Assembly: GCA_039110515.1 (NCBI GenBank)
Contig: JBCCFY010000010.1
Location: forward strand, 50,202-114,201
DNA from: Pseudomonadota bacterium
GTDB lineage: Bacteria > Pseudomonadota > Gammaproteobacteria > Arenicellales > Arenicellaceae
Length of the DNA stretch: 64,000 nucleotides
Reading direction: 5' to 3'
The position numbers and the translations under genes are program-made. The notes beneath the pieces were generated by a model. It saw only the letters and a program-made list of their open reading frames with translations, ran no database searches and was not told the DNA's origin. Shown piece after piece: positions 1 to 64,000 of the stretch; positions within the stretch are counted from its first letter, which is position 1; each line of letters begins with the position of its first letter.

Positions 1-12
1 CAGAGAAAAAAA

Positions 13-732
13 TTAGCCTTCGCTGTCTCGCCGCGGTGATTCCTCAGAGTGCGTTGGTGGAATGGGTATTGCCACACCGTTTTGCACTGAGAATGAGCCG
101 CTTTTGCGGTTGTTTTCTGCTTCCTCCTCAGTCGGCAGGCTCCCTTCACTACGCAGACGCTCAATCAAGGCTTGTTCTGCCTCAAAATCACCCGATTGCC
201 GCACAGCTGCCATTTCCTCGCGCACGTATGGATCTATTTCCGGCGTTATCACAGATTCCCATTGGTAATGTCCATCTTCCAACTGTTCTTGCACCACGAT
301 GGCCTCGCCTGGAGCAAAGGTGCGTTGAATTTTTTGCCCGTTAGCGCCGACGATCGTAAGTTCAGCGGCGCTGTAATAAGTATCACTCGGCGCATCCCAT
401 TCCAGGTAACTGTCCTGGCTTTCACGAAAACTCACGCCTTCATCGCCCTGTTCGTCTTCGATATACGGATCATCAACGTCTTCTGAATCACTCACGCTGT
501 CGGCTGAATCTGCCACCTCGTTGTGCGCGTTATCGCCAGAGAAAGGATTTTCCTCTGAGTTCATTTTTGTGCCGCTACCTTCTGGTTTTACCGACGTAGC
601 AACAAAATCGTTAGCAGCCTTGGGACTTTCTACGTTTTGCGTGGTCACAGCTTCTTGTGTCTCTTCTTGCGAACAAGAAGACAACATAAAAATTGTACCC
701 AACAGAACTAGCGTTCCCTTATTAAATAGCAT
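13..732 (-). CDS. Acidic hypothetical lipoprotein
   Basis: 239-aa ORF with a short hydrophobic signal ending in lipobox-like LSSC, followed by a D/E-rich linker and a compact C-terminal domain. Confidence 0.7.
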   Translation of the reverse strand: MLFNKGTLVLLGTIFMLSSCSQEETQEAVTTQNVESPKAANDFVATSVKPEGSGTKMNSEENPFSGDNAHNEVADSADSVSDSEDVDDPYIEDEQGDEGVSFRESQDSYLEWDAPSDTYYSAAELTIVGANGQKIQRTFAPGEAIVVQEQLEDGHYQWESVITPEIDPYVREEMAAVRQSGDFEAEQALIERLRSEGSLPTEEEAENNRKSGSFSVQNGVAIPIPPTHSEESPRRDSEG

Positions 733-1148
733 TTTTACCCTTTAAAGTCCGTGACTCAACGTCAATGTCGGACAAGTGTACGCCAAAATTTGAGCTTTGT
801 CATTATAAAAATCATGGCCTTAGCGAAATTTTAAAGAATTTTAACAATTGCAAGTGCAGCATCTTCGTCCCCAGTAGGCTGGGTCAACCAGAGACTCAAA
901 TACTGAGACGGAGGTTTTCTTTGATGACTTCAAAATTCGCGCACTAGTTAAGAGTTTGCTGGTCATGAGCAGGCCAAATGGTGTTCGGCCTTCAGGTCGC
1001 TAGTACTCCTTGCTGAGGAGATTTCGCCTGGTTGTTTTCGCGGTTAACAGCAATAATCGCAGGTGGCGGTTGCCCGTATTACTTAAAGTGCTAGTATTCC
1101 GGCTTATAAAAGCTTTGCCGAGTGACAGCTCTATTTTGTACAAATCCG

Positions 1149-2069
1149 ATGCAAATCGTCTACATAAGTAATCGACCTGAAATCATGCTTGAGACCCTTA
1201 GGCATGTCGCAAATTTTATGCCGTTTGTAAATCGGGCGTTGGTTTGTGTACCGGTTGATTTAGCCAGCGCATTCGCGAAAAGTTCAACGGTGATACCGTT
1301 GCAAGTCGTGATTGAGAATGAAATTTTGGCGAAAGCGGAAATAGGCGAGCTCGCGAGTATGGACCATCAAAGCCGCAACTATTTACTGCGCAAAAACTTG
1401 ATAGCGAGCAGTCACGTGGATGCGCATTTCATCATGTCTGACGATGATGCTCGGCCGCTGAAAGTGATCGAAAAGAGTCGTTTCTTGGTAGATGAACAAT
1501 ATCGCAGTTACTTTTTTCATGACATGCAGAAGTGGTCGAACAATCAAACGGAATTTGATGCAGGCCAGATCGCCACCGGTGCAGTCCTGCAGTGTCTGAA
1601 TATTAGTACCCTGTCTTTTGCCAGCCATATGCCTCAGATCGTTGATCGAGCGTTGTTTCTTGAAGCCGCAGAATTCTTCAAAAACTATGCTACCCAATAC
1701 CCGCTTTGTGAATGGGGCAGCTATTTCAATTATGCGCTTAGTCGATATCCGGACAGATTTTTGCCTCCACAGCCCTATGCGACCCTGTGCTGGCCAGAAC
1801 ATCCATTGGCCTGGCGACCCGAGGTCACACCAAAGGAGTATTTATTCGAAAACTATACGCCAGCGCTCTATACAAGAGCTGGGGTTTTTTCAGAAGAGTC
1901 TGCCAGCCCTTTTGATCCTGATCAGTCTGTCTTCACTAGCGTGAGAAAAATCGTTCGTTGGCGACGATACGAAATAAGCTTGCGACACCCTGAGCAGGAA
2001 AAAAATCTACGTCGATTTTTGAATCCAAGAACCTGGATTAATAAGTTGTTCCGGCATCAACAACGCTAG
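1149..2069 (+). CDS. Putative GT-A-fold / DUF6492-like polysaccharide biosynthesis protein
   Basis: ORF open from 1122, ATG at 1149 preferred; FIMSDDD DxD-like motif; first gene ahead of a GT4 in the polysaccharide cluster. Family assignment from memory. Confidence 0.55.
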   Translation: MQIVYISNRPEIMLETLRHVANFMPFVNRALVCVPVDLASAFAKSSTVIPLQVVIENEILAKAEIGELASMDHQSRNYLLRKNLIASSHVDAHFIMSDDDARPLKVIEKSRFLVDEQYRSYFFHDMQKWSNNQTEFDAGQIATGAVLQCLNISTLSFASHMPQIVDRALFLEAAEFFKNYATQYPLCEWGSYFNYALSRYPDRFLPPQPYATLCWPEHPLAWRPEVTPKEYLFENYTPALYTRAGVFSEESASPFDPDQSVFTSVRKIVRWRRYEISLRHPEQEKNLRRFLNPRTWINKLFRHQQR

Positions 2070-2103
2070 CACGCAAAAACCTAGCTTAACTCGCTTTGAT
2101 ATC

Positions 2104-3300
2104 ATGAGGACTGTTTATTTTGATGTAGAAAATACTCTGAATGTGCCTTTTATCACGGGGATCCAACGTGTCGTCCGAAATTTTGCAAGTGTTGTACTCA
2201 ATCCTTCATTTGACGATCCAGAATTGGATTTCGTACCGATAATCTACGACCACCATGCGGCAAATTGGAGACGACTATCAGCCAAGGAACAAAATGAGTT
2301 AGTTTCATCATCACCTCGCAAAGCTGATTTTCTCAGCCGGGTTAAGCGCAAGCTGAGCAGGCTGGTACTTCGAGTCAAACCCCTGGTAATCAACAAACTC
2401 GATGAAACAGCCATTTTTTTTGACATCGAGAGCTCTTGGCATTCAAGGTTGTCGCGTAACGAGCTGCTGCCCGATCTGCAAAAACAAGGAGTTCAGATTG
2501 CTAAATTGCATTACGACATCATTCCAATACTCTTTCCGAAAACGACCCACCCCAATACACTAAAGGTTTTCTCCGAACATTTGTTTAGCCACCTCCTCTA
2601 TGCGGATGTTTTTTTCTGTATTAGTCATCAGACCAAGCAAGATTTGATCGACTTTTGTGAGGAGCATGCGTGGCGAATACCTGAATCAAGAGTTATTCGC
2701 TTGGGAACCAAGATCGACGCTTTGCAATGCGAACCCGATGATTCTGAAGGCCGATTCCATGAGCAAAAAAATCTCGGGCGCTATATTCTAACCGTTGGAA
2801 CTTTGGAGCCGCGAAAGAACCATGTTCTGTTGTTAGACGCCTTCAATACTATATCGCAGAAGACCAACCTGAATTTAGTTTTAGTTGGAAAGATCGGTTG
2901 GCAGGCCGAAGATATTCTGGCGACGATTAGGTCGCATCCTTTATTCAACCAAAGAGTGTTCTATCTTGGTGAAGTTTCGGATACACGATTACAGGGTTTG
3001 TATGAGAACGCCTGGTTAAATGTCATTCCCTCCCAGTACGAAGGCTTTGGTTTGCCAGTAACTGAAGCCCTGGCACGCGGGGTGCCGACTGTGTGTTCCG
3101 ATGCTGGCGCCTTAACCGAGGTTGGGGCTAATCATGCGAAGTTTTTTTCCGTGTCGTCAGCGGATGACCTGGCAGCTCAGGTGTTGGAGGTAGCTCAGAA
3201 CAAGGCCTCATATCAGACATTGCTACGTGCGGCGGAAGTGTTCCAACCGATAAGTTGGGAGCAGACGGTAGCAGATATCGTTGATGGCCTGAAAGGATAA
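2104..3300 (+). CDS. Glycosyltransferase family 4 (WbpX/WbdA-domain-like)
   Basis: TGIQRVVR N-terminus, VGTLEPRKNH, and EGFGLPVTEA (EX7E) motifs. Confidence 0.9.
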   Translation: MRTVYFDVENTLNVPFITGIQRVVRNFASVVLNPSFDDPELDFVPIIYDHHAANWRRLSAKEQNELVSSSPRKADFLSRVKRKLSRLVLRVKPLVINKLDETAIFFDIESSWHSRLSRNELLPDLQKQGVQIAKLHYDIIPILFPKTTHPNTLKVFSEHLFSHLLYADVFFCISHQTKQDLIDFCEEHAWRIPESRVIRLGTKIDALQCEPDDSEGRFHEQKNLGRYILTVGTLEPRKNHVLLLDAFNTISQKTNLNLVLVGKIGWQAEDILATIRSHPLFNQRVFYLGEVSDTRLQGLYENAWLNVIPSQYEGFGLPVTEALARGVPTVCSDAGALTEVGANHAKFFSVSSADDLAAQVLEVAQNKASYQTLLRAAEVFQPISWEQTVADIVDGLKG

Positions 3301-3552
3301 GAATTTTCTATGTTTGAAATAGCATGATCAAAGGGCAAGCCAGCGATAGTGTAGTAGATAAAATTTGCCCGGTTGATCTTTGTTTAAGTGCGCCTCGAGT
3401 CAAAGGAATCCTTAATGAAGAAGGTCTTGTTGCCCATGCATAAACCATTCTGGTAATGTGGAACTATAAAGAAGATGCACGCCTTGGACGATCAGAAAAA
3501 TTGAAGAATTTGAAGGCTGCGACATTGGCCAATTCTGAGCCTAAGACCAGCG

Positions 3553-3581
3553 TTTACGATCGTAGATCAGGGTGCTATGAT
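3553..3581 (+). promoter_or_regulatory. Candidate sigma70 promoter for the 3714-13076 operon
   Basis: TTTACG (3553-3558), 17-bp spacer, TATGAT (3576-3581) preceded by extended -10 TG. Confidence 0.4.
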
Positions 3582-3713
3582 CCTCACGCCTAGCAGATAT
3601 TCAAATTGTGCCAGGTGCACCGCTAGTACTATCAGAGTAGGATAACCTCAATTTGGTCTGGGGCAGCGGTACTCTAACGACTCCTGTTTCAATAATTTAG
3701 ATCGAGTAGATCG

Positions 3714-5804
3714 TTGCATCGTAGCGATCGCGAGAATCTTCTATTAAGACATTCCAACTTGCCAAAGAAAAATAACACAACCTGTATTATTGGCATGCAC
3801 CGATGTGGCACCTCTATGGTGGCCGGAATCCTGGCAAAATGTGGCTATGATTTTGGTTCTGCCAGTGAATTGTTGCCAGCAAATCAGAGTAATTCCCTTG
3901 GCTATTTTGAAAACGAAAAAATAGCCTATAGAGTCAATGATGCCATCTTCTCGCACTTTGGCGGTTCTTGGCATAACCCGCCAGAGCTACCGCCAGGCTG
4001 GCAAAGCAAACCGGAATTGGAACACTTGCGGAGTCGGGCAAAGGCTGTCGTCGACTCTTACGGAGGGCATCAAAATTGGGCCTGGAAAGATCCTCGGGCG
4101 AGCTTGCTGGTTCCATTTTGGGAACAGTTAGTGCCCGATATGACATACATTATTTGCGTCCGTAACCCAATCGATGTCGCTCGCTCACTGCAACAACGAG
4201 ATGGGTTGTCGATGCAAGAAGCAACCGGTCTCTGGCATCAATATGTATCCTCGGCTCTGGCACAAACGTCCGACAGCCGCAGAATCATTGTCTTTTATGA
4301 GGATTTTTTTGAGGCTCCCAGAGCAGCCTTGACCAAGTTGCTGGAGTTTCTCGATGTGCCTCACCAACCAAAGGAAACTGAACTGGAAAAATCTATCTTC
4401 CAACGTCTCCGACATCATCAAACTACGCTGGAAGAACTTGAGCTGAATGCCGAAATCAGTTTGGAATGTAAGCAGTTGTATATTAGTTTGAGAAAACAAT
4501 ACTCGATGGGTTTCCAGCTTACGGATGGGAAAAAATCTACCGATGAATCGAGAGGACTAGGACTCGATCAGTCATTGGAATCTAACCTCATACCCGCCTC
4601 CACTGCAGCGTTGACCGATGCGTTGATTTCCAAGACGGTAATGGTTTTTCCTAAGTACCAGAACCCATTGGTGAGCATTGTTATTCCAACTTATAACAAG
4701 CTAGAGGTGTTGATTTCATGCTTGAGAACGGTGTTGCAATTTACCGATGTCCCATATCAACTCATTGTCGTCAATGATGCCTCCACCGATGGCACAGCTG
4801 AATGCTTGGAGCAGCTTGAGAATGTCACGGTAGTCCACAATGAACAAAATTTGGACTTCTTGCGTAGCGCTAATATTGGTGTCGACCATGCACAGGGGAA
4901 GTATATTCTGTTCCTAAATAATGATGTCAGTGTACGCGCCAATTGGCTGCAGCCCCTCATTGACACATTTACAAACGTTGACAAATGCGGTGCAGTTGGC
5001 ACCAAATTGATCGGCATGGACGGTCGGCTGCAGGAAGCCGGAGCTGCGGTCTGGCAAGATGGCACGGTAAGCCTATATGGCGCTGGTGATAATCCATTTA
5101 AACCAGAGTATTCCTATCCACGAGAAACAGATTATTGCTCTGCAGCATGTTTATTAGTTAGAAGGGATTTGTTCGAGGAGCTTGGGAAGTTTGACGAACG
5201 GTTCATCCCTGCGTATTACGAAGACGTCGATTTCTGTCTGACCGTTTGGGCATCTGGTTATAAGGTTATTTATCAACCACAAGTTGCCGTGTTCCATCAT
5301 CATATGGCCAGCCGCACAATACAAAAAGTGAAATCAATGTTGGAAACCAATAGAGCAGTGTTCGTCGAAAAATGGCAGTCTACGTTGCAAGCTCGTAGTG
5401 TTGAGAAGAATAGTTTCTATGCGCGAAACAGATATCTGGGTAAGCGTATCGCAGTGATTGGGGGAGAGCAATTTGGTCAACTGATAGGGCGCTCCGGGAC
5501 TAATTGCTTTGCAGATTTACTGGCACTGGCCTCATCAGGCTACGCGTTGTCAGTATTGTGCAGTTCAGACTTGGAACTCGATGCTGAGCAAATAGACACA
5601 TTTCAAGACCACGGAATCGAGGTTTTTTATGACAGTAGCTTTGATTCTTCCCGCTTGCTGGAAGAACGCAATGGGCAATATGATTACTTTGTTTGCGACG
5701 AAAATCAGCATCCACATATAGGCATGTTGATCGAAACCTTATATCCTGATGCCACGCTATTGGAAATTTCTGAATTAGGAAAACTAAGTGTAGCGGGGGA
5801 ATGA
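3714..5804 (+). CDS. Sulfotransferase-GT2 glycosyltransferase fusion with a truncated C-terminal GT4-like half-domain
   Basis: GMHRCGTS (5'-PSB), WKDPR and RNPIDVARSL sulfotransferase motifs; then VSIVIPTYN, VVNDASTD, LFLNND, YYEDVDFC GT2 motifs; start codon uncertain (TTG 3714 or 3759). Confidence 0.88.
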   Translation: MHRSDRENLLLRHSNLPKKNNTTCIIGMHRCGTSMVAGILAKCGYDFGSASELLPANQSNSLGYFENEKIAYRVNDAIFSHFGGSWHNPPELPPGWQSKPELEHLRSRAKAVVDSYGGHQNWAWKDPRASLLVPFWEQLVPDMTYIICVRNPIDVARSLQQRDGLSMQEATGLWHQYVSSALAQTSDSRRIIVFYEDFFEAPRAALTKLLEFLDVPHQPKETELEKSIFQRLRHHQTTLEELELNAEISLECKQLYISLRKQYSMGFQLTDGKKSTDESRGLGLDQSLESNLIPASTAALTDALISKTVMVFPKYQNPLVSIVIPTYNKLEVLISCLRTVLQFTDVPYQLIVVNDASTDGTAECLEQLENVTVVHNEQNLDFLRSANIGVDHAQGKYILFLNNDVSVRANWLQPLIDTFTNVDKCGAVGTKLIGMDGRLQEAGAAVWQDGTVSLYGAGDNPFKPEYSYPRETDYCSAACLLVRRDLFEELGKFDERFIPAYYEDVDFCLTVWASGYKVIYQPQVAVFHHHMASRTIQKVKSMLETNRAVFVEKWQSTLQARSVEKNSFYARNRYLGKRIAVIGGEQFGQLIGRSGTNCFADLLALASSGYALSVLCSSDLELDAEQIDTFQDHGIEVFYDSSFDSSRLLEERNGQYDYFVCDENQHPHIGMLIETLYPDATLLEISELGKLSVAGE

Positions 5805-7027
5805 CTATGTCTGACGAACACAATGAAAATCAAGGTCATAAGTTGAGGAAAACTCGCAGTTCTCGATCCCGAACAAGCCTTTCTAAAAAGGAGTTGCTGT
5901 CCAGATATGAAAATTTGGAAGTTATTCTTGCGGACAAGGAAGTATTCATCGATAACCTCATTGATCGAGCGGGCAAGCTTGAATCTGATGTTCTGGAAAA
6001 AGATGAGTATGCAGAAAATCTGTCCAATACATTACAGCGGCATGAAGAGCATATTGGAAATCTCGATAAAGCGATTCAGCAACGAGATGATCACGTAGCG
6101 CGATTAGAGCAGGAGAATAGTCAAACAGTCGACTTGTTGCACAAAAATCAACGCGCCGAAGAACTGATTGTCGGTCTGAAATCAGAAGTACTGTCGTTGC
6201 AAGCTAATAGTGCCCAATTCGATGCCCAGCTGGAAAAACAAAACGCCATAATCGATGCGTTGCTGGGAAAACAAAATGCCAAAGTAGAATCGATGTTGGG
6301 CAAACAACAATCGGCTACCGGTCATTTAATGGCCCAGTCTGAGAGTGTGTCGCAGGATTTACGAAACTTAAAAGCCCAACTTGATCTGGTTGAGAAGAAC
6401 AGAAAAAAGGATGAGTCAGAGTTCAAAACCAAATGGGGAGACGAAGTTGTCAGAAGGCATCGGGCATTGCAGCAGGAAATAAATCGATTGCAAATGAAGT
6501 TAGAGGCGGCAAACCGGCAACGTCAAACGGTGGGCGAACTGAAGAATGAGATAAATGAGTTAAACAATGAAATCGAACGCCGCGATAATTGGGGAAATAA
6601 TGTGCAAGCACGTCTCGCTACGGTCGCCGCGGAGCTTTCCGCCATCAAGTCTTCAAGCTCATGGTTCATCACAAAACCTCTCCGACTGCTTGCAGAAAGC
6701 ATAAAGTTTTTACTCGCCAAACTACTTTGGCTGATCCTGCTGCCTTATCGACTATTGGTAAAGCTCGGCTGGTGGCTGGCGCCGAAGACGTTTCATCGTA
6801 TCTATCACTCGAACTTGGTCCGATCTTTGAGAAAGACTGAAAAAATGCCTCTCGTGGAAGCACCGCATAGTACGTTTGAGATAGCAGCAGCGACGCCTGC
6901 ACCGGAGGTAAGTCCCCCGGTTAAACCCATTCCGATGGAACCAAGTATTAATCAAGGTCCCGCGCAGAAATCCACACAAGGAGCGTGGCGATTAGGGAAA
7001 CGGTTGGACAAACCCGAAAGCAAATAA
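5801..7027 (+). CDS. Coiled-coil protein, WbdD-type chain-length ruler / membrane-anchor-like
   Basis: About 300 aa of heptad-rich sequence ending in SSSWFITKPLR plus an amphipathic/hydrophobic helix; ATGA overlap with the upstream gene. Confidence 0.7.
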   Translation: MTMSDEHNENQGHKLRKTRSSRSRTSLSKKELLSRYENLEVILADKEVFIDNLIDRAGKLESDVLEKDEYAENLSNTLQRHEEHIGNLDKAIQQRDDHVARLEQENSQTVDLLHKNQRAEELIVGLKSEVLSLQANSAQFDAQLEKQNAIIDALLGKQNAKVESMLGKQQSATGHLMAQSESVSQDLRNLKAQLDLVEKNRKKDESEFKTKWGDEVVRRHRALQQEINRLQMKLEAANRQRQTVGELKNEINELNNEIERRDNWGNNVQARLATVAAELSAIKSSSSWFITKPLRLLAESIKFLLAKLLWLILLPYRLLVKLGWWLAPKTFHRIYHSNLVRSLRKTEKMPLVEAPHSTFEIAAATPAPEVSPPVKPIPMEPSINQGPAQKSTQGAWRLGKRLDKPESK

Positions 7028-7030
7028 TTT

Positions 7031-10000
7031 ATGCGAATTGTTGTGGATTTACAGGCCTGTCAGGCCGAGGGGTACTATCAGCGTGGCATCGGTAACTACT
7101 CACTTGGGCTGGTTAAAGGCATGCAAGAGTTGTCTCCTGCGGGCAGCGTGTTTACATTGGGTTCTGGGGCGTTGCCTTATGAGCTGGATGATTCCGTTAT
7201 CAGGGCAGATAGACATATTCGGTTAAATGCTGATCTTCCCTGGAGTGCCGCAGGAGATTTCGAGGGCGGGAGTCTTGATTCAATCGGTGCCATTCACTAT
7301 GCGACTCAGTGCCAAGCACTGCAACCAGACGTCATTCACGTGTCGCACAATTTCCTGGATTGCAAAGACCGGGTGATGGTACCCGGAGCCACAAATGGAA
7401 TTCCGGGTCAATTAGTAACCACCACCCTGTACGACCTGATACCCTTGAGGTTCGCGGATCACTACCTGCGGGCGGACATTAGTAAGCGACGTTATCATTA
7501 TCAGCTAGAACGACTGCGGCGCTACGATCTTTTATTTGCCATTTCAGAATCGACCAGAGCTGATGCGATCGAGTTGCTGAACATCGAGCCCTGGCGTGTT
7601 GTCACTATACACGGAGGAGTGGAAGGCTTCTATGGCGTGCCCGATTCCAGGTCATCGATGCTTGAGCAACTGCATCAACGATTTCAGCTGAATGAAAAAA
7701 TTTTACTCTATACCGGTGGCGATGATTTTCGCAAAAACATTGATGGACTGATCCAGGGATTCGCCAGCATCGACGCACAACTGCGTGATCGAACAGTTCT
7801 GGTTATTGCCGGAAAGCTCAGCGATGGCAGCAAACAGAACTATCGCAATCTGGTTAAATCGCTGAAGATTCCGGACCAGCATGTTTTATTTACTGGCTTT
7901 ATCAGTGAAGCAGATTTGTCGGCGTTCTATGGCTGCTGTGATGCTTTTATCTTCCCATCTAAGTATGAGGGTCTGGGCTTGCCAGTTATTGAGGCAATGA
8001 AATGTGGTGCGCCGGTAATTGGCAGCGACAATTCAAGTATTAGGGAGTTGATTAAACGCGATGATGCGTTATTTGACGCCGATAACCATCAAGCTATGGC
8101 ACGCGTGATTGAACGTGCACTTAGCGATGATCAGTTTGCCCAAGAGCTCCGTGAACATGCGTTGCGGGAAGGCAGAAACTATTCTTGGCAGAAGTCCGCA
8201 GGCATGGCTTTAGCGGCGATGGATGAGGCATTAAAACAGCAACGCCAGGCAGGTGTGAGTGCGGCTGTGTCGGGATGGCTACCGCGAAAACATCTCGCGC
8301 TCCTCACCCCATTGCCACCTTGTCAGTCCGGCATTGCCGAATATGCGACTGACTTTCTGCCCTATTTGAGTCGCCACTTTGATATCGATATTTATCTCGA
8401 TGGCTATGCACCTAACAAGGCAGAAATTTCCGCAGTCTTTCGCATGTTTGATATCAGCGATTTTGAAGCGAATGCGGAAAACTACGATGCCATATTGTAT
8501 GAAATAGGAAACTCAGATTTCCACTCATACATGCTCCCCTACCTGTATCGATACCCTGGGGTTGTGACGCTTCATGACGCCTATATGAGTGGGATACTGG
8601 CACACCATGAATTCAGCCTGAATCAGCGCAATTCTTATCAGCACGAACTTCTATATTCCCACGGGCCACGGGGGCGGCGATACATCGCACCGAATACTGA
8701 TGACAGAGAGGCAATAGCAGAGGCAATCGATACTTTGCCAACTACCAAAAGGATACTGGATCGAGCCCTTGGTGTGATATCGCATTCCTCCTTTAATATC
8801 GATGTGGCCAATCAACACTTCCCCGAGGGGTGGTTAGCGCCTTACCGCATCGTCCCGCAGATTATGGCTTGCCGCAAACGAGACCCACGACGAACGGCTG
8901 AGTACCGTAATCAGTTAAAACTGCCGGAAGACGCTTTCGTGATCTGCACTTTTGGACATGTGGTGTGGACCAAATGCGGTGACCTATTGCTGCAGGCTTT
9001 TTGTGATTCAGAAATATTAAAAAAAGCCAATGCGCATTTAGTGTTTGTTGGCAAATTGGCAGAAGATGAGTTTGGTACGCGACTTAAAAACAGCATCAAG
9101 AAATTAGGTTCTAAGCGAAACATCCACATCACAGGGTTTGTCGATACTGCTCAGTACGAAGGGTACCTGCAATCTGCGGATGTGGCGGTGCAGCTACGAC
9201 AAAGTAGCCGTGGGGGAACACCTAGATCGGTTTTGGATTGTCTTGCCAATGAGTTACCGGTAGTTATTAACGATTACGCTAGTTTCCAGGACTATCCAGA
9301 CCAAGCGGTGCTTAAGGTTGCCGCTGAAGTTACCGTGGCGGAGGTCAGAGAAAAATTGGAACAGTTGTTTGAGAATCCTGAGATGCGATCAAACTTTGCT
9401 GACCAGGGGATGCACTATGTGCAGAGTCAGCACGACCCGGTCCAATGTGCAGCAGCTTATGCTGCATCCATCGATGAATTCACAAAACGCGCCGAGGCCA
9501 ACAGCAAGCATTATTATCGGCGGGCGCTGGCTCCTCATATAGATCCATCGGAAATGGCGCAACTCAGCGACAGCCTTCCATTCAATACAGGTGAGAGGAA
9601 ATTTCAGCGCAGGAAGCTCTTTGTTGATGTCAGTCATATTGCTCAGACGGATCATCAATCAGGCATTCAAAGAATCGTGCGTGATTTGGTTAGGGAGTTT
9701 TACTTTTTGCAGCAGCCGGGTATTGAACCGGTGGCAGTGGAGTTGGTCGACAAGCGCTTGGTGGTCGCAAAGAATTGGTTAGTGAGCCAAGATTTGTTGT
9801 CCAGCTGTGAGCAGGATCATCTCAGGGCCACGGAGGTTGAGTTTTCCGCAGGAGATGTTTTACTCATGCTGGATTCTTCCTGGGATCGATATTCCGATTT
9901 TTATTCGGTTTTTGAGCGAGCCAGAAACAAGCACGTTCCGATAGTTGGCGTAATCTATGATTTGTTGCCAATCCGCATCCCGGAGTGTTTCGTTGAAGGT

Positions 10001-10762
10001 GGGCCGAAATGGTTCGAGACCTGGCTGAAAAAAGCCATCGATCAGAGCGACGCGTTAATTTCCATTTCAGCGGCTACCGAAACCGATCTCGGTAACTATA
10101 TTCAGAAAAGCCACATCGAAAACCCACCGCTTTTGGGTCATTGGCATCACGGCTGCGATTTCGCTCCTAATAGTGAAGAGGAGAGTACACAGAGGATCAA
10201 AGCAATCCGGGCACACAATCTGGAGCCCAACCGCTACCTGCTCATGGTGGGCACCATTGAACCAAGAAAACTGCATGACGTCGCAGTTGCGGCCATGCGT
10301 CGTCTGTGGGAGAAGGATGTCAATCTTAAACTCTGCATTGCTGGTAAGCAGGGTTGGTTGGTTGAAGAGTTTATGGATGATTTGCGAGACAATAGCGGCA
10401 AACAGGAAAATCTGATTTTTATCGAAGCCCCTACCGATCCGGAGCTTTCACGCTTATACGAGTCTGCCGCAGGATTGCTATTTTTGAGTAAAGGCGAAGG
10501 CTTTGGTTTGCCCCTCATAGAAGCCGCTAGTTACGGGATACCTATTCTCTGTTCAGACATACCTTCTTTTCGCGAAGTAGCCCAAGGTCATGCCACTTTC
10601 ACCGCTGCTCGCAATGGTGAGGAGCTGGCTGACGACATTCACAGTTGGTTCGAACTCAAAACGACTGGAAAACTTCCCGATTCATCGAGCATGAAGGTAA
10701 ACTCTTGCGAGGAAAGTGCTAGCGCAATCGTGCACACCCTATTTACTGAATTAAACCTTTGA
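7031..10762 (+). CDS. Three-domain GT4 glycosyltransferase (WbdA-like polymerase)
   Basis: 1243 aa; EGLGLPVIEA in domain 1, PPCQSGIAEY in domain 2, and SGIQRIVR...EGFGLPLIEA in domain 3. Confidence 0.88.
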   Translation: MRIVVDLQACQAEGYYQRGIGNYSLGLVKGMQELSPAGSVFTLGSGALPYELDDSVIRADRHIRLNADLPWSAAGDFEGGSLDSIGAIHYATQCQALQPDVIHVSHNFLDCKDRVMVPGATNGIPGQLVTTTLYDLIPLRFADHYLRADISKRRYHYQLERLRRYDLLFAISESTRADAIELLNIEPWRVVTIHGGVEGFYGVPDSRSSMLEQLHQRFQLNEKILLYTGGDDFRKNIDGLIQGFASIDAQLRDRTVLVIAGKLSDGSKQNYRNLVKSLKIPDQHVLFTGFISEADLSAFYGCCDAFIFPSKYEGLGLPVIEAMKCGAPVIGSDNSSIRELIKRDDALFDADNHQAMARVIERALSDDQFAQELREHALREGRNYSWQKSAGMALAAMDEALKQQRQAGVSAAVSGWLPRKHLALLTPLPPCQSGIAEYATDFLPYLSRHFDIDIYLDGYAPNKAEISAVFRMFDISDFEANAENYDAILYEIGNSDFHSYMLPYLYRYPGVVTLHDAYMSGILAHHEFSLNQRNSYQHELLYSHGPRGRRYIAPNTDDREAIAEAIDTLPTTKRILDRALGVISHSSFNIDVANQHFPEGWLAPYRIVPQIMACRKRDPRRTAEYRNQLKLPEDAFVICTFGHVVWTKCGDLLLQAFCDSEILKKANAHLVFVGKLAEDEFGTRLKNSIKKLGSKRNIHITGFVDTAQYEGYLQSADVAVQLRQSSRGGTPRSVLDCLANELPVVINDYASFQDYPDQAVLKVAAEVTVAEVREKLEQLFENPEMRSNFADQGMHYVQSQHDPVQCAAAYAASIDEFTKRAEANSKHYYRRALAPHIDPSEMAQLSDSLPFNTGERKFQRRKLFVDVSHIAQTDHQSGIQRIVRDLVREFYFLQQPGIEPVAVELVDKRLVVAKNWLVSQDLLSSCEQDHLRATEVEFSAGDVLLMLDSSWDRYSDFYSVFERARNKHVPIVGVIYDLLPIRIPECFVEGGPKWFETWLKKAIDQSDALISISAATETDLGNYIQKSHIENPPLLGHWHHGCDFAPNSEEESTQRIKAIRAHNLEPNRYLLMVGTIEPRKLHDVAVAAMRRLWEKDVNLKLCIAGKQGWLVEEFMDDLRDNSGKQENLIFIEAPTDPELSRLYESAAGLLFLSKGEGFGLPLIEAASYGIPILCSDIPSFREVAQGHATFTAARNGEELADDIHSWFELKTTGKLPDSSSMKVNSCEESASAIVHTLFTELNL

Positions 10763-10772
10763 AGGAAAACGC

Positions 10773-12008
10773 ATGCGATATCGCGAAATCAACAACTGCC
10801 GAATCGGGAATAGTGATCATCTTATCTCAGTTTTGGATCTAGGCCACCAAGCGCTGACCGGCGTGTTTCCAAAATCGGTGGAAGAGGATGTGACGGTTGG
10901 ACCGCTGGAATTGGTCTGGTGTCCGGACAGTGGTCTCCTGCAACTTAAACATTCATACGATCCTGATGAAATGTATGGTGATAATTATGGCTACCGATCT
11001 GGGTTGAATCAGTCGATGGTCGATCACTTGGAACGCAAGGTAGCCTACCTCGAAAAAATGGCCGCACTGGAATCTGGAGACTTGGTCATCGATATCGGAA
11101 GCAATGATGCCACCACCTTGAAAGCCTATCAGACCAAAGGAATTACTCGCATCGGCATTGATCCGGTAGGGGCCAAATTCAGGGAGTTTTATCCTGCCGA
11201 TGTGTCTTTGATCGCAGATTTCTTTTCAGCTGACGTGCTCGCAAAATCTGCGCAAAGCAAGGCCAAGATTATCACCTCCATAGCGATGTTTTATGACCTG
11301 GAAAGCCCAATCAAGTTTGCTCAAGATATCGAGCAATCGCTAGCCGCTGATGGCATTTGGCATTTTGAACAAAGTTATATGCCCTCCATGCTGAGAACGA
11401 ATTCCTACGACACGATTTGTCACGAACATTTGGAATATTATTCATTGGCAAGTGTGCAATATATTCTCCGGCAAGCGAATTTAAAAATAGTCGATGTGGC
11501 GATGAACGACATAAATGGTGGTAGTTTTGCTGTTACTGCTGCCAAAAAGGCGAACACCAGCGTGACCGCAAACAATGCCGTAATTAATTGGCTGTTAGAA
11601 CAAGAATTGCGCATGGGCCTCGATACGGTAAAGCCGTTTAGAGACTTCGAAGAAAAGGTCTATCGGCATCGCAAGGATTTGCAAAATCTGGTGCGCTCGC
11701 TCACAGCAGACGGCAAAAAAGTGCTGGGTTACGGTGCTTCGACCAAAGGTAATGTGATGTTGCAGTTTTGCGGTTTTTCCGCTGCAGACATTCCCGCGAT
11801 AGCGGAGGTCAACCCGGACAAGTTTGGCCGAATCACCCCTGGAACCCACATTCCGATTGTTTCCGAGCAGGAAGCCCATGCCATGCGACCGGACTATTAT
11901 CTGGTGCTACCCTGGCATTTTAAAAATGGCATTCTACGGCGTGAACAGCAATTTCTACAGGAAGGCGGAAAGTTTATTTTTCCGTTTCCCGAAATTGAAA
12001 TAGTTTGA
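10773..12008 (+). CDS. NDP-sugar C-methyltransferase (class I SAM)
   Basis: DLGHQALTG, DIGSNDAT, CHEHLEYYS, GYGASTKGN and VLPWHF motifs typical of NDP-hexose 3-C-methyltransferases. Confidence 0.85.
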   Translation: MRYREINNCRIGNSDHLISVLDLGHQALTGVFPKSVEEDVTVGPLELVWCPDSGLLQLKHSYDPDEMYGDNYGYRSGLNQSMVDHLERKVAYLEKMAALESGDLVIDIGSNDATTLKAYQTKGITRIGIDPVGAKFREFYPADVSLIADFFSADVLAKSAQSKAKIITSIAMFYDLESPIKFAQDIEQSLAADGIWHFEQSYMPSMLRTNSYDTICHEHLEYYSLASVQYILRQANLKIVDVAMNDINGGSFAVTAAKKANTSVTANNAVINWLLEQELRMGLDTVKPFRDFEEKVYRHRKDLQNLVRSLTADGKKVLGYGASTKGNVMLQFCGFSAADIPAIAEVNPDKFGRITPGTHIPIVSEQEAHAMRPDYYLVLPWHFKNGILRREQQFLQEGGKFIFPFPEIEIV

Positions 12009-12047
12009 GGCTCGGCAACGGTCATCGATCAATCGTTAGCGTAACTC

Positions 12048-13076
12048 GTGGTTGAGCAAAGCAGATCGGCTCTGATTACCGGGATTTGTGGTCAGGATGG
12101 CGCCTATTTGGCGCAACATCTGCTGGCGAATGGTTACGAAGTAATCGGAACACATCGTAGTGGAGAACCGGATATCTGGCGATTGGAGAAGTTAGCAATA
12201 GCTGCACACCCAAAGCTAACTCTCAAGCAGCTGTGCTTAAGCGACACTACCGGGTTAAACAGCTTTATCACTCAGCAAAGGGTAGACGAAATCTATAATT
12301 TGGCGGCCGTGAGCACGCTTAAACAGGCCGAGGAAAACCCGCTGTTGACCAGCCAGGTGAATGGATTGGCGCCCGTTGCAATGTTGGAAGCGATTAGGCG
12401 AAGTGGGCGAAAAATTCGTTTTTTTCAAGCCTCTTCGGCGGAAATTTATGGTCGCAACAGGGCGCAGCCGCAAACTGAGAATACTCCATTGGCCCCTGAT
12501 AATGTTTATGCAGTCGCGAAAGCCTATGCACACCAAATGGTTGAATATTATCGGCGGCATCACCAAATTTTTGCTTGCAATGGCATTCTCTATAACCACG
12601 AGTCCCCCTTGCGTGGCAGCGAGTTCGTGACCAGGAAAATCTCCGACTCCATGCTCGGGATCGCGAATGGATCATTGTCTTGTCTGGAGATCGGAAATTT
12701 AGCCGCCCAGCGTGATTGGGGTTATGCAAAGGATTATGTGCAGGCAATGCACAAAATGCTCTCAGTCGACCAGCCTGACTCATATATTCTGAGCACGGGA
12801 AAACTGACGACCATCCGTGAGTTTGTCGAGTTAGCTGCGACTGGCGTGGGTATCCGTCTCGCCTGGGAAGGCGCCGGGATGGACGAAGTAGGAATCAATC
12901 AGGCCAACGGTAAAAAGATCGTTGTCATCAATCCTAAATATTACCGCAATGAAGATCATACGACTGCTACCGGTAACCCTTCGAAAGTTAAGGCACAACT
13001 GGCTTGGGCAGCCACTACGTCAGTTGCTGAGTTATGCAGATTTATGTTGGGCAGCACTACTTCGCAAACGCACTAG
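12048..13076 (+). CDS. gmd: GDP-mannose 4,6-dehydratase-like SDR (copy 1)
   Basis: ALITGICGQDG, FFQASSAEIYG, YAVAK, NHESPLRG and RDWGYA motifs. Confidence 0.85.
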   Translation: MVEQSRSALITGICGQDGAYLAQHLLANGYEVIGTHRSGEPDIWRLEKLAIAAHPKLTLKQLCLSDTTGLNSFITQQRVDEIYNLAAVSTLKQAEENPLLTSQVNGLAPVAMLEAIRRSGRKIRFFQASSAEIYGRNRAQPQTENTPLAPDNVYAVAKAYAHQMVEYYRRHHQIFACNGILYNHESPLRGSEFVTRKISDSMLGIANGSLSCLEIGNLAAQRDWGYAKDYVQAMHKMLSVDQPDSYILSTGKLTTIREFVELAATGVGIRLAWEGAGMDEVGINQANGKKIVVINPKYYRNEDHTTATGNPSKVKAQLAWAATTSVAELCRFMLGSTTSQTH

Positions 13077-13144
13077 TACCAGAGTTTTCCAATAAAGGCC
13101 TGAACTCGAAGATCTTACAGCCAAGAACCACTTTCTAGTTGTGG

Positions 13145-13906
13145 CTAATTGTGGCTCAGTACATCCAGATTCTGATGTTGCATGACTTCCTCAATGTCGC
13201 CAAAGGCGATGAGTTTACCGTGCTCGAGGTAGATCGCCTTATTGCATAGGTGACGAGCCACATCTGGGTGGTGGGTGGCGAAGACAAGAATGGATGAGGC
13301 AAAAACCATTCTGGACAGACGTTCCCGAGCTTTGACAATAAAGTCCGCATCTCCCGCACCAATCCATTCATCGAGTAACAAAATTTCGCTATTAACGCTG
13401 GTGCATATTGAAAATGCCAAGCGCAGAGTCATTCCTTGAGAATAGAGTCTGACTGGTAAATACAAGTAAGAACCGAGTTCGCTGAACTCAGCGATTTCCT
13501 CTACTTTCTGCAGAATCTCTTTGCGCTCTAAGCCATGCAACATGCCGCACAGCAGAATATTGTCGTAGCCACTCTGGTTTACATCCATGCCGGCCATTAA
13601 ATTCAATAATACTGATAGTTTTCCTTCTTTTTCGATGTGTCCCTTGGTCGGTTCATAAAAACCAGATAGTAGTTTGAGCAACGAGGTCTTACCTGCTCCA
13701 TTATTGCCTAACAAGGCCACCCGATCGCCATCGACAAAAGTTAGGTTTAGATTATCCAGCGCCAATATCGAAGACTTAGTGGAACCGTCATTTTTAATTT
13801 TCCCTCCGACCTGCATGCCACGCGTGAGGGAACGGGTGAACGAACGACTCACCGTGTCGTAAATGGGGTACTCGAGGCTGACGTTGCTGAGTTTAATAAA
13901 TGGCAT
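13145..13906 (-). CDS. wzt: Polysaccharide ABC exporter ATP-binding subunit without a C-terminal carbohydrate-binding domain
   Basis: Walker A GNNGAGKT, signature YSQGM, Walker B ILLLDE; only 253 aa. Confidence 0.92.
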   Translation of the reverse strand: MPFIKLSNVSLEYPIYDTVSRSFTRSLTRGMQVGGKIKNDGSTKSSILALDNLNLTFVDGDRVALLGNNGAGKTSLLKLLSGFYEPTKGHIEKEGKLSVLLNLMAGMDVNQSGYDNILLCGMLHGLERKEILQKVEEIAEFSELGSYLYLPVRLYSQGMTLRLAFSICTSVNSEILLLDEWIGAGDADFIVKARERLSRMVFASSILVFATHHPDVARHLCNKAIYLEHGKLIAFGDIEEVMQHQNLDVLSHN

Positions 13907-13924
13907 GCGCTGGTTGATCCGATG

Positions 13925-14731
13925 TCAAAGCCAAAAAGCGATCCGTGATCGGTATCGCGCAAAGAGTGCAAATGCCAAAATCCAGCCAGACACTGCCATC
14001 GCTGCTGTGATCTGCCAATGCACGAGGCTGATGTTGCCCTGCAGCAGCGGTTCTCGAAATAACTCAATGAGATGGAAGAACGGGTTTAACTGGGCGATTT
14101 GATTTAATTGTTCATTGGCATTTGGCATCCAGATAATTGGCGTCACGAAAAATACCAATCTAAATATATTGTTAAATAACTCAGAAAAGTCCCGGTAGCG
14201 CGCAGCTAATATACTCATGATGAGACCAATCCATAGCGCATTCAGCATAATCATTAGCAGCGCTAGCGGCACGACGGCCCATTCAACTGCTACTGGTTGT
14301 CGAAAAAACAATGCCAAGATAACAAACACCAACATTTGATAACACAGCACGACCGTGTTTCGCCAAACTACTCGGAACAACAGTGTGAAGTAACTTAACT
14401 GAAACGATGTCAGATAATGTGCTGATCCAATAAATTCCTTGCTGCATTCCAGGATAATGTTCGAAACAAAATTCCAAACAATGAAACCCAAAAGCAGGTG
14501 GATCATGTAGACGCGGGTTTCAACTGACATCAGGCTCGCGTAAATAGGACCCAAGGCACCAACGAAAATGAGAATGCTTAGGCTGGCCCAAAACACCCCA
14601 AGTTTGGATCGGTTATAGCGGTTATTGACATCATTCCAGCCTAAAGCCAGCCATACCGAGCGACTGTTGATTCCGTTTAGAAGATCCACTAAAGCATTAT
14701 TGAAATGCGTATTTCCAGCTGGCATGGTCAA
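13925..14731 (-). CDS. wzm: Polysaccharide ABC exporter permease
   Basis: RYNRSKLGVFW, multiple TM helices, FFVTPIIW and LNPFFHLIELFR motifs; adjacent to wzt. Confidence 0.92.
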   Translation of the reverse strand: MTMPAGNTHFNNALVDLLNGINSRSVWLALGWNDVNNRYNRSKLGVFWASLSILIFVGALGPIYASLMSVETRVYMIHLLLGFIVWNFVSNIILECSKEFIGSAHYLTSFQLSYFTLLFRVVWRNTVVLCYQMLVFVILALFFRQPVAVEWAVVPLALLMIMLNALWIGLIMSILAARYRDFSELFNNIFRLVFFVTPIIWMPNANEQLNQIAQLNPFFHLIELFREPLLQGNISLVHWQITAAMAVSGWILAFALFARYRSRIAFWL

Positions 14732-15057
14732 TAAATTATCCGATTTGATGCGGAGAATGGGCTAGGATGGTTTTCAGTTCTATCGTTTGCCAACAAACAC
14801 TACGAGGCGACTTACTATTATCTTGAATATCAAGCTATTGGGCATTTCAACTATTTGAAATTGGCCTGAACCTTACCGCAAGCAAAGTTAAATTTCTATA
14901 GAATTCACTCATGTGCGAGTTACGATTGACTCAGCCCCGAGCAAAATACTAGACTGCGGTCTTTATCCAGGCTGCAAAGCTCAAAACCAACGCAAAGTAT
15001 GTATCTTTACAAGAACGTATTGGATGCACAGGAACAGTAATAAATATTTAGGAAGTT

Positions 15058-15744
15058 ATGGCTGAAGACAATGACGCGCGCGTAGCAGACGCGCAGGAAG
15101 TAGAACAAATCTCTTGGTACCACTCCATTGACTTGGGGAATGGCATTGTCACCAATGGGCGGAAGGACTTTTCAACCTGTTTGGCAGAGGCGGATGTTGT
15201 TTTCGACCATGATGTAAGCGGCAAATCAGTATTGGATATAGGCGCCTGGTCTGGGTTTTTCTCGTTTGAGGCAGATCGTCGTGGCGCTGCTGAAGTACTG
15301 AGTACGGATAGTTTCGCATGGGAACAATTGGGTGGACGACCTGGTTTTGACTATGCACGAAGTGTACTTGCTCCGGGGATAAAAGATCAGTTCATTGATA
15401 TTATGGATCTCTCAAGCGAAAAAGTTGGTCAATTTGACGTCGTGTTGTTTCTTGGAGTGTTGTACCACATGCGACACCCCATGTTGGCATTGGAAATCGT
15501 CAGTGAAGTTTGCAAGGAGCACCTCGTGGTCGAGACACATATGGGATGTACCCATCTTGATTATCCAGCTGCGGAGTTTTACCCCACGGATGAACTGGGT
15601 TCTGATCCCAGTAACTGGTGGGGAATGAATGAACCAGCAATCATCGGCATGTTAAAGAGTAATGGCTTCGAAACAGTAGAGTATGTGCCTCACCCAATTG
15701 CAAATTGGGCTCCCACTCGTGGCTTTTTCCATGCTTTTAAATAA
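15058..15744 (+). CDS. Class I SAM methyltransferase (DUF1698/CmoB-like), probable polysaccharide O-methyltransferase
   Basis: WYHSIDLG, VLDIGAWSGFFSF and FDVVLFLGVLYH motifs; context within the polysaccharide cluster. Confidence 0.8.
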   Translation: MAEDNDARVADAQEVEQISWYHSIDLGNGIVTNGRKDFSTCLAEADVVFDHDVSGKSVLDIGAWSGFFSFEADRRGAAEVLSTDSFAWEQLGGRPGFDYARSVLAPGIKDQFIDIMDLSSEKVGQFDVVLFLGVLYHMRHPMLALEIVSEVCKEHLVVETHMGCTHLDYPAAEFYPTDELGSDPSNWWGMNEPAIIGMLKSNGFETVEYVPHPIANWAPTRGFFHAFK

Positions 15745-15842
15745 CAACCTGCTATGCATTTTTTGTTGGTTTATTTCGCCTAAATCGGATTAGTACTATA
15801 CTAATTCGCAGATTGATTATTGGGATAGGGTTACTTAATCTA

Positions 15843-16877
15843 GTGAAAACCGCGCTTATAACAGGAATTTCTGGCCAGGGAGGCGCCCATCTCGCCAAGA
15901 GTCTGTGTGGCGATGGCTATCATGTGGTTGGTACTACCAGAGATACCAAACAGGTGGACACGACCAACCTGCTAAATTTAGGGATTCTGGACGAAATTGC
16001 TTTGCGATCACTAGACCTCCAAGATGACAGTCTTGTGCTCGATCTAATTGACCAGCTCCGTCCGGATGAAATTTACCACCTAGCCGCTCCTTCATCGGTT
16101 GCAAGGTCATTCAAAGAACCCGCCGAGACCATTTATAGCATTGCCTTAACGACGGTTAATCTCTTGGAGGCTATCCGCAAGACGGATAAGACAATCCCTT
16201 GTTTTGTCGCTACCTCGACTGAAATGTTCGGTAACTGTGAGGTGCCGGCTAATAAGGATACGGCGCATGATCCTAAGAGCCCGTACGGCATTGGCAAAAG
16301 TTGTGCCCACTTCCAAGTGCGAAATTATCGTCAGGCTTACGGCTTATATGTCTGTAGTGGCATCCTGTCAAACTTTGAATCTCCTCTACGACCTCGCAAT
16401 TATGTCACCTCCAAGATTGTTAGCACGGCGTGTCAAATCGCGCTGGGTGAAGCTGAGAACATTGAGCTGGGGAATCTCAGTGTGAGAAGAGATTGGGGTT
16501 CAGCGGCTGAGTTTATGAACGGTGCAAGGCTCACGTTGCAGCAAGAGAAGCCCGATGATTATGTAATTGCCACCGGAGTAACTCACAGCCTTCGGGATTT
16601 TTTGCAAATGGCCTTTTCTTCTCTCGGGTTAGATTATCGCGATCACTTGTTGGTGCGAGATTCCCTTCTACGGCCGCTGGATATAAAACAAACACTGTGC
16701 GATCCTCAGGAAACGGAGAGCAAATTGGCATGGAAGGCAAGCACGCCGCTTAAGCAAGTGGTTTTTGACATGGTTCACACCGAGCTAAGCGCGCAAGTAG
16801 GAGCCACCAGAGCAGCAGCGCTGATGATACCAAGAGAGTCAAACGTGGTGACACTGAATAAAAATAACACGGGGTAA
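15843..16877 (+). CDS. gmd: Divergent GDP-mannose 4,6-dehydratase-like SDR (copy 2)
   Basis: GTG at 15843; ALITGISGQGG, TSTEMFG, SPYGIGK, NFESPLR and RRDWG motifs. Confidence 0.75.
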   Translation: MKTALITGISGQGGAHLAKSLCGDGYHVVGTTRDTKQVDTTNLLNLGILDEIALRSLDLQDDSLVLDLIDQLRPDEIYHLAAPSSVARSFKEPAETIYSIALTTVNLLEAIRKTDKTIPCFVATSTEMFGNCEVPANKDTAHDPKSPYGIGKSCAHFQVRNYRQAYGLYVCSGILSNFESPLRPRNYVTSKIVSTACQIALGEAENIELGNLSVRRDWGSAAEFMNGARLTLQQEKPDDYVIATGVTHSLRDFLQMAFSSLGLDYRDHLLVRDSLLRPLDIKQTLCDPQETESKLAWKASTPLKQVVFDMVHTELSAQVGATRAAALMIPRESNVVTLNKNNTG

Positions 16878-16901
16878 TCCCTGCAACATAATTAGGGTTT
16901 T

Positions 16902-18056
16902 ATGAGCAAACATGATTTTGCCAAACTCAAGAATATTGAAAAAGGAAAGGATGGTTCTGAGTCGAGCAAAGTACTGCATATCTGTAAGGTGTACCTGCCG
17001 GTTAAGGGAGGGGTACAACGTGTCGTCCAGCGAATTACCGCTCGTTTAGCGGATTTTACGCATCAGGTAATCACTACCGGTGAAGATGGTGCTGTTGATC
17101 GGCAACAACTGGATCGTGCCGATGTGATCCGTTGCCGATCCTATGGTCAACTTGCTTCAATGCCCATCGCACCCTCACTTCCCGGTCAGGTGATAAAGAT
17201 CGCCAGAAAACAGGATTTGATCGCATTGCACTACCCGTTCCCCTTGGCGGAACTCGCGCTCTGCTTTTTCTTCTCTAACACACCCATCGTCGTACACTGG
17301 CATTCCAATATCATTGCACAGAAAAAACTCAAGTGGTTGGTAGCTCCGTTGACGTTGGTGGTTCTGTGGCGCGCAAAGGCGATTGTAGCCACCTCAGGCA
17401 GGATGATTGAGAATTCTTTCTGGCTTAAACGGTTTCGCAATAAAGTGCGCACTATTCCCTATGGTATGGAGAGTGTGACGCCTTCCCAAACCTTACCACT
17501 TGCACCCAATGGTTATTTCGTCGTGATTGGCAGGCATGTTTCCTACAAAGGCATTGACGTAGCAATTAGATCTCTTGAGCACTCTGATCATCGTTTGATT
17601 ATCGTTGGTGATGGCCCCTTGTTTGAGCGCCACAAGCTGCTGGCGGAAGATCTCGGACTCAAGGCCCGGGTCAAGTTCGAGCAACAGGCGAATGATGAAA
17701 AGGTTAATGAAATACTGCAGAGCGCAATCGCTTTGGTGGTCTCGTCTAATAGAGAAAACGAAGCCTTCGCCTTGGTTCAACTGGAAGCCATGCGCCTGGG
17801 CAAGGCCGTAATAAACACCAATCTGAATTCTTCCGTACCCTGGGTTGCCCGCCATGAGAAGGAGGCGTTAACTGTGCCACCCGATGATGCCAAGGCCTTG
17901 GCGCAGGCAATGCAGACATTGAAAGCTGATCCAGAGCTGGCAAGCAGTCTCGGTGAACAAGGACTGCTTCGATACCAGGAGAAGTTTACCGCTGAACATT
18001 TCGCACAGGCCACCAGTGAACTCTACCGCGCGCACGCGAAGTCCCTGGCACAGTGA
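16902..18056 (+). CDS. GT4 glycosyltransferase, WbpZ/WbdC-like
   Basis: LHICKVYLP..GGVQRV, LHYPFP, GRHVSYKG and EAFALVQLEAM motifs. Confidence 0.82.
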   Translation: MSKHDFAKLKNIEKGKDGSESSKVLHICKVYLPVKGGVQRVVQRITARLADFTHQVITTGEDGAVDRQQLDRADVIRCRSYGQLASMPIAPSLPGQVIKIARKQDLIALHYPFPLAELALCFFFSNTPIVVHWHSNIIAQKKLKWLVAPLTLVVLWRAKAIVATSGRMIENSFWLKRFRNKVRTIPYGMESVTPSQTLPLAPNGYFVVIGRHVSYKGIDVAIRSLEHSDHRLIIVGDGPLFERHKLLAEDLGLKARVKFEQQANDEKVNEILQSAIALVVSSNRENEAFALVQLEAMRLGKAVINTNLNSSVPWVARHEKEALTVPPDDAKALAQAMQTLKADPELASSLGEQGLLRYQEKFTAEHFAQATSELYRAHAKSLAQ

Positions 18057-19210
18057 GGCAGGCCCTCTATAACCTGGAAAACATTCGACCGCCGCTGACC
18101 GGGATAGGTCGATATGCAGTGGAAATAGTCCGCGGTGGCCTGGATGCGGGATACCCACTGTCGGCGATGATAGGCAACCAGCTGTTGCAGGGAGATTCTC
18201 TCAGAGAAAAACTCGATCTGTTATTGACCAAAACGAGCGGCAACGGTAGTGACTTTCGAAAACTGATCGGTCATGTTCCAAAAAGCCGTGACTATTACCG
18301 ATGGGCAAACATCAAGCGTTTTGAGAAGTTGGCCAGAGCTGAACTCGACGCAGGGGCGGTGTACCATGATTTAAACTATGCTCCGCGAACCAATAGCAAT
18401 GGCAGTGTCACCACTGTTTATGATGTTTCTCACTACCTTTATCCGCAGACACACCCGAGACACCGAGTTCGGTACCTGGAGCGGCTATTCTCAATTCTTC
18501 AACAAGGAAATCAACCCATCATCACCATCAGCAACAGTGTCAAAGCCGAGCTTGAGGAGCATTACCAGATTCCAGCCGAACGCATTGTTGTCACCCCTCT
18601 GGCAGCGGATCCTTCATTCCGGCCGCGGCCAGAGGCAGAATTCAGTCAGCTGCCTGAACTCAAGCGGCTAAAGTACAAGCACTATGTTTTGTGTGTCGGT
18701 ACGCTGGAACCACGTAAGAATTTACACCGGGTACTCGACGCCTACCAGGCGTTGGACGACGACCTGCAGCAACAGTTCCCACTGGTTATTGCCGGCTCTA
18801 GCGGATGGAAGTCAGCACAACTTGAACGTCAGATTGCCAGCATGGAGCAACAGGGCAAGCTAATAAAATTCGGTTTTGTGAGTGATAGGCTACTGCCGAG
18901 TTTATACGCCGGTGCCAAAGCCTTTGTTTTCCCCTCTCTTTATGAAGGATTTGGCTTGCCGTTGCTCGAAGCAATGCAAAGTGGCTGCCCATGCATTACC
19001 TCAGGCTCAGGCGCGCTGGCAGAACTGTCTGCACACCACGCTTTGCAGGTAGACCCTATGCAAGCATCTGAGATCGAGACCGCGTTGAAAACCTTGCTTG
19101 AAAAAGACGGTACAGCGAGCGAATACGCCACGCTAGGACTACGGCGAGCCAGCGATTTCAGTTGGGAAAAAACCATCGAACAAACTCACGCTGTTTACCA
19201 AATGGTGTAG
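18053..19210 (+). CDS. GT4 glycosyltransferase, WbpY/WbdB-like
   Basis: PLTGIGRY, VGTLEPRKNL and SLYEGFGLPLLEAM motifs; GTGA overlap with the upstream gene. Confidence 0.85.
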   Translation: MRQALYNLENIRPPLTGIGRYAVEIVRGGLDAGYPLSAMIGNQLLQGDSLREKLDLLLTKTSGNGSDFRKLIGHVPKSRDYYRWANIKRFEKLARAELDAGAVYHDLNYAPRTNSNGSVTTVYDVSHYLYPQTHPRHRVRYLERLFSILQQGNQPIITISNSVKAELEEHYQIPAERIVVTPLAADPSFRPRPEAEFSQLPELKRLKYKHYVLCVGTLEPRKNLHRVLDAYQALDDDLQQQFPLVIAGSSGWKSAQLERQIASMEQQGKLIKFGFVSDRLLPSLYAGAKAFVFPSLYEGFGLPLLEAMQSGCPCITSGSGALAELSAHHALQVDPMQASEIETALKTLLEKDGTASEYATLGLRRASDFSWEKTIEQTHAVYQMV

Positions 19211-19577
19211 TTGGGTCGATACTGGCTTGGGGAACCTGCCAACAAAAATCAGATGAAACTTAAAAATTCCGGATTGATTTAGTGAAAGCACGCGGCTCGC
19301 TAATATCGGATACCGCGCGAACCAATCACGACTAAGTTACTGTTATAGCTGTAATATCAACGCAACATCTGTCCAATATAATTTGGTTTTCTGAGTGAAT
19401 TTGTTATATGCTCAGAGGACTATGGTAGGAACTCGTGGGTGAAATGCCGGGTTGCGTAGGGTTGCGTGAGTAAAATTTACTGTAAGGAAACAATAGCTGG
19501 ACGCCCACATAAACAAATAAACGGCGCATAAATGACGTCGGTTGGGTAGTGTCATAAAAGGCACAGGGGGGCATTAA

Positions 19578-22500
19578 ATGGCTAATTTTTCAAAGCCAGC
19601 TAATCTGCAAAGTTGGCTGATCAAATCAATCTCGCACGTATTCTTGTTGGTGATGTTCTGCGCGTATAGCGCCGCAGCCTCCGCCGCACCAACCTTCAGC
19701 AAAGCTTTTAGTCCCAGTACCATCGGTATTGGGGGCACTTCACGGCTAACCTTTACTATTACCAACGACGCGACACCGGTCAGCTCCATGGCGTTCGTCG
19801 ACAACTTGCCGGCAAGCGTGATCCTGGCAACGCCAGCTGATCCGAGTAATTCCTGCCAAGGTACGGTAACCGCCCCTAGTGGCGGCACGTCAATTAGCCT
19901 CATCGACGGTCGTTTGGCTGGCAATCAATCCTGTATGGTATCGGTCAACGTTACGAGCTCTACACCGGGCACCCACACAAATGTATCAGGGGACCTAACC
20001 TCATCCGATGGGAACAGCGGCAATGCAACCGCTGATTTAACCGTTGCAACAAACCGACCTGGATTTAGTAAGTCGTTTAGTCCTGCTGCGGTATCGCTCG
20101 GTGATCGCAGCAGCCTGGTCTTTGTCATTGATAACACTGCGAATGGCTCGGCTATTTTTAATGGCCAATTCTCCGACAGCCTGCCGGTGGGCATGGAGGT
20201 TGCGGATCCAAATAATGCATTTACGGATTGTACTGGTGGCATGATCTCGGCCAACCCTGGGAGCACTTCGGTAGTCTTTACACCAACTTTTAATATCGTT
20301 ATGTTGGGCGGGGGAGCAAGCTGCTCGGTGTCGTTAGATGTGGTAACTACCGGTAGCGGAGTATTAGCAAATACCAGTAGCAACTTCACCAGTACGTCAC
20401 TCGGGCCGATTAACGATAGCGGCTTTGGAGTCGCTGAGCTGGCCGTAGATGTCAGTACATTGCAACTGGTTAAGAATTTTCTTGATGACCCGGTAAGCCC
20501 TGGTGGCACAGTGGATTTGAACTTCACAATTACCAACCGTGATCGTCGTAACACTGCTACCAATATATCGTTTACCGATGATCTGGATGGCATTCTAAGT
20601 GGGCTGGTAGCAACCGGCTTGCCTGCGAATGATGTATGTGGAACCGGATCTACTGTCAGTGGCTCCGGCCTAATCACTCTCAGCGGTGGCACGGTTGCTG
20701 CTGGCGCCAGTTGTAGCTTTACGGTAACACTCCAAGTTCCAGGCAATGCTGCAGCCGGTGGTTATACCAACCTCACGAGTGCCGTCACAGGCGATGTGGG
20801 TGGCAGCCCAACTACGGGCAATATGGCCAGCGACACGTTGTTTGTTGATGTTGGTCCCAGTATCAGCAAAACCTTTCAGGAGAATCCAGTCGGAGCCGGT
20901 GATACCGTTACGATGGAATTCACTATTACCAACAATAGTGATACCCAGACCGCAACAGACATTACTTTTACCGATAATATTTCAAACTTTCTCAGTGGAT
21001 CCACGGCGGTTGGTTTACCACAATCGGATGTTTGCGGAGTCGGTTCCACACTTAATCTCTTTTCGCCTAACACTGAAGAGTTTGCTGTTACCCTGATAGG
21101 CGGCAGCCTGGGCTCCAGCGAGTCGTGTACCTTTACGGTAGATGTCGTGGTGCCAGTGGGCACAGGCGGCGGTGTTTACACCAATACTACCGACCAGGTG
21201 AGTGCGACCATCGATGGCACCACACGCTTGGGGAATGAGGCGTCAGCCTCACTGACGGTTGCTGAAACTCCCGAACTGAGGAAAGAATTCACCGATGATC
21301 CAGCCGCGGCGGGTGGTACGGTCACGCTAGAGTTCACTTTGTTTAATCCAGAGACAGCGACCGATGCGGCCAGCTCTATCGCCTTTACCGATGATCTTGA
21401 TGCCGTACTCAGCGGTTTGGTTGCCACTGGATTACCGCAATCGGATGTTTGTGGTGTGGGCTCTTCCATCAGTGGCACTTCAAACTTGAGTTTCACTGGC
21501 GGCAGTCTGGGAATTGGTGAGAGCTGTACCTTCAGCGTTACGCTAGACATACCTGCAGGAGCCACGCCAGGGAACTATAACAATCAAACCAGTGATGTTT
21601 CTGCAGTAGTTGGCGGGCTAAATGTAGTTGGATTAGGTGCAGCAGACACGCTGGTGGTTGCTGGTCTGGATATCAGCAAATCCTTCTCGCAAAGCCCGGT
21701 GATTCCGGGTGGTACGGTGACATTGGAATTCACGCTGACCAATACCAGTTCAACACTCGATGCCACGGGTATTTTCTTCCGTGACAATCTAAGTGGATTC
21801 ATACCCGGTACGACCGTGAGTACGACTCTGCCTCAGGCAGACGTGTGCGGTACCGGTTCCAATCTCAGCATTCCATTTGGTGCAACCTTGCAGCTCGACG
21901 GTGGAAACCTGTTAGCAGGACAATCCTGTACCTTCTCTGTTGACATCGCGACAGGGGCTGGTGCTGAAGACGGTCGTTACACCAATACGACTGAATCACA
22001 GCTTGCCAACTTTGGTAGCGGCAATGTCCCGCTTAATCCTGCGATAGCCGAACTCGAACTCAGCTCTGTATTGCTGGAATTGCAAAAAGCATTTGAAGGT
22101 GATGCCATCTCGTTGGGGACTACCAGTTCAATCGAGTTTACCGTAACAAACCTGAGCGAATCAGAAACGGTCACCGATATCGCCTTCAGTGATGACCTTG
22201 ATGCCAGCCTGGCGGGTATGACTGCGACTGGCCTGCCAGCAAGCGATGTTTGCGGAGTTGGCTCATCACTAGCGGGCAGCAGTGTGATCACGCTTACGGG
22301 TGGTTCATTGGCACCTGGAGGTTCCTGTACCTTCAGTGTCGATATCAGCCTGCCAGCTTCGGCGGAAGGTGTGAACAGCATCGACAATATCACCAGCGAC
22401 GTATCCGGAATGGTTGATGGACTGGCCGTGAGCGGTTCGCCAGCGACAGATAGCGCCATTGTGGTGAGCGTGGATTTCAGCAAAATGTTTGCTAATCCAG

Positions 22501-23966
22501 GCATTGCGGGCGACATGGGTTCGTTGACATTCACCATACAAAATAATGGTGGGGATACCCTGGATCGATTGTTCTTTACCGATGACCTGGAAGCCGTCCT
22601 GAGTGGCCTCGTTGCAACTAACCTGCCTGCCAGTGATGTTTGTGGAACCGGCTCATTGTTAACGGGTACTTCAATCCTCACCTTGACTGGTGGCGTATTA
22701 GGATCGGGCGACTCCTGTCAGTTTACCGTCGATATCGCAATACCTGCGGGCGCAGAAACGGGTGATTATGACAATATCACCAGTCCATTAGGGAACAATC
22801 CGATTTTGGTGGCACCACCAGCTGAAGCTACCTTGTCAGTGTTGGTGCGCTCTGCCGAATTCACCAAGTCATTTGATGGGCCGGTGGATGCAGGTGCATC
22901 GACTAACCTTAACTTCGAGATACAGAATAATGGCAGTGCCGATTTAACCGATCTGTCATTTTCAGATGATCTTGATGCGGTTCTTGCTGGCCTGGTAGCC
23001 AGTGGTTTACCCGCTGCGGATGTTTGCGGCACGGGTTCCAGCCTCGGTGGTACCTCTACCATTACGTTGACTGGTGGTAACCTGACGGCCGGCACTTCCT
23101 GCCAGTTCTCAGTGCAAGTGGACGTGCCGGCGGACAGTGCAGCGGGTGATTATGAAAATACCACCAGTTCCCTTGCTGAAGGCGATGGCTCGGTCGCGGA
23201 ACCTGCGACAGCAACGCTGACAGTAAATGAATCACTGGTTCGTGAAGCTAGCTTTGCAAAATCGTTTGACGCAGCAGTATTGGCCGGTGGCTCAACCAAT
23301 CTGAATTTCACCATTCAGAACACCGGAACAGCGGATCTAACTGACCTGGCATTTACCGATGACCTCGACGGCGCGCTCTCCGGCTTGATAGCCAGTGGTA
23401 CGCCCACCGCGAATGTCTGCGGTGTGGGTTCCAGCCTATCTGGATCCTCCGTGCTGTCACTCACTGGTGGTAACTTGCTAGCCGGTGCCAGCTGTAATTT
23501 CTCTGTGCAAGTGGACGTACCATCTGGTGCGGCAGCGGGTGATTATCAAAATGTCACCAGCGTGTTGACGGACGATGGTGATGCAGTAGCTGAGCCAGCC
23601 AGTGCCACCCTCACGGTCAATCGACCACCACGTGAGAAGGTGCTGATCTGTTTGAAACCAGGCTCTCGCTATCAGCGTGAGGTTTTGGTGCCGCGTCGCC
23701 TGGCCGACTTGTTGATCTATTTCCGGATTGCCATAGAAGGGCCTTGTCCTGAGCTCGACCGCAAGCGTGTGACCATGTGTTACTACTCAAAACGCCATGG
23801 CTACGTCACGATTAAGGTACGTCCTTATCAGGTACGTCGCTTGTTACGCCGTGGTGCGGAGTTAGGTGCTTGTGACGATAAAGGCTCGAAGGGTTCTAAA
23901 GGCTCTAAAGGGTCCAAAGGATCCAAAGGATCTAAAGGGTCAAGGGGTTCTAAAGGCTCTGATTAA
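19578..23966 (+). CDS. Large secreted repeat protein (ten ~130-aa Ig-like DUF11/DUF7933-type repeats), adhesin-like
   Basis: Signal peptide ending AAASA; ten units of the form xxKxF...GGTxxLxFTITN...FxDxL...xCG...SCxFxV; basic C-terminal domain and KGS tail. Confidence 0.85.
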   Translation: MANFSKPANLQSWLIKSISHVFLLVMFCAYSAAASAAPTFSKAFSPSTIGIGGTSRLTFTITNDATPVSSMAFVDNLPASVILATPADPSNSCQGTVTAPSGGTSISLIDGRLAGNQSCMVSVNVTSSTPGTHTNVSGDLTSSDGNSGNATADLTVATNRPGFSKSFSPAAVSLGDRSSLVFVIDNTANGSAIFNGQFSDSLPVGMEVADPNNAFTDCTGGMISANPGSTSVVFTPTFNIVMLGGGASCSVSLDVVTTGSGVLANTSSNFTSTSLGPINDSGFGVAELAVDVSTLQLVKNFLDDPVSPGGTVDLNFTITNRDRRNTATNISFTDDLDGILSGLVATGLPANDVCGTGSTVSGSGLITLSGGTVAAGASCSFTVTLQVPGNAAAGGYTNLTSAVTGDVGGSPTTGNMASDTLFVDVGPSISKTFQENPVGAGDTVTMEFTITNNSDTQTATDITFTDNISNFLSGSTAVGLPQSDVCGVGSTLNLFSPNTEEFAVTLIGGSLGSSESCTFTVDVVVPVGTGGGVYTNTTDQVSATIDGTTRLGNEASASLTVAETPELRKEFTDDPAAAGGTVTLEFTLFNPETATDAASSIAFTDDLDAVLSGLVATGLPQSDVCGVGSSISGTSNLSFTGGSLGIGESCTFSVTLDIPAGATPGNYNNQTSDVSAVVGGLNVVGLGAADTLVVAGLDISKSFSQSPVIPGGTVTLEFTLTNTSSTLDATGIFFRDNLSGFIPGTTVSTTLPQADVCGTGSNLSIPFGATLQLDGGNLLAGQSCTFSVDIATGAGAEDGRYTNTTESQLANFGSGNVPLNPAIAELELSSVLLELQKAFEGDAISLGTTSSIEFTVTNLSESETVTDIAFSDDLDASLAGMTATGLPASDVCGVGSSLAGSSVITLTGGSLAPGGSCTFSVDISLPASAEGVNSIDNITSDVSGMVDGLAVSGSPATDSAIVVSVDFSKMFANPGIAGDMGSLTFTIQNNGGDTLDRLFFTDDLEAVLSGLVATNLPASDVCGTGSLLTGTSILTLTGGVLGSGDSCQFTVDIAIPAGAETGDYDNITSPLGNNPILVAPPAEATLSVLVRSAEFTKSFDGPVDAGASTNLNFEIQNNGSADLTDLSFSDDLDAVLAGLVASGLPAADVCGTGSSLGGTSTITLTGGNLTAGTSCQFSVQVDVPADSAAGDYENTTSSLAEGDGSVAEPATATLTVNESLVREASFAKSFDAAVLAGGSTNLNFTIQNTGTADLTDLAFTDDLDGALSGLIASGTPTANVCGVGSSLSGSSVLSLTGGNLLAGASCNFSVQVDVPSGAAAGDYQNVTSVLTDDGDAVAEPASATLTVNRPPREKVLICLKPGSRYQREVLVPRRLADLLIYFRIAIEGPCPELDRKRVTMCYYSKRHGYVTIKVRPYQVRRLLRRGAELGACDDKGSKGSKGSKGSKGSKGSKGSRGSKGSD
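23880..23960 (+). repeat. Nine tandem 9-bp units encoding (KGS)7-RGS-KGS
   Basis: aaaggctcg aagggttct aaaggctct aaagggtcc aaaggatcc aaaggatct aaagggtca aggggttct aaaggctct, read directly. Confidence 0.97.
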
Positions 23967-24019
23967 TCGAGCCGGAACAAAGATAAGCGCCGAGCCAGGC
24001 GCAATAACCTGACAGACTA

Positions 24020-24051
24020 AACGGTCCTCTTTCGCGAGGGCCGTTTTTTTT
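24020..24051 (+). terminator. Rho-independent terminator after the repeat protein
   Basis: Stem AACGGTCCTC / GAGGGCCGTT (one G-U pair) with a 6-nt loop, followed by a T-run. Confidence 0.88.
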
Positions 24052-24057
24052 GGCCAT

Positions 24058-24066
24058 TGCTATAAT
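24058..24066 (+). promoter_or_regulatory. Extended -10 promoter element
   Basis: TG-C-TATAAT 57 nt upstream of the ATG at 24124. Confidence 0.55.
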
Positions 24067-24123
24067 GAAGCGCGCAATGTTTTAGCCTTCAAACTCATAA
24101 TAAATCTACATTAGGTCATCCTT

Positions 24124-25326
24124 ATGCAACATCGTGTTCAATTTGAAAACCGCAATCAGCACAAGTTATCTGGAATACTGCACACGCCTGATACCACCCA
24201 TACTGTGGCCTATGCTCTGTTTGCACACTGCTTTACTTGCACCAAGAGCATTCATGCTGCCGGCAATATTGTTGATACCTTGGCCAGCCGCGGCATAGCG
24301 ACACTGCGCTTTGATTTCACCGGGCTTGGCGGCAGCAAAGGCGCATTTGAGGACAGTAATTTCTCTACCAACATCGACGACCTGCTGGATGCAGCAAACT
24401 TCCTGGCTGAGGAATACCAGGCACCTCAGTTATTGGTGGGCCATTCCTTAGGCGGCACCGCGATGTTGGCAGCCGCACAGCATATTGACTCAGCCAAGGC
24501 GGTCGCCAGCATTGGGTCGCCAGCCAACCCTGAGCATATCTTGCACTTGTTAACCGAGCACCTAAAGGAGTTAGAAGTCAGCGGTTCCGCTGATGTTGAT
24601 CTAGCAGGTCGGAATTTCACTTTCAAGCAGGAGTTTGTCGACGATGCACGTGCGCATGAGATCGATTATCGCCGCCTGAATAAAGCCTTGATGGTGATGC
24701 ACTCGCCCATTGATGACACGGTATCCATTGACGAAGCGGGCAAGATTTTTGCCAATGCCATGCATCCAAAGAGTTTTGTCAGCCTGGATAAAGCAGATCA
24801 TTTACTTACCAATGCAGGCGACTCGAATTATGTGGGTGAGGTGTTGGCGAGTTGGGCGCAGCGCTATATAGAAGTAGCGCAGATGGCGGAAGACGAGCTG
24901 CCGGAAGGGGTATTGGTAAGCGCGAAAACACGCCAGGGGTTTCTCTGTACCGTGCAGGCCGGCACCCATAAATTGCTGGCGGATGAACCAAAAAGTTTTG
25001 GCGGCAGTGACCTCGGTCCTTCACCCTATGATTATCTCGCCAGCGCGCTTGGTACCTGTACCGCGATGACGTTAAATATGTACGCTCGGCACAAGAAAAT
25101 GCCACTGCAGAATGTTGATGTACTGGTTAAACATCGTCGTATTCATGCGGAAGATTGTGTCGATTGCGAAAAACAGTCTGGCCAGGTGGATGTGCTAAGT
25201 CGCGATATTTCGGTCGAGGGCGATATAACCGAAGAGCAGCGTCAGCGACTATTGCAAATTGCCGATCGTTGCCCGGTTCACAAAACCCTGGAGAATGAGA
25301 TCAGGATAGAATCGCAGCTGGTTTAG
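24124..25326 (+). CDS. Bifunctional alpha/beta-hydrolase / OsmC-family protein
   Basis: AHCFTC, RFDFTGLG and GHSLGG nucleophile elbow; C-terminal ADEP..GG.D.GP.PY and CPVHKTL OsmC motifs. Confidence 0.9.
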   Translation: MQHRVQFENRNQHKLSGILHTPDTTHTVAYALFAHCFTCTKSIHAAGNIVDTLASRGIATLRFDFTGLGGSKGAFEDSNFSTNIDDLLDAANFLAEEYQAPQLLVGHSLGGTAMLAAAQHIDSAKAVASIGSPANPEHILHLLTEHLKELEVSGSADVDLAGRNFTFKQEFVDDARAHEIDYRRLNKALMVMHSPIDDTVSIDEAGKIFANAMHPKSFVSLDKADHLLTNAGDSNYVGEVLASWAQRYIEVAQMAEDELPEGVLVSAKTRQGFLCTVQAGTHKLLADEPKSFGGSDLGPSPYDYLASALGTCTAMTLNMYARHKKMPLQNVDVLVKHRRIHAEDCVDCEKQSGQVDVLSRDISVEGDITEEQRQRLLQIADRCPVHKTLENEIRIESQLV

Positions 25327-25339
25327 CAGCCTTAGACAA

Positions 25340-26239
25340 TTAACCTGCGGGTGCGATAACTTTTGGCGTGACTAGCTTTTCCACCACCGCCCAATCGTAA
25401 AATCGTTCTATCCAGGAATCAGAGGGTAAATTCAATTTCCTCATACCAAAGCCATGACCGCCCTGTGAGTACATGTGCAAGCCCACCACTTTGCCCTTCG
25501 CCAGCCACTCGGAATACAGCTTGATGCTGGCGGGTGCCAGGTTTAATGAATCATCGGAGGCGCACACCACTAACATCGGAGGTGCATCGTCGGGTACCTC
25601 CTTGGTACCGAATACATCGGTCCAGGCATAAACCGGCACAATAAAGTCCGGTCGATTGTCGGCCGTGTAGTTATACGTGACTCCCATGGTTACCGTGCCG
25701 CCGGCGGAAAAACCCATAAAGCCAATCTTGTCAGTTGCGATGCCCCAACGGCTGGCGTTGGTACGAACATAGTCGACGGCCGCCAGGCCATCGCTAATCG
25801 ATAAAGGCAGCACCGGAGTGAGGCGTTCTTCGAGCCGGTATTTCTCGGGCTCTTGCATGGCGAGCGACGCTTCCTGGACTCCGTCTTCACCAGTCGGCAC
25901 TAATCTGTATTTAAGGACGAATGAAGTGATGCCCCTGGCAGCCAGCCATTTTGCGACGTCATAGCCTTCACTATTAATGCTATGCGCGAACAGCGCGCCG
26001 CCCGGTGCGATAATGACTGCCGTGCCGGTATTGGCCTCTTGTTCTGGTCTAAAAACCGTAAGCGTAGGCTCAGAGACATTGGTGACGACCTCGGTTGCCC
26101 AGATGTCCGAGTAATATTGCCTTTCTGCATTCGGCCAGGTTACCTCGGGGTTAGCAGTAAATTTCAACGGTACAACTTCCTGGGCGTGTGCTGCAAAGAT
26201 TGCGGCAAGGTAAATCACAAGTATAAGTATTAACTTCAT
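25340..26239 (-). CDS. Secreted alpha/beta hydrolase (esterase-like)
   Basis: Signal peptide; IIAPGG, GFSAGG and GGHGFG motifs. Confidence 0.85.
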   Translation of the reverse strand: MKLILILVIYLAAIFAAHAQEVVPLKFTANPEVTWPNAERQYYSDIWATEVVTNVSEPTLTVFRPEQEANTGTAVIIAPGGALFAHSINSEGYDVAKWLAARGITSFVLKYRLVPTGEDGVQEASLAMQEPEKYRLEERLTPVLPLSISDGLAAVDYVRTNASRWGIATDKIGFMGFSAGGTVTMGVTYNYTADNRPDFIVPVYAWTDVFGTKEVPDDAPPMLVVCASDDSLNLAPASIKLYSEWLAKGKVVGLHMYSQGGHGFGMRKLNLPSDSWIERFYDWAVVEKLVTPKVIAPAG

Positions 26240-26403
26240 AACTGGGTGTGGGCTGCTTGCTTGGGGCTATTCCGGAATCGTTGCAGAGGAGTATACGTCG
26301 AGATCGGTTTTATTTCCGTCAATCTGAATTGGTTGGGGTGAAGGCAAGCGTGGCTGGCTTTGTTATACTTTTGTCCAGCTAGGGAACAATGGTGAGCGGC
26401 AAC

Positions 26404-27024
26404 ATGAGCAAATTCAAATTGACGTACTTCGATATCCACGCTGGGCGCGGGGAGCCGATTCGAATGGCCGCGGCGCTGGGCGGTATCGATTATGAGGATG
26501 ATCGGATTTCATTTGAAGAGTTCGCCATCATGCGTGCGGTCACCCCCCTGAATGCGGTGCCGACGCTGGAAGTGGATGGCATTGTGTATACCCAATCCAT
26601 CGCCATGTATCGATGGGTGGGCAAACAGGCAGGTCTGTATCCCATGGATGATTGGGAGGCCTTTAAATGTGATGAGATTCTCAGCGCCGTTGACGATGCG
26701 TCGATCGCCACCGGCAAGACCTTTGGCCTGGAAGGAGAAGCCTTAAAAAGCGCTCGTGAGGCGTTGGTTACCGGGCCGTTCACGCGCACCCTGAGATTAT
26801 TGGGTTCACGGCTGCGAGCGTCTGGCGGTGAATATTTTGCTGATAACCGCCTCACAATTGCAGACCTGAAGGCATTCGTCTGGTTGCGCTCGGTTGGCTC
26901 TGGAATACTGGATCACGTTCCTCCCGACTTGATTAAGAATGTGTCGCCCGAACTTGTGGCTTACGCAAAGAATGTCGCTTCCAATCCGGGCGTGGCAGAC
27001 TATCTGAGCAAACTGGATCGTTAA
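26404..27024 (+). CDS. Glutathione S-transferase (sigma-like)
   Basis: LTYFDIHAGRGEPIR, PLNAVPTLEVDG, TQSIA and LTIADL motifs; ATG at 26404 preferred over GTG at 26389. Confidence 0.88.
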   Translation: MSKFKLTYFDIHAGRGEPIRMAAALGGIDYEDDRISFEEFAIMRAVTPLNAVPTLEVDGIVYTQSIAMYRWVGKQAGLYPMDDWEAFKCDEILSAVDDASIATGKTFGLEGEALKSAREALVTGPFTRTLRLLGSRLRASGGEYFADNRLTIADLKAFVWLRSVGSGILDHVPPDLIKNVSPELVAYAKNVASNPGVADYLSKLDR

Positions 27025-27154
27025 TCGATATTTCGGCGCTCGTGGCCACGCTTTACTGACAATTGACTATCAACAAGCAGACGGGCAGTATGGAGCGATA
27101 ACGGTAGCGGATAGCTGTATCTCTGTGCAATTGACTGTAAGAGGAGTGAGATAG

Positions 27155-29569
27155 ATGGAAAGAATAAAAGAGGGGAACACCCGACAACGCAAGGCAGCCA
27201 GTCTTTTCATATTGACCTGTGTTCTCATTCAAGGTACTTCCGCGGAGGAACTTGAGGAGATCACTGTACAAGCACAAAAACGGGATCAATTGGCGGCACA
27301 GGTGCCGATCAGTATGTCGGTGTTGGATAGTGACTACCTGGCGCGCAGTAATTTTGCCACGCTGGAATCGCTCAGTGCGAATCAGCCAGGCCTGGATTTA
27401 TCCAGAAACTCCTCATCCAGCAAAATCTTTATGCGCGGCGTGGGGTCGCAAGGCAATGCTGGCCTGGAACAATCGGTGTCGATTTATGTGGATGAGGTTT
27501 ATCACGGCCGCTCTCGCTCAATTAAGTCTGCGCTGGTGGATATCGAGCAAATCGACATTCTAAAAGGGCCGCAGGGTACCTTTTTTGGTCTTAACTCAAG
27601 CGCGGGGGCCATCGCCATCCGTACACGCGGTGCCGAGTTGAATGCGCAGCAAGGTTTTGCTCAGGCTGTGGTCGGAACAGATGGCGAACTCAGTGGCACC
27701 CTGGCTTACAACTTGCCTTTAAGCGATACCTTCGCCACCCGACTGGTGGCCAACCTTTCGTCTGCCGATGGTTTTTGGACCATGGTGGATCCAAACAGTG
27801 GTGAGAAAACCGGTGAGGGTGGCGGACACGATTCCAGTTTGCTACGGGTATCGTCACTCTGGCAACCATCAGAGACATTTTCCGCAAGTTTTAAAATAGA
27901 AGCGCAAGACATAGAGCGCGACAACCCCTACGCCTGGCAACCTCGTGGTTGTGATGACCTCTATGGCATGGGCTTGAGCACCCAGGCAGACCTGGATTCC
28001 TTCTGGGCGCAAACCGGCTCGCGGCAAAACAGCCCGTTAGCGATTCCGTTCAGTTGTCAAAACGAATTTGCAGATTCCGTGTTTGATGATCGCTCGCCCG
28101 CCAGCCCGTTTAACAGTTCCCAATACGATACCCTAGAAGGAAATCTGCGTCTGGAATGGGATCTAGGTGATTACGACGTGATTGCAACCACAGGCTACTA
28201 TCAAAACGACTTTATGTTTCAAGGCAATGACTTGACGCATGGCGGCCCGGCGCACCGCATCTTTTGGGTGGAGGACAATAGCGACCAGGTATCTCAAGAG
28301 GTACGTTTGAGTAATTACACCAGCGAATCCTTCGGGTGGATGATCGGCGCGTATTTCCACAACAACGAGGTGGACTACCAAACCGGCGATGCCGATGGCA
28401 GAAACCAGCGCAATCTGCAATTTATCCGCACCCAGGCCGAACAAGAAGAAGATACGTTCTCAGCTTATGCGGCCATTGATTGGGCATTGACGGATCAATG
28501 GACAGCGTCCGCAGGTCTGCGTTGGTCACGTACTGAGAAAACCTTCAGCGCCGTTGATGAACAGATTCGCAACAATACGCTGGCCATGTCTGATCGGCAG
28601 GCTTTTGGCCGACAGGTATTAGCAGACCAGGTCGCTGATCCAGCGGCATATGCCAGTTTTGGTCGCCGAACTCGCGGCGCATTTGACGACGAATCACGCA
28701 GCTATAACGAATTGATGCCGAGTGTTGGCTTGCAGTTCCAGCCTGCAGAAAACACCTTGTATTACTACAATTGGCGCCGCGGTTACAAAGCAGGGGGATT
28801 CAACTTCCGCCTTAATGGCCTGGACGACAGCACGCTCACCTATGATTCAGAAGAGGTCTCAGCCCACGAGTTGGGTGTAAAAACCAGCGTGCTGGACGAG
28901 AAGCTGCAGTTAAACGTGGCGGTGTTTGTATCGGACTATAAGGGCCTGCAACAGAACTCGAACCGTGGCGACGATGGCGTCATATCAGCCGCGGTGATTC
29001 GTAATGCGGCTGCGGCCAGCAGTGATGGCTTGGAGCTGGAGGCCATTTGGCAGATTAACGAACGTTGGCAACTTGATGTTTCCGGCGTTTGGTTGGACGC
29101 GAAGTTTGATGACTACCAGGGAGCTGATTGCAGCCGCTTCCAATCGGTGGTGTCACGCACGGATGTGGCCAGCCAGTTTGGCGCCACACGTAATGGCATG
29201 CGTTGTTCGCAAGACCTTAGCGGCAAACGTTTGACCAGCGCCCCGGAACTCACCAGCCGGATAGCACTGAGTCATAACACCAAGGTGGGTAATGATTATG
29301 GATTACGTACCACCGTGGAGTGGTTTTATTCGGATGAGTTTTTTACCTCACCCCACGCCGACGAGACCAGGAAGCAGGATGCTTTTAGTAAATACAACGT
29401 GGTAGTCGATTTGTTCCCCGGGGATCAAGGCTGGTTACTCAGCCTGGTAGGCAGCAACCTGGGTGATGAACTCACCGCGCGCCAACTTGGCCAGGATGGT
29501 GACGCAGCAGTATCAGGCCTGGTCGACGACCCGCGCAGGGTATCACTCCGCTACCAACTTAATTTCTGA
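27155..29569 (+). CDS. TonB-dependent receptor
   Basis: TonB-box-like LEEITVQAQKR, plug motifs FMRGVG and IDILKGPQGTFFG, YKAGGFN, C-terminal YQLNF. Confidence 0.92.
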   Translation: MERIKEGNTRQRKAASLFILTCVLIQGTSAEELEEITVQAQKRDQLAAQVPISMSVLDSDYLARSNFATLESLSANQPGLDLSRNSSSSKIFMRGVGSQGNAGLEQSVSIYVDEVYHGRSRSIKSALVDIEQIDILKGPQGTFFGLNSSAGAIAIRTRGAELNAQQGFAQAVVGTDGELSGTLAYNLPLSDTFATRLVANLSSADGFWTMVDPNSGEKTGEGGGHDSSLLRVSSLWQPSETFSASFKIEAQDIERDNPYAWQPRGCDDLYGMGLSTQADLDSFWAQTGSRQNSPLAIPFSCQNEFADSVFDDRSPASPFNSSQYDTLEGNLRLEWDLGDYDVIATTGYYQNDFMFQGNDLTHGGPAHRIFWVEDNSDQVSQEVRLSNYTSESFGWMIGAYFHNNEVDYQTGDADGRNQRNLQFIRTQAEQEEDTFSAYAAIDWALTDQWTASAGLRWSRTEKTFSAVDEQIRNNTLAMSDRQAFGRQVLADQVADPAAYASFGRRTRGAFDDESRSYNELMPSVGLQFQPAENTLYYYNWRRGYKAGGFNFRLNGLDDSTLTYDSEEVSAHELGVKTSVLDEKLQLNVAVFVSDYKGLQQNSNRGDDGVISAAVIRNAAAASSDGLELEAIWQINERWQLDVSGVWLDAKFDDYQGADCSRFQSVVSRTDVASQFGATRNGMRCSQDLSGKRLTSAPELTSRIALSHNTKVGNDYGLRTTVEWFYSDEFFTSPHADETRKQDAFSKYNVVVDLFPGDQGWLLSLVGSNLGDELTARQLGQDGDAAVSGLVDDPRRVSLRYQLNF

Positions 29570-29634
29570 TAGTTGAGCTATTCGAAGCCCAGTAGATCAG
29601 GCTATCGGGCTCTTTAATTTTAACTAAACCGGGA

Positions 29635-32232
29635 CTATTCCCCGTCTGCCGTGGGTGGCGGCACCAGCACAATGTTAAACATCTGCTTAAGAATTTCGCC
29701 ACTAGCCGGAGTTGCCGGCGAGGTTTTCTTTGGCAATGCACCTGGTGGTTGCGCGCTGACGCTGCTGCCTGCGGTTAGCAAGTAGTGAGCGTCTGCAACT
29801 CCGGATACTCCCGTTGTGGTCGCGGTGCTAACCAACGCGTAGGCATCGGCCGCATCGGTACTGCGATCGGTTTTAACCAGGAAGACATACTGCTGCTGCG
29901 CGGCGCGACTGGTGCTGCCGGTATTGATTGGACCAACTAATGCACTGTTTTTGTCACCCACAACCGGCCCGTTAAAACCGCCGCCGGTCTGGCCTAACTG
30001 CATGGAGCCGCGGCCACCCACGTCTGTCACCAGGATGTTTCCGCCAAAATTTGGCACGCTCTTGTTTTCGGAATCACCGGTAAATGGTTGTAAACGCCAT
30101 TGCGCGGCACCACCCAGATCCGAGGTGGTCAGGTTGTAGTACTTATTGTCGCCTTTGTACGCACTGCCGATAGAAATGTATTTGTTGGTGTCATTAGTCA
30201 GCTGCAGGTACACCGGCACGGACTGCGCGATGGCAGTAGCGGGTATGCTGCCCTCATCCTCGGTATCTGCCTTGGCCCCGTTTACGCCATCGAGCAGCAC
30301 AAAACTGAATGAGTAGCCGTTTTGCTGAGCGATCCCATGACAACCCTGACAACCACCCATATTGTTTTGGCCACCGCTATAAACGACATTGTCCGCGCCA
30401 CGATCAAAGTTGAGCCCACCGTTATCCATATTTGGGCCGACCAAGCGGGCCGCCTGAAGATCACAATAGTCACTATTACTGGCATCGGGTGCGCACCATT
30501 TATTCGGTTGCAGGCGCGATTGTGCCGGTGGCAGCCCCAAAAAGTGCTGCAGACCCTGGTTGGTTTCAATTAAGGTGTTGGCCAGAAAATGAGGTTGGCC
30601 CAAAGCCGACAAGGTTTTGTAGCGACACAGTGCCAACTGTTTCTCCTCGTAATCGGAGTCACCTTCGGTAAAAGCGCAATCATTCGGCGCAAACTGGGTG
30701 CCCACCAAACGATAATTGGCCCAAATCGAGTTAGCCGAGCTGAGCTTTTTCAAGGCCGCGGCATTAACCTGGCAAGTTTGCTCCGCGCTTAGCCCGCAGG
30801 TGGTTTGAGCAGATTTATCCCCGGCGGTAGGAATCATGCGCGACACCGTAATGGCGTTGTCCAGGGTCGGGTAAGGATCGCCTGCCGTGGGTGGGCCGAA
30901 CAGTGGGTTGGTCAACAGATTCACGTAGGTGTACTTTTGCGGATAGGCATAGCTCGAGTCCAGCACGCTGCGGTGTTCCATGGTAGCAAACACAAACGCC
31001 CCAGCGGGATTGGCTATGCCGCTTGTTTTCACCCGCTGTATGGCATGCAGACCAACCAAACCAAAGGTATCAACCGCGATACAAAGCTTGCCGGTTTCCT
31101 TGGGTGGGGTCTCATAGTAGAGCGCGGTGGTGGTGTGATAACGAATCGGGTTGGTGGCCAACTCGGTGTCTGTCAGCTGAATCCAGGCCGCTTTCATATG
31201 CACGGCGCCAGTCCGGCACGGCACATAGGCATTTGAGACCCCTGACTCAGCTTCGCCCTTGGTTGCGTCACAACTGCCATCACCATAACCGAATACGGCG
31301 TTCTGATTACTGGTGTTTCCGCTGGAAGCAGCGGATCGCCACGGCAGGCGAATATTATTCAGCATGGCATTGGTGGCCGAGACTTCATCGTCAATAAGAT
31401 TCGCATTGGCTGTTGGCAGGGCCATATCCGAAGGTGGGTTAACCACATAATCAAAGAAGTCGTAGTTCACCTTGACCTCGTAATAAATCGGTCGGCCGGT
31501 GGACGCATCGCCAGCCCATACGCGCGGCCCGACCACGCTCTCATTATTGATGTCGCAAGGAGCGCCACCATGGCCCATGCACAGCACATCGGTGGATTCC
31601 AGAGCTTGAGATTGAACCTCTGCAGTTTCATCCAGTTGGTTATGAAACTTATTGGCTGCAAATGGCCCACTGGATGCCGTTCCAGCCTTGGCTAGGTCTT
31701 CAGCGGAGCAATAGCCTTCGTATTTGCTCCAGATATTGTCTGGTGTCTTAAAGCGCTTAACCTCCTCACCATTTTCAATGTCATTCCAGTTGCGGCTGTA
31801 GTCATCCTGGAACAGCTCGCGTTTTTCTTTAAACGCTTCCCAAACCACTTCGTTGCCTGCGTCCTTGTAAGTGGAGTTACCGAGGAAGGATTGATCTGCC
31901 AACGGCAGGCCGCGTTTGCCTAGCGCGGTGTTAGATGGCCAGTTAAGCGCCGCAAAGGAGTTCCAGGCAAAAATGTCCCATATGCAGGCTTTATTGTCTG
32001 CACCAGCGCTAGCGCTCGGCGGCACCGGCAAGGCCGGATTATCAAGCTTTAAGTAAGTTGAGATATTGACTGCACAATCACTCTTTTCTGCATAGCCGGG
32101 CCCGACTATTTTGCTCCAATCCAGACTCTGTGCCTTGGTATCAGAGGCCTTCTCATCATTGGAATGGGTGATGGTTGAAATTGAGAACAAGCACAGCAAC
32201 AGCAGATGCATACGCAGGATGCGACTATTCAT
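29635..32232 (-). CDS. Large secreted monoheme (CxxCH) protein of unknown function
   Basis: ATG at 32232 with SD GAGGAGG; signal peptide; CIWDIFAWNSFAALNWP, HMKAAW and ANTLIET motifs; single CQGCH. Confidence 0.75.
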   Translation of the reverse strand: MNSRILRMHLLLLCLFSISTITHSNDEKASDTKAQSLDWSKIVGPGYAEKSDCAVNISTYLKLDNPALPVPPSASAGADNKACIWDIFAWNSFAALNWPSNTALGKRGLPLADQSFLGNSTYKDAGNEVVWEAFKEKRELFQDDYSRNWNDIENGEEVKRFKTPDNIWSKYEGYCSAEDLAKAGTASSGPFAANKFHNQLDETAEVQSQALESTDVLCMGHGGAPCDINNESVVGPRVWAGDASTGRPIYYEVKVNYDFFDYVVNPPSDMALPTANANLIDDEVSATNAMLNNIRLPWRSAASSGNTSNQNAVFGYGDGSCDATKGEAESGVSNAYVPCRTGAVHMKAAWIQLTDTELATNPIRYHTTTALYYETPPKETGKLCIAVDTFGLVGLHAIQRVKTSGIANPAGAFVFATMEHRSVLDSSYAYPQKYTYVNLLTNPLFGPPTAGDPYPTLDNAITVSRMIPTAGDKSAQTTCGLSAEQTCQVNAAALKKLSSANSIWANYRLVGTQFAPNDCAFTEGDSDYEEKQLALCRYKTLSALGQPHFLANTLIETNQGLQHFLGLPPAQSRLQPNKWCAPDASNSDYCDLQAARLVGPNMDNGGLNFDRGADNVVYSGGQNNMGGCQGCHGIAQQNGYSFSFVLLDGVNGAKADTEDEGSIPATAIAQSVPVYLQLTNDTNKYISIGSAYKGDNKYYNLTTSDLGGAAQWRLQPFTGDSENKSVPNFGGNILVTDVGGRGSMQLGQTGGGFNGPVVGDKNSALVGPINTGSTSRAAQQQYVFLVKTDRSTDAADAYALVSTATTTGVSGVADAHYLLTAGSSVSAQPPGALPKKTSPATPASGEILKQMFNIVLVPPPTADGE

Positions 32233-32599
32233 GGGAACCTCCTCGTTATTTCCATGGCGCCTGGCCATAGCGCCTCGCAATAAATCCAGGCGAGACTTTG
32301 TTAACTGATCTGCGGGGTCGAACCATGCGCGTTGTCTCTACTCAACGCACACGTGCCAACCCTGGCAGCGACTAACATCAGCGGATGGGAATTATCCTAA
32401 CCGTGTTTAAAAATAGTACCTTGGCGGAAAATTTGCAAACAAATGTCAAGAAAAATCACCCTCAGTACAGCCTCGGAAACGTAACCTTTGTTTACAAATT
32501 GACGCATAAAACCAGAGTATTCTAATGGCTGGAAAATGGACTTCTGAATTTGGTTAAACGGGAATGGTTGGGGGCTGCTAAGACAGTAAGGCAAATGGT

Positions 32600-32866
32600 A
32601 TGAAAGTAAGATTAAAGGATATTGCTGTAGATGATCTGGATCGCCAGTCAGCAATTCTGCTAAACAATTTCATCAAGACGGCAAAAATGCAGGAAGGGGT
32701 AGACATCGACCTGGATGATGAGCACCTAGTGCATCGAGTCTTCAATATGGGTAAGAATACCGAGAACACCAGTTTACGGATGGTGTTTTTGAGTTTTCGA
32801 CGGACTTTGCGGCGGTGTATGAAGGAACGCAGCAAACAAGATAGTGAAAGGATGCTACTTAACTAA
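32600..32866 (+). CDS. Small hypothetical protein
   Basis: 88-aa isolated ORF with protein-like composition and no competing long ORF. Confidence 0.55.
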   Translation: MKVRLKDIAVDDLDRQSAILLNNFIKTAKMQEGVDIDLDDEHLVHRVFNMGKNTENTSLRMVFLSFRRTLRRCMKERSKQDSERMLLN

Positions 32867-33121
32867 CAGCGGTTGAAGCAACATTAAGGATCAGCACTTC
32901 TTCTTAGGGATGTAAGTTCTTCATTAAACACGCATTACTTTTTCTTTACCCAGTAAAAATTAAATCAATTGCAGCTATTTAGTGATGCAGTGAGACTTGC
33001 ACTGTTCTCAGTTTCTGTGGTCACATTGATGGCTGTGAGACTGCTGTGTTGTTTTAACTTATATATAAGAAAAAGGCACGAAATCGCGCGTGACCTTTGC
33101 GTGTAAAACCGGGAGGCGATC

Positions 33122-35545
33122 ATTCAATCACATGCGCAAACCCTGATTATCGGTGGTGGCATAATGGGCGTGGGTCTGTTGTATCACCTGGCCGAAGAAG
33201 GATGTAAAGATCTCTTGCTAATCGAGAAGGGTGAGTTAACCTCCGGTTCCACCTGGCACGCTGCAGGGCAATGCCCCAGCCTGGTGGGCAACTACAACCT
33301 CGCTAAAATACAGGCCTACGGCAACGAGTTGTATCCACGCCTGGAAGACCTCACCGGGCAATACGTGAGCTGGCACGCCTCCGGCGGTATTCGCCTGGCG
33401 CGCGAGAAAGAGGACCTTGAATGGATGCGCTACCTCAAGGGTATCTCGCAAAGTGTCGGCTTTAATATGGAGATCATCAGCCCCAGCGAAATCAAATCCA
33501 TCGTCCCCTGGTTAGAAGTAGATGATGTCATCGCCGGCGCCTATACCACCGATGATGGTCATGCTGACCCATCGGGATTAACCAACGCCATGGCGCGTGG
33601 CGCGACCAATATGGGCGCCAAGATTCAAACCCATAACCGGGTGATTGATATCAAAAAATTGGCCACCGGCGAGTGGCTGGTAGATACCGAGAAAGGCCCG
33701 ATTACTGCTGAGGTGGTGGTAAACGCGGCCGGGTGCTTTGCTCGCCGGGTGTCGCAAATGATTGGCAGCGATATGCCGCTGGTGAATATGGAGCACCACT
33801 ATATAGTCACTGGCAACGTGCCCGAGTTTGAAGCGCGGGATGAAGAGATGCCGGTGATCCGCGATCCGCGCGCATCCTCATATATCCGGCAAGAACAAAA
33901 GTCCGGCCTGATCGGAATTTACGAAGGCGCGCAAATGACCGAAGCGTGGGCACCTAAGGGTTATCCTGAATGGTCATCCGATAGCGAGCTGTTCACCGAA
34001 GACCTGGATCGGCTGATGCCGTGGCTGGGATACGCTATGGAGCGCCTGCCAATCATCAGTGATGCTGGCATCAAACGAATCGTTAACGGCGCAATCCCGC
34101 ATCCGCCCGATGGCCCGCCTTATTTAGGCCCGGTTGCCGGGGTGAAAAATTTCTGGCTCTGTTGCGGTTCTTCCTTTGGTATTGCCCAGGGGGCAGGTTG
34201 TGGTAAATGCCTGGCGCAATGGATGGTGCACGGCGATTCCGAGATTAATATGACAGGCTTCGATCCACGCCGATTTGGCGTCTACGCCGATGAGAACTAT
34301 GCGCGGGATAAAGGTTTCCAGGATTTCCGCATGACCTACGCCACCCCGTTGCCGGGTGAAGAACTACCCGCCGCCCGCCCGCAACGCGTTAGCCCGTTGT
34401 ATGAAACCCTGAAATCCAAAGGCGGTGTGTTCACCGAAACCTTTGGTTGGGAGCGACCAAAATGGTATTCGCTGGATGGTCGCGAAGAAGAATACGACTA
34501 TCGCCGCAACAATGTGTTTGAGGTGGTGCGTGAAGAGTGCAAGGCGGTGCGGGAACGAGTGGGCATTCTCGATCTGAGTGGCTTCGCTAAATACGATGTC
34601 TCGGGCGCTGATGCAGAAAAGTTTTTAAACAGACTGTGCGCAAACCGCATGCCGAGCAAAGATGGCGGTATTGTGCTCGCGCATATCTTGTCTGAGAACG
34701 GCCGTATCCTGGGCGAAGTGACGATTACTCGTTTTGCTGCCGATCGTTTTTATCTTCTGTCTGCTGCTGGTGCAGAACTGCGCGACCTCGACCACCTGGT
34801 GCAGGGCTGCCTGGACGGCGAGGATGTATCGATCACCAACGTCACTGATGATCGTGGCGTATTGGTGTTAGCTGGACCAAAAGCACGCGACGTACTCGCC
34901 GAGTTAACTGATGCAGATTTAAGCAATGATTCATTCCGCTGGCTCACCGGACAGGAGATCAACGTGGCGGGTAAACCGGTGCGCGCATTGCGTGTGAATT
35001 ACGTTGGCGAGCTCGGCTGGGAGCTGCACCCCAATATGGCTGACCTACCAGCAATTTATGACGCTATCTGGCAGGCGGGCACACGGCATGGCATTGCCGA
35101 TTTTGGTTTGTATGCGGTGAACAGTCTGCGGCTGGAGAAAGGCTATCGCGGTTGGGGTGCAGAGCTCACCAACGAGGTCACCATGATCGATGCCGATATG
35201 GAACGCTTTATCAAACTGGATAAAGACGACTTCACCGGCAAGGCCGCCACGTTGGCGCAGGATGATGCTGAACGCACACTGCAGCTAATTTATTTTGAGG
35301 TGGATGCCAGCGATTCAGATGTGCGCGGTAATGAACCAATCTTTGCTGGCGACAAAGTTGTGGGGCTGACGACCTCGGGCGGCTACGGTCATCACTGCAA
35401 GAAATCGCTGGGCTTTGGTTATGTTACGCCTGACTTGGCCGCGCCCGGTAATACCTTGCAGGTGGGTTTGTTAGAAGAAATGCATCAACTCTCTATTCTC
35501 AAAGACCCGGTGCACGATCCAGCCAACCAACGACTGCGGGCATAA
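33122..35545 (+). CDS. GcvT-family FAD-dependent dehydrogenase (dimethylglycine dehydrogenase-like); probable ATT start
   Basis: Frame upstream of ATG 33164 reads IQSHAQTLIIGGG (FAD-binding beta1 and GxGxxG); GSTWHAAG, GWERP and LRLEKGY motifs; SD GGAGG at 33112-33116. Confidence 0.85.
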   Translation: MQSHAQTLIIGGGIMGVGLLYHLAEEGCKDLLLIEKGELTSGSTWHAAGQCPSLVGNYNLAKIQAYGNELYPRLEDLTGQYVSWHASGGIRLAREKEDLEWMRYLKGISQSVGFNMEIISPSEIKSIVPWLEVDDVIAGAYTTDDGHADPSGLTNAMARGATNMGAKIQTHNRVIDIKKLATGEWLVDTEKGPITAEVVVNAAGCFARRVSQMIGSDMPLVNMEHHYIVTGNVPEFEARDEEMPVIRDPRASSYIRQEQKSGLIGIYEGAQMTEAWAPKGYPEWSSDSELFTEDLDRLMPWLGYAMERLPIISDAGIKRIVNGAIPHPPDGPPYLGPVAGVKNFWLCCGSSFGIAQGAGCGKCLAQWMVHGDSEINMTGFDPRRFGVYADENYARDKGFQDFRMTYATPLPGEELPAARPQRVSPLYETLKSKGGVFTETFGWERPKWYSLDGREEEYDYRRNNVFEVVREECKAVRERVGILDLSGFAKYDVSGADAEKFLNRLCANRMPSKDGGIVLAHILSENGRILGEVTITRFAADRFYLLSAAGAELRDLDHLVQGCLDGEDVSITNVTDDRGVLVLAGPKARDVLAELTDADLSNDSFRWLTGQEINVAGKPVRALRVNYVGELGWELHPNMADLPAIYDAIWQAGTRHGIADFGLYAVNSLRLEKGYRGWGAELTNEVTMIDADMERFIKLDKDDFTGKAATLAQDDAERTLQLIYFEVDASDSDVRGNEPIFAGDKVVGLTTSGGYGHHCKKSLGFGYVTPDLAAPGNTLQVGLLEEMHQLSILKDPVHDPANQRLRA

Positions 35546-35548
35546 GCC

Positions 35549-37993
35549 ATGGCCGAACTACCGAAACAAGCGAATGTCGTCATCATCGGTGGCGGGGTAA
35601 TCGGTTGCTCTATCGCCTATCACCTGGCTAAACAGGGCTGGAGTGATGTGGTGTTGGTGGAGCGTCAGCAACTGACCAGTGGCACCACCTGGCATGCCGC
35701 CGGTTTGGTTGGGCAACTGCGTACCTCGATTAATATGACCAAGCTGGCCAAGTACACCAGCGAACTTTACCGAGGACTGGAAGCCGAGACCGGTCAGGCC
35801 ACTGGCTACCGCCAATGTGGCTCGATCTCGCTGGCTACCAACGAAGAACGTTTTGAAGAGCTCAAGCGCAGTGCCTCGATGGCCAAGGTGTTTGATCTGG
35901 AAGTCAACGTGATAGACGTCGACGAGATTGAACAACGCTACCCCATCGTGAACCGCGAGGGGATTTTGGGCGGCATTTATATTCCATCCGATGGTTATGC
36001 CAACGCAGTGGATATCAGCCAGGCGCTGGCCAAGGGTGCGCGAAATAATGGCGCGCAAATATTCCAGAATACAAAGGTGACCGCCATCAATCACGATGGC
36101 AACAAGGTGACGGGGGTATCCACAGAGAAAGGCGATATCGAGGCCAAGTACGTGGTGATCTGCGGTGGCATGTGGACCCGCGATTTAGCTGCTACCGTTG
36201 GTGTGAATGTGCCTTTGCATGCCTGCGAGCACTATTACATGCTATTTGAATCGGTAGCAGGGTTGGACCCAAGCCTGCCGGTGCTACGTGATTACGATGC
36301 CTGCACCTATTATAAGTACGATGCCGGAAAATTATTGGTGGGTGCGTTTGAGCCCACGGCCAAACCCTGGGGCATGGACGGTATTGCCGAAGACTTCTGT
36401 TTTGACGAGATAGCGGGCGATTTCGATCACTTCGAGCCGGTGCTGCACGATGCCATGAAACGCATCCCGGCCTTACAGGAAGCGGGTATTCAAAAATTCT
36501 TCTGTGGCCCTGAAAGCTTCACGCCGGATGTTCGTTATCACTTGGGTGAAGTGCCAGAACTGCAAAATTGTTACGTGTCTGCCGGGCTGAATTCCATCGG
36601 CCTGCAATCCGCTGGTGGTATTGGCAAGGTGATGGCGGAATGGATTCGCGATGGTCATCCACCGGTCGACCTGTGGGAAGTGGACGTGCGCCGTAATATG
36701 CGCTTCCAGGGTAATCGCAAATACCTGCGTGAGCGAGTCAGCGAAAGCCTGGGTTTGTTATACGCCACGCACTGGCCATTCAGGCAATACGAAACCGCGC
36801 GGGGTGTGCGCAAATCAGCCATTCATGATCGGCTTGTTGCTGAAGGTGCTTGCCATGGCGAGGCCTTTGGCTGGGAGCGACCAAACTGGTATGCGCCAGA
36901 AGGCGTAGAGCCAGTATACGAATACAGCTATGGCCGACAGAACTGGTTTGAGCATTCGGCCGCTGAGCATCGCGCGGTGCGCGAAGGCGTGGCGCTGTTT
37001 GATCAGTCTTCCTTCGCAAAGTTTCGCCTGGAAGGGCGGGATGCCATGGCCGTATTGAACCGTGTATGCGCCAACGATGTTGATCAAAAGCCAGGCCGAC
37101 TGATTTACACTCAGTGGTTGAACGAACGCGGCGGTATCGAGGCGGATCTTACGGTCACGCGATTAAGCGAGACCGCTTTTTTGATCGTGAGTGCGGCCGA
37201 AACCGAAACTCGTGACTTTGCCTGGTTAAAATCACATATCCCGGATGAGGCTCACTGCGTGCTGACCAAGGTCAGCTCGGGCATGGGGGTGATTTCCATC
37301 ATGGGGCCGAAAGCGCGTGACCTACTTCAATCGCTCACGCCTGCGGATATGTCACATGAAATGTTTCCCTTCGCCACCAGTCAGGAAATCGAGCTGGGCT
37401 TTGCCATTGTGCGGGCTTCACGCATCACTTTTGTGGGCGAGTTGGGCTGGGAGTTGTATATACCCACCGAGTTTATGGCTGGGGTGTATGATGAAATTGT
37501 TAAGGCCGGCGAAGAGTTCGGCCTGGTGCATGCTGGCTACCATGCCTTGAATTCGCTCCGCATGGAGAAAGGCTATCGGCACTGGAGCCACGATATTACT
37601 GATGAAGACACACCGCTCGAAGCAGGCCTGGGCTTTACCGTCAAGTTTGACAAGCCGGGCGGGTTTATCGGGCGCGAAGCTTTGCTCAAACAAAAAGAGC
37701 AGGGCTTACCCAAGCGACTGCTGCAATTTAAATTGTTGGAAGAGAAACCTCTGCTGTATCACAACGAACCCATTTGGCGTAATGATGAAATAGTCGGTCA
37801 CATCACTTCAGGGGCCTACGGGCACAGCCTGGGAGGCTGCATCGGGCTTGGTTACGTGGACACCAGTGGGGGTATAGCACCTGATGAGGTGTTGGAAGGG
37901 AGCTACGAGATTGAAGTGGCCGGCGAGCGCATCCCGGCTGAGGCCTCATTGCGGCCTATGTATGACCCGGACAATAAAAAGATCCGCTGCTAA
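35549..37993 (+). CDS. GcvT-family FAD-dependent dehydrogenase (sarcosine/dimethylglycine dehydrogenase-like)
   Basis: VVIIGGGVIG, GTTWHAAG, GPESFTPD, GWERPNW and LRMEKGY motifs. Confidence 0.92.
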   Translation: MAELPKQANVVIIGGGVIGCSIAYHLAKQGWSDVVLVERQQLTSGTTWHAAGLVGQLRTSINMTKLAKYTSELYRGLEAETGQATGYRQCGSISLATNEERFEELKRSASMAKVFDLEVNVIDVDEIEQRYPIVNREGILGGIYIPSDGYANAVDISQALAKGARNNGAQIFQNTKVTAINHDGNKVTGVSTEKGDIEAKYVVICGGMWTRDLAATVGVNVPLHACEHYYMLFESVAGLDPSLPVLRDYDACTYYKYDAGKLLVGAFEPTAKPWGMDGIAEDFCFDEIAGDFDHFEPVLHDAMKRIPALQEAGIQKFFCGPESFTPDVRYHLGEVPELQNCYVSAGLNSIGLQSAGGIGKVMAEWIRDGHPPVDLWEVDVRRNMRFQGNRKYLRERVSESLGLLYATHWPFRQYETARGVRKSAIHDRLVAEGACHGEAFGWERPNWYAPEGVEPVYEYSYGRQNWFEHSAAEHRAVREGVALFDQSSFAKFRLEGRDAMAVLNRVCANDVDQKPGRLIYTQWLNERGGIEADLTVTRLSETAFLIVSAAETETRDFAWLKSHIPDEAHCVLTKVSSGMGVISIMGPKARDLLQSLTPADMSHEMFPFATSQEIELGFAIVRASRITFVGELGWELYIPTEFMAGVYDEIVKAGEEFGLVHAGYHALNSLRMEKGYRHWSHDITDEDTPLEAGLGFTVKFDKPGGFIGREALLKQKEQGLPKRLLQFKLLEEKPLLYHNEPIWRNDEIVGHITSGAYGHSLGGCIGLGYVDTSGGIAPDEVLEGSYEIEVAGERIPAEASLRPMYDPDNKKIRC

Positions 37994-38011
37994 TTGCCGG
38001 CGGATCTTTTT
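37976..38011. terminator. Bidirectional intrinsic terminator between convergent genes
   Basis: AAAAAGATCCGC ... GCGGATCTTTTT inverted repeat with A/T tails on both sides. Confidence 0.8.
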
Positions 38012-38037
38012 ATTTTTAGTTTGGGTTAGATGGGTAA

Positions 38038-38736
38038 CTAGGCAGCAGCCTCGCGCCGCTCAGAAATGAGCTTGGTCGCGGTCTCCACTGCATTACCAGC
38101 ATCGCGGCAATAGGCGTCGGCCCCCACCGCCATAGCGAACTCTTCATTCAAGGGCGCGCCGCCTACAAGAACAATGTAGTCATCGCGAATGCCCATTTCC
38201 TGCAAGGCTTCGATCACCACGCCCATATACGGCATGGTGGTGGTGAGCAGGGCAGACATCCCCAGAATATCCGGGGTGTGTTCTTCCAGGGCTTCTAGAT
38301 ACTCTTCTTTAGTATTGTTAATACCGATATCGATCACCTCGAAACCAGCACCTTCCATCATCATGCCTACCAGGTTTTTACCGATGTCATGAATATCACC
38401 CTTGACCGTGCCAATCACCATTTTACCAATCGGTTTGGCATCGGTTTCGGCCAGTAAAGGGCGCAATACCGCCATGCCCGCTTTCATGGCGGTGGCGGAT
38501 TTCAGGACCTCTGGCACAAACAAAATGCCATCGCGAAAATCGATGCCGACAATGGTCATGCCGTCGACCAATGCTTCGTTCAGCACCTTGTCGGCCGACC
38601 AGCCGCGTTCCAATAGGATATTGGTGCCTTCGACTATTTCATCGCCCAGACCATCGTAAAGATCGTCGTGCATTTGTGGAATCAGCTCCTCGTCAGGGAG
38701 CGCCGCCAAGTCAATATCTTCGTATTCTTCGGTCAT
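38038..38736 (-). CDS. Corrinoid (B12-binding) protein, MttC/MtgC-like
   Basis: Cap domain GILFVPEVL and B12 motif VKGDIHDIGKNLV; ATG at 38736 lies 1 nt after the mttB stop. Confidence 0.92.
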   Translation of the reverse strand: MTEEYEDIDLAALPDEELIPQMHDDLYDGLGDEIVEGTNILLERGWSADKVLNEALVDGMTIVGIDFRDGILFVPEVLKSATAMKAGMAVLRPLLAETDAKPIGKMVIGTVKGDIHDIGKNLVGMMMEGAGFEVIDIGINNTKEEYLEALEEHTPDILGMSALLTTTMPYMGVVIEALQEMGIRDDYIVLVGGAPLNEEFAMAVGADAYCRDAGNAVETATKLISERREAAA

Positions 38737-38737
38737 G

Positions 38738-40282
38738 TCAGCCTCGCCCGATTGCTCCAAGGGATAAGTGAATGGGGAACTTCTCACGGATAGCCCGATC
38801 TATGTCATCGGAAATATGGTTGGGGAAATAGCTGGCGAGAATTTCATCGCGCTTTGCTATGGCCTTCTCCAGCAACACTGGTTTGCCTGCTTCTTCCCAG
38901 TCGTTAGGGCTGCTGCGATCACCAAACTCGGGGTAGATGTATTCGCTTTGCATTACAGCCAGCGTTTCATCCGATCCGAGATAGTGGCCAAGGCCGCCTT
39001 CGCACACTGCTTTGAGGTTCTCAAAGGCAAGCGTGCGTTCATTCACTTCAATACCCCGAGTAATGCGTGCGGTGGCACCCAACACGTCGTTATCGAGTAA
39101 TAGGCTTTCCGGGCTGGCACCCAGCAAGCTGGCGTACATGCCTGCAGACTCATAAACGATATTGGCACCGGAAAGTGCCGCGGGCAGAACCGTGTAGGCA
39201 CGCTCTGCGCCGCCCTGATAATCTGGAAACTTGGAATCGGTCATGCCGCAGGCGGTACCAAAAGGTAAATCAAAATGCAGACCCATCTGCGCGCAGGCTG
39301 AAGAGATCAACCCTTGCTCAGGTGACCCACCACTCATCGCGCCCGTACGCAGGTCGGATACAAACGGCCAGGCACCCAGGATGGCAGGAGCACCCGCTTC
39401 GATGGCATTCACGTAAGTCAGCCCACCCAAAATCTCGGCCCAGGCCTGGGATACGCCACCTGCCAAGCATGCTGGCGTGGTGGCACCAGCTTGACCGGCG
39501 GATAGTAGCAATACCGGCATCCCACCTTCAACCGCGTAGCGCAGGCAGTCAAGCGCATCCTCAGCAAACTTCATGGGCGGCACCACGAAGCAGTTCGACA
39601 TACTTACGAAGGGACGCGCACGCCAGGCTTCTTCGCTGCCGGCAATCATGTGCAACATCTCGAGCGAAGATTCCAGGTGGGTGTAATGAGTCCACGCTGA
39701 GCCGACATGTTTGGTGGTGCCCATCACTGAGCAATACAGCGTGTTGAGGTCCATCTCGTGATTGTCTTCAATATCGCGGATCACGCACATGCGCTGGAAC
39801 ATGTGAATATGTTCGCAGGTATCGGTGATCCTCGCCATGTTGTATAAATCCATCGACTCAGAATCGCGGTAGCTGTTGGCCTCCGCATCGGCCACCATTA
39901 CCGCCGCGCCGGCAGTGGAGAAATGCACTTTGGAACCACTTAAGTGCAGATCATGCTTTGGATCCTGGCCGTGTAGAGTCAGATCGCGTTGGCACTTTGC
40001 TAATGTGTCTTCGATTACTTTGCGAGGAAACCGCAAGCGACCGTCATCACCCATTATGGCGCCCACAGAGGTGCAGGCTTCAATGCAATGCGGCGTGGCA
40101 TCATTAAAGCCAACTTCTTCCAGGATGCGATAGATATTTGCTTCGATCTGCGCAATGCCGTCGTCGCTTAAAGGTTTATAGGCACCGCCCAGCTCGCCTG
40201 GGTGAACAGGCTTGATATCCTTCTCTAAGGGAGCACTGCGGAGCGCTTTTCGCGCTTGTCGACCACCCATTCTTCTGGCCAT
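38738..40282 (-). CDS. mttB: Trimethylamine methyltransferase family (MttB), non-pyrrolysine; MtgB-like
   Basis: AGATTPACLAG, DLRTGAMSGGSPE and MTDSK.PD.Q motifs; no in-frame amber codon. Confidence 0.9.
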   Translation of the reverse strand: MARRMGGRQARKALRSAPLEKDIKPVHPGELGGAYKPLSDDGIAQIEANIYRILEEVGFNDATPHCIEACTSVGAIMGDDGRLRFPRKVIEDTLAKCQRDLTLHGQDPKHDLHLSGSKVHFSTAGAAVMVADAEANSYRDSESMDLYNMARITDTCEHIHMFQRMCVIRDIEDNHEMDLNTLYCSVMGTTKHVGSAWTHYTHLESSLEMLHMIAGSEEAWRARPFVSMSNCFVVPPMKFAEDALDCLRYAVEGGMPVLLLSAGQAGATTPACLAGGVSQAWAEILGGLTYVNAIEAGAPAILGAWPFVSDLRTGAMSGGSPEQGLISSACAQMGLHFDLPFGTACGMTDSKFPDYQGGAERAYTVLPAALSGANIVYESAGMYASLLGASPESLLLDNDVLGATARITRGIEVNERTLAFENLKAVCEGGLGHYLGSDETLAVMQSEYIYPEFGDRSSPNDWEEAGKPVLLEKAIAKRDEILASYFPNHISDDIDRAIREKFPIHLSLGAIGRG

Positions 40283-40410
40283 ATTTCACTCCTCACTTGT
40301 CGTGTGTTTGACTTAGCTCCACCGCCTTCCATGCCAGTGATTAAGCGCCATCTGGGAGATATTCTCAACTCTCAAAGACTGCGCTTCAATTGAAAACTAT
40401 TGTACAATGG

Positions 40411-40425
40411 ATTAGTAATAGTAAT
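40411..40425. promoter_or_regulatory. LysR-type T-N11-A box (ATTA-N7-TAAT)
   Basis: attagtaatagtaat between the divergent mttB and lysR genes, immediately upstream of the lysR start. Confidence 0.6.
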
Positions 40426-40433
40426 GCGTAATA

Positions 40434-41342
40434 GTGACCACAATGCAACGCCTACTGCCCCCTTTAACCAGTTTGAAAACGTTCGAAGCGGCCGCCCGAC
40501 ACTTAAGTTTTACTAATGCAGCAACTGAGCTGTGTGTGACTCAGGCGGCCATCAGCCATCAGATCAAAGCGATTGAAGAATACCTGGGTGCGGCATTGTT
40601 TATTCGCCACCCTCGGAGGCTGGAACTAACTGCCACCGGAGAGAAACTTTTGCCGGTTGTGCGCGAATCATTGGATGCGATTAGCCGCACGGTAGCCGAC
40701 ATCCGCAACGAACGAGAATTCTCACCGCTGTGCATCGCCGTGGCGCCTTCGTTTGCAGTGCATTGGCTGATGCCGCGGCTGGAAGAATTGTTTGAAAAAC
40801 ACCCAGGCATCGAGCTATCACTCAAACACTGGAACGGGATGGTGGATTTCACCAAAGAGTCTTTCGACATCGCTATCAGTTATGGCCCAAACCAGTGGCG
40901 CGGCTTGCAGTCGCAGGCAGTGCTCAATATAGATTTTTTCCCGGTGTGCGCGCCGGAGCTGTTACAAGGCAAACACAAGTTGGAGACTGTGGACGACCTG
41001 CAGCACTTCAACTTGCTGCACGATGCTGATCATCAAACCTGGGCTAAATGGCTGCAACTGGCGGGCGCGAATCAAGTAGACCCGAATCGAGGCACCATCG
41101 TGGACGATACCAATGTGCTTATTAAGGCTGCACGCGATGGCCTGGGAGTGGCGATGTGCTCAATGCCGTTCGTGAAGGAGTTGCTGGCAACCGGAAAATT
41201 GGTGCAGCCCTTCGAATTGTCGTTGTCATCCGACAAGGCATACTACGCTGTTTGCCCCAAGGAGCATCTGTCCAGGAAAGAGGTAAGTACATTTTGGTCG
41301 TGGTTGACAGAGCAATCGCGTCGACAGGAAGAATCTCTCTAG
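40434..41342 (+). CDS. LysR-family regulator, GcvA-like
   Basis: LPPLTSLKTFEAAARHLSFT.AA.EL.VTQAAISHQIK HTH; WLMPRL; divergent from mttB. Confidence 0.93.
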   Translation: MTTMQRLLPPLTSLKTFEAAARHLSFTNAATELCVTQAAISHQIKAIEEYLGAALFIRHPRRLELTATGEKLLPVVRESLDAISRTVADIRNEREFSPLCIAVAPSFAVHWLMPRLEELFEKHPGIELSLKHWNGMVDFTKESFDIAISYGPNQWRGLQSQAVLNIDFFPVCAPELLQGKHKLETVDDLQHFNLLHDADHQTWAKWLQLAGANQVDPNRGTIVDDTNVLIKAARDGLGVAMCSMPFVKELLATGKLVQPFELSLSSDKAYYAVCPKEHLSRKEVSTFWSWLTEQSRRQEESL

Positions 41343-41889
41343 CAAAGAATGATAGGAGCTTGTGACCGGGGGGCGATACCTGAAGAACAATACAGTCGCC
41401 GATAGGAAATCGGATAATACCAATTCGTATCCTCAGCCAGGAAATCGACCCGCCCACGAGCCTGGGCATTGCAAAAACGAATCCTGAGTTCCGGACTGTT
41501 AAATTGGTCGGGTTGCGGGTCTACCCGATCAAACTTCATAGTCAACAGTCTCATCCTCACGTGCAATGAGTGCCCAGGAAGCTCCAAGCACGATACGCCC
41601 ACTACAATGTATCCAGGAGGAGCGCGCGTTTATATTTAAAATCAGCCTGAATTCTCGCTCGGTTCTATCATCCTGATTTTAAGTCCGTGACTGCCGTGAG
41701 ATGTAGATAAACGGCAATGCGATGAAATATTTGTTCCTAATCTCTTGTCGATTCACGAAAGTATGAAGGGTGACATCATTTGAGTGAGAGAATTCCACAA
41801 TCGCCGGCACTATCTTACTAATTGACAATTCTCCGGCCTAAGGCGACTAGCTATCGGGCCGAGATAATACAGTGCTTGGGGAGCAGGAT

Positions 41890-42447
41890 ATGAACGAGGA
41901 TAATTTTTGGAGTTCATGGATGGGGCCGTGGGTCGGCGCGATTACCGTGTTAATCGCCATCTTGCTGTTATGGGCTGCCCATAAGTTTGGTGAAGCCTAC
42001 AAAAATCAAATCACCTCCTTGGATAGCGCGACAATAGAATCGCTAAACCGCATCAATGCTATGAAAAAGTGCATTGAAACCTCCACGACTGCAGTGAAAG
42101 CCTATGTGGCGATCGATGATATTGCCTACTCCCGCGAGGACCTGGTGCTAAGGCGAGAGATAGAGGACCAACTACTCGCAGTAATTCAGACTGATGCATC
42201 TAGCGACCGTGCAGACACCAAAAAACAAGATGCCTATGTAAGAGAGTTGCAAGGGATCGAACAAAAACTGCAGAAATTGAAAAGTGCAATGGATTTGGCC
42301 GACAGCCCCACGAACTCTGATAACAAAGGCGGTTCGAGCGAGATAGCCGAATTTTTTCCACGGCAGACGATCAAACAGCGATTAAAAACGGGAATTGAAA
42401 CCTGTATTAGAGCAGCAAATCCAGAACCGCAGGAGAAGAAATCATGA
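41890..42447 (+). CDS. Hypothetical protein with a single N-terminal TM anchor and helical body
   Basis: ATG at 41890 with SD AGGA (ORF open from 41872); one hydrophobic helix; ATGA overlap with the next gene. Confidence 0.7.
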   Translation: MNEDNFWSSWMGPWVGAITVLIAILLLWAAHKFGEAYKNQITSLDSATIESLNRINAMKKCIETSTTAVKAYVAIDDIAYSREDLVLRREIEDQLLAVIQTDASSDRADTKKQDAYVRELQGIEQKLQKLKSAMDLADSPTNSDNKGGSSEIAEFFPRQTIKQRLKTGIETCIRAANPEPQEKKS

Positions 42448-44282
42448 AACCAGTATCAAGCATGATTAAAAAAACTTTGATGTTCGCAACGGCGGTTGTG
42501 CTCTCGGCGTGTGCTGGTAAAGATATAATTCACCAGCCCGACCAGGCAGAAAGAACAGGTGTACCTTACAGGCTGCCAAAAACGTTTATTGACATAGAGC
42601 TAGGGCACAAAACACTTGGCTCGCAGTCACATATCGTTCTCAAGAGCTCGACCAGGCATGTGCCGGACCATTCGGAGCTCTATCTACTTGATCCGACATC
42701 AGAAAGTTGGTTAACAACTACCGACCATCATTTTGTGGTGGATCAAGGATTGATCAAAAGCGTTAATACCACGGACATTGCTGAAGGCGGCGCTGTATTA
42801 GAAAACGTGACAACCAGCTTAATCAATCTGGGTAAGAGCGCCACCTTCGTTGCACAGAGTGCCAAGTCCAAGGCTTTTAACACCGTACAGAGCTTTCCTA
42901 CCCCAGAAGAGTTACTTCAGATTAGCCAGATGCTTACGCTCTCGGGTACCAGTATAACGATTGATCCTAATGCCGTGCCTACAGTTCGGGTACCAGTCCC
43001 CGCTACTAATGGAATCTTGTACTTAACTTTTAATGAATCGTATTCACCGCCAGCTTCGGTTCCATACACTCCTTTGCCAGCCTGGCCTGTCGTCAATAAC
43101 CTTGATACCTCGAAGATTGAAACCCAATGTGATGCCGCAGGCGAAATTAATGCGAGTCGTGAGTTGGCTCTTTTTCCAAGTGCGATAATCGCGCTTGATC
43201 ACTCCCATTTAGGCGGTCGACCGCCCGTGAGCAGTTCATCTGCGCCTGCGGGTAAGCTTGCGAGCTCGAACAATACAGTTTACGGCTTGTTTACAAAAGC
43301 ATTGCGCGAATTTGACCTAACGCTGCACCTCTATGTGGATTTGTGGAAACTGAGGGAGTACAGAATTGAGAGAATGGTTCAAGACTTCGAACGTAAGGTA
43401 CAGGATTTACATGAGGCCTTGGACAGTAAGGATAATAGTAATATCGAGCGTCGCGGATCCCAGGCATGTCGATCAAATCAGGCGGAGCATGCCCAACTAA
43501 ATCAACAAGTGGCCGCATTGACTAATATGGCACTGTTGGGCGGCGATAGGCTCAATAAGGAGTTTATTGACGCCAGGCTAAAAATATTGAGAGCAGATTT
43601 AGCTCGCTTGGATAATGACGTAAATTCGTGTGAAAACCGAAAACAAAATGTCTGGAAAAACATCGCATCTATCAGGGACCAGTGCAGGAGAGTAGCAGCG
43701 CAATCGAGAAATATTCTGCAAACAATCGAATGGCGTCCGCAACAGGATTATCTGATGGCGCGAAATGATCAGATTTTGCAGGTAGCTGGCGACGAGGTCG
43801 TTTCGGTGCCATTGACGCGCGCCACCATGGGTAAGACCACTAACGATCTAAAATTTGTCAGCGGGTTTCTAACCGATTTTCACCAGGTTAAACCATCCGA
43901 AGGTAAGGTGTTGACGGAATCCATTGTGAATTCCACCACCAGCCTGTATGACGCTCTTGTGGCCATTGCACAGATACCAGCAGAGGCGCTGGGACTAAAA
44001 CTAGATGAAATCAATGCGCAGCAATCATTGACCGACGGGCAAATAATCCTTAACAACAAACGGGATCTCTTGCAGGGAAAAAGGCATGAAATTCAGAGCA
44101 TTTTACTGGATGCGCATCTTGAGGCGGTACGAGCAGATCCAGCCGCGCACCTGGAGTTGCTGAACAATATTGGGCTAGATATCGTTCAGTCTGGTGCTGA
44201 CAGCGAAGAAGCAGCAGATGCCGGCGGCGATAGCGAAGCTACGGAAACGTCGACAGAAGATACCCCTACTGAGGGAGAGTAG
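42444..44282 (+). CDS. Hypothetical lipoprotein (DUF4831-like motifs, central coiled coil, acidic tail)
   Basis: Lipobox LSAC; GVPYRLPKT and LxFxSGxLT...KPSE motifs; family assignment from memory. Confidence 0.7.
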   Translation: MKPVSSMIKKTLMFATAVVLSACAGKDIIHQPDQAERTGVPYRLPKTFIDIELGHKTLGSQSHIVLKSSTRHVPDHSELYLLDPTSESWLTTTDHHFVVDQGLIKSVNTTDIAEGGAVLENVTTSLINLGKSATFVAQSAKSKAFNTVQSFPTPEELLQISQMLTLSGTSITIDPNAVPTVRVPVPATNGILYLTFNESYSPPASVPYTPLPAWPVVNNLDTSKIETQCDAAGEINASRELALFPSAIIALDHSHLGGRPPVSSSSAPAGKLASSNNTVYGLFTKALREFDLTLHLYVDLWKLREYRIERMVQDFERKVQDLHEALDSKDNSNIERRGSQACRSNQAEHAQLNQQVAALTNMALLGGDRLNKEFIDARLKILRADLARLDNDVNSCENRKQNVWKNIASIRDQCRRVAAQSRNILQTIEWRPQQDYLMARNDQILQVAGDEVVSVPLTRATMGKTTNDLKFVSGFLTDFHQVKPSEGKVLTESIVNSTTSLYDALVAIAQIPAEALGLKLDEINAQQSLTDGQIILNNKRDLLQGKRHEIQSILLDAHLEAVRADPAAHLELLNNIGLDIVQSGADSEEAADAGGDSEATETSTEDTPTEGE

Positions 44283-44285
44283 CTT

Positions 44286-45050
44286 GTGAACCCAAAAATT
44301 AAGATCACCGCAGGCCCAATGTTGTGCAAAAGAGCCGAACCAAGCGTGCATTTTGGAGGTCCGCCGAACGGGCTTGTTCGCAAGGAGCGACCTGTACGAC
44401 CGGGCAACAGTATAAGTATAGCCGGTGGCGAGGCCGGGACCGCTACCGTGATGGTAAAGCAACTAGGTGCAAATGATGGAGCAACCTATTTACTCAGTTG
44501 TGAGCACGTACTGAAACCAAATAACCAAGAGGCGGCATCGATTCTGCAGCCAGCCTTGCAGGATGCAACCGGCACTGGGAATTTGAATCGAATTGGTAAC
44601 AAAGTCACGGTTGCTGGTTTGAGCGAATTCAAGAGCAATCAGATTGATGCCGCAATTGTTCAACTAAATAGTGGTATTAAGGGGCAAAACCTCACATCGG
44701 AAGGCAACTGGCCAATATTTTCAGTTGACCGAAATTATGATGATGGCATGCCGGTGACTATGGTTGGGCGCAGTTCTGGTCAAGTAGAGGGCATGATTGT
44801 CAATGCCTCAGTAGATCAGGAAATGGACTACAGCGAACTCGGATGGCTGAAGCCAATATACTTTTCTGGCATCGCTCAGTGCGACTATCCATGTCAGCCA
44901 GGTGACAGTGGAGCCCCAGTCTTGAATTCAGCGACGGGTAGTTTGGTTGGTATTCATATGGCAGGCGGGTCCGATGAGGTTGGTAACTCCTTTGGATTTT
45001 TTTGCCCGGCGTGGCAGGTGTTTGACCAGTTGCATCTACAACTAATATAG
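44286..45050 (+). CDS. Trypsin-like serine protease (Nal1-like), no signal peptide
   Basis: Catalytic triad motifs LSCEHVL (H), IDAAIV (D) and QPGDSGAPV (S). Confidence 0.85.
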   Translation: MNPKIKITAGPMLCKRAEPSVHFGGPPNGLVRKERPVRPGNSISIAGGEAGTATVMVKQLGANDGATYLLSCEHVLKPNNQEAASILQPALQDATGTGNLNRIGNKVTVAGLSEFKSNQIDAAIVQLNSGIKGQNLTSEGNWPIFSVDRNYDDGMPVTMVGRSSGQVEGMIVNASVDQEMDYSELGWLKPIYFSGIAQCDYPCQPGDSGAPVLNSATGSLVGIHMAGGSDEVGNSFGFFCPAWQVFDQLHLQLI

Positions 45051-45067
45051 CTCAGGAGAACTTTATT

Positions 45068-45790
45068 ATGGAATTAGAAACTATTTCTGCGGCGCTGAAC
45101 CAAAATGCTGGCGCCTATGTTGAGTTCTTGATCAAGAGCCTGGCTGGTATTGCCTTGGTAGGCACGCTGTCAATGGCATTAGTTCAAGCCTTCAAGGGCA
45201 TCCCCTTTCTTCCTTTTAGAGAAAAGTTCTTTCAACAACGAACGGAAAAATTTCTGAGAGATCTTTCCAAGGATAATAGTTGGCACGAGATTGAAGAAGT
45301 TATATACCGTTATGGAGCCGGATCTAAAAAAGCCTTTTATAAACAGTCTTTGGAAGAAATCGCCCAAGGCATGGTGGCAGCAAAAAACATAGCTCTAGCT
45401 CGACCCTCTAAAGCAGAGCTAACCAACTTTTTAAGGTTTTTTGAAGATGTTGGTCGGCCCAAATATAACTCGGAGGAGTGCAGCTTAGTGACTGCGCTAC
45501 TGGAACTAATCGCTATTTCAGAGCCAAGCCATGAACAAAAAGAGAACATCAAGTCAATAAACTCCTACTTGAGTTTAATGATTGGCGGTTATATAGACGG
45601 TTTTAAAGTGACTGTTAATCAGCGATGGACATTTTGGCAGCAGTTTGCAGCTATTGTCTTAAGTGTTTGTTTTGTTCTTATGTGGGTTCCCATTGAAGAG
45701 CCCTTATTTCAGTTAATCTACGGTATTCTAGGCGGCATGCTTGCACCATTTGTGCATGATTTAATCAAAAAACTGAAACCGCTCATCTGA
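45068..45790 (+). CDS. Hypothetical three-TM membrane protein
   Basis: SD AGGAG; one N-terminal TM, a soluble middle region, and two C-terminal TMs ending GGMLAPFVHDL. Confidence 0.75.
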   Translation: MELETISAALNQNAGAYVEFLIKSLAGIALVGTLSMALVQAFKGIPFLPFREKFFQQRTEKFLRDLSKDNSWHEIEEVIYRYGAGSKKAFYKQSLEEIAQGMVAAKNIALARPSKAELTNFLRFFEDVGRPKYNSEECSLVTALLELIAISEPSHEQKENIKSINSYLSLMIGGYIDGFKVTVNQRWTFWQQFAAIVLSVCFVLMWVPIEEPLFQLIYGILGGMLAPFVHDLIKKLKPLI

Positions 45791-45983
45791 TTGATCATTA
45801 GCAAATATTTCGATAACAATAGTAGAATGGCACCTGTTGTCATTCTTAAGGAGCTTGAAAGACTAAATTCCATTCAAGACAAACGCTCCCCAGAAACCAC
45901 GTTAAAAAAGATCAATTATCGACAACGCCCAGATAAGTCTGTTGAGGCACTATCAGGTTTGTAAATTATTACAGTAAAATTCC

Positions 45984-47000
45984 GTGCATATGACTGCACG
46001 TAATACCAGAGAATCCAACCGCTCACGTTGGCACTTTCATCCAGATGTAGACAGTCGCATGGCGCCCTATTACGATTGGCCGCCCAATTTGCGCGCTACC
46101 ACAAAAAGATTGATTAGAGGCTGGAGTGTGTTCGATGTGCGTATTTATGTGCTCCTGCTAGCTATTGCCTCTTGGTTGGTTCTTGGCTTCCCTGAAACTG
46201 AAACCAGCGAATTCTCGATAGGCTGGATCACGCAAATCTGGATGCGCTGGTTTATCACCATCAGTCTGGTAGCAGGTGGGCTGCACCTGTATTTCTATAC
46301 ATTCAGAAATCAGGGTGATATCGAGCGATACGAGCTCAAGGATTTAGCACACGATTCAGGCAAGTTCCATTTCAGAAACCAGGTTTGGGACAATATGTTT
46401 TGGGTGTTAACTGGCACCGTTGGGTTTCTCACCTTTTATGAGGTCATCATCATATGGGCTTATGCAAATGGAGTTGCCCCGCAGATATCATTTAGTGAAA
46501 ACCCTATATTGTTTGTTGCCCTTATACTGATTACTCCAGGCTGGACAGCCTTCCATTTTTACTGGCAGCACCGCGCGTTTCATATTCCGGCCTTGTATCG
46601 CCTGGGACATGATTGGCACCATAAAAACGTTACCGTGGGGCCGTGGTCCGGCGCTGCGGTGCATCCGGTAGAAAACCTGGTTTGGTTCAGCGCTGTTTTA
46701 ATTCTACTTATCGTCCCATCACACCCAATCCATGCACTCTTTTTAATGCACTTGCAGGTGATTACCGCCATCACCACGCATGTGGGTTATGACAGTTTAA
46801 AGCTGAGAAAACAACATCAATTTCAGCTGGGCGACTTTTTCCATCAGCTGCACCACCGGTACTACGATTGTAACTACGGCACCTCTTCTGGGCCCTGGGA
46901 CAGGTGGTTTGGCACCTATCATGATGGAACAGAGGAAGGGAATCGACGCATACAAAAGCATCGCGAACGAATCAGAGGCAAGCACCAACACTCAGAATGA
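45984..47000 (+). CDS. Sterol desaturase / fatty acid hydroxylase family protein
   Basis: His boxes QHRAFH, HDWHH and HQLHH, plus DCNYG and WDRWFGT motifs. Confidence 0.88.
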   Translation: MHMTARNTRESNRSRWHFHPDVDSRMAPYYDWPPNLRATTKRLIRGWSVFDVRIYVLLLAIASWLVLGFPETETSEFSIGWITQIWMRWFITISLVAGGLHLYFYTFRNQGDIERYELKDLAHDSGKFHFRNQVWDNMFWVLTGTVGFLTFYEVIIIWAYANGVAPQISFSENPILFVALILITPGWTAFHFYWQHRAFHIPALYRLGHDWHHKNVTVGPWSGAAVHPVENLVWFSAVLILLIVPSHPIHALFLMHLQVITAITTHVGYDSLKLRKQHQFQLGDFFHQLHHRYYDCNYGTSSGPWDRWFGTYHDGTEEGNRRIQKHRERIRGKHQHSE

Positions 47001-47010
47001 GTGATCGGCG

Positions 47011-48420
47011 ATGGTGTACTATAAAGCCATGAGAGGTCGCCGTTTATCACTACTCGTTTTGATGCTGAGTTTGCTCTGCGCTCCTGCTGCGCAGGCGGGG
47101 CTACTATCGGCACTCACCAAGGCGGTTAAAAAAGTAGAGGCGCCAGATGGAAGCCTGGCCGCAATCCCCGATATCAAATGGCAGGCTCTTGGTGTAAACG
47201 CCATCGATGGAGTGCCACCAACGGTAGTGCGCGGCAAATTGAACGCAGACAATCAGTGGGTGTTGCAGGACAGTGCGGGTAAAGTGGTCGATGATATCGC
47301 GTCAGTGAGCAACCCCGCTATCGTGATAGACCAGGCGTATCTGCCGACACGACTCTCTGAGTTGAACCGCCTGCCAACGGATGCGCCCATATTGCTGCGC
47401 TCGGATGAAGCGCTGTTTCGCTTGGAGAACAACAACGGTTGGGTATTGAAGTCTGGCCAGGCTGGCATTCGAGTGACCACGGCTCCCGATACAAAAACTG
47501 CACTGCATCATTTCTCTAGACCCTGGTCTAATGGCCCGGTTCGCATTGTTGGCCTGAAAGATCAGGCTGCAACATCAATGAGCCTAAGGCGCGGCGTTGA
47601 TGTGAAAACCATCATGGAAATGCCATCGCAACTGCGTGGACAGACCCTGGCGCTGGCAGGGCCAATAAAAAACAATCGGATCTCAGTGGCGGGCAAGCAA
47701 GTTTCAATCTCCGATCTACGCCGGATCGCCGACGAAAATGACATCAGCCTGGTGATTATGGAAAGCCAGCGCAAAGTGTCACCCAAAGCGCTCCTGAAAC
47801 GGCTGGATGACAACATGGTGGATGGCGTGCCACAAAACACCGGGCAGTTTCTCGCTCGCCTGAATCAACCAGGCGCGGAATCGAGTTTCACCATCAGCCC
47901 AACCTCAAAGAATCAGGTTGTGATTCGCCGCCAAGCGCAGGCCAGCAATGACGCGGCAACAGAGGCGAGCCAACAAACCTCCACCAAGATGGAAACAGTT
48001 ATTGGCGTGCATACCGCCATACGCATAATGCTATATCGACCCGGTGAGGAGCGCCAACAAGAACTTGAAGACCTGGTATTTGGGTGGCTACCAAGCTGGG
48101 TGTTAGGTTACATGGTGGTGTCCCTTGTGGCTGGAGCGGTGTTTGCTGGTACTACATCAGGTGTGTTTTATAAATATTGGCCAACTAGTGGCACTCAGAA
48201 TCGCTGGTTGCGAGGTACTGAGATCGGGTTCAGCGTGGTGGTATTTTTCATATTCCTTTTGTTTCTAGGCTTGCCAGTGGCGATTGCTAAGGTTATTTGG
48301 ATGATATTGAAGGGAATATGGTGGGTGTTGGCTGGAGTAGTGGTTATAGTTATGGGATTGGGTGCGATGATTTCGAAGTTGTTTCGTCGGGGTGACGCTG
48401 CTGATGAGCGAGTGCATTGA
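47011..48420 (+). CDS. Hypothetical exported protein with C-terminal TM helices
   Basis: 469-aa ORF; signal peptide (probable ATG at 47029, ending AQA); about three C-terminal hydrophobic helices. Confidence 0.7.
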   Translation: MVYYKAMRGRRLSLLVLMLSLLCAPAAQAGLLSALTKAVKKVEAPDGSLAAIPDIKWQALGVNAIDGVPPTVVRGKLNADNQWVLQDSAGKVVDDIASVSNPAIVIDQAYLPTRLSELNRLPTDAPILLRSDEALFRLENNNGWVLKSGQAGIRVTTAPDTKTALHHFSRPWSNGPVRIVGLKDQAATSMSLRRGVDVKTIMEMPSQLRGQTLALAGPIKNNRISVAGKQVSISDLRRIADENDISLVIMESQRKVSPKALLKRLDDNMVDGVPQNTGQFLARLNQPGAESSFTISPTSKNQVVIRRQAQASNDAATEASQQTSTKMETVIGVHTAIRIMLYRPGEERQQELEDLVFGWLPSWVLGYMVVSLVAGAVFAGTTSGVFYKYWPTSGTQNRWLRGTEIGFSVVVFFIFLLFLGLPVAIAKVIWMILKGIWWVLAGVVVIVMGLGAMISKLFRRGDAADERVH

Positions 48421-48549
48421 GGTGTGCTTTTTTACCGCGGTCTAGGCGTAATATTTAAAGTTGGTCTGCATGCTTTGTAAAACAAGAATAATCTGTGTAT
48501 CTTAAACGCAAGTTATCAGAGGGTAGACTAAACGACAAGCGTCAAGGGG

Positions 48550-48753
48550 ATGACACCACCCACGGACATACTAGAGACTGCTAGCAGGCTTGAAATTGAG
48601 AGCAAGCTTGTGGAGGCAGGGTGGGTAATACAAGATAAAAGAACCATTAACCGTATCGAACGTCGGCAAAGCTCGCTTACAGTAGTCGTACGCGATATGG
48701 ACACCTCCACTGGCTGCCTAGACTATGCCGCGTCTGATCAAGGAAAGGCCTGA
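48550..48753 (+). pseudogene. hsdR: N-terminal fragment of a type I restriction enzyme R subunit
   Basis: MTP...SRLEIESKLVEAGWVIQD...VRDMDTSTGCLDY matches the EcoKI/EcoEI-type HsdR N-terminus but stops after 67 aa, before the E-x-K nuclease motif. Confidence 0.7.
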
Positions 48754-48765
48754 TAGGAAAGTAAA

Positions 48766-49605
48766 TTGTTTACTCCTGGGTTAAGAATCAAACGATCTGT
48801 CATCCATGATAAGTACGGAGGGAGTCGACGAAGTGGGATCAGCCCATCGGCAAAATTCCCCTACATCTTTATTTTTACAGGTGCATCAGGCTCGACATAT
48901 GGATACGAAGATCAATGGCTGACTAAGGATGTATTCCAATATACTGGCGAGGGCCAAAATGGAGACATGGAGTTCGTCCGAGGGAATCTCGCTATTCGAA
49001 ATCACATTAAAGGCCAAAAGCAGGTTTTTTTGTTTGAATCAGCGGATAAAGGCCATGTGCATTTTGTAGCTGAAGTAACGGTCTTTGATGTAGACTATTT
49101 TGAGGGTGTTGATGTAAATGGCCGGAGCCGGCGAGGCATCAAGTTTTTCTTCTCAAGGGCGGATCAGCGAGTAAGCCATGTTGATCCCGCAATGGATTAT
49201 TTCACCGCAGAGATCAAAGACCCAAGAAAGCCTACACAAACTGAAAGAAGTGGATTAGTAACATCGCGCGTAGGTCAAGGCGCCTATCGAAAAAGCCTAA
49301 TCTACCGTTGGGGAAATAGATGTGCGGTCACCAGGTATGAAAATCAAAAGGTGTTGATAGCATCTCATATTGTGCCGTGGAAAGAAGCGTCAGATACAGA
49401 GCGCCTCGATGTGAATAATGGTCTACTACTCTCACCAACTTACGATGCTCTGTTTGATAAAAATTTGATTAGTTTCGGTGATGAAGGTGAGATTCTACTT
49501 TCACAAGAAATTCGTTTGTCTTCACACCACAGAATTGGAGTAACAGGGCAGGAGCAGATAGTGGGGCTATCCGCTTCCAAATTAAAATATTTATCAAGGC
49601 ACTGA
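48766..49605 (+). CDS. SRA/PUA-like domain plus HNH endonuclease (modification-dependent, type IV restriction-like)
   Basis: N-terminal IHDKYGG...SGIS...YGYED.W...YTGEGQ.GDM; C-terminal RVGQGAYR...CAVT...ASHIVPW...NGLLL...DALFD. Confidence 0.85.
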   Translation: MFTPGLRIKRSVIHDKYGGSRRSGISPSAKFPYIFIFTGASGSTYGYEDQWLTKDVFQYTGEGQNGDMEFVRGNLAIRNHIKGQKQVFLFESADKGHVHFVAEVTVFDVDYFEGVDVNGRSRRGIKFFFSRADQRVSHVDPAMDYFTAEIKDPRKPTQTERSGLVTSRVGQGAYRKSLIYRWGNRCAVTRYENQKVLIASHIVPWKEASDTERLDVNNGLLLSPTYDALFDKNLISFGDEGEILLSQEIRLSSHHRIGVTGQEQIVGLSASKLKYLSRH

Positions 49606-49672
49606 AAATTAGGCGGATTTTAGAAAGTGAGCCGAGATTATAATATATTTACCTGAACGACCTTAAAGGGAT

Positions 49673-50446
49673 ATGTCTAACATCCAATATCACGGAGATG
49701 GCAGAACAACTCAGTCCTGTATTGATGCCGTTCAGCGAATACTTCAGTTTGGCGGTTATATTAGTCTCGCACGGCTTCTAACTTGTAAAAACCGTCATGC
49801 TTTTTTTCTAACAATCGACGAATATCAAAATATTATTATTCAAGCTGGGTTTGCTTCTGGTTATGGCGGAGAAGCCCCAAAGGGCTTAGCAAGAGTTATA
49901 CAGCTAATTAGGTTTCACGGAGTGAAGTTAGAAGAGATAGATGTACCTCAAAAAGTTTTTAGGCGTATAGACTGCTGCAAGCTAAGAGATAAGGACCTAA
50001 AACAGATCGAGGAAACTCCATTTAAGCGCCCGGTATCTTTATACGATTACGTGTTGGAAGTTGGAGAACTAGCAGATACGGACCTCATGAGTTACTACAA
50101 ATGTGCAATCCCTTAGTCAACATTAGATACAAGGCTTTACGATTTGGCTTTGCAGCTAGATAGAGGTGATTCCAGTGTGGTACTTACCGCTTTCAATAGA
50201 CTTGAGACAATTTTGAAGGAAAGAACCGGCGGCGACGCTAAATCGCTTCGGTCTGCGGCAAGCGTCTTATTCTCAAGCGGTGGAGTAAATGGGCGAATTT
50301 CAACAACGGAGAAGTTGGTTACCTCTATATTTACCTTGTATAGAAATCCTCGGGCTCATGAAGAGCTTGGGCCGAATAGAGAGACTGATATCCGTTGTTT
50401 TGTGTTGATAAACGAACTGTTTCTACTAGAAAGAGATCAGGAGTGA
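49673..50446 (+). pseudogene. TIGR02391/Ymh-like protein (HEPN-type RxxxxH) split by one in-frame TAG
   Basis: The 49673-50116 and 50144-50446 ORFs share a frame: ...CAIP-TAG(50114-50116)-STLDTRLYDLALQ...YRNPRAH. Confidence 0.75.
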
Positions 50447-50820
50447 TTGCTATTTCCTTCAAGCATTGAACAATGCTTGAAGGCATATTCATATGAATCA
50501 TCATGCACAGAAACGTGTGACGCCTTCAGCGAGAGACACAGAGATAGGGTACTTGCACGTTTGGGGCATATCCTTTTCTCCGAAGGAGTACGATTAGAGC
50601 GACTAGTTTGCAGTTTTGCATTTACATGAAAATGATGTAAATATTGGTTGTGGTTAACGAGCTAGTGCGAAAGAGCTTGATAATATAACGCAGCTACAAT
50701 CAAGCAGGGATTTTCCAGATGGAGAGATATTCTAGTGGATTTGAATACAGGTCAAGTGATTTTCTTGGGAGCCTCGAGCTGAGTTCAATTTTGTGAATAT
50801 CAGAATTTAAAGAGGAGGGT

Positions 50821-51681
50821 ATGGATCGAAAAATATCAACCGTCAGTGATGCGCTAAAAATAGTAAATGAACTGCATAATCAACGACCGGCTCCTTCGGG
50901 TGTTCTTTACCGGGGTGTGGGTAGTTACAAATATAATTTAGAGCCTTCACTGTCGCGGTATCTCGCGCCCTCAAAACCGCTTCGGAACATGCGAGGCGAC
51001 TCGTTCAAGGAAGAGAGAATAAAATGGAAGGAGGTGTTCTCTAAAACTGAAAAAGGTCTTATTGAGGATTTTAAAAAATTGGCATGGCAGATGTTGTCCT
51101 ATAAACCAAAGAATGACTGGGAATGGATAGCAGTTGCTCAACATCATGGTGTGCCAACTAGACTCTTGGACTGGACAACCAATTTGTTGATAGGACTTTG
51201 GTTTGCCACAGATAGTTCGGGGGTGCATGCAAATATTGATGGTGGGTTATGGGTCTATACGCCTTTTGGGAGTCGTGATGGAGATACAGAGGACATCGGT
51301 GATACTGAGTGGCTTCTTGATCAAATGACCTCCGATCCAACGCATGAGCAATATATTGGGCCAACAGAGGTGAATCGCACACGCATCTACGTTCCAAATA
51401 ATCTCGATCCACGAATACAAATGCAATCTGGTGTATTCACGGCACACCAACTAATGCCGAACGATGGTTTTTTCGACCTGGTACCGCTAAACAAAAATGG
51501 CAGAGAACGCTTAAAGGTAAGCCGTATTCGAGTACCCAAGCGGGCTAAGGCCCAGATAAGGACCCAACTCGCGCGTGATTTTGGCTTGGACTTAACGAAG
51601 GTTTTCCCAGACGTTGATGGCGTTGCGCTCTCACTTAAGGCGGCTTGGGAGCCTACGGTCAAGAAAATTAAGAAAAAATAA
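50821..51681 (+). CDS. FRG-domain protein 1
   Basis: LYRG, AQHHGVPTRLLDWT, RIQMQSGVFT and VFPDVDG motifs; SD GAGGAGG. Confidence 0.9.
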   Translation: MDRKISTVSDALKIVNELHNQRPAPSGVLYRGVGSYKYNLEPSLSRYLAPSKPLRNMRGDSFKEERIKWKEVFSKTEKGLIEDFKKLAWQMLSYKPKNDWEWIAVAQHHGVPTRLLDWTTNLLIGLWFATDSSGVHANIDGGLWVYTPFGSRDGDTEDIGDTEWLLDQMTSDPTHEQYIGPTEVNRTRIYVPNNLDPRIQMQSGVFTAHQLMPNDGFFDLVPLNKNGRERLKVSRIRVPKRAKAQIRTQLARDFGLDLTKVFPDVDGVALSLKAAWEPTVKKIKKK

Positions 51682-51781
51682 GACAATCAAATTTTATGCA
51701 TGCATGACGGCCTCTCCAATTTGGAGATCAACCTCAGGAAGACGCATTAACTCATGAGTATTTACAATCGGGGAGTCAGGT

Positions 51782-52549
51782 ATGGCTAGTGTAGATAAAG
51801 AAAAAAGCTTCCAAGAAATAGAAGTTTCAACTTTTGACGAGCTGAGAGATCTTTTAGAAAACAAAATCCCAGAAATAGAGGACTTCGTCTTCCGTGGTCA
51901 AACAGATAAGAATTGGGATCTCAGTTCTACCCTCGATAGATTAATAAGACACGCGAGGGAAACCGGCGCCAAAACCGCATCAATGGAATCATTTGTGCAC
52001 AGCCACCTGGAAAGTTTCAAATTAGAGATTCGGGGTCGACGTGGTGATAACCCAAGTCAGTTAGAAGAAAATGAATTGTGGGCGTTAGGGCAGCACTATG
52101 GCCTCGCTACCCCACTACTTGATTGGTCATTATCACCCTATATTTCTGCTTTTTTTGCTTTGAGTAGTATCACTGCGGACGATGAAGGTGGAAGAGCCCT
52201 ATGGTGCCTTAATCGTAAAAAAGTAAATCAAATAAATTCTGGATTATCAGATACGCACCGATTGGAGCTTATTGTTCCGGATTCAGATGACAATAAGCGA
52301 TTACTGGGCCAGTCAGGGTTGTTCTCAAAAGGCCCGGTATTAGTGTCCGTGAATGAATGGGTTGATGATAAGACAGGTCCGTCGGCTTCACTAACTTTGA
52401 TAAAAATTGTATTTCCAAACCACCCGGAATTTCGTAAAGCAGCTCTTAAGAAACTGAATCTTATGAATATAAATCACTCAACGTTGTTTCCTGATTTAGA
52501 AGGCGCCAGCCTCCATTGCAATATTGTCGCGGAAGATTATGGCGTATAA
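51782..52549 (+). CDS. FRG-domain protein 2
   Basis: VFRGQ, GQHYGLATPLLDWS, RLLGQSGLF and LFPDLEG motifs. Confidence 0.9.
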   Translation: MASVDKEKSFQEIEVSTFDELRDLLENKIPEIEDFVFRGQTDKNWDLSSTLDRLIRHARETGAKTASMESFVHSHLESFKLEIRGRRGDNPSQLEENELWALGQHYGLATPLLDWSLSPYISAFFALSSITADDEGGRALWCLNRKKVNQINSGLSDTHRLELIVPDSDDNKRLLGQSGLFSKGPVLVSVNEWVDDKTGPSASLTLIKIVFPNHPEFRKAALKKLNLMNINHSTLFPDLEGASLHCNIVAEDYGV

Positions 52550-52728
52550 GAAAAAACATGCCAACGTTCGGTTTGTCCGAAAACCTTAATGTTGAGGTAT
52601 AAATTTGAGTAGGACTAACTGAGGATCATCTTCTCAACTACTGGGTGTGCCCGATTTGTTCCAAAACCAGATACACAAATTTGGTGAAATTCACCTTTGT
52701 GTAACACGATGATTAAAATTGGGGAAAA

Positions 52729-52774
52729 TGGTGGCCAGGGACAGAATCGAACTGCCGACACGGGGATTTTCAGT
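52729..52774 (-). mobile_element. att core: 3' half of tRNA-Phe(GAA)
   Basis: Reverse complement ACTGAAAATCCCCGTGTCGGCAGTTCGATTCTGTCCCTGGCCACCA covers the anticodon loop to CCA; the 5' anticodon-stem strand and D-arm are absent; about 150 bp from an integrase. Confidence 0.92.
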
Positions 52775-52894
52775 AAAAGTGGTGATGCATTTATTTGAAT
52801 GCAGTTTTATGTCTAATTTTGTGCGCTGAAATATAATCAAGGGTTTATAACAGGTTTGGGAATGCATACGGGTGTATCTATATGCACTAAAAAA

Positions 52895-52913
52895 GCTACC
52901 CATACGCTACCCA
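52895..52913 (+). repeat. Direct repeat GCTACCCA x2 (11-bp period), candidate integrase arm-type site
   Basis: gctaccca-tac-gctaccca between the att core and the integrase start. Confidence 0.5.
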
Positions 52914-52923
52914 GATAATCCGT

Positions 52924-54213
52924 TTGATGAGAGCCGGTCGGAATAGAGTTAAGTTTGTTGCAGAAAGAGTAAATAAGTTTTGCTGTCCTCCCGACAGAGT
53001 AGATGCTCTACTTTGGGATGCAGACGAGAAATCCTTATGTATCAGAGCTCGTAAGGGAGGATCTAGAGCTTACTATTTCCAGAGCCGATATAACGGCAAG
53101 GTTGTGAAGATTAAGATAGGTAACCTATCTGATAAAGCAGTTACCATTAATTTCGCCAGGAAAAAGGCAAGAAAATATCAATCACAAATCGATGAAGGCT
53201 TTGATCCGAGACAGGTGATAGCTCGGCGTGTCAAGGAAGCGAAAGTCGCGAGGGAAAAATCGAACTTGGCAGCAGTGAAGTTTGGAACTTTGTGGGATGA
53301 GTACGTTGATGCAAATAAAGTTCATTGGAGCGATTCTTATGCGCACGATCATGAAAAGGCTATGCGTGCGGGAGGGCGAAAGCGAAAGCGTTCATCTAGG
53401 TTGACTGTCCCTGGTGTTCTTTTTTCACTCAGAAACATCAAGATATCCGATCTCGATTCTGAACTTGTGATTGAATGGGCTCGTACTGAGGTCGTCCATA
53501 GGCCAACTGTCACAGCTAATGGCTATCGAATTTTCAGAGCTGCTCTCAATTGGGCAGCTGGCACACGTAAGTATAAATCTACGGTCAGGCCGGATGAAAT
53601 TTTCAAGAACCGCGAATTAAGAAGACTAATTCATAAGCCTAAGCCACGCAGAGATGTGTTGCTCCAGCAACACTTACCTACATGGTTTAGATCGGTACGA
53701 GAAAGTTGTGACCCGATAGTAGCTTGTTATCTGCAGGGCCTGTTGATAACTGGCGCGCGCCGAGAAGAAATGGCACAACTAAAGTGGGATGATGTCGACC
53801 TAGAATGGGACTCATTGGAAATCAGAGATAAAGTCGACGGGTCTCGGCAAATTCCGCTTACACCTTATTTTAAATTTTTATTGAGTGAGTTACCTCGCTA
53901 CAATGAGTGGGTATTTTATAGCCATTCGTCGCGCAGCGGGCGCATTGTCGACCCGTATCGAGCCCACAAGAGAGCATTAGACGATACGAATCTTCCTCAC
54001 ATCACGCTACATGGATTACGAAGAAGTTTTGGGACTCTTAGTGAATGGGTTGAGTGCCCTGTTGGGGTCGTGGCCCAGATACAAGGACACAAACCAAGCG
54101 CCATTGCGGAGAAACATTACCGTGTAAGGCCGCTCGACCTGTTGTCAGTTTGGCATCGAAAAATTGAAGAGAAAATCCTTGAGTTTGCGAAGATTGATTT
54201 TCCCTCTACCTGA
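52924..54213 (+). CDS. int: Tyrosine recombinase/integrase with an N-terminal arm-binding domain
   Basis: LLWD...L.IR...Y.FQ.R arm domain; catalytic TGARREE, HGLRR, QGH and KHY motifs. Confidence 0.93.
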   Translation: MMRAGRNRVKFVAERVNKFCCPPDRVDALLWDADEKSLCIRARKGGSRAYYFQSRYNGKVVKIKIGNLSDKAVTINFARKKARKYQSQIDEGFDPRQVIARRVKEAKVAREKSNLAAVKFGTLWDEYVDANKVHWSDSYAHDHEKAMRAGGRKRKRSSRLTVPGVLFSLRNIKISDLDSELVIEWARTEVVHRPTVTANGYRIFRAALNWAAGTRKYKSTVRPDEIFKNRELRRLIHKPKPRRDVLLQQHLPTWFRSVRESCDPIVACYLQGLLITGARREEMAQLKWDDVDLEWDSLEIRDKVDGSRQIPLTPYFKFLLSELPRYNEWVFYSHSSRSGRIVDPYRAHKRALDDTNLPHITLHGLRRSFGTLSEWVECPVGVVAQIQGHKPSAIAEKHYRVRPLDLLSVWHRKIEEKILEFAKIDFPST

Positions 54214-55322
54214 TGCCTGTTGTAACTTTCCAGCAACAATGTAACCAGGTTCTTGCTGAAATCCGCAAGGAGGCTTCTGCCAGGCGACTATGTAATTCGA
54301 AAAGCAAATCTACTAGATATGGTCGCCCATGGTGGAGTTTTTTGATCGAGTTAGACCTCTTGGGGGGGACTACAGGCCAAGATCAGACTACTAGAAAAAG
54401 AACCTATGACTTTATTAGACATGAATGTCAGTTCAACTGCGACAAGGCCTATGCCAAGCTATTGCACTTATGCCGGCAAGAGTTTAAGAATTCACCATTA
54501 GCTTACCTCACAAATCAACCCAATCACTTAGAGATAGGGTCTGACCTTCTTCGAGAAATTTGCTTGATTGTTGAAAAATTTACACCAGCACGAACCAGAG
54601 AGAAGTTCGTTGGTGTGAATGAAGATGTTTTTGTATTCAAGGCCCTTAATGATGGGGCGATAGTCGAGGAGCGTCTCAAGTTGAACTTCCAGACCAAGTC
54701 TCCAAGCTCTTTGCAGCGGATCGACAATAGTTTCTGTTTACTCTGTCACCGGCCGAAATCTGAAGAACGACGCTATTGTAATTTCCATTCGGGAAAAAAT
54801 GGGCGTACAACAAGGGATGCTCAAGCAAGATCTGATTACAGACGGCGCATTCGAATGATAGATCGAGTGTATCTCAATAGTGTTCTGGGAGAGAAAGGTG
54901 CGGCAGGATCCGTTACAGCATCGACGGATGAAAACCTCGTGGTGAAAGTTGCAAATGTAAAGCGAATCATGGCTCTATCGGGGCATCAGAGGTTGGTGCT
55001 TACTGAGATTTCAAGAATAAAGCTACCGGCCGATGTTCGGATAGATGATATGAATTGGCCGGATAAGCTATTGCCAATATTCAATACTCTTTACTTGATT
55101 CTGAGAAAATACCATTTTGGAAAACATGCAATATTGAGTCCAAGAATTCTGGATTTAAAATCAGGTTGGCAGCTTCCAAAATTGCTCTTGAAGGAATTGG
55201 ATCTTTTCAAAGAAGACTTTGAAACTGATCCTATTGTTCATTTTACTCCCAGTCTAGCGTTTCAAATAATACTTCGATTCTCGTACTTTCAATTTCTCAG
55301 AAAGCTAGAGAAAAAGGAATAA
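54213..55322 (+). CDS. Hypothetical protein with a CxxC...CxxH zinc-finger-like motif
   Basis: 369 aa; FCLLCHRP...YCNFH; TGATG 1-nt overlap with the int stop. Confidence 0.7.
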   Translation: MPVVTFQQQCNQVLAEIRKEASARRLCNSKSKSTRYGRPWWSFLIELDLLGGTTGQDQTTRKRTYDFIRHECQFNCDKAYAKLLHLCRQEFKNSPLAYLTNQPNHLEIGSDLLREICLIVEKFTPARTREKFVGVNEDVFVFKALNDGAIVEERLKLNFQTKSPSSLQRIDNSFCLLCHRPKSEERRYCNFHSGKNGRTTRDAQARSDYRRRIRMIDRVYLNSVLGEKGAAGSVTASTDENLVVKVANVKRIMALSGHQRLVLTEISRIKLPADVRIDDMNWPDKLLPIFNTLYLILRKYHFGKHAILSPRILDLKSGWQLPKLLLKELDLFKEDFETDPIVHFTPSLAFQIILRFSYFQFLRKLEKKE

Positions 55323-55403
55323 ATGTCACTAAATTGTTTTGCGATTCAGAAGGCCTTTCTCAGAATCCTTCCTATAAAAATACATTTAATTGAATCTAGC
55401 AAA

Positions 55404-55613
55404 ATGCCTATGAACACTAATAATCCTCAGAATCACACATGCACAACCGAACAACTCGCCAGTTATATGCTTGTTAAACCTGGAACTATCCGAGCACGAT
55501 ATTGTTCTGATGGCCATTACTATGGGTCGGTTCCAACCAAGCTTCCAAATGGCCGGCTGGCTTGGCCAATACCGCAACACGTACTAAAGGGGAATAAGGA
55601 ACACCAAAAATAG
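55404..55613 (+). CDS. Small DNA-binding protein, excisionase/AlpA-like
   Basis: TTEQLASYMLVKPGTIR...PTKLPNGRLAWP MerR-like HTH; ORF open from 55323, start uncertain. Confidence 0.7.
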   Translation: MPMNTNNPQNHTCTTEQLASYMLVKPGTIRARYCSDGHYYGSVPTKLPNGRLAWPIPQHVLKGNKEHQK

Positions 55614-55630
55614 CACAATCTACTGAATCC

Positions 55631-56425
55631 GTGGAGCCGCCTAAGCCGAAGTGTAGTCACACTTTGATGTTGATCCCAATTTTTGCTCTAAGCAAGAATC
55701 CAGATTTCGAAGTGTTCTCTTGGAACGATCTCGATTCGAAAGTAGAAGTTACACCTAGTAGTTCTGGCAGAGCTACCATTTGGGACAAAGACATTCTCCT
55801 ATTTTGTATGTCGAAGATCGTCAATGATTTGAATGATGGGGTTGTTCCTAGTCGAGTACTCTCTGTAAAAGGATCTGAGATTCTCCGATTCTGTAGTCGT
55901 GGAAGTGGTGGTCAAGATTATAAAAACCTCAGTGATGCACTGGATAGGTTGAGGGGCACATCAATAAAAACAGACATCAAGTCCCGAGACGTAGAATTTT
56001 CTGACGATTTTACGCTTCTCTCACGCGTGTCAAAGATGAAGATTGTTGGTAATGAAAAATCGACAAGAATACGAATAGAGCTTTCTGAGTGGATTTTCAC
56101 GCAAATGCTCGACCAGCACTATGTACTGACTTATGACCCCGGTTATTTCAAAATGACTAGCGCTATACACCGTCGGCTCTACGAAATCTTTAGAAAGCAC
56201 TGCGGTGAGCAACCAAAATTTCTAATTAGGCTTCGTAAGCTCTTTTTTAAAATTGGTAGTAAGGGATCACTGAATGATTTCAAAAAGGTATTGCGAAAAT
56301 CAGCAGACTACTATGACGAAATAAAAGGATTTCATTCTGGAATGGTGGGTCCTTATGAATACCGGTACCATGAAAGCAGGGAGATTATCGAGGTGAGGTT
56401 TCGTAGATGTCTAAGAGGTGAATAA
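55631..56425 (+). CDS. repA: Plasmid replication initiator RepA (RPA family)
   Basis: PIFALSK, GRATIWDKDILLF, GGQDYKNL.DALDRL.GT.I.T and RRLYEI.RKHCG motifs; followed directly by iterons. Confidence 0.88.
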   Translation: MEPPKPKCSHTLMLIPIFALSKNPDFEVFSWNDLDSKVEVTPSSSGRATIWDKDILLFCMSKIVNDLNDGVVPSRVLSVKGSEILRFCSRGSGGQDYKNLSDALDRLRGTSIKTDIKSRDVEFSDDFTLLSRVSKMKIVGNEKSTRIRIELSEWIFTQMLDQHYVLTYDPGYFKMTSAIHRRLYEIFRKHCGEQPKFLIRLRKLFFKIGSKGSLNDFKKVLRKSADYYDEIKGFHSGMVGPYEYRYHESREIIEVRFRRCLRGE

Positions 56426-56449
56426 CCTGTGGAAATGCTAGAAATCTGA

Positions 56450-56550
56450 CGGTATATCAACCCCGATATATTCGGTGTATCAACCCTGAACAACGGTATT
56501 TCGTCCCAAATGAGCGGTATATCAATCTCAAATTTCGGTATATCAACCCT
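56450..56550 (+). repeat. Five iterons, consensus CGGTATATCAACCC
   Basis: Copies start at 56450, 56473, 56494, 56515 and 56536 (spacing 23, 21, 21, 21). Confidence 0.93.
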
Positions 56551-56656
56551 ACTTGCATTGATATCTGATTGATTTTATTGCGTTTACGAAATGTATAACT
56601 GTTTAACCTAATAAATTAATAAAATTGTTATTAACTCATGTGGATAGTGTGGATAA
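56551..56656. promoter_or_regulatory. oriV AT-rich segment with tandem DnaA boxes
   Basis: AT-rich stretch (taataaattaataaaatt), then TGTGGATAG (56639-56647, one mismatch) and TGTGGATAA (56648-56656, perfect reverse complement of TTATCCACA). Confidence 0.82.
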
Positions 56657-56824
56657 GTCACTGGAACTGGAGATTTATAAGTGGTGGCTAATGGTCACCC
56701 TCAAGGTTAGAACTCTTAAGATCAGGTGGTGGCTGGAGCTCACTCAGAAGGCCTCATAATCGAATTGGAATCGTTATATTCATGGAGAATATGAATTTTG
56801 CCTCTAAATTAGAATCGATGAACT

Positions 56825-56833
56825 TGGTATAAT
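56825..56833 (+). promoter_or_regulatory. Extended -10 promoter element for ietAS
   Basis: TG-G-TATAAT 33 nt upstream of the TTG at 56867. Confidence 0.55.
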
Positions 56834-56866
56834 TTGATTTACAAACTAGGATATTTGGAAATCGTC

Positions 56867-57859
56867 TTGGCTAATACTAGAAACATTTTGGCAATGATCC
56901 GTAGTCGAGCCATTGGTGACGATGAGCAATTCTTCTCAATTGCTCTTCAGGTTGCTGCATCCGAGGCCAGGATGGGGCATCGAAGGATAGCTGAAGATAT
57001 TCGTACTGCTGTTGCTGAAGCTAGATCAACACGTCCTCAAAAAGCCTCTGTACCCGTCTCTTTTGCGAAACCGCGGGGGAATCTTGATGGTTTGTTGGAA
57101 CTTCGCGAAGCAAGATTTAGATTACAAGATGTAATTCTTTCAGAAGGACTAAAGAAGAAAATAGACGATCTCGTAAAACAACAAACCAGGCGAGACTGGT
57201 TAAGAGAGCACGGAAAAACACCAAACAAATCTGCCCTTTTAGTCGGACCACCTGGGTCAGGTAAAACTATGTCGGCGGAAGCCATCGCTAATAGACTGAA
57301 GCTCCCATTTTTTGTAATTAGATTAGAGTCTCTCATTACAAAGTTTATGGGAGAAACGGCGGCGCAGCTGCGGTTGGTCTTTGACGAAGTGGAATCTAAG
57401 AGAGGCGTTTACTTGTTCGATGAATTCGATGCTTTGGGAAGTAGACGCGACTCCAACAACGATGTTGCTGAGATGCGAAGAGTTCTCAATTCATTTCTTC
57501 AGTTTATGGAAACATCAAATACTACAGATAGCCTTGTTATTGCAGCGACAAACTTCCCCAACTTACTCGACAACGCATTGTTACGGCGATTTGATTTAGT
57601 CTTAAAGTTTAGTTACCCGAGTGATGAGCAGATCCGACAAATAATTAAGGACAATTTGCGCCCACTTAAGTATCCAAGGCTTGGTTGGAAGCAAATAATT
57701 AAAGACGCCAAGGATTTGAGCCAGTCAGAAATTGCACGTGCAGCGGAAGATGCAGTGAAGATGGCAATTTTAGATGAAAGGGATACACTTAAGACAAATG
57801 ATATCACTAACAGGCTGATAGAAAGAAAAGAGATGAAAGATGCTTTTACTGGAGTTTGA
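56867..57859 (+). CDS. ietA: AAA+ ATPase, IetA-like
   Basis: TTG start giving MANTRN...DDEQFFSIALQVAASEAR; Walker A GPPGSGKT, Walker B LFDEFD, AATN and ALLRRFD motifs. Confidence 0.88.
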   Translation: MANTRNILAMIRSRAIGDDEQFFSIALQVAASEARMGHRRIAEDIRTAVAEARSTRPQKASVPVSFAKPRGNLDGLLELREARFRLQDVILSEGLKKKIDDLVKQQTRRDWLREHGKTPNKSALLVGPPGSGKTMSAEAIANRLKLPFFVIRLESLITKFMGETAAQLRLVFDEVESKRGVYLFDEFDALGSRRDSNNDVAEMRRVLNSFLQFMETSNTTDSLVIAATNFPNLLDNALLRRFDLVLKFSYPSDEQIRQIIKDNLRPLKYPRLGWKQIIKDAKDLSQSEIARAAEDAVKMAILDERDTLKTNDITNRLIERKEMKDAFTGV

Positions 57860-57874
57860 AAATAGGGAATTATT

Positions 57875-60358
57875 ATGGCGGAGTTTGAACTGCCTCACCT
57901 CAATATAAGTAACAGAGTAGTTCCGAGAGCTTATCAGGCCCCGCGCCAGAATTTTGGGGGAAACGAGACAGTAAGAATTCCTGCAGAACATGGAAGTCTA
58001 TTGCGTTCTCAGCTTGAAAGAGCGTTTGCAGAAAGTGATCAACTACGGCCGACCCAAGTAGATTTACCAGAGCAGCAGGGAAGTTTTTTAGAAGTTCAAG
58101 TTGCCAGAGGGAAACGAGGCGAGGATCTGGAAAGGAAAAAGATAGGGATACACCCTGGTGCCAGTAAACTTGATGAAAACGATATCTGTCACATTGTCCT
58201 TTATGTTCCCACAGAATCTCGAGAGGCGTTTTATTCGATTCTCGATGATTATCGTACTCACACTCCGACCGAAGATCACCCAAATCCTCCGAGAAAAGGT
58301 CTTGTAGAATCTATCGATGAGATTAGGAGGGCTCAACTGGAATCATTTTGGACTGATGATCCGGAAGCTTTACCCACCGATGCAGATCTAGAAATCTGGT
58401 GGGAGCTTTGGTGTTTTCCAAGCGCTGTAGATGAAGTAATTACGTTAGCTAGACAGCTTGGTGCCTTTGTCTCAGATTCGGAGTCATGGATGAGATTTCC
58501 AGAGTCCACCGTGGTGCAGGTGCTAGCAAAACGCCCTACTATAGAGTTGCTGCTATATGCTCCCTTTGGGCTTCTCGAATTAAGAAGAGCTAGTATTTCC
58601 CCATCTCTTTTTATGGATGGTAGTGGTCAAGATCAACGCGATTGGTCAGTTTCGTTAGCAGAACGAACTATCTGGCCCGATTCTACGGTACCAGCTGTTT
58701 GTCTTCTAGACACCGGCGTAAATAGAGGACACGTACTTATTGAGCCGGCATTGAGTGCTGGTGATCAACTTACTATTAAGCAAGAGTGGAATGTTGAAGA
58801 TGATCACGGCCATGGCACTCAGATGGCGGGTTTAGCACTACACGGAGACCTGACGACAAAACTATCGGATGAATATACACACCAGATGATTCATCGACTG
58901 GAGTCAGTCAAACTCCTCCCTCCGAATGGGTTTGAAGCGACAGATCCTCGTAGTTATGGTTGGGTTACTCAGGCTGCAGTTTCTCTAGGTGAGATAAATG
59001 AGGTTAGTCGCCAGCGAGTATTTTGTTGCGCAATAACGAACGAGGATGTCTCTGGATCAAGGCCGAGCAGTTGGAGTGCAGCAATTGATCAATGTGCTGC
59101 CGGTGTGATGCCAGCTGACGAAGATAATGCCCCGCGTAGACTTTTTATTCTTTCTTGCGGCAACATAGCTCCCGAGGTTGATCCAAGAATCCTAAGAGAT
59201 CAGAGTGAGTATCCTGTAGAGGATCCCTCTCAAGCCTGGAACGCCTTGACTGTAGGAGGGTTCACTAATAAATCGCACATTGATGAGGAAGGATATGAAG
59301 CTTGGAGACCATATGCGCAATCTGGGGATGTGAGCCCTTACTCAAGAACTTCTCAATTATGGCCTGCTGGGAAATCTCCATTTAAACCAGATATTGTAAT
59401 GGAGGCGGGAAACCGAGGCATTTCTCCAACGGAGACTGAACTACTGGGGTTTGATTCCTTGAGTCTGCTGACTACTAACAGAGATGTTGATCGGCAACCG
59501 TTAACGACATTTTGGGCGACAAGCGCTGCAACCGCTTTGGCTTCGCGTTTGGCTGCCAGAATCCTCGCAGATAATCCCGACTATTGGCCAGAAACAGTAA
59601 GAGCGCTAATAGTGCATAGCGCTCAATGGACTCCAACAATGTTGGATCAGCTTAATGAATCGCATATAAAAAAGGATCGTCATGCTTTGCTTCGCAGATT
59701 TGGTTATGGTGTTCCCTCATATGAGCGTGCGCACGCCTCTTCTCAGAATAACCTAGCTCTTGTGGCACAGAATGAAATTCAACCGTACAAAAACGATGGT
59801 GGTAGAAAATTTGGAGACTGTCATATTTATGACCTCCCGTGGCCGAGGGATATACTAGAACAACTTGGAGATTCTGAGGTCACTCTCAAAGTTACACTGT
59901 CTTATTTCATTGAACCAAATCCCGGGTACAGTGGTTCTGTAAATCCTCAGAGATATCAGTCCTATGGACTAAGATTTGATTTAAAGAGGGGAAACGAGAC
60001 CAGGGAAGATTTTATTGAGCGAGTCAACGCCCTCGAACGCGATGACCCATTGGCCGCTCATCAACAAGGCGTTGCTGATGACGGTTGGACATTCGGTCAG
60101 AGGAGTGTTGCTGCAGGCTCGCTGCACTGTGATGAGTGGTCCGGAACTGCGGTGAAACTAGCCAACCGTGATCTATTGTGTATTAAGCCCGTTGGGGGAT
60201 GGTGGAGGGATCGAGCCTCATTGGATATTTGTCAGAAGATGGCGCGTTACGCTTTAGTGTTAACGATATCCACACCCAGAGAAGACATAAACCTTTACAC
60301 AGAAATTTCAAACATTGTAGATGCAATGATTGAACTTCCGGTATCTATAGAGACCTAG
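57875..60358 (+). CDS. ietS: S8 subtilase, IetS-like
   Basis: VCLLDTGVN (D), HGHGTQMAG (H), ATSAA (S), WPETVRALIVHSA and GYGVP motifs; 15 nt after the ATPase. Confidence 0.9.
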   Translation: MAEFELPHLNISNRVVPRAYQAPRQNFGGNETVRIPAEHGSLLRSQLERAFAESDQLRPTQVDLPEQQGSFLEVQVARGKRGEDLERKKIGIHPGASKLDENDICHIVLYVPTESREAFYSILDDYRTHTPTEDHPNPPRKGLVESIDEIRRAQLESFWTDDPEALPTDADLEIWWELWCFPSAVDEVITLARQLGAFVSDSESWMRFPESTVVQVLAKRPTIELLLYAPFGLLELRRASISPSLFMDGSGQDQRDWSVSLAERTIWPDSTVPAVCLLDTGVNRGHVLIEPALSAGDQLTIKQEWNVEDDHGHGTQMAGLALHGDLTTKLSDEYTHQMIHRLESVKLLPPNGFEATDPRSYGWVTQAAVSLGEINEVSRQRVFCCAITNEDVSGSRPSSWSAAIDQCAAGVMPADEDNAPRRLFILSCGNIAPEVDPRILRDQSEYPVEDPSQAWNALTVGGFTNKSHIDEEGYEAWRPYAQSGDVSPYSRTSQLWPAGKSPFKPDIVMEAGNRGISPTETELLGFDSLSLLTTNRDVDRQPLTTFWATSAATALASRLAARILADNPDYWPETVRALIVHSAQWTPTMLDQLNESHIKKDRHALLRRFGYGVPSYERAHASSQNNLALVAQNEIQPYKNDGGRKFGDCHIYDLPWPRDILEQLGDSEVTLKVTLSYFIEPNPGYSGSVNPQRYQSYGLRFDLKRGNETREDFIERVNALERDDPLAAHQQGVADDGWTFGQRSVAAGSLHCDEWSGTAVKLANRDLLCIKPVGGWWRDRASLDICQKMARYALVLTISTPREDINLYTEISNIVDAMIELPVSIET

Positions 60359-60644
60359 AATCCTTTTTTTTGCCAAATCCAGATATTCCTTTGTATCCAA
60401 TGACTCTAGCGGTGCGCTGCATTTTTTGACGAACTTTTCTATCTCTCAGTAACTGCTTTGGGTCTTTACGGATGGCCCCAGAGTTACTGATAACAATTTT
60501 GCCGGAGCATATGAGTTTGTCGGCACCATTTGTTACAAGAGTTTCCTTCTCCACAGACCTCTCAGAATCAAAACTCTTAGCGCAATAAAAATAGTTGCGT
60601 ATGCGTTTGGTTAGTTTTGCGCAAGAGACGAACATAAGAGTCAT
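60345..60644 (-). CDS. Possible small basic hypothetical protein
   Basis: 99-aa ORF filling the intergenic gap, convergent on and overlapping the ietS stop. Confidence 0.3.
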   Translation of the reverse strand: MTLMFVSCAKLTKRIRNYFYCAKSFDSERSVEKETLVTNGADKLICSGKIVISNSGAIRKDPKQLLRDRKVRQKMQRTARVIGYKGISGFGKKKDSRSL

Positions 60645-60990
60645 TAGAGATCGATCCTGATCATCCTCAGTATTCCACAGTTCATGTATTACGAGTAGTC
60701 ATCTTCGTCTTTACATAAATTGTTAGGCCTGAATCAATCTATCAGCACGCGCGAGATTCGGATCAAGATTTTGGGATCGTTTGATAAATCGCCCTAGCAG
60801 ACTGCGCTAACAGCATGCTAGGACTTCTCCAACAAACCTGGAATGAGGTTATATGAAGCGTCGATATTATTATGAAAATTATGTTAAGAGTGAAGCTGGA
60901 GTTGTTGTCAAACTGCCGAATATCGCTGACTTCGATGATCGAGCTGGCTACGTTCAGGCCTTTCGAACGGCCACTAAGGAGGTGAAACCA

Positions 60991-61455
60991 ATGGATTTCA
61001 ATGCCATCGAGGGACTTATGCTTCAACGGGCATCACGTATCAAACCATTAACCAAAATGACGAATCGGCTCATAAAAGCACAGCAACGGAGCAGGATTAT
61101 TAGAATTATGGTGCTAGTAGCGATCTTCTTTGGATTGACCGCATGTGGCGGTGGTGGTAGTTCAAGTGGAGGAGGGCAACAAGAGTCCCTATCTGTTAAT
61201 GGGAACACTGCTGAGAACGCAAGGGCTGATCAATGTCTGACATTCGAAAATACACCAGCGGGTGATCGCCGTTATACAAATATTTGTTCGTTTACAATTC
61301 GTACCGCCTCGTTTAACTCCGATGGTAGTGTGGGCCGAGGAATAGCCCAACCAGGGACAACATTCTTAGTAACACAAGGACAAGCAATTCCCGTGGCCTG
61401 CGAAGAACCTTTCAATCCTCAGCAGAGTTCAAGCGGCGTCATATGCAGAATTTAG
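60991..61455 (+). CDS. Cys-containing lipoprotein with a long N-region (frame open from ATG 60853)
   Basis: SD TAAGGAGGTGA before ATG 60991; h-region followed by LTAC-GGGGSSSGGG; four further Cys. Confidence 0.7.
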   Translation: MDFNAIEGLMLQRASRIKPLTKMTNRLIKAQQRSRIIRIMVLVAIFFGLTACGGGGSSSGGGQQESLSVNGNTAENARADQCLTFENTPAGDRRYTNICSFTIRTASFNSDGSVGRGIAQPGTTFLVTQGQAIPVACEEPFNPQQSSSGVICRI

Positions 61456-63143
61456 TTGATATCTAGCGTACAAGGGCTGGTCGCCAGATTGTCGCACCGA
61501 ATTCGATTCCAACAGAGCACAGTGTCACCTGTGATTGAATTCTTGCACTGCCATGTCTGTATCCGATCCACGTTACTGCTAGATGTGAAAGCAGGCTGAT
61601 CATTGTCCCCAGAGTTGCACAAATTTGGATCCGAAAGTGAAAAAGGCGTAACGGAAGATGGATTGCCAACAAATCTTTCTTGGCCGTGATTGGATCCACA
61701 TGAAGGGGGCGTGCTGTCACCATCACCCGAACAGTTTTTGGTGCCGATAGATCCGCGCCGATTGCCGTTGCTAGCTAAACCTTCACATCGGGTTTGAGTA
61801 AATGACACCCCTGAACAGACAGTGCTAGGATCTGGAGCCCATGGTTCTACACATGTTGTTGAACAATTTCTGGTTCCTGGTCTCTCTTCAGTAGTCCCGC
61901 AGTTGTCACGCCAAGTTACTGTGTCTGTTGTACATACCGAGGCTGGGTTTAAGTCTGGTACCATCCCGGTTGACAATACTTGGTAGTTAACTACTCGACT
62001 TAGGTTTTTCCCTAGACATTCATCGCAAAGAGGAAAATTCGAACCCTTTGTGTCAAAAGAACAACCACAAGTTTGTAAGATCGTGTGATTACCACAAGAG
62101 GTCTGTCTGGGTTCACTATCTGCGCAGTCTACTGCCGTGACTGCGTAGTCTGTATCGAGGCAAAAATGGACCTTGTCGCTCGATTTGGGATTGTTCAGTA
62201 AGGAGTTTTTAGCTTTCGCCTTAAGGAAATCAACAAAGTCGTCTCTGCCTGCAAGTTTTTTTGTGAAAACAGGAATCTGGGCATTGCTATCAAGATTGTT
62301 TGCAGTAACTACAACAGGGTGATACTCCACTGAGCCTTCGCGCGTATCAACCAAACGGCGGTGTTCAATTTTAGCTGACGCCGAGGTAGGTTCTCCATGT
62401 GCGGCTACAATCTCAGGTGAGCTTAATCTAGCTATGTAGTCATCATGGGGAAAGTCTCCAACGTTGTTGGCAATCAGATCAGTTCGATTCTCAATGCAGG
62501 TCTCTATGTTTCCAGTACCAGTGGCATCTCTTACCGCGCCACAGAGATTAGTTTGTTGGAACTGGATACCTGAACAAACAGTATTTTCAGCCGGGGCAAA
62601 CAAACCGGCCTCACAGCATTTGGTTCCAGTTGCCTGTCTAGTACCTCTGCATTGGTTAGTTTGAGTAAAAGATTCTCCAGAACAAACAGTCCCTGGATCG
62701 GGCAACCATTGATCTATACAGCAATTTTTTGTGCCAGTTTTTTGTCGCGTGTACCCGCAGTTAGATGTCTGAGTAAACGTCTCTCCAGCGCAGATCGTGT
62801 TGGGTGCTGGGTTCCATGTCCAACCTTCATTCTTACTGTAGACATCGCGGCATCTCGTCGTGTTTAGTAGCGTTCCGCATTGCGTAACTTTATGGTTCTT
62901 ACACACTTTGACTGTATTGAGGTTCTCGTTGGTCCAAGTAACAGCACCACACATCAACGGATGATCCTTTTGGCCTAACAGTTGTCCGCGGTATTTGCCG
63001 CAATTGTCATATCTGGGAATGGAGGTGCCAACACAGTAACGGGTGGCAATGCTTGGTAGCCAACCATGATTCGGGCCACATAAATTGGCCTCTGCAATTG
63101 GAGTGAGAACGGAAAAAATTAGGATCAGAGTGATGATCTTCAT
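61452..63143 (-). CDS. Secreted Cys-rich repeat protein (38 Cys)
   Basis: The minus strand reads MKIITLILIFSVLTPIAEA from ATG 63143; five WxPxPxTVCSGxxFTQTxxCGxTRxxxGTKxC-like repeats. Confidence 0.85.
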   Translation of the reverse strand: MKIITLILIFSVLTPIAEANLCGPNHGWLPSIATRYCVGTSIPRYDNCGKYRGQLLGQKDHPLMCGAVTWTNENLNTVKVCKNHKVTQCGTLLNTTRCRDVYSKNEGWTWNPAPNTICAGETFTQTSNCGYTRQKTGTKNCCIDQWLPDPGTVCSGESFTQTNQCRGTRQATGTKCCEAGLFAPAENTVCSGIQFQQTNLCGAVRDATGTGNIETCIENRTDLIANNVGDFPHDDYIARLSSPEIVAAHGEPTSASAKIEHRRLVDTREGSVEYHPVVVTANNLDSNAQIPVFTKKLAGRDDFVDFLKAKAKNSLLNNPKSSDKVHFCLDTDYAVTAVDCADSEPRQTSCGNHTILQTCGCSFDTKGSNFPLCDECLGKNLSRVVNYQVLSTGMVPDLNPASVCTTDTVTWRDNCGTTEERPGTRNCSTTCVEPWAPDPSTVCSGVSFTQTRCEGLASNGNRRGSIGTKNCSGDGDSTPPSCGSNHGQERFVGNPSSVTPFSLSDPNLCNSGDNDQPAFTSSSNVDRIQTWQCKNSITGDTVLCWNRIRCDNLATSPCTLDIN

Positions 63144-63236
63144 TGTGCAGCTATCGTTTTTAAATTTGACAAATAGTCTGTAACACAATGCTCTAATCTG
63201 AAGAATCAGTGAAAACTAAATTGTTGATGGGACAAT

Positions 63237-63569
63237 TTAATCTGTACGTCTTTTGAAGCTCTCACATATGAATACGGCGTCAATGATTTGGTGCATTTCC
63301 AGGCAATATGCCTGAACTGTCGACTTTCCGGTCGTCGAGAGTGGACTGGAGAGTCCGCATCTCAAACGAGCTTTGCTGCAATCGACGCATAGAAACTTCG
63401 TTTCGTCGGATAGCATGGACAGTATTTGTCTGTACTGACTTGCGTTGATCCCAGAATCGGAGGAGGTCAATTGATCTAGCGTAGCATCGAAGTGAGTTTG
63501 TAAGATTCTGAATTCGGAGCGTAAGCTGTCGAGTGATTCGCCCAATGATTCCAATACGTGATCTTCCAT
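63237..63569 (-). CDS. Small helical protein overlapping the relaxase C-terminus (MbeB/MobB-like position)
   Basis: SD GAGG before ATG 63569; 110 aa in a different frame from the relaxase. Confidence 0.6.
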   Translation of the reverse strand: MEDHVLESLGESLDSLRSEFRILQTHFDATLDQLTSSDSGINASQYRQILSMLSDETKFLCVDCSKARLRCGLSSPLSTTGKSTVQAYCLEMHQIIDAVFICESFKRRTD

Positions 63570-64000
63570 TTAAAGCCTCTGTTGATGTGGTTAGTGGTTT
63601 ATGTATCTTGATGGGTGATGCAGGCTCGCTATTCACTGAGCAGGCATATCGCTTCTCATTGAGAATTTTTTTTCGTTCAAATGCGACTTTCAGTTGTGCT
63701 GCTGCAGTCTTCTCCCTATCAATCCTTTGGCTTGCAAATATCAAAGATTGTTTAGCTATCTCGCTCTCCGTTAGCTGGCCATTCCAAGATTCCAAGTAAA
63801 CGGCCCCCGTCAACCTAATGTTACGTTTGCTGGTATTCGTTCTTATGCTAATCGAGGACTTTGTTGTTCGGGCTACATTTATGCCTAGCCGCTCTAGCTC
63901 TTTAACAATATCGTCACGGGTTTCAATTTCTCCAGCAGCTATGCAAGCCTCTACGTGTGCATGTAGCTTTTGCCTAAGTCTCTCTACATCTTGGGGTAAA
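63280..64000 (-). CDS. MobA/MbeA-type relaxase, 5'-truncated by the window edge
   Basis: Frame open from 63999: LPQDVERLRQKLHAHVEACIAAGEIETRDDIVKELERLGINVARTTKSSISIR...NIRLTGAVY, characteristic of the post-catalytic region of ColE1-type relaxases. Confidence 0.75.
   Translation of the reverse strand, partial: LPQDVERLRQKLHAHVEACIAAGEIETRDDIVKELERLGINVARTTKSSISIRTNTSKRNIRLTGAVYLESWNGQLTESEIAKQSLIFASQRIDREKTAAAQLKVAFERKKILNEKRYACSVNSEPASPIKIHKPLTTSTEALNGRSRIGIIGRITRQLTLRIQNLTNSLRCYARSIDLLRFWDQRKSVQTNTVHAIRRNEVSMRRLQQSSFEMRTLQSTLDDRKVDSSGILPGNAPNH

Follow-up and report, generated by a model that had tools for sequence, protein, structure and literature searches.

An uncultured marine Arenicella bacterium carries a gene cluster for a surface sugar in which three adjacent plus-strand ORFs (3714–5804, 5801–7027, and 7031–10762) look like a new version of the polymerase-terminator-ruler design, one with its parts split among genes and with a mechanism that we infer. 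The cluster was analyzed in a window of 64,000 nucleotides, by which we mean the whole stretch of DNA under study. The ORFs encode a sulfotransferase-glycosyltransferase (P0001), an enzyme-free coiled-coil protein (P0002), and a three-module GT4 protein (P0003). Our tentative reading, to which we give somewhat less than an even chance, is that the three proteins encoded by 3714–10762 assemble into a complex that extends and terminates the chains of a sulfated 6-deoxyhexose glycan, with P0002 as its ruler. The original prediction, of a WbdD-like system divided into a ruler and a sulfating capping enzyme, is thus partly supported.

The three ORFs belong to a 6-deoxyhexose glycan cluster of the Wzm/Wzt kind. 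The setting is that of an ABC-transporter pathway: besides Wzm and Wzt there are a multi-module GT4, GT4s of the adaptor type, and GDP-6-deoxyhexose genes. The conserved cassette opens with a conserved protein of 315 amino acids (1122–2069, plus strand) that has no match in Pfam, NCBIfam, or the PDB; unannotated genes for proteins of 305–322 amino acids occupy the same position in L006, L009, L010, and L015. A single-module GT4 glycosyltransferase of 398 amino acids follows (2104–3300, plus strand; Glycos_transf_1, E 7e-28) and is syntenic in all related loci. Beyond P0001 and P0002 comes P0003 (7031–10762, plus strand; 1,243 amino acids), the three-domain GT4 that had been noted after the coil protein; its three Glycos_transf_1 stretches (E 5e-82) are those of a multi-module glycosyltransferase with putative catalytic activity, presumed to be the polymerase. 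Further plus-strand genes encode a sugar C-methyltransferase (10773–12008; Methyltransf_13, Methyltransf_23, and Methyltransf_14), a small SAM methyltransferase (15058–15744; Methyltransf_23 and Methyltransf_9), two paralogous GDP-mannose 4,6-dehydratase-like SDR proteins (12048–13076, GDP_Man_Dehyd E 8e-107, under the TIGR01472 cut-off; and 15813–16877, GDP_Man_Dehyd E 7e-86), and two single-module GT4 proteins of 384 and 385 amino acids (16902–19210; Glycos_transf_1), which are candidate adaptor transferases.

The exporter is of the Wzm/Wzt ABC-2 type found in polymerase-terminator-ruler systems, and both of its genes are on the minus strand: a Wzm-type permease (13925–14731; ABC2_membrane) and a Wzt-type ATPase of 253 amino acids (13145–13906) that matches ABC_tran only (residues 50–181) and has no C-terminal carbohydrate-binding module (CBM). 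The Wzt orthologs in L006, L007, and L015 (247–251 amino acids) likewise have no cap-reading CBM. An APS kinase is encoded in the genome, so PAPS synthesis is possible. Two stand-alone sulfotransferases are found just upstream of the cluster (L014), as they are in L006, L010, and L015; the chain end is therefore unlikely to be the only place that carries sulfate, which is probably also internal in the glycan.

P0001 (3714–5804, plus strand) was characterized from Pfam matches, an AF2 model, and its homologs, 16 of which are full length with identities of 39–50%. It has 696 amino acids if translation starts at TTG 3714. Because ATG 3795 sits within the P-loop, the start must be a non-ATG codon upstream of it, although exactly which one is uncertain. 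Three domains are folded in the model (mean pLDDT 77.7), and residues 266–307 form a disordered linker. The N-terminal domain (residues ~19–263; 3768–4502, plus strand) matches Sulfotransfer_3 over residues 25–218 (PF13469, E 6e-13, 49.9 bits against a cut-off of 27) as well as PF00685 (34.4 bits, cut-off 22), and its profile matches aryl, tyrosylprotein, CurM, and StaL sulfotransferases in the PDB. The motifs GMHRCGTS (the PAPS 5′-phosphosulfate loop) and RNPxDVxxSL (the 3′-phosphate motif) are invariant across eight relatives, as is WKDPR. By these sequence characters the domain belongs to the PAPS-dependent sulfotransferases (PF13469/PF00685), an activity that is predicted for it.

The central domain (residues ~312–560; 4647–5393, plus strand), separated from the sulfotransferase by a disordered linker of about 45 residues and no spacer, is a GT2 glycosyltransferase of the GT-A fold. 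Residues 321–490 match Glycos_transf_2 (PF00535, E 6e-28, 98.4 bits), the acidic motifs VVNDAS, NND, and YYEDVD are conserved (D355, D359, N403-D404, and E503-D504-D506), and the best Foldseek matches of the whole P0001 model are GT-A enzymes (E 1e-15). That search was dominated by the GT-A domain and is uninformative for the other two, and the C-terminal domain was identified by alignment with fused relatives instead. It is Rossmann-like (5436–5792, plus strand), with a beta-alpha-beta pattern in the AF2 model at residues 578–693, and aligns directly after the GT2 of relatives that have a full Glycos_transf_1 module (P0025, P0027, P0033, P0035, P0046, P0048, and P0091); it corresponds to the N-terminal half of a GT4 module, without the donor-binding half.

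The gene for P0002 (5801–7027, plus strand; 408 amino acids) overlaps that for P0001 by ATGA (gggggaATGActATG), as first noted. A further ATG, at 5807, has better spacing from GGGGGA, and the public protein P0008 (406 amino acids) begins there; this ATG may be the true start, and with either one the two genes are no more than 2 nt apart. The gene for P0003 begins 3 nt past the P0002 stop, and among relatives the multi-GT4 gene overlaps the coil gene by 11–20 nt. No Pfam domain was found in P0002, and ahead of the coil there is only a basic tail of about 28 residues. Residues 1–292 are proline-free, and AF2 places helices at 29–201, 211–284, and 286–326. The hydrophobic periodicity peaks at 3.5 residues (z = 7.3; a value reached by none of 1,000 shuffles), and the same periodicity is present in all eight members of the family. 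P0002 therefore has the extended coiled coil that is a marker of polymerase-terminator-ruler systems (PMC11231755), as its AF2 helix (29–284) and heptad periodicity indicate. A coiled coil of about 300 residues ending in SSSWFITKPLR and an amphipathic helix had first been noted; the motif and the helix are there, and the heptad-periodic rod is shorter, at about 256 residues (29–284). It may not be one continuous 36-nm coil, because the AF2 helix breaks at 202–210.

Alignment of the P0002 family, together with the AF2 model and the periodicity, divides the protein into two conserved ends and a variable middle. The distal, N-terminal block (residues 36–112; 5906–6136, plus strand; DKEvFIDNLIxRaGxLE ... 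HIxxLDxAIxQRDxHV) has a mean pairwise identity of 40%. The middle (residues 113–249; 6137–6547, plus strand), an indel-rich stretch that includes the AF2 break, falls to 17% with a 30% gap mismatch; its insertions differ among members (14, 27, and 52 residues). The C-terminal block, predicted to be membrane-proximal (residues 250–345; 6548–6835, plus strand) returns to 37%, with invariant W264, W288, P315, Y316, G323, W324, P328, F331, H332, Y335, and H336. Within it, after the end of the coil, are SSSWFITKPLR (residues 285–295; 6653–6685, plus strand) and a hydrophobic basic helix at 296–327, which forms an amphipathic helix-Pro-helix (6686–6781, plus strand) followed by FHRIYH. A Pro-rich disordered linker (12% identity) then leads to an extreme C-terminal motif, W-x-x-G-x-R-[IL]-D (6977–7015, plus strand; 45% identity; invariant W396, G399, R401, and D403). 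A transmembrane tail-anchor at 296–327 was considered and ruled out at the family level: the segment scores 1.93 by Kyte-Doolittle in P0002 itself, but the C-terminal helix is basic and amphipathic family-wide and under the transmembrane threshold in six of the eight members. With this conserved helix-Pro-helix at the proximal end of the coil and the polymerase gene abutting or overlapping the coil gene, the C-terminal block is a candidate recruitment region.

The span from the N-block to the motif is 183–243 amino acids, and 211–214 in five of nine proteins. Conserved ends with a variable middle have been described as the pattern of spacer coiled coils (PMC5082667). The anatomy of P0002, with its near-constant span, is as expected for a spacer with two working ends.

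The C-terminal module of P0002 was found in eight clusters among 1.84 billion (1.84e9) representatives, and all eight are enzyme-free proteins of 322–406 amino acids with the query module at the C-end. A word-indexed protein search with P0002 returned only P0002 itself, a profile search of genome contigs with the coil alignment returned a single, already known Arenicella MAG and nothing further, and the cluster was found in one genome among 40 relatives searched. Against PDB sequences, from which the WbdD C-terminal region is absent, P0002 gave no WbdD match at E <= 1 and nothing meaningful. This want of detectable homology to WbdD or any solved structure, and weak SMC-type matches, typical for any coiled coil, might point to a coil protein that serves another process (cytoskeletal, secretion, or as a Wzz-like co-polymerase) or to a functionless, decaying remnant of a fused gene. 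We regard either as very improbable. A PCP/Wzz protein would have a pair of transmembrane helices; P0002 has neither these nor a signal peptide. Another counterargument is the intact ORF, with end blocks conserved in eight diverged lineages, that always keeps its position and overlaps or abuts each neighbor.

The coil and the sulfotransferase-GT2 are adjacent but separate ORFs in nine loci, as the original prediction had proposed for ruler and capping enzyme: seven with the full layout (the window and six others) and two with a short version. No fused form of the coil family was seen among 120 enzyme homologs or among ten matches to the coil C-terminal module. A frameshift or sequencing error as the source of the split is ruled out, since the nine loci are independent. 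Gene order and tight coupling are the same in the window, L005/L008, L006, L009, L010/L011, and L015. The more distant L007 and L016 have a shorter coil protein (P0130 and P0141) encoded directly after the sulfotransferase-GT2 gene; of the conserved blocks it retains only the N-block, along with a coil and the SxxW..T.P.R motif, and is missing the anchor, and these loci have no multi-GT4 gene. The N-block thus goes with the enzyme, the C-block with the polymerase.

About 40 clusters of more distant relatives (P0029, P0031, P0044, P0056, and about 35 more) are single chains comprising a sulfotransferase, a coil of 60–190 amino acids, a GT2, and sometimes a GT4; in others the head is a methyltransferase or a GT2. 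The N-block and C-block profiles of P0002 match the coil and the coil end, respectively, of these fused proteins, and in the closest of them, P0025, the coil is followed by HSKSWRLTAPLR, a basic helix, and then the GT2 (44% identity). The P0001-type sulfotransferase heads the coil, where all terminators known so far are placed (PMC11231755). In P0001 the GT2 and half-GT4 correspond to modules after the coil, on the polymerase side, and this homology is easier to reconcile with a membrane-proximal than with a distal position.

These relatives bear on whether a ruler in the window would be read out by something other than sulfate: the GT2 of P0001 may add a chain-ending sugar, or the cap may be a methyl group or a C-methyl sugar, with sulfation a secondary decoration. 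Such a stop signal has precedent in the GT99 and GT137 Kdo transferases, proven terminators in Klebsiella O12 and O4 (PMC11231755), and would suit both the GT2 heads of some relatives and the two methyltransferases of the cluster. It is nevertheless improbable, as in the ~40 fused proteins it is the sulfotransferase that heads the coil and the homologous GT2 always comes after it, and the catalytic motifs of the sulfotransferase are invariant.

In the mechanism that we favor, synthesis of a sulfated 6-deoxyhexose glycan would take place on the cytoplasmic side of the inner membrane, and Wzm/Wzt would export the product. P0002 would be a peripheral-membrane stalk without a catalytic domain, its C-block (SxSW..T.PLR, the basic amphipathic helix, FHRIYH, and WxxGxRxD) holding it on the membrane and recruiting the three-module GT4 polymerase, much as the C-terminal part of WbdD acts on WbdA. 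The N-block, about 210–245 residues away (~30–36 nm if the coiled coil is continuous), would dock P0001 in trans, and only chains long enough to reach that distal end would be modified by the GT2 and/or the PAPS-dependent sulfotransferase, stopping extension. All of these protein contacts, the ruler function, and the placing of sulfate (or a sulfated sugar) at the chain end are our inference. In its most specific form, a free-standing, enzyme-free ruler would bind the polymerase at its membrane end and hold, in trans at the distal end, a bifunctional glycosyl-/sulfo-transferase that ends the chain with a sulfated residue, beside an exporter that has no cap-reading module; termination and export gating would then be uncoupled. 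That full combination is possible but rather doubtful.

All terminated O-polysaccharides studied have a Wzt with a carbohydrate-binding module (PMC11231755). No CBM-bearing Wzt was found beside the fused sulfotransferase-coil relatives in L012, L013, L017, and L018, so the present data lend a sulfate cap no support from export gating. The CBM-less Wzt of the window, L006, L007, and L015, the two conserved sulfotransferases upstream, and the lack of a spacer between sulfotransferase and GT2 argue against such a cap. They suit a scaffold, in which P0002 would do no more than tie the GT4 polymerase, possibly with P0001 as well, to the membrane; P0001 would then extend or decorate the chain, its GT2 adding a backbone or side-branch sugar and its sulfotransferase sulfating each repeat with the two upstream enzymes, and the length would be set by how polymerization is coupled to export, as in the cap-less K. 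pneumoniae O2a. The homology of the GT2 and half-GT4 to polymerase-side modules points the same way, and we hold this account possible, though on the unlikely side. A mere anchor needs neither a coil of 183–243 residues that stays similar in length at 17% identity nor a conserved distal N-block, and a pure membrane tether leaves unexplained why L007 and L016, whose coil proteins have no anchor, still keep these beside the sulfotransferase-GT2 gene.

Among the known systems closest to the locus are the WbdD-WbdA-Wzm/Wzt systems of E. coli O9a/O8 (= K. pneumoniae O3/O5), which also use the ABC-transporter pathway. The WbdA of O8/O5 is a separate three-module GT4 polymerase, as P0003 is presumed to be. 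The long coiled coil of WbdD ends in an amphipathic helix that binds the membrane near the polymerase-recruiting region; P0002 also has a long coil and an amphipathic helix, with membrane binding and recruitment predicted. A further likeness is a small-group transferase as the stop enzyme, in the present locus a candidate only (PMC11231755). Unlike P0002, WbdD has its kinase/methyltransferase fused to the coil; its cap is methyl or methyl-phosphate rather than the candidate sulfate (with GT2), and its Wzt, in contrast to the present one, has a cap-binding CBM. In every characterized chain-length ruler for ABC-transporter-dependent glycans, terminating enzyme and coiled coil share one polypeptide (PMC11231755), whereas P0002 has no enzyme.

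In K. pneumoniae O4 each activity is on a separate polypeptide, the terminator being ORF7, a GT137 protein that includes a coiled coil. The activities of polymerase and terminator are thus divided among separate proteins that must form a complex on a coiled-coil scaffold (PMC11231755), an arrangement presumed by analogy for the present locus. It goes one step further apart, since in O4 the terminator enzyme and coil are one polypeptide, and the O4 Wzt, unlike that of the window, has a CBM. WbbB (K. pneumoniae O12/Raoultella terrigena) and ORF6 of K. pneumoniae O7 are single chains of terminator, coiled coil, and polymerase, the layout of the distant P0001 relatives with their sulfotransferase head and GT2 (plus GT4) after the coil. 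In the window, by contrast, the coil is supplied by its own gene and not inserted between head and GT2, and the main polymerase would be yet another polypeptide, the GT4x3 protein.

Terminal sulfation can modulate or stop the extension of a linear glycan, according to an account of the animal HNK-1 sulfotransferase acting on LARGE1-made matriglycan (Sheikh et al. 2020, as cited in PMC12514197); that system is eukaryotic and of the Golgi, with unrelated proteins and no coiled-coil ruler, and serves as an analogy only. A literature search of limited reach found no prior description of a sulfotransferase with WbdD or of a molecular ruler with this kind of sulfotransferase and glycosyltransferase.

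If P0002 is a scaffold and sulfation is internal, the locus would still give a marine gammaproteobacterium a compact pathway for making a sulfated deoxyhexan, with an ordinary mechanism. If the ruler reading holds, P0002 would be the first ruler physically separable from its terminator, and sulfate would join methyl, methyl-phosphate, and Kdo as a bacterial chain-stopping cap. Ruler and terminator could be varied independently (coils swapped, heads swapped, each titrated), so that the ruler model could be tested more cleanly and a tool for making glycans of defined length might result, and the locus would pose the problem of how chains are kept to length by a system with an exporter that leaves the cap unread.

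The window carries a tightly packed run of plus-strand genes: an open reading frame for a 315-residue protein (1122-2069), a GT4 glycosyltransferase recognized by Pfam (2104-3300), the open reading frames of P0001 (696 residues, 3714-5804), a sulfotransferase-GT2 protein ending in half a GT4, P0002 (408 residues, 5801-7027), an enzyme-free coiled-coil protein, and P0003 (1243 residues, 7031-10762), the presumed polymerase, and then, 3′ of P0003, genes for a sugar C-methyltransferase and for a dehydratase resembling Gmd. The opposite (minus) strand next encodes the 253-residue Wzt together with Wzm, beyond which come genes for a small methyltransferase, another Gmd-like enzyme and two further GT4s. 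Judged by its predicted functions, the cluster is an ABC-transporter-dependent glycan locus based on GDP-6-deoxyhexose chemistry; O-antigen ligase/Wzy_C-type genes are present in the genome, and the product may be O-antigen, capsule or a glycan attached to protein. The host genome is a 4.5-Mb MAG. The cluster also occurs in one related genome ("uncultured Arenicella sp."), and the coil gene is present in only two of the 41 relatives searched, a rarity to be expected of a variable surface-glycan locus.

The 315-residue protein (1122-2069) stands at the head of the cassette in each of the related loci and has no match in Pfam, NCBIfam or PDB; its SDDDARP stretch could be a DxD-type glycosyltransferase motif. 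Two giant repeat proteins of 1462 and 2222 residues (window 19578-23966 and, upstream of the window, L014 7047-13715 = G000:C10:37446-44114) bracket the glycan cluster. Both are made of DUF7933, to which one adds DUF11 and the other SpaA-like prealbumin-fold domains; they may serve as adhesins or, alternatively, as protein substrates of the glycan.

The N-terminal part of P0001 is a PAPS-type sulfotransferase (Pfam PF13469, E 6e-13; PF00685, E 2e-8) whose 5′-phosphosulfate loop (GMHRCGTS) and RNPxDVxxSL motif are invariant across eight relatives, and whose profile matches aryl, tyrosylprotein, CurM and StaL sulfotransferases in PDB. PAPS supply is plausible, since the genome encodes an APS kinase. 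A disordered linker (266-307) leads to a GT2 domain of GT-A type (PF00535, E 6e-28; GT-A enzymes hit in Foldseek at E 1e-15). The Rossmann-like domain of 120-140 residues that comes next aligns to the N-terminal half of the complete GT4 module placed after GT2 in fused relatives; this C-terminal domain is thus a truncated GT-B lacking the donor-binding half. Gene callers put the start at an ATG within the P-loop (P0009, 669 aa), and the L009 and L010 orthologues are likewise miscalled, with the loop encoded upstream of the called start; translation therefore begins at a codon other than ATG, either TTG 3714 (chosen in the original prediction) or TTG 3759. Public calls of these genes (window 3714-3800; L009 7852-7972; L010 7942-8062) begin at an ATG in or after the PAPS-binding loop and lose GMHRCGTS, while the reading frame stays open upstream and needs a non-ATG start. 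As a result, annotation pipelines miss the sulfotransferase domain in some orthologues: PF13469 is not called in P0016-P0018, and in P0018 no sulfotransferase of any kind is annotated.

P0002 has no Pfam domain. A basic Ser/Arg/Lys tail (residues 1-28) precedes helices predicted by AF2 at 29-201, 211-284 and 286-326, with disorder from 348, and the first proline does not occur before residue 293. Hydrophobic periodicity is maximal at 3.5 rather than 3.6 residues (z = 7.3, reached by none of 1000 shuffles), as in all eight family members; the coil would measure about 30-36 nm at 1.48 Å per residue if continuous, AF2 placing a break at 202-210. SSSWFITKPLR (285-295) is followed by a hydrophobic, basic helix-Pro-helix. 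The helix after the motif scores as a possible transmembrane segment in P0002 (KD19 1.93) and falls below the transmembrane score in six of eight homologues (0.8-1.5); with three to six Lys/Arg and at most one acidic residue in all homologues, it is, at family level, a predicted interfacial amphipathic helix.

Every coil protein starts with a disordered Lys/Arg/Ser/Thr-rich tail of 15-35 residues (window 5801-5884 and homologues) at the presumed distal end; beside a sulfotransferase, such a tail could bind anionic product or membrane. The motif S-x-S-W-[KR]-x-T-x-P-[LFM]-R (window 6653-6685; P0138, P0139, P0025 and several fused relatives) marks the coiled-coil end in many glycosyltransferase-linked proteins, also occurs in two to four tandem copies after GT domains of otherwise unrelated proteins, and could be a docking or membrane-interface element. 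P0003 contains three Glycos_transf_1 modules (Pfam). Its modules 1 and 3 read YEGLGLPVIEA and GEGFGLPLIEA; the middle module (window ~9150-9230, residues ~705-735) lacks the usual E-x7-E signature, reads SSRGGTPRSVLDCLANELPV, a feature kept in the orthologue of the related genome G003, and may be atypical or non-catalytic.

The original prediction described a sulfotransferase-GT2 gene overlapping a coil gene whose product ends in SSSWFITKPLR and a helix, followed by a three-module GT4, and proposed that coil and enzyme are separate polypeptides. Open reading frames, Pfam and the junctions bear out the description (P0001/P0002, ATGA, or a 2-nt gap if the start is ATG 5807; P0002/P0003, a 3-nt gap), and the split is both genuine and conserved. 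A gene order of unknown protein, GT4, sulfotransferase/GT2, coil, multi-GT4, C-methyltransferase and Gmd recurs as separate ORFs in G003 (L005), L006, L009, L010/L011 and L015, the coil gene often overlapping both neighbors. When the C-terminal module (P0002 250-345) was run by HMMER against all 1.84 billion representatives, only eight clusters matched at E ≤ 1e-10. Each is 322-406 aa long and is matched at its C-end, so none carries an enzyme; no coil protein fused to a P0001 homologue was found among the best 120 homologues. Two more distant sulfotransferase-GT2 genes (39-40% identity) directly precede coil proteins of 145 aa (L007) and 257 aa (L016), which retain the basic tail, the N-terminal block (DKEVxIDNLIGR...), the coil and, at the very end, the S..W..T.P.R motif; these have no amphipathic anchor, and no multi-GT4 gene comes after them. 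A coil protein with the P0002-type N-block thus directly follows a coil-less sulfotransferase-GT2 in all eight distinct loci, and the C-terminal anchor module is present only where a multi-GT4 gene is also present.

Mean pairwise identity among eight full-length coil-family members is 40% in the N-block (36-112), 17% in the middle (113-249, with 30% gap mismatch), 37% in the C-block (250-345), 12% in the Pro-rich linker and 45% in the terminal WxxGxRxD motif. Individual members carry extra stretches of 14, 27 or 52 residues in the middle; despite these, the distance from N-block to motif tryptophan is 183-243 residues, and 211-214 in five of nine. Conserved ends on either side of a variable middle fit the anatomy of a spacer.

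A domain map of the best 120 homologues of P0001 indicates that, beyond 16 Arenicella-type proteins, the main layout is a single chain: a head (a homologous sulfotransferase in about 40 clusters, otherwise a methyltransferase or GT2), a coiled coil of 60-190 residues and a homologous GT2, often followed by GT4. This layout, which holds in the directly inspected sequences P0029, P0031, P0044 and P0056, is that of WbbB and Klebsiella O7 ORF6. P0002 N-block and C-block profiles match the coil and coil end of the fused proteins (E 1e-4 to 1e-8 in a 120-sequence database, scores inflated by coiled-coil composition), and in P0025, the nearest of the fused relatives, the order is sulfotransferase, short coil, HSKSWRLTAPLR, basic helix, ~230 aa, GT2 (44% identity) and full GT4. 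These layouts suggest that the Arenicella arrangement arose by rearrangement, as a descendant of the fused type or as its sibling: the coil, the motif and the amphipathic helix appear to have moved into a gene of their own, the head seems joined straight to GT2, and the GT4 after GT2 appears cut to half, with the separate GT4x3 apparently doing bulk polymerization. Fused sulfotransferase-coil-GT2 relatives also occur in clusters with further sulfotransferases (L012 1124-3682 and 14232-19512; L018 16506-19956), one of which also encodes an ABC importer of the sulfate/molybdate type and a Dlt-like set for D-alanylation; a head-coil-GT2 core is common to these otherwise distinct glycan systems.

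The reading we favor, tentatively and at somewhat less than even likelihood, is that the locus encodes a split WbdD-like machine whose chains are ended by P0001. A basic amphipathic helix would hold P0002 on the membrane, the C-block and tail would recruit the GT4x3 polymerase, and the conserved distal N-block would dock P0001, which would end sufficiently long chains by sulfation, possibly after a residue added by GT2. Such a system would work like the WbdD/WbdA and WbbB machines, but it lacks two of their features: the coil carries no fused terminator, and Wzt has no carbohydrate-binding module (CBM). A PDB sequence search with P0002 gave no WbdD hit at E ≤ 1. Every terminated system that has been studied carries a CBM on Wzt (PMC11231755). 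Several observations count against the split-machine reading: none of the four loci in which Wzt can be seen has a CBM on it, the GT2 and the half-GT4 in P0001 are counterparts of polymerase-side modules, and no spacer separates its sulfotransferase from GT2. Klebsiella pneumoniae O2a shows cap-less export with chain length set by coupling. As the main rival, which we hold somewhat less likely than the split machine, P0002 might likewise be only a scaffold, with P0001 decorating the growing chain and a cap-less exporter setting length by coupling. This rival leaves unexplained why the distal block and the coil length are conserved and why anchor-less coil proteins are still found beside the enzyme.

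Two stand-alone sulfotransferases (PF13469/PF00685; PF03567) at L014 14318-15214 and 17179-18006 (on G000:C10, roughly 3-6 kb before the window) adjoin unannotated genes of 486 and 383 aa, with equivalents kept in L006, L010 and L015. The glycan is therefore probably sulfated along its length, which also counts against the split-machine reading. Further upstream lies a TauE/SafE sulfite-exporter-family gene; together with the extra sulfotransferases it indicates a glycan bearing several sulfates. The case for a sulfate cap is less strong here than for the fused relatives, and a ruler whose stop signal is a GT2-added or methylated sugar is a further, quite improbable, alternative. The literature searched, outside which lay a key review and the WbbB paper, yielded no link between a sulfotransferase and a coiled-coil ruler or bacterial chain termination; the only precedent found for a sulfate stop is the HNK-1 sulfotransferase acting on matriglycan in animals (ref. 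59 of PMC12514197). The chief interest of a naturally detached ruler, if that is what P0002 is, would be that its parts could be exchanged freely to put the ruler model to a direct test.

What the first reader, a model, noticed from the sequence alone, without database searches (positions are those of the whole stretch)
41890..45790. Uncharacterised four-gene envelope operon: TM anchor + coiled-coil lipoprotein + cytoplasmic trypsin-like protease + 3-TM protein
Seen: tight coupling (ATGA overlap, 3-nt gap, 17-nt gap with SD) and placement at the start of the accessory region leading to the defence islet. The protease has an intact H/D/S triad but no signal peptide, while its partners are membrane-bound or exported. 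The last gene has a ~140-aa soluble loop between TM1 and a terminal hairpin. Established: several anti-phage and conflict systems pair a trypsin-like protease with a membrane effector activated by cleavage. I do not recognise this combination as a named system. Inference: a trans-envelope sensor (lipoprotein plus anchor) signalling to a protease that cleaves a pore-forming or regulatory membrane protein. This is my best candidate for a new system in the window.
Basis: inference. Interest (0 to 1): 0.72.

Follow-up and report, generated by a model that had tools for sequence, protein, structure and literature searches.

The report
Undescribed lipoprotein–protease–membrane protein cassette
Four tightly packed genes (a membrane-anchored helical protein, a large coiled-coil lipoprotein, a signal-less trypsin-fold protease and a three-helix membrane protein) form a real, rare cassette that recurs in the same order in unrelated marine and environmental bacteria, matches no described system, and most likely links the cell envelope to a protease-controlled membrane effector.

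Summary

- **Recurrence:** g2-g3-g4 occur in the same order in 11 distinct loci with unrelated flanks. A TM-plus-helix gene sits upstream wherever upstream DNA exists. Divergence of g2, g3 and g4 is correlated across loci (Spearman 0.69-0.90).
- **Protease:** g3 is a trypsin-fold serine protease with an invariant His/Asp/Ser triad and no room for a signal peptide. Its distant relatives are NAL1/S64-like.
- **Lipoprotein:** g2 keeps its lipobox in every full-length copy. It belongs to a superfamily of at least 826 sequence clusters with no Pfam model. Members of that superfamily are often followed directly by a protease, of serine, metallo or cysteine class.
- **Membrane protein:** g4 reads as N-out, TM1, a cytoplasmic helical domain of about 145 aa, a TM2-TM3 hairpin, and C-in.
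- **No known match:** g1, g2 and g4 hit nothing significant in Pfam, NCBIfam, PADLOC, PHROGs, the PDB or Foldseek.

My best reading (about 0.4) is a conflict system. A periplasmic g1/g2 sensor would license a cytoplasmic protease-effector pair, g3-g4. No function has been tested. The rivals are an envelope-signalling module, a lysis or export cassette, and a toxin-immunity pair.

The parts
41343..41889 (+). 547-nt non-coding stretch upstream of g1; presumed promoter region, not verified
   Evidence: No long ORF lies between the LysR-type gene (40434-41342) and g1. The consensus scan gave only a weak sigma-70-like match at 41321-41350, and the region held fewer matches than shuffled sequence.
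41890..42447 (+). g1: 185-aa bitopic protein with an N-terminal TM helix (about residues 11-29), a non-hydrophobic C-terminal domain read as helical, and two conserved cysteines (C61, C172)
   Evidence: ORF and start context. Hydropathy and cysteine positions. Positional equivalents (128-518 aa, one N-terminal TM) sit upstream of g2 in 9 loci, 8 of them with two or more Cys after the TM and L011 with none. Sequence conservation is low, at 9-24% identity. No Pfam or PHROGs family matched.
42444..44282 (+). g2: 612-aa predicted lipoprotein. It has a beta-rich N-domain (motif G-I/V-P-Y-x-L-P-K ... VPD ... GLL), a 130-aa coiled-coil hairpin, a conserved C-domain (VPLxRAxxGKTxNxLxFxxGxLT ... KPSE), C-terminal helices and an acidic disordered tail
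   Evidence: The lipobox is conserved in all full-length homologs. AlphaFold2 gave mean pLDDT 61.6, with 70-88 in the strands and the hairpin. The profile search found 826 cluster representatives at E<=1e-3. No Pfam, NCBIfam, PADLOC, PHROGs or PDB hit and no significant Foldseek hit.
44286..45050 (+). g3: 254-aa trypsin-fold serine protease with catalytic H74, D121 and S208, and no signal peptide or TM segment
   Evidence: Pfam Trypsin_2 and Trypsin score above their cut-offs. The triad and the motifs RERPxRPG, LLSCEHV, DAAIV, GRSSG and GDSGAP are conserved. Distant relatives carry NAL1_N, Nal1_C or Peptidase_S64. NAL1 is the only PDB family that aligns over most of the catalytic domain, at a non-significant E of 0.12-0.36.
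45068..45790 (+). g4: 240-aa all-helical inner-membrane protein. It has a short acidic N-terminus, TM1 (about 21-39), a helical domain of about 145 aa, a TM2-TM3 hairpin (about 188-233) and a basic C-terminal tail (HDLIKKLKP)
   Evidence: AlphaFold2 gave pLDDT 80.5 and pTM 0.70. Flank charges in all homologs fit an N-out/C-in topology with a cytoplasmic loop. HMM hits lie directly after g3 in 11 loci. No Pfam, PADLOC, PHROGs or PDB hit and no Foldseek match. Comparison with TolQ/ExbB/MotA gave hhalign probability 0.2%.

Best explanation
This is a self-contained four-gene envelope module that moves between genomes and has not been described.

**Shown**
- The genes are inherited and diverge together.
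- g2 carries a conserved lipoprotein signal.
- g3 is an intact trypsin-fold serine protease with no export signal.
- g4 is a helical membrane protein.

**Inferred from sequence**
- g2 is exported and lipid-anchored, probably to the outer membrane, because no Asp follows the lipid-modified Cys.
- g1 is anchored in the inner membrane, and its helical domain with the conserved Cys pair faces the periplasm.
- g3 stays in the cytoplasm.
- g4 exposes a helical domain of about 145 aa to the cytoplasm and holds a conserved TM hairpin in the membrane.

**Proposed mechanism (inference)**
- g1 and g2 form a periplasmic sensor or bridge that reports envelope perturbation, for example phage attachment or genome injection.
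- The signal crosses the membrane through the g1 and g4 TM helices.
- g3 is then licensed to cut the cytoplasmic domain of g4. The likeliest site is the variable, low-confidence loop around residues 127-139.
- The freed C-terminal TM hairpin permeabilises the inner membrane, giving abortive infection.

On this reading, g3-g4 would be a new protease-effector module of the kind shown for Pepco, EACC1 and bacterial gasdermin. The difference is a separate envelope sensor in place of a sensor domain fused to the protease.
For: - **Conserved order:** g2, g3 and g4 lie in the same order in 11 distinct loci (HMM E 1e-28 to 1e-246). A TM-plus-helix gene lies upstream in all 9 loci that include upstream DNA.
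- **Tight spacing:** gaps range from -32 to +68 nt in 8 loci.
- **Unrelated flanks:** neighbouring genes differ in every locus.
- **Co-divergence:** Spearman correlations are 0.74 (g2-g3), 0.90 (g2-g4) and 0.69 (g3-g4).
- **Rare and patchy:** none of 40 relatives has the protease family. One hit was found among 185,579 species genomes using the protease pattern. In the own class, 2 of 400 genomes match the g2 profile, including the window's own genome.
- **Protease:** the catalytic triad is invariant and there is no signal peptide.
- **g4 topology:** in the full-length homologs where the simple scan resolved both helices, the flanks are acidic at the N-terminus and the hairpin turn, and basic after TM1 and before TM2. 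TM1, TM3 and the C-terminal tail are among the best-conserved parts of g4.
- **Conflict-type neighbours within about 5 kb:** HNH in the window, NERD, CHAT-TPR, ParDE plus AEP-TOTE primase and helicase, TIR-WD40-TPR directly upstream.
- **Precedent:** protease-gated activation of adjacent small membrane effectors has been shown experimentally for other families (PMC12642450, read).
Against: - No experiment or transcript data exist. The genome is a marine MAG and no RNA runs were found.
- PADLOC has no model for any component. Neighbours in homologous loci gave only generic PADLOC hits.
- In the wider g2 superfamily, most members stand alone or pair with exported metallo- or cysteine proteases, without g1 or g4. 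One pairs with a signal-less NAL1-like protease without g4 (L049). The lipoprotein therefore need not be a sensor for a cytoplasmic protease.
- The orientation of g1 is ambiguous by charge in several homologs.
- No cleavage site or interaction has been modelled, because no multimer prediction tool was available.
- In this window the cassette lies outside the integrase-bounded element, and two housekeeping-like genes separate it from the defence genes.
Confidence: 0.4

Rival explanations
1. This is an envelope signalling or quality-control module, not a defence system. The lipoprotein would report envelope state across the membrane to a cytoplasmic protease, much as RcsF or NlpE do. The protease would then degrade or process a membrane-bound regulator (g4 or g1) to change gene expression or envelope composition.
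For: - Many members of the g2 superfamily are stand-alone lipoproteins in ordinary contexts.
- In L010 an ECF-type sigma factor gene and a 199-aa gene lie directly upstream on the same strand. L009 has a response regulator and a sigma-54 activator downstream.
- Cassette GC equals flank GC in every locus, so the cassette is not a recent foreign insert.
Against: - No DNA-binding or sigma/anti-sigma domain is present in g1-g4.
- Regulators are not conserved next to the cassette.
- The distribution is very sparse and patchy, and flanks are unrelated, which is unusual for a housekeeping stress pathway.
- The neighbours are rich in conflict-type domains.
Confidence: 0.2
2. This is a lysis or type-10-secretion-like export cassette. 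g4 would act like a holin (three TM helices, N-out/C-in) and let the signal-less enzyme g3 reach the periplasm. g1 would act like an i-spanin (TM anchor plus periplasmic helices with cysteines), and g2 like an outer-membrane lipoprotein partner that completes envelope disruption or protein release.
For: - The composition parallels holin, signal-less enzyme, i-spanin and o-spanin cassettes, including ChiWXYZ-type T10SS (PMC4259817 and PMC10847048, listed; the parallel is my own knowledge).
- The g4 topology matches class I holins by charge bias.
- Conserved Cys pairs in g1 and conserved Cys in g2 fit periplasmic disulfides.
- In the wider g2 family, the adjacent proteases that carry signal peptides come without g4.
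- One g1 homolog gave a non-significant Rz-like spanin hit, E 0.048.
Against: - There are no significant PHROGs hits to holins, spanins or endolysins and no viral structural match for g4.
- g2 is about ten times the size of an o-spanin.
- g3 is not a known peptidoglycan hydrolase family. Its relatives (NAL1, S64, viral 3C-like and nsp4 proteases) are intracellular enzymes.
- g4 carries a 145-aa cytoplasmic domain that holins lack.
- L049 pairs a signal-less NAL1-like protease with a g2-like lipoprotein and has no g4.
- No hits in phage or viral collections.
Confidence: 0.12
3. This is a toxin-immunity or effector pair. g3 would be a protease toxin used against competitors or hosts, g4 its membrane immunity protein encoded directly downstream, and g1/g2 a display or release platform.
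For: - In the wider g2 family the protease downstream of the lipoprotein varies in catalytic class, as effectors do in polymorphic systems.
- g3 and g4 are always adjacent and co-diverge.
Against: - g3 has no trafficking or delivery domain and no signal peptide.
- No secretion-system genes are conserved nearby.
- g4 is as large as the protease and highly conserved, unlike typical fast-evolving immunity proteins.
Confidence: 0.08

Closest known systems
Protease-effector modules of anti-phage defence: Pepco/Trypco, EACC1 and bacterial gasdermin with their adjacent trypsin- or caspase-like proteases (Evans et al. 2025 preprint, PMC12642450; Kaur et al. 2020, PMC7159879)
   Same: A trypsin-fold protease is encoded next to a conserved non-enzymatic protein that could act on the membrane. 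The two are always adjacent and co-diverge. Distribution is patchy, and neighbours include CHAT, TIR and TPR proteins.
   Different: - g4 gives no Pfam family hit at E<=0.1 other than a chance BenE match; I assume from memory, without checking the library, that Pfam holds Trypco, EACC1 and gasdermin models.
- g4 is an integral 3-TM helical protein, not a soluble pro-toxin.
- The protease is not fused to a STAND or other sensor domain.
- Two extra envelope proteins, g1 and g2, are constant partners.
- Cleavage and toxicity are untested.
Phage lysis cassettes and type 10 secretion systems (holin, endolysin or endopeptidase, i-spanin, o-spanin; e.g. Serratia ChiWXYZ, PMC4259817)
   Same: Four small-operon components with matching topologies: a 3-TM N-out/C-in membrane protein, a signal-less enzyme, a type II membrane protein with periplasmic helices and cysteines, and a lipoprotein.
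   Different: No sequence or fold homology to any holin, spanin or endolysin family. The lipoprotein is 600-900 aa and has folded domains. The enzyme is a trypsin-fold protease, not a peptidoglycan hydrolase. The gene order differs.
Envelope stress sensors built on lipoproteins (RcsF-IgaA, NlpE-CpxA) and lipoprotein-protease pairs (NlpI-Prc, LbcA-CtpA); from my own knowledge
   Same: An outer-membrane lipoprotein is functionally coupled to inner-membrane proteins or to a protease.
   Different: There is no homology. Those proteases are periplasmic and those systems are conserved core genes. This cassette is rare, mobile, and has a cytoplasmic-type protease.
TolQ/ExbB/MotA stator subunits, including Zorya ZorA
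   Same: The membrane topology of g4 is the same: N-out, TM1, a large cytoplasmic loop, then a TM2-TM3 hairpin. TolQ, MotA and PomA appear among the non-significant Foldseek hits.
   Different: No PF01618 hit. The profile-profile comparison with the genome's own TolQ, ExbB and MotA-like proteins gave probability 0.2%. No TM segment found in g1 of any of the seven homologs contains an Asp, unlike TolR, ExbD or MotB-type partners.
Periplasmic adaptor proteins (HlyD, EmrA, AcrA)
   Same: g2 is a predicted lipoprotein in which a long antiparallel coiled-coil hairpin of variable length is inserted between beta-rich segments drawn from the N- and C-terminal halves. EmrA and HlyD are among the top Foldseek hits.
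   Different: The hits are not significant (E>0.05, TM-score 0.09-0.22) and are driven by the hairpin alone. There is no HlyD-family Pfam hit. No transporter or outer-membrane factor gene lies nearby.

Membership tests
Trypsin-fold serine peptidases (clan PA; Pfam Trypsin_2 PF13365, Trypsin PF00089) | Profile match above the curated cut-off | tested here: met
   g3 scores 45.6 bits on PF13365 (cut-off 27.6) and 26.2 bits on PF00089 (cut-off 20.6).
Trypsin-fold serine peptidases (clan PA) | His, Asp and Ser catalytic residues in that order, conserved in homologs | tested here: met
   H74 (LLSCEHV), D121 (DAAIV) and S208 (GDSGAP) are invariant in 8 sequences.
NAL1 / peptidase S64-like intracellular proteases | Match to the NAL1_N, Nal1_C or Peptidase_S64 profiles | tested here: inconclusive
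   g3 itself does not hit these profiles. Its distant relatives P0017, P0018 and P0021 and the L049 protease do, weakly. NAL1 chains align over g3 profile positions 39-209 at E 0.12-0.36.
Bacterial lipoproteins (Lgt/LspA substrates) | N-terminal signal peptide ending in a lipobox [LVI][ASTVI][GAS]C | tested here: met
   The window g2 has ...AVVLSAC. Equivalent lipoboxes occur in L003, L005, L007, L009, L010, L011, L031 and L034, and in at least 107 of 149 superfamily representatives under a strict pattern. Lipidation itself cannot be tested here.
Known anti-phage systems (PADLOC-DB 2.0) | Any component matches a system model | tested here: not met
   g1, g2 and g4 give no hit. g3 gives only weak protease-domain hits, RT-Protease_XI at E 0.004 and LmuA at E 0.014.
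Protease-effector modules (Pepco/Trypco, EACC1, gasdermin) | The effector protein belongs to one of the described effector families | tested here: not met
   No significant Pfam family for g4 or nine of its homologs at E<=0.01. No PDB sequence or fold match.
Protease-effector modules (Pepco/Trypco, EACC1, gasdermin) | The protease cleaves the adjacent effector, which then kills the cell | not testable with these tools
   This needs co-expression, immunoblots and toxicity assays.
Phage lysis cassette / type 10 secretion system | Homology to holin, endolysin and spanin families | tested here: not met
   PHROGs gave no significant lysis-category hit for g1, g2 or g4 or for their homologs; the best was Rz-like spanin at E 0.048 for one g1 homolog. 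BFVD fold search for g4 found nothing at E<=0.001.
TolQ/ExbB/MotA proton-channel subunits (PF01618) | Profile similarity over the TM2-TM3 region | tested here: not met
   No Pfam hit. hhalign of the g4 alignment against six MotA_ExbB proteins from the same genome gave probability 0.2%.
Periplasmic adaptor proteins (HlyD/AcrA/EmrA) | Sequence or fold match to the lipoyl, beta-barrel and hairpin architecture | tested here: not met
   No Pfam hit in g2 or in 10 superfamily members. Foldseek gave EmrA at E 0.052 and HlyD at E 0.076, with TM-scores of 0.22 or less, on a model of pLDDT 61.6.

The most novel reading that the evidence does not exclude
This would be the first immune module in which an outer-membrane lipoprotein and an inner-membrane anchor form a trans-envelope sensor of phage attack. 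The sensor would license a free-standing cytoplasmic NAL1-like serine protease to cleave a new kind of integral-membrane pro-effector (g4), releasing a pore-forming TM hairpin. The wider lipoprotein superfamily of at least 826 clusters, paired with serine, metallo or cysteine proteases, would then be an unrecognised class of envelope-associated protease partners.
Probability: 0.2. Interest if true: 0.85.

Novelty: categorically new. Interest (0 to 1): 0.62.

Why it matters
Three of the four proteins define families with no Pfam, NCBIfam, PADLOC, PHROGs or PDB relative, yet they are kept together as a unit across unrelated bacteria.

If the proposed mechanism holds, it would extend the protease-gated effector logic recently shown for Pepco, EACC1 and gasdermin. 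The extension would be an integral-membrane effector and a sensor located in the periplasm or outer membrane. It would give a concrete system for asking how bacteria detect phage at the envelope, before or during genome entry.

Independently of that, the work uncovers a large unannotated lipoprotein superfamily that is repeatedly encoded next to proteases of different catalytic classes. This is a testable lead on how envelope proteolysis is organised.

Tried and rejected
- **Word-based homolog search for g2 and g4** found almost nothing. Homologs came instead from neighbourhoods of protease homologs and from full HMMER searches.
- **Locus search with the g2 and g4 alignments** failed because no conserved 7-10-column stretch exists.
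- **Viral contigs, phage records and plasmid records** gave no relatives.
- **Metagenome scan with the protease alignment** returned only distant NAL1-like proteases without g2 or g4. I excluded these from the system.
- **TolQ/ExbB/MotA homology of g4** is rejected.
- **Periplasmic-adaptor or colicin-like fold for g2** is not supported, since Foldseek was non-significant.
- **Holin or spanin homology** is not supported.
- **Synteny test for an insertion site** failed. Genomes of the same GTDB genus are too distant: the left-flank gene is absent from all 24, and the right-flank gene is at most 58% identical.
- **Transcript evidence** is unavailable. Only the source marine metagenome holds the sequence.
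- **A conserved disulfide in g3**, as evidence for export, is rejected because the C-terminal Cys is absent in L034.
- **Promoter and terminator scans** were uninformative.
- **Literature searches** found no description of this gene combination.

Full report
**What is in the window.** Four co-directional ORFs occupy 41890-45790 on the + strand.
- g1 (41890-42447, 185 aa) ends in a TGA that overlaps the ATG of g2 as ATGA.
- g2 (42444-44282, 612 aa) ends in a TAG, and the GTG start of g3 follows 3 nt later, with GAGGGAGAG just upstream.
- g3 (44286-45050, 254 aa) is followed after 17 nt, including AGGAG, by g4 (45068-45790, 240 aa).
- A 547-nt non-coding stretch precedes g1, and a gap of about 195 nt follows g4.
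- Consensus promoter and terminator scans were uninformative.

**The individual proteins.**
- **g3** is a trypsin-fold serine protease.
  - It scores above the curated cut-offs for Pfam Trypsin_2 and Trypsin.
  - H74, D121 and S208 are invariant in eight homologs.
  - Its reading frame opens only 3 nt after the g2 stop and has no hydrophobic segment, so a signal peptide is excluded.
  - More distant relatives carry NAL1_N, Nal1_C or Peptidase_S64 signatures.
  - NAL1 is the only solved family that aligns over most of the catalytic domain, though not significantly. These relatives are intracellular enzymes.
- **g2** begins with a typical lipoprotein signal (…AVVLSAC).
  - Every full-length homolog keeps a lipobox cysteine.
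  - No Asp follows the cysteine, which by the enterobacterial Lol rule suggests outer-membrane sorting. This is my inference.
  - AlphaFold2 on a 10-sequence alignment gave a moderate model (pLDDT 61.6; 70-88 in the ordered parts).
  - In the model, long beta-strands from the N-terminal region (40-113, 283-298) and the C-terminal region (436-482) flank a 130-residue antiparallel coiled-coil hairpin (300-429). Helices and an acidic disordered tail follow.
  - The hairpin is far longer in L010, whose g2 is about 300 aa larger overall, and is absent in short relatives.
- **g4** was modelled with better confidence (pLDDT 80.5) and is all-helical.
  - In the full-length homologs where the simple scan resolved both helices, the N-terminus and the hairpin turn are acidic, and the flanks after TM1 and before TM2 are basic.
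  - That gives an N-out/C-in topology with a cytoplasmic domain of about 145 aa.
  - TM1, TM3 and the tail (GGxxAPFxHDLxKKxKP) are among the best-conserved parts of the protein.
- **g1** has one N-terminal TM helix and a poorly conserved C-terminal domain that I read as helical. In most homologs that domain keeps two cysteines, one shortly after the TM and one near the C-terminus. This hints at a periplasmic, disulfide-stapled hairpin, which is inference.

**Is it a system?** Yes.
- I looked up the contigs that encode protease homologs and, later, g2 homologs. Profile HMMs then confirmed g2-g3-g4 in the same order in 11 distinct loci. These are the window, L003/L004, L005, L006, L007/L008, L009, L010 (GCA_028285415.1), L011, L012 (an uncultured Kangiellaceae MAG), L031 and L034.
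- Wherever upstream DNA is present (9 loci), a gene for an N-terminal-TM helical protein sits directly before g2.
- Intergenic distances range from -32 to +68 nt.
- Flanking genes are different in every locus.
- Pairwise divergence of g2, g3 and g4 across loci is strongly correlated (Spearman 0.69-0.90), so the genes evolve as one unit.
- The cassette is rare.
  - The protease family is absent from 40 relatives.
  - The protease pattern gave one hit among 185,579 species genomes.
  - The g2 profile hit 2 of 400 genomes in the own class, including the window's own genome.
- Cassette GC matches local GC everywhere.

**A wider family behind g2.**
- A full HMMER search of 1.84 billion cluster representatives with the g2 profile found 826 proteins at E<=1e-3, 135 at <=1e-10 and 38 at <=1e-30.
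- Most hits are 260-700-aa lipoproteins that share the N-domain motif (G-x-x-Y-x-L-P-K … VPD … GLL) and the C-domain motif (… F-x-x-G-x-L-T … P-S-E …).
- None of ten members tested has a Pfam family.
- In genome samples the superfamily occurs in about 2% of genomes: 7 of 401 and 9 of 381.
- I examined 16 contexts outside the cassette clade.
  - In four of them the gene directly downstream encodes a protease, and in L068 an S1 protease gene lies about 440 nt beyond a disrupted g2-like gene. The catalytic classes differ:
    - astacin-like with a signal peptide (L033);
    - M10/M12-like with a signal peptide (L046);
    - a MOA-type cysteine-protease domain (P0117 contig);
    - NAL1_N plus trypsin without a signal peptide (L049);
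    - an S1 'TAAHC' protease (L068).
  - Another ten stand alone, and in L047 the next gene (310 aa) matched no family.
- The lipoprotein-protease link is therefore general. The four-gene form with g1 and g4 is one specialised branch.

**Comparison with known systems.**
- g1, g2 and g4 have no significant match in any library searched:
  - Pfam;
  - NCBIfam;
  - PADLOC;
  - PHROGs;
  - PDB sequences;
  - Foldseek against the PDB (g2 and g4 models only);
  - Foldseek against BFVD (g4 model only).
- TolQ, MotA and CorA appeared among the non-significant fold hits for g4 and share its topology. A profile-profile test against this genome's own MotA_ExbB proteins gave 0.2% probability, so this is an analogy only.
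- EmrA and HlyD hits for g2 are driven by the hairpin and are not significant.
- The four-part composition resembles a holin, enzyme, i-spanin, o-spanin cassette, but no homology supports that.
- Literature searches found no paper describing this combination.
- The nearest concept in the papers I read (PMC12642450; PMC7159879) is the protease-effector module. In it, a defence protease cleaves an adjacent small protein (Pepco/Trypco, EACC1, gasdermin) that then forms membrane pores.

**Context.**
- In the window, two unrelated genes follow the cassette: a fatty-acid-hydroxylase-like gene and a 469-aa membrane protein.
- Further downstream lie an HNH endonuclease, two FRG/PDC-S15 genes, an integrase, RepA and IetAS.
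- In homologous loci the neighbours within a few kb include CHAT-TPR giants (L005, L010), a TIR-WD40-TPR giant directly upstream (L011), a NERD nuclease (L003), ParDE plus an AEP-TOTE primase and helicase (L007), and a NucA-type endonuclease (L009).
- This looks like conflict-gene neighbourhoods, but the evidence is domain-level and has no control set. A PADLOC scan of 53 neighbour proteins gave only generic hits.

**Interpretation.**
- The best-supported statement is structural. g1 and g2 are envelope (periplasm-facing) proteins. g3 and the large domain of g4 are cytoplasmic. All four are inherited together.
- My preferred mechanism (confidence about 0.4) runs in three steps.
  - First, g1/g2 sense envelope perturbation.
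  - Second, the signal passes through the conserved TM helices.
  - Third, g3 cleaves g4 (or g1) to unleash a membrane-active fragment, causing abortive infection.
- All three steps are inference.
- The rivals are an envelope signalling or quality-control module (0.2), a lysis or export cassette in which g4 lets g3 cross the membrane (0.12) and a toxin-immunity pair (0.08). The remainder is left open.
- The export rival gains some weight from one observation: the adjacent proteases that carry signal peptides come without g4.
- It loses weight from three others: L049, the intracellular character of the g3 lineage, and the lack of any homology to lysis proteins.

**Verdict.** This is a real, conserved and, as far as these tools and searches show, undescribed gene system. 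It is built from three unannotated protein families and a divergent trypsin-fold protease. Its function is unknown and untested. The defence reading is plausible but rests on architecture and neighbourhood alone.

Noticed in passing
window 56834-60358: There is an IetA/IetS pair. The AAA ATPase matches PADLOC IetA at E 6e-71, and the S8 subtilase matches IetS at E 6e-35. It lies downstream of an integrase (52924-54213) and a RepA replication initiator (55631-56425).
   Followed up: partly
window 50821-52549: Two adjacent, divergent FRG-domain genes match PADLOC candidate system PDC-S15 (E 2.8e-54 and 1.2e-78). An HNH endonuclease gene at 48766-49605 matches a PADLOC HNH model (E 2.7e-25).
   Followed up: partly
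window 45984-48420: A fatty-acid-hydroxylase-family membrane protein (338 aa) is followed 10 nt later by a 469-aa protein with an N-terminal signal-like segment, several C-terminal TM helices and no family hit. The hydroxylase has a 43%-identical paralog on contig C13 and 58%-identical homologs in two genus relatives.
   Followed up: partly
G000:C16:30917-31510 (L002): The same genome holds a second, distant trypsin-fold protease gene (about 322-324 aa, 30% identical to g3, with an N-terminal extension like NAL1-type relatives). No g2-like or g4-like gene lies next to it.
   Followed up: partly
L018 3278-6097: A soil metagenome contig has a lipoprotein (281 aa), a 158-aa protein, a 136-aa TM protein and a 347-aa NAL1-like protease in a row. 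This may be an analogous arrangement, but the lipoprotein does not match the g2 profile.
   Followed up: no
L033 283-2680; L046 6128-8480; contig of P0117: Shorter members of the g2 lipoprotein superfamily are directly followed by an astacin-like metalloprotease with a signal peptide, an M10/M12-like metalloprotease, or a MOA-type (Agglutinin_C) cysteine-protease domain. This suggests a general lipoprotein-protease partnership.
   Followed up: partly
L010 176-4602; L005 1-2315; L011 1568-5170: Giant CHAT-TPR proteins (L005, L010) or a TIR-TPR-WD40 protein (L011) lie upstream of the cassette on the same strand. In L010 an ECF-type sigma factor gene and a 199-aa gene sit between the giant protein and g1.
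   Followed up: no
window 38738-40282 (- strand): The 514-aa gene on the left flank has no homolog at E<=1e-50 in any of 24 genomes of the same GTDB genus. The whole neighbourhood, not only the cassette, is therefore variable in this lineage.
   Followed up: partly

What the first reader, a model, noticed from the sequence alone, without database searches (positions are those of the whole stretch)
52729..64000. Integrated element combining a tRNA integrase, a complete iteron plasmid replicon, an addiction/defence pair and a ColE1-type relaxase
Seen: att, int, Zn-finger gene, xis-like, repA, oriV, ietAS, then inward-facing exported proteins, mobB-like and mobA. Established: ICEs/IMEs typically replicate after excision by relaxase-driven rolling circle, whereas RepA-iteron-DnaA-box origins are theta plasmid replicons. 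Inference: a hybrid 'integrative plasmid' that can live as a true episome, be mobilised in trans, and must silence its origin while integrated. The intact tRNA-Phe should lie beyond 64000 on the minus strand.
Basis: partly seen in the sequence, partly recalled or inferred. Interest (0 to 1): 0.75.

Follow-up and report, generated by a model that had tools for sequence, protein, structure and literature searches.

The report
Mobilizable island carrying a plasmid replicon
A 13.6-kb mobile element sits in a tRNA-Phe gene of an uncultured marine bacterium and combines an integrase, an intact-looking plasmid replication origin, a toxin/defence pair and ColE1-type transfer genes; elements built this way are already known (SGI1, PIMEs, pPDL2), so this is a tidy new example, not a new principle.

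Summary
Perfect 50-bp direct repeats (window 52725-52774, and 66350-66399 in extrapolated window coordinates) bracket a 13.6-kb element.

The element encodes:
- a P4-type integrase, an orphan zinc-finger protein and a small Xis/MerR-fold protein;
- an RPA-family RepA followed by five phased iterons, an AT-rich stretch and two DnaA boxes;
- IetA/IetS, two exported proteins, and an MbeA-like (HEN-motif) relaxase with MobC.

One new point: a tandem motif, GCTACCCATnnGCTACCCAG, occurs only twice in the 4.49-Mb genome, once inside each end of the element. Its geometry matches that of attP sites on unintegrated phage contigs.

The element has no type IV secretion system or coupling protein, and neither does the host assembly. 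Its depth is 13.2 against 14.6-14.8 for the flanks, so it is about single-copy and integrated.

The nearest RepA and MobA relatives (36-39% identity) lie on a circular ~15-kb mobilizable plasmid that carries parA. I read it as a replicative integrative mobilizable element: a new module combination of a known kind. Excision, replication and transfer are untested.

The parts
52725..52774 (-). attL: 50-bp direct repeat, made of the 46-nt 3' part of tRNA-Phe(GAA) read on the minus strand plus 4 nt
   Evidence: Identical to C10:116551-116600 inside the intact tRNA-Phe. Only two copies exist on the contig.
52895..52914 (+). Putative arm-type integrase binding sites (GCTACCCATacGCTACCCAG), 10 nt before the int start
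   Evidence: The motif occurs exactly twice in the 4.49-Mb genome. The second copy is at window-equivalent 66259-66278, 72 nt inside attR. The same motif pair flanks a partial tRNA core in attP geometry on phage contigs L100 and L101.
52924..54213 (+). Tyrosine integrase, P4-type with an arm-binding N-terminal domain
   Evidence: PF00589 E 2e-13 and PF13356 E 2e-8; phrog_1 integrase E 2e-30; thousands of homologues at 45-58% identity. The box residues TGARREE, HGLRRS and HY are read directly from the sequence.
54213..55322 (+). Orphan 369-aa protein with a CxxC-x11-CxxH zinc-finger-like motif; function unknown, possibly a regulator
   Evidence: No homologue in 5.8 billion proteins by word search. 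One remote homologue among 1.84 billion representatives, aligned at 25% identity over the full length with the Cys/His motif conserved. That homologue lies beside HTH_17, KfrA_N, NikA-like and relaxase genes.
55404..55613 (+). Small winged-helix DNA-binding protein, candidate excisionase or AlpA-like regulator
   Evidence: 40-44% identical to the ORF at the same position in islands that carry related integrases. The AF2 model (pLDDT 73) has BldC/MerR, Pukovnik Xis and a phage P2 DNA-binding protein as its best PDB matches, at weak E-values of 0.1-0.3. No Pfam, NCBIfam or PHROG hit.
55631..56425 (+). repA, replication initiator of the RPA family (the called gene starts at 55667)
   Evidence: PF10134 E 4e-58 covering profile positions 4-216 of 228, plus a weak Rep3_N hit. 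1191 plasmid records carry homologues annotated as replication initiator protein A. The nearest relatives are only 39-45% identical.
56449..56656 (+). oriV-like region: five iterons (56449-56549), an AT-rich stretch (about 56560-56635) and two adjacent DnaA boxes (56639-56656)
   Evidence: Iteron spacing is 23/21/21/21 bp. All five matches cluster here, against two scattered 3-mismatch matches elsewhere in the window. The only perfect TTATCCACA in the window is here. Related plasmid L066/L067 and island L013 show the same layout after their repA.
56834..57859 (+). ietA, AAA+ ATPase (antitoxin partner in pTiC58 and SGI1)
   Evidence: PADLOC IetA E 6e-71; PF00004 E 1e-31.
57875..60358 (+). ietS, S8 subtilase (toxin/effector partner)
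   Evidence: PADLOC IetS E 6e-35; PF00082 E 5e-53.
60853..61455 (+). Cargo: predicted lipoprotein (lipobox LTAC); the real start is probably internal
   Evidence: Sequence; no family hit.
61452..63188 (-). Cargo: Cys-rich secreted repeat protein with a signal peptide
   Evidence: Sequence; no family hit.
63280..64000 (-). 3' part of mobA, the ColE1/MbeA-type relaxase. The full gene is window-equivalent 63280-64485 (L001 1482-2687). Beyond the window lie mobC (L001 2677-3009/3117), an oriT-like region (L001 about 3010-3120), orf183 (L001 3256-3807, +), membrane orf152 (L001 3901-4359, -), the second arm-site pair (L002 15260-15279), and attR inside tRNA-Phe (L001 4556-4631)
   Evidence: NF047848 relax_MbeA_E1 E 3e-83 over residues 1-284; PF03432; 43-46% identity to relaxases of about 3,500 small mobilizable plasmids; Y19 and H97-E104-N106 aligned. 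MobC matches PF05713 and NikA-like. Upstream sequence blocks are conserved with two plasmids.

Best explanation
This is an intact-looking integrative mobilizable element (IME), 13.6 kb long, inserted in the 3' end of tRNA-Phe. It is a mosaic of two modules.

1. A P4-type integration module: int, a zinc-finger ORF and a small Xis/AlpA-like winged-helix protein. The deduced attP has a 50-bp tRNA core flanked by paired arm-type sites.
2. A small mobilizable-plasmid backbone: an RPA-family RepA with an iteron/DnaA-box oriV, the IetAS addiction/defence pair, cargo genes, and a ColE1-type MobC-MobA relaxosome with its oriT.

Proposed life cycle (inferred, not shown):
- The element normally rides in the chromosome at one copy.
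- Int plus the small DNA-binding protein excise it as a circle.
- RepA is encoded last in the tight co-directional array int-orf369-orf69-repA. It fires the iteron origin with host DnaA, so the circle is kept, and perhaps amplified, while extrachromosomal.
- MobC and MobA nick at oriT, and a conjugative element supplied in trans provides the coupling protein and pore.
- In the recipient, the element re-integrates into tRNA-Phe.
- IetAS penalises loss and probably also protects against phage.
- The element has no partition genes, whereas its nearest plasmid relatives carry parA. Integration probably takes the place of partition.
For: Shown here:
- Perfect 50-bp repeats, the right one inside an intact tRNA-Phe.
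- A tandem arm-site motif that occurs only twice in the genome, once inside each end. Its start-to-start distance across the deduced attP is 261 nt, against 262 nt on the unintegrated phage contig L101.
- Full-length int, repA, ietA, ietS, mobC and mobA with strong family matches.
- HEN motif and catalytic Tyr aligned in the relaxase.
- Five phased iterons, an AT-rich stretch and DnaA boxes.
- No VirD4/TraG, TraG-D_C or VirB4 family in the 96%-complete host assembly.
- Element GC is 44.1% against 50.4% for the genome.
- Depth is 13.2 for the element against 14.6 and 14.8 for the flanks.
- The nearest RepA (39%) and MobA (36-37%) relatives lie together on a plasmid. Contig L067 has a 141-nt terminal overlap, so it is circular, about 15.1 kb. 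It carries parA, repA, a DnaA box, 22-bp iterons, a TA pair and mob genes in the same relative order.
- Related integrases sit in int, orfX, small-HTH arrays followed by a replication module at the position that repA holds here: HTH_36 and primase in two of the three contexts examined, with a helicase as well in one.
- Other islands at tRNA-Met combine int, RPA RepA, iterons and defence cargo.

Precedent from papers: SGI1 (PMC7826253, PMC7433901, PMC5006074), PIMEs (10.64898/2026.01.12.698999) and pPDL2 (PMC3516476).
Against: - No functional evidence exists. The only run that holds the element is kept as k=31 contigs, which cannot resolve a 50-bp repeat, so neither the circular attP junction nor the empty attB could be looked for.
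- Depth gives no sign of extrachromosomal copies.
- The element is seen in one metagenome-assembled genome only. No near-identical copy was found in JGI metagenome contigs, and no close RepA relative exists among 5.8 billion proteins, so conservation cannot support activity.
- oriT is inferred from position and short conserved blocks only; blastn against plasmids found nothing.
- The integrase lies at the end far from the intact tRNA. That is the opposite of the other tRNA-Phe islands in related genomes.
- No helper element and no helper-responsive regulator could be identified.
Confidence: 0.75

Rival explanations
1. The element is a fossil. A mobilizable plasmid was captured in tRNA-Phe by an integrase, can no longer excise, replicate or transfer, and is kept only for its defence and exported-protein cargo.
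For: Single-copy depth. No helper in the genome. Seen in one genome only. The C-terminal third of MobA is short and unconserved, and no MbeB/MbeD equivalents were detected.
Against: No frameshift or internal stop was seen in the module ORFs, and repA and the N-terminal relaxase domain cover their family models almost end to end. The repeats are perfect over 50 bp, both arm-site pairs are intact, and the iterons keep their phasing. GC is still 6 points below the host. These together suggest recent arrival and no decay.
Confidence: 0.15
2. It is an assembly or binning artefact. A free plasmid carrying a tRNA-Phe-like attP was joined into the chromosome contig through the shared 50-bp sequence.
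For: In the k=31 Logan contigs the element is a separate 13,635-bp piece that begins and ends inside the repeat. An integrated element and a circle plus an empty site would both give this pattern.
Against: Contig C10 of the assembly crosses both junctions. Element depth of 13.2 is close to the flanks at 14.6 and 14.8, which would be a coincidence for an independent plasmid. The partial tRNA copy at attL and the complete tRNA at attR are what integration produces.
Confidence: 0.05
3. It is a phage satellite (P4/PICI-like) and not a conjugatively mobilized element.
For: Its integrase family is often followed by an HTH_36 and primase replication module, with a helicase in one case, as in satellite-like islands. 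The arm-site motif is shared with phage attP sites.
Against: It has a relaxase, MobC and an oriT-like region. Pfam and PHROG scans of its ORFs found no capsid, packaging or phage-interference gene.
Confidence: 0.03

Closest known systems
Salmonella Genomic Island 1 (SGI1), a replicative IME
   Same: It has the same functional set: integrase and Xis, a RepA with a downstream iteron and DnaA-box oriV, an IetA/IetS-type TA pair (sgiAT, S026/S025), its own mobilization genes and oriT, and no complete T4SS. It is silent and integrated until a helper arrives (PMC7826253, PMC7433901, PMC5006074, PMC6414798).
   Different: The parts compared belong to different families or targets. SGI1 integrates in trmE, uses a Rep_3/IncN2-N3-type RepA, has its own mobilization genes and oriT described in PMC6414798 and not a ColE1-type MobC-MobA pair, and is wired to IncA/C AcaCD. 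This element uses tRNA-Phe, an RPA-family RepA and an MbeA-type relaxase, has no recognisable helper-responsive regulator, and is a third of the size.
PIMEs, Pseudomonadota integrative mobilizable elements (bioRxiv 10.64898/2026.01.12.698999)
   Same: They carry int, alpA and repA with an oriV directly downstream (four iterons, a DnaA box, an AT-rich stretch), plus mobilization genes and defence-system cargo. Excision, replication and mobilization by a helper have been shown experimentally.
   Different: PIMEs have an RSF1010-related repA (some with repC) and IncP-type traJ/traI/trb genes. The characterised member integrates in guaA, and most are about 20 kb. Here the initiator is RPA-family, the relaxase is the MbeA type with a HEN motif, and the target is tRNA-Phe.
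Plasmid pPDL2 of Sphingobium fuliginis (PMC3516476)
   Same: It has an RPA-family RepA (a hit, 34% identity) with an iteron, AT-rich and DnaA-box oriV, a tyrosine integrase with an attP matching the 3' end of a tRNA gene, a functional oriT, and a TA addiction module. It is described as a plasmid that is also an IME.
   Different: pPDL2 is found as a 37-kb free plasmid with parA, targets tRNA-Ser and uses relBE as its TA pair. This element is found integrated, lacks par genes, and has a ColE1-type relaxase and IetAS.
ColE1-superfamily small mobilizable plasmids (MbeA/MbeC relaxosome)
   Same: The MobA N-terminal 285 residues match the MbeA model (E 3e-83), with Y19 and the H-E-N motif. A MobC-family gene lies directly upstream, and conserved blocks sit upstream of mobC.
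   Different: Those plasmids replicate by RNA-primed ColE1 origins or other small replicons and do not integrate. No MbeB or MbeD homologue is present here.
Uncultured ~15-kb circular plasmid (contigs L066-L070)
   Same: It holds the nearest RepA (39%) and a related relaxase (36-37%) in the same order: repA, then a DnaA box and 22-bp iterons, then a TA pair, with the mob genes on the opposite strand.
   Different: It is free and circular, carries parA, and has only a short 222-aa recombinase. It has no tRNA-type attP and no IetAS.

Membership tests
Integrative mobilizable element (IME) | Site-specific recombinase with flanking att repeats at a defined target | tested here: met
   Tyrosine integrase; perfect 50-bp repeats, one inside an intact tRNA-Phe; paired arm-type sites on both arms.
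Integrative mobilizable element (IME) | Own relaxase and/or oriT, but no mating-pore (T4SS) or coupling-protein genes | tested here: met
   MbeA-like relaxase and MobC. None of the element's ORFs match T4SS families. PF02534, PF03135 and PF12696 are absent from the whole assembly.
Integrative mobilizable element (IME) | Demonstrated excision and helper-dependent transfer | not testable with these tools
   Only k=31 contigs of one metagenome run are available, and a 50-bp repeat cannot be resolved with them.
Iteron-type theta replicon (RPA-family RepA) | Initiator of the RPA / winged-helix Rep family | tested here: met
   PF10134 E 4e-58 over nearly the whole model; weak Rep3_N hit.
Iteron-type theta replicon (RPA-family RepA) | Three or more directly repeated iterons phased at about two helical turns, next to rep | tested here: met
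   Five copies at 23/21/21/21-bp spacing starting 24 nt after the repA stop.
Iteron-type theta replicon (RPA-family RepA) | AT-rich unwinding region and DnaA box(es) | tested here: met
   An AT-rich stretch at 56560-56635, read. Two adjacent boxes, one perfect and the only perfect one in the window.
Iteron-type theta replicon (RPA-family RepA) | Autonomous replication of repA plus oriV | not testable with these tools
   This needs a minireplicon experiment. Depth gives no sign of extra copies.
ColE1-type (MOB-HEN / MbeA) relaxosome | Relaxase N-terminal domain homologous to MbeA, with the catalytic Tyr and the H-E-N motif in place of the three-His motif | tested here: met
   NF047848 E 3e-83 over residues 1-284, below that model's strict cut-off of 500 bits. 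Y19, H97, E104 and N106 align with plasmid relaxases.
ColE1-type (MOB-HEN / MbeA) relaxosome | MbeC/MobC-type accessory protein next to the relaxase | tested here: met
   PF05713 E 1e-11 and NikA-like; the gene overlaps the mobA start.
ColE1-type (MOB-HEN / MbeA) relaxosome | MbeB and MbeD accessory genes nested in mbeA | tested here: not met
   An overlapping 110-aa ORF exists, but it has no similarity to MbeB of the Vibrio plasmid or to any Pfam, NCBIfam or PHROG family.
ColE1-type (MOB-HEN / MbeA) relaxosome | ColE1-type oriT (bom) upstream of the mob operon | tested here: inconclusive
   The blocks AAGCCAGCATA, GCTGG(C/A)AAGGGG and GCCCCCTT(A/T)ACCCC are shared with the Vibrio gigantis plasmid p2, and the first block also with the Acinetobacter plasmid, upstream of mobC. 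blastn against all plasmids found nothing. Resemblance to the pBR322 bom region rests on my memory only.
IetAS defence/addiction system | Adjacent AAA+ ATPase (IetA) and S8 subtilase (IetS) | tested here: met
   PADLOC IetA E 6e-71 and IetS E 6e-35; the genes are 15 nt apart.
SGI1 family | Integration at trmE, a Rep_3/IncN2-N3-type RepA, and SGI1's own mobilization genes under IncA/C AcaCD control | tested here: not met
   The target is tRNA-Phe, the initiator is RPA-family and the relaxase is MbeA-type. AcaCD boxes were not searched for.
PIME family | RSF1010-related repA (some with repC), IncP-type traJ/traI/trb genes, and the alpA-luxR regulatory pair of subfamily 1 | tested here: not met
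   The Pfam and NCBIfam scans of the element's ORFs give none of these.

The most novel reading that the evidence does not exclude
The element is a truly bimodal replicon of a so-far undescribed IME family. In hosts that support its RPA/iteron origin it persists as a par-less free plasmid stabilised by IetAS. Elsewhere it parks in tRNA-Phe. The orphan zinc-finger protein (orf369) acts as a new kind of switch coupling excision, RepA expression and relaxosome genes; its only homologue also sits beside an HTH_17 gene and an MbeA-like relaxase. A ColE1-type relaxosome would let it use a wide range of helper plasmids, unlike the helper-specific SGI1 and PIMEs.
Probability: 0.2. Interest if true: 0.55.

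Novelty: new variant of a known kind. Interest (0 to 1): 0.35.

Why it matters
It adds an example from an uncultured marine gammaproteobacterium to the recent view that many IMEs carry real theta-type plasmid replicons, and that IMEs and mobilizable plasmids exchange backbones.

Here the exchange is unusually easy to read. In related islands the integrase is followed by an HTH_36/primase replication module; here that module is replaced by the repA, oriV, addiction and mob backbone of a ~15-kb plasmid type, and parA is lost.

The compact 13.6-kb element has clear att, arm, oriV and oriT candidates. That makes it a convenient model for two questions: how an integrated iteron origin is kept quiet, and whether integration can substitute for partition. 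It changes no principle.

Tried and rejected
- Looked for circular (attP) or empty-site (attB) forms in public runs. Only one metagenome run holds the element, and it is kept as k=31 contigs that break inside the 50-bp repeat, so the question cannot be answered.
- Looked for close relatives of the whole element. RepA in GTDB genomes is at most 43% identical and never co-occurs with the same Int or MobA. RepA in 5.8 billion proteins is at most 45% identical. An exact iteron pattern gave no hit in JGI metagenome contigs.
- Orf369 has no homologue by word search and one remote homologue by full HMMER.
- Tested 'mobB-like' against MbeB and three HMM libraries; no similarity.
- Tried to anchor oriT by blastn against all plasmids (no hit) and by alignment to an E. 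coli ColE1-like plasmid. The region I chose there was coding, so it was uninformative.
- Tried to find the ancestral empty site by synteny. The left flank (window 36000-52724) has no counterpart near tRNA-Phe in seven related genomes, and their distal flanks do not map near this locus. The pre-insertion state is therefore not established.
- Searched for a third, degenerate att copy that would indicate tandem islands; none found.
- The promoter and terminator scan of int through repA gave fewer promoter-like sites than shuffled sequence, so it says nothing about regulation.
- A satellite reading was considered and set aside because the element has a relaxosome and no phage-related genes.

Full report
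**Where it is.** The window is C10:50202-114201 of a 4.49-Mb, 93-contig assembly. The only public run holding this DNA is a marine metagenome. ARAGORN finds no tRNA in the window. On the full contig it finds one, tRNA-Phe(GAA), on the minus strand at C10:116555-116630, which is window-equivalent 66354-66429.

**Boundaries.** The 46 nt at window 52729-52774 equal the 3' part of that tRNA. With four more bases the identity extends to a perfect 50-bp direct repeat, at 52725-52774 and at window-equivalent 66350-66399. Neither a fuzzy search nor a short-word blastn finds a third copy. The element is therefore 13.6 kb. Its GC content is 44.1%, against 50.4% for the genome.

**Gene content, left to right**:
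- int, 52924-54213. PF00589 plus the arm-binding domain PF13356.
- orf369, 54213-55322.
- A small ORF, 55404-55613.
- repA, 55631-56425. PF10134 RPA, E 4e-58.
- The oriV-like region.
- ietA and ietS. PADLOC E 6e-71 and 6e-35.
- A lipoprotein gene (+) and a Cys-rich secreted-protein gene (-), which converge.
- mobA (-), 401 aa, running past the window end.
- mobC (-). PF05713 and NikA-like.
- Two unknown ORFs, then attR inside the tRNA.

No partition genes, T4SS genes or coupling protein are present. The families PF02534, PF03135 and PF12696 are absent from the whole 96%-complete assembly. The element's proteins occur only once in the genome.

**Replication origin.** Five copies of a 14-15-bp iteron (consensus CGGTATATCAACCC) start 24 nt after the repA stop, with 23/21/21/21-bp spacing. 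An AT-rich stretch follows, then two adjacent DnaA boxes. One of them is the only perfect TTATCCACA in the 64-kb window. This is the standard layout of iteron replicons. It recurs after the repA of the nearest plasmid relative and of an unrelated island.

**Recombination sites (new in this stage).** The tandem motif GCTACCCATnnGCTACCCAG occurs exactly twice in the 4.49-Mb genome:
- at window 52895-52914, 10 nt before the int start and 121 nt inside attL;
- at window-equivalent 66259-66278, 72 nt inside attR.

None of 200 shuffles gave a match. In the deduced circular form the two pairs would flank the 50-bp core, with 261 nt from start to start. The same motif pair flanks a partial tRNA core just upstream of an Arm-DNA-bind_3 integrase gene on two IMG/VR contigs. 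On L101 the spacing is 262 nt; L101 is a temperate-phage fragment carrying a tRNA-Lys-like core. These are very likely arm-type Int binding sites. They show that both ends of the element belong to one recombination unit with an attP of normal geometry.

**Mobilization module.**
- MobA matches NCBIfam relax_MbeA_E1 at E 3e-83 over residues 1-284.
- It is 43-46% identical to relaxases of about 3,500 small mobilizable plasmids.
- It aligns with the catalytic Tyr (Y19) and the H97-E104-N106 motif of ColE1-type relaxases.
- Sequence blocks upstream of mobC are shared with a Vibrio plasmid, and one of them also with an Acinetobacter plasmid. I take this region as the oriT, but a plasmid-wide blastn found nothing.
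- The 'mobB-like' overlapping ORF has no detectable homologue.

**The two small or unknown genes after int.**
- The 69-aa ORF is 40-44% identical to the ORF at the same position in islands carrying related integrases. Its AF2 model (pLDDT 73) is nearest to BldC/MerR winged helices, mycobacteriophage Pukovnik Xis and a phage P2 DNA-binding protein, with weak scores. 'Xis-like' is plausible but not proven.
- Orf369 is nearly an orphan. It has no word-search hit among 5.8 billion proteins and one remote full-length homologue among 1.84 billion representatives, with the FCLxCHR...YCxxH motif conserved. That homologue sits beside HTH_17, KfrA_N, NikA-like and MbeA-like genes. The family is therefore tied to mobilizable elements, but its function is unknown.

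**Origin of the parts.**
- The integrase has thousands of relatives at 45-58% identity. In the three contexts examined, int is followed by an unrelated abutting ORF and the conserved small HTH. In two of them an HTH_36 and primase replication module follows, with a helicase in one. The third has only unannotated ORFs at that position.
- Here a plasmid replicon occupies that position.
- The nearest RepA (39%) and a related relaxase (36-37%) lie together on permuted ~15-kb contigs. One of them, L067, has a 141-nt terminal overlap and so is circular. Its gene order is parA, repA, a DnaA box with 22-bp iterons, a TA pair, then mob genes on the opposite strand.
- The element thus reads as a plasmid backbone that gained an integration module and lost parA, or equally as an integrase island that swapped its replication module.
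- Similar solutions exist elsewhere. Three MAG contigs, two labelled Cocleimonas and one Cyclobacteriaceae, carry tRNA-Met, int, an unknown ORF and RPA repA in that order. On L013, where I looked further, iterons and a type I R-M system follow.

**State in the sample.** In the k=31 contigs of the one run that holds it, the element is a 13,635-bp piece at depth 13.2, against 14.6 and 14.8 for the flanks. That is about one copy per chromosome and no multicopy episome. These contigs cannot distinguish the integrated form from a circle plus an empty site, because the repeat is longer than k. The assembly contig, however, crosses both junctions.

**Comparison with what is known.** It no longer holds:
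- SGI1 has a functional RepA with an iteron and DnaA-box oriV, and replicates at 4-8 copies when an IncC helper induces it (PMC7826253, PMC7433901). It also carries a TA pair homologous to IetA/IetS that promotes its maintenance (PMC5006074).
- PIMEs have int, alpA, repA and an oriV with four iterons and a DnaA box, plus defence cargo. They excise, replicate and transfer with IncP helpers (bioRxiv 10.64898/2026.01.12.698999).
- pPDL2 is an RPA-RepA iteron plasmid with an integrase and a tRNA-matching attP (PMC3516476). It appears among the RepA hits.

The present element belongs to none of these families. Its target, initiator family and relaxase family all differ, but it works on the same plan.

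**Verdict.** The best reading is a replicative IME with a new module combination: a P4-type tRNA-Phe integrase, an RPA iteron replicon, IetAS and a ColE1-type relaxosome. Excision, replication, silencing of the origin and mobilization are all inferred. The experiments that would settle them are listed under next steps.

Noticed in passing
window 50821-52549: Two divergent adjacent genes just left of attL both match PADLOC candidate defence family PDC-S15 (E 3e-54 and 1e-78). The region from about window 45000 to 52700 is also low in GC at 38-47%. It has no integrase and no att copy, so it may be an older island remnant or a defence hotspot next to tRNA-Phe.
   Followed up: partly
L084, L086, L087, L088, L089 (relatives G009, G013, G030, G005, G011): tRNA-Phe is an integration hotspot in this genus and order. 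Several related genomes have a second partial tRNA-Phe copy 6-25 kb from the intact gene, and a different tyrosine integrase directly next to the tRNA. None of these islands shares a protein with the element studied here.
   Followed up: partly
L012, L013, L014 (MAG contigs; L013 6982-20627): All three contigs carry tRNA-Met, an integrase, a 430-450-aa unknown ORF and an RPA-family RepA in that order. On L013, where I looked further, at least three iterons (ATCGTACTATCACCCAC) follow, then a second integrase-like gene, a type I R-M system and a patatin gene. These are further islands that pair an integrase with an RPA-family repA.
   Followed up: partly
L100 21-256; L101 1863-2144 (IMG/VR contigs): The arm-site pair GCTACCCA(T/G)nnGCTACCCAG is shared by integrases only 23% identical to this one. 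It flanks different tRNA cores in attP form on phage contigs. It may be a general recognition motif of Arm-DNA-bind_3 (DUF4102) integrases, and could be used to find attP and att ends computationally.
   Followed up: partly
L098 8845-9975; L099 4277-5407: The only homologue of the orphan zinc-finger protein orf369 lies in another mobilizable element, beside HTH_17, KfrA_N, NikA-like, a 510-aa MbeA-like relaxase, a Zn-ribbon protein and a type I HsdR.
   Followed up: no
window 56681-56751: Two 26-bp direct repeats (GTGGTGGCTnnnG.TCAC.C..AAGG) lie 45 bp apart, between the DnaA boxes and ietA. They could be an operator for ietAS or an extra origin element.
   Followed up: no
window 61452-63188: A 578-aa secreted protein with many Cys residues in repeated modules has no family hit in Pfam or NCBIfam. 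It is carried as cargo between ietS and mobA.
   Followed up: no
L001 3256-3807: Orf183, between the oriT-like region and attR, has only faint hits: HepT-type RNase toxin at E 0.005 and phrog_12893 at E 1e-4. It may be a small HEPN-like toxin or defence gene.
   Followed up: no
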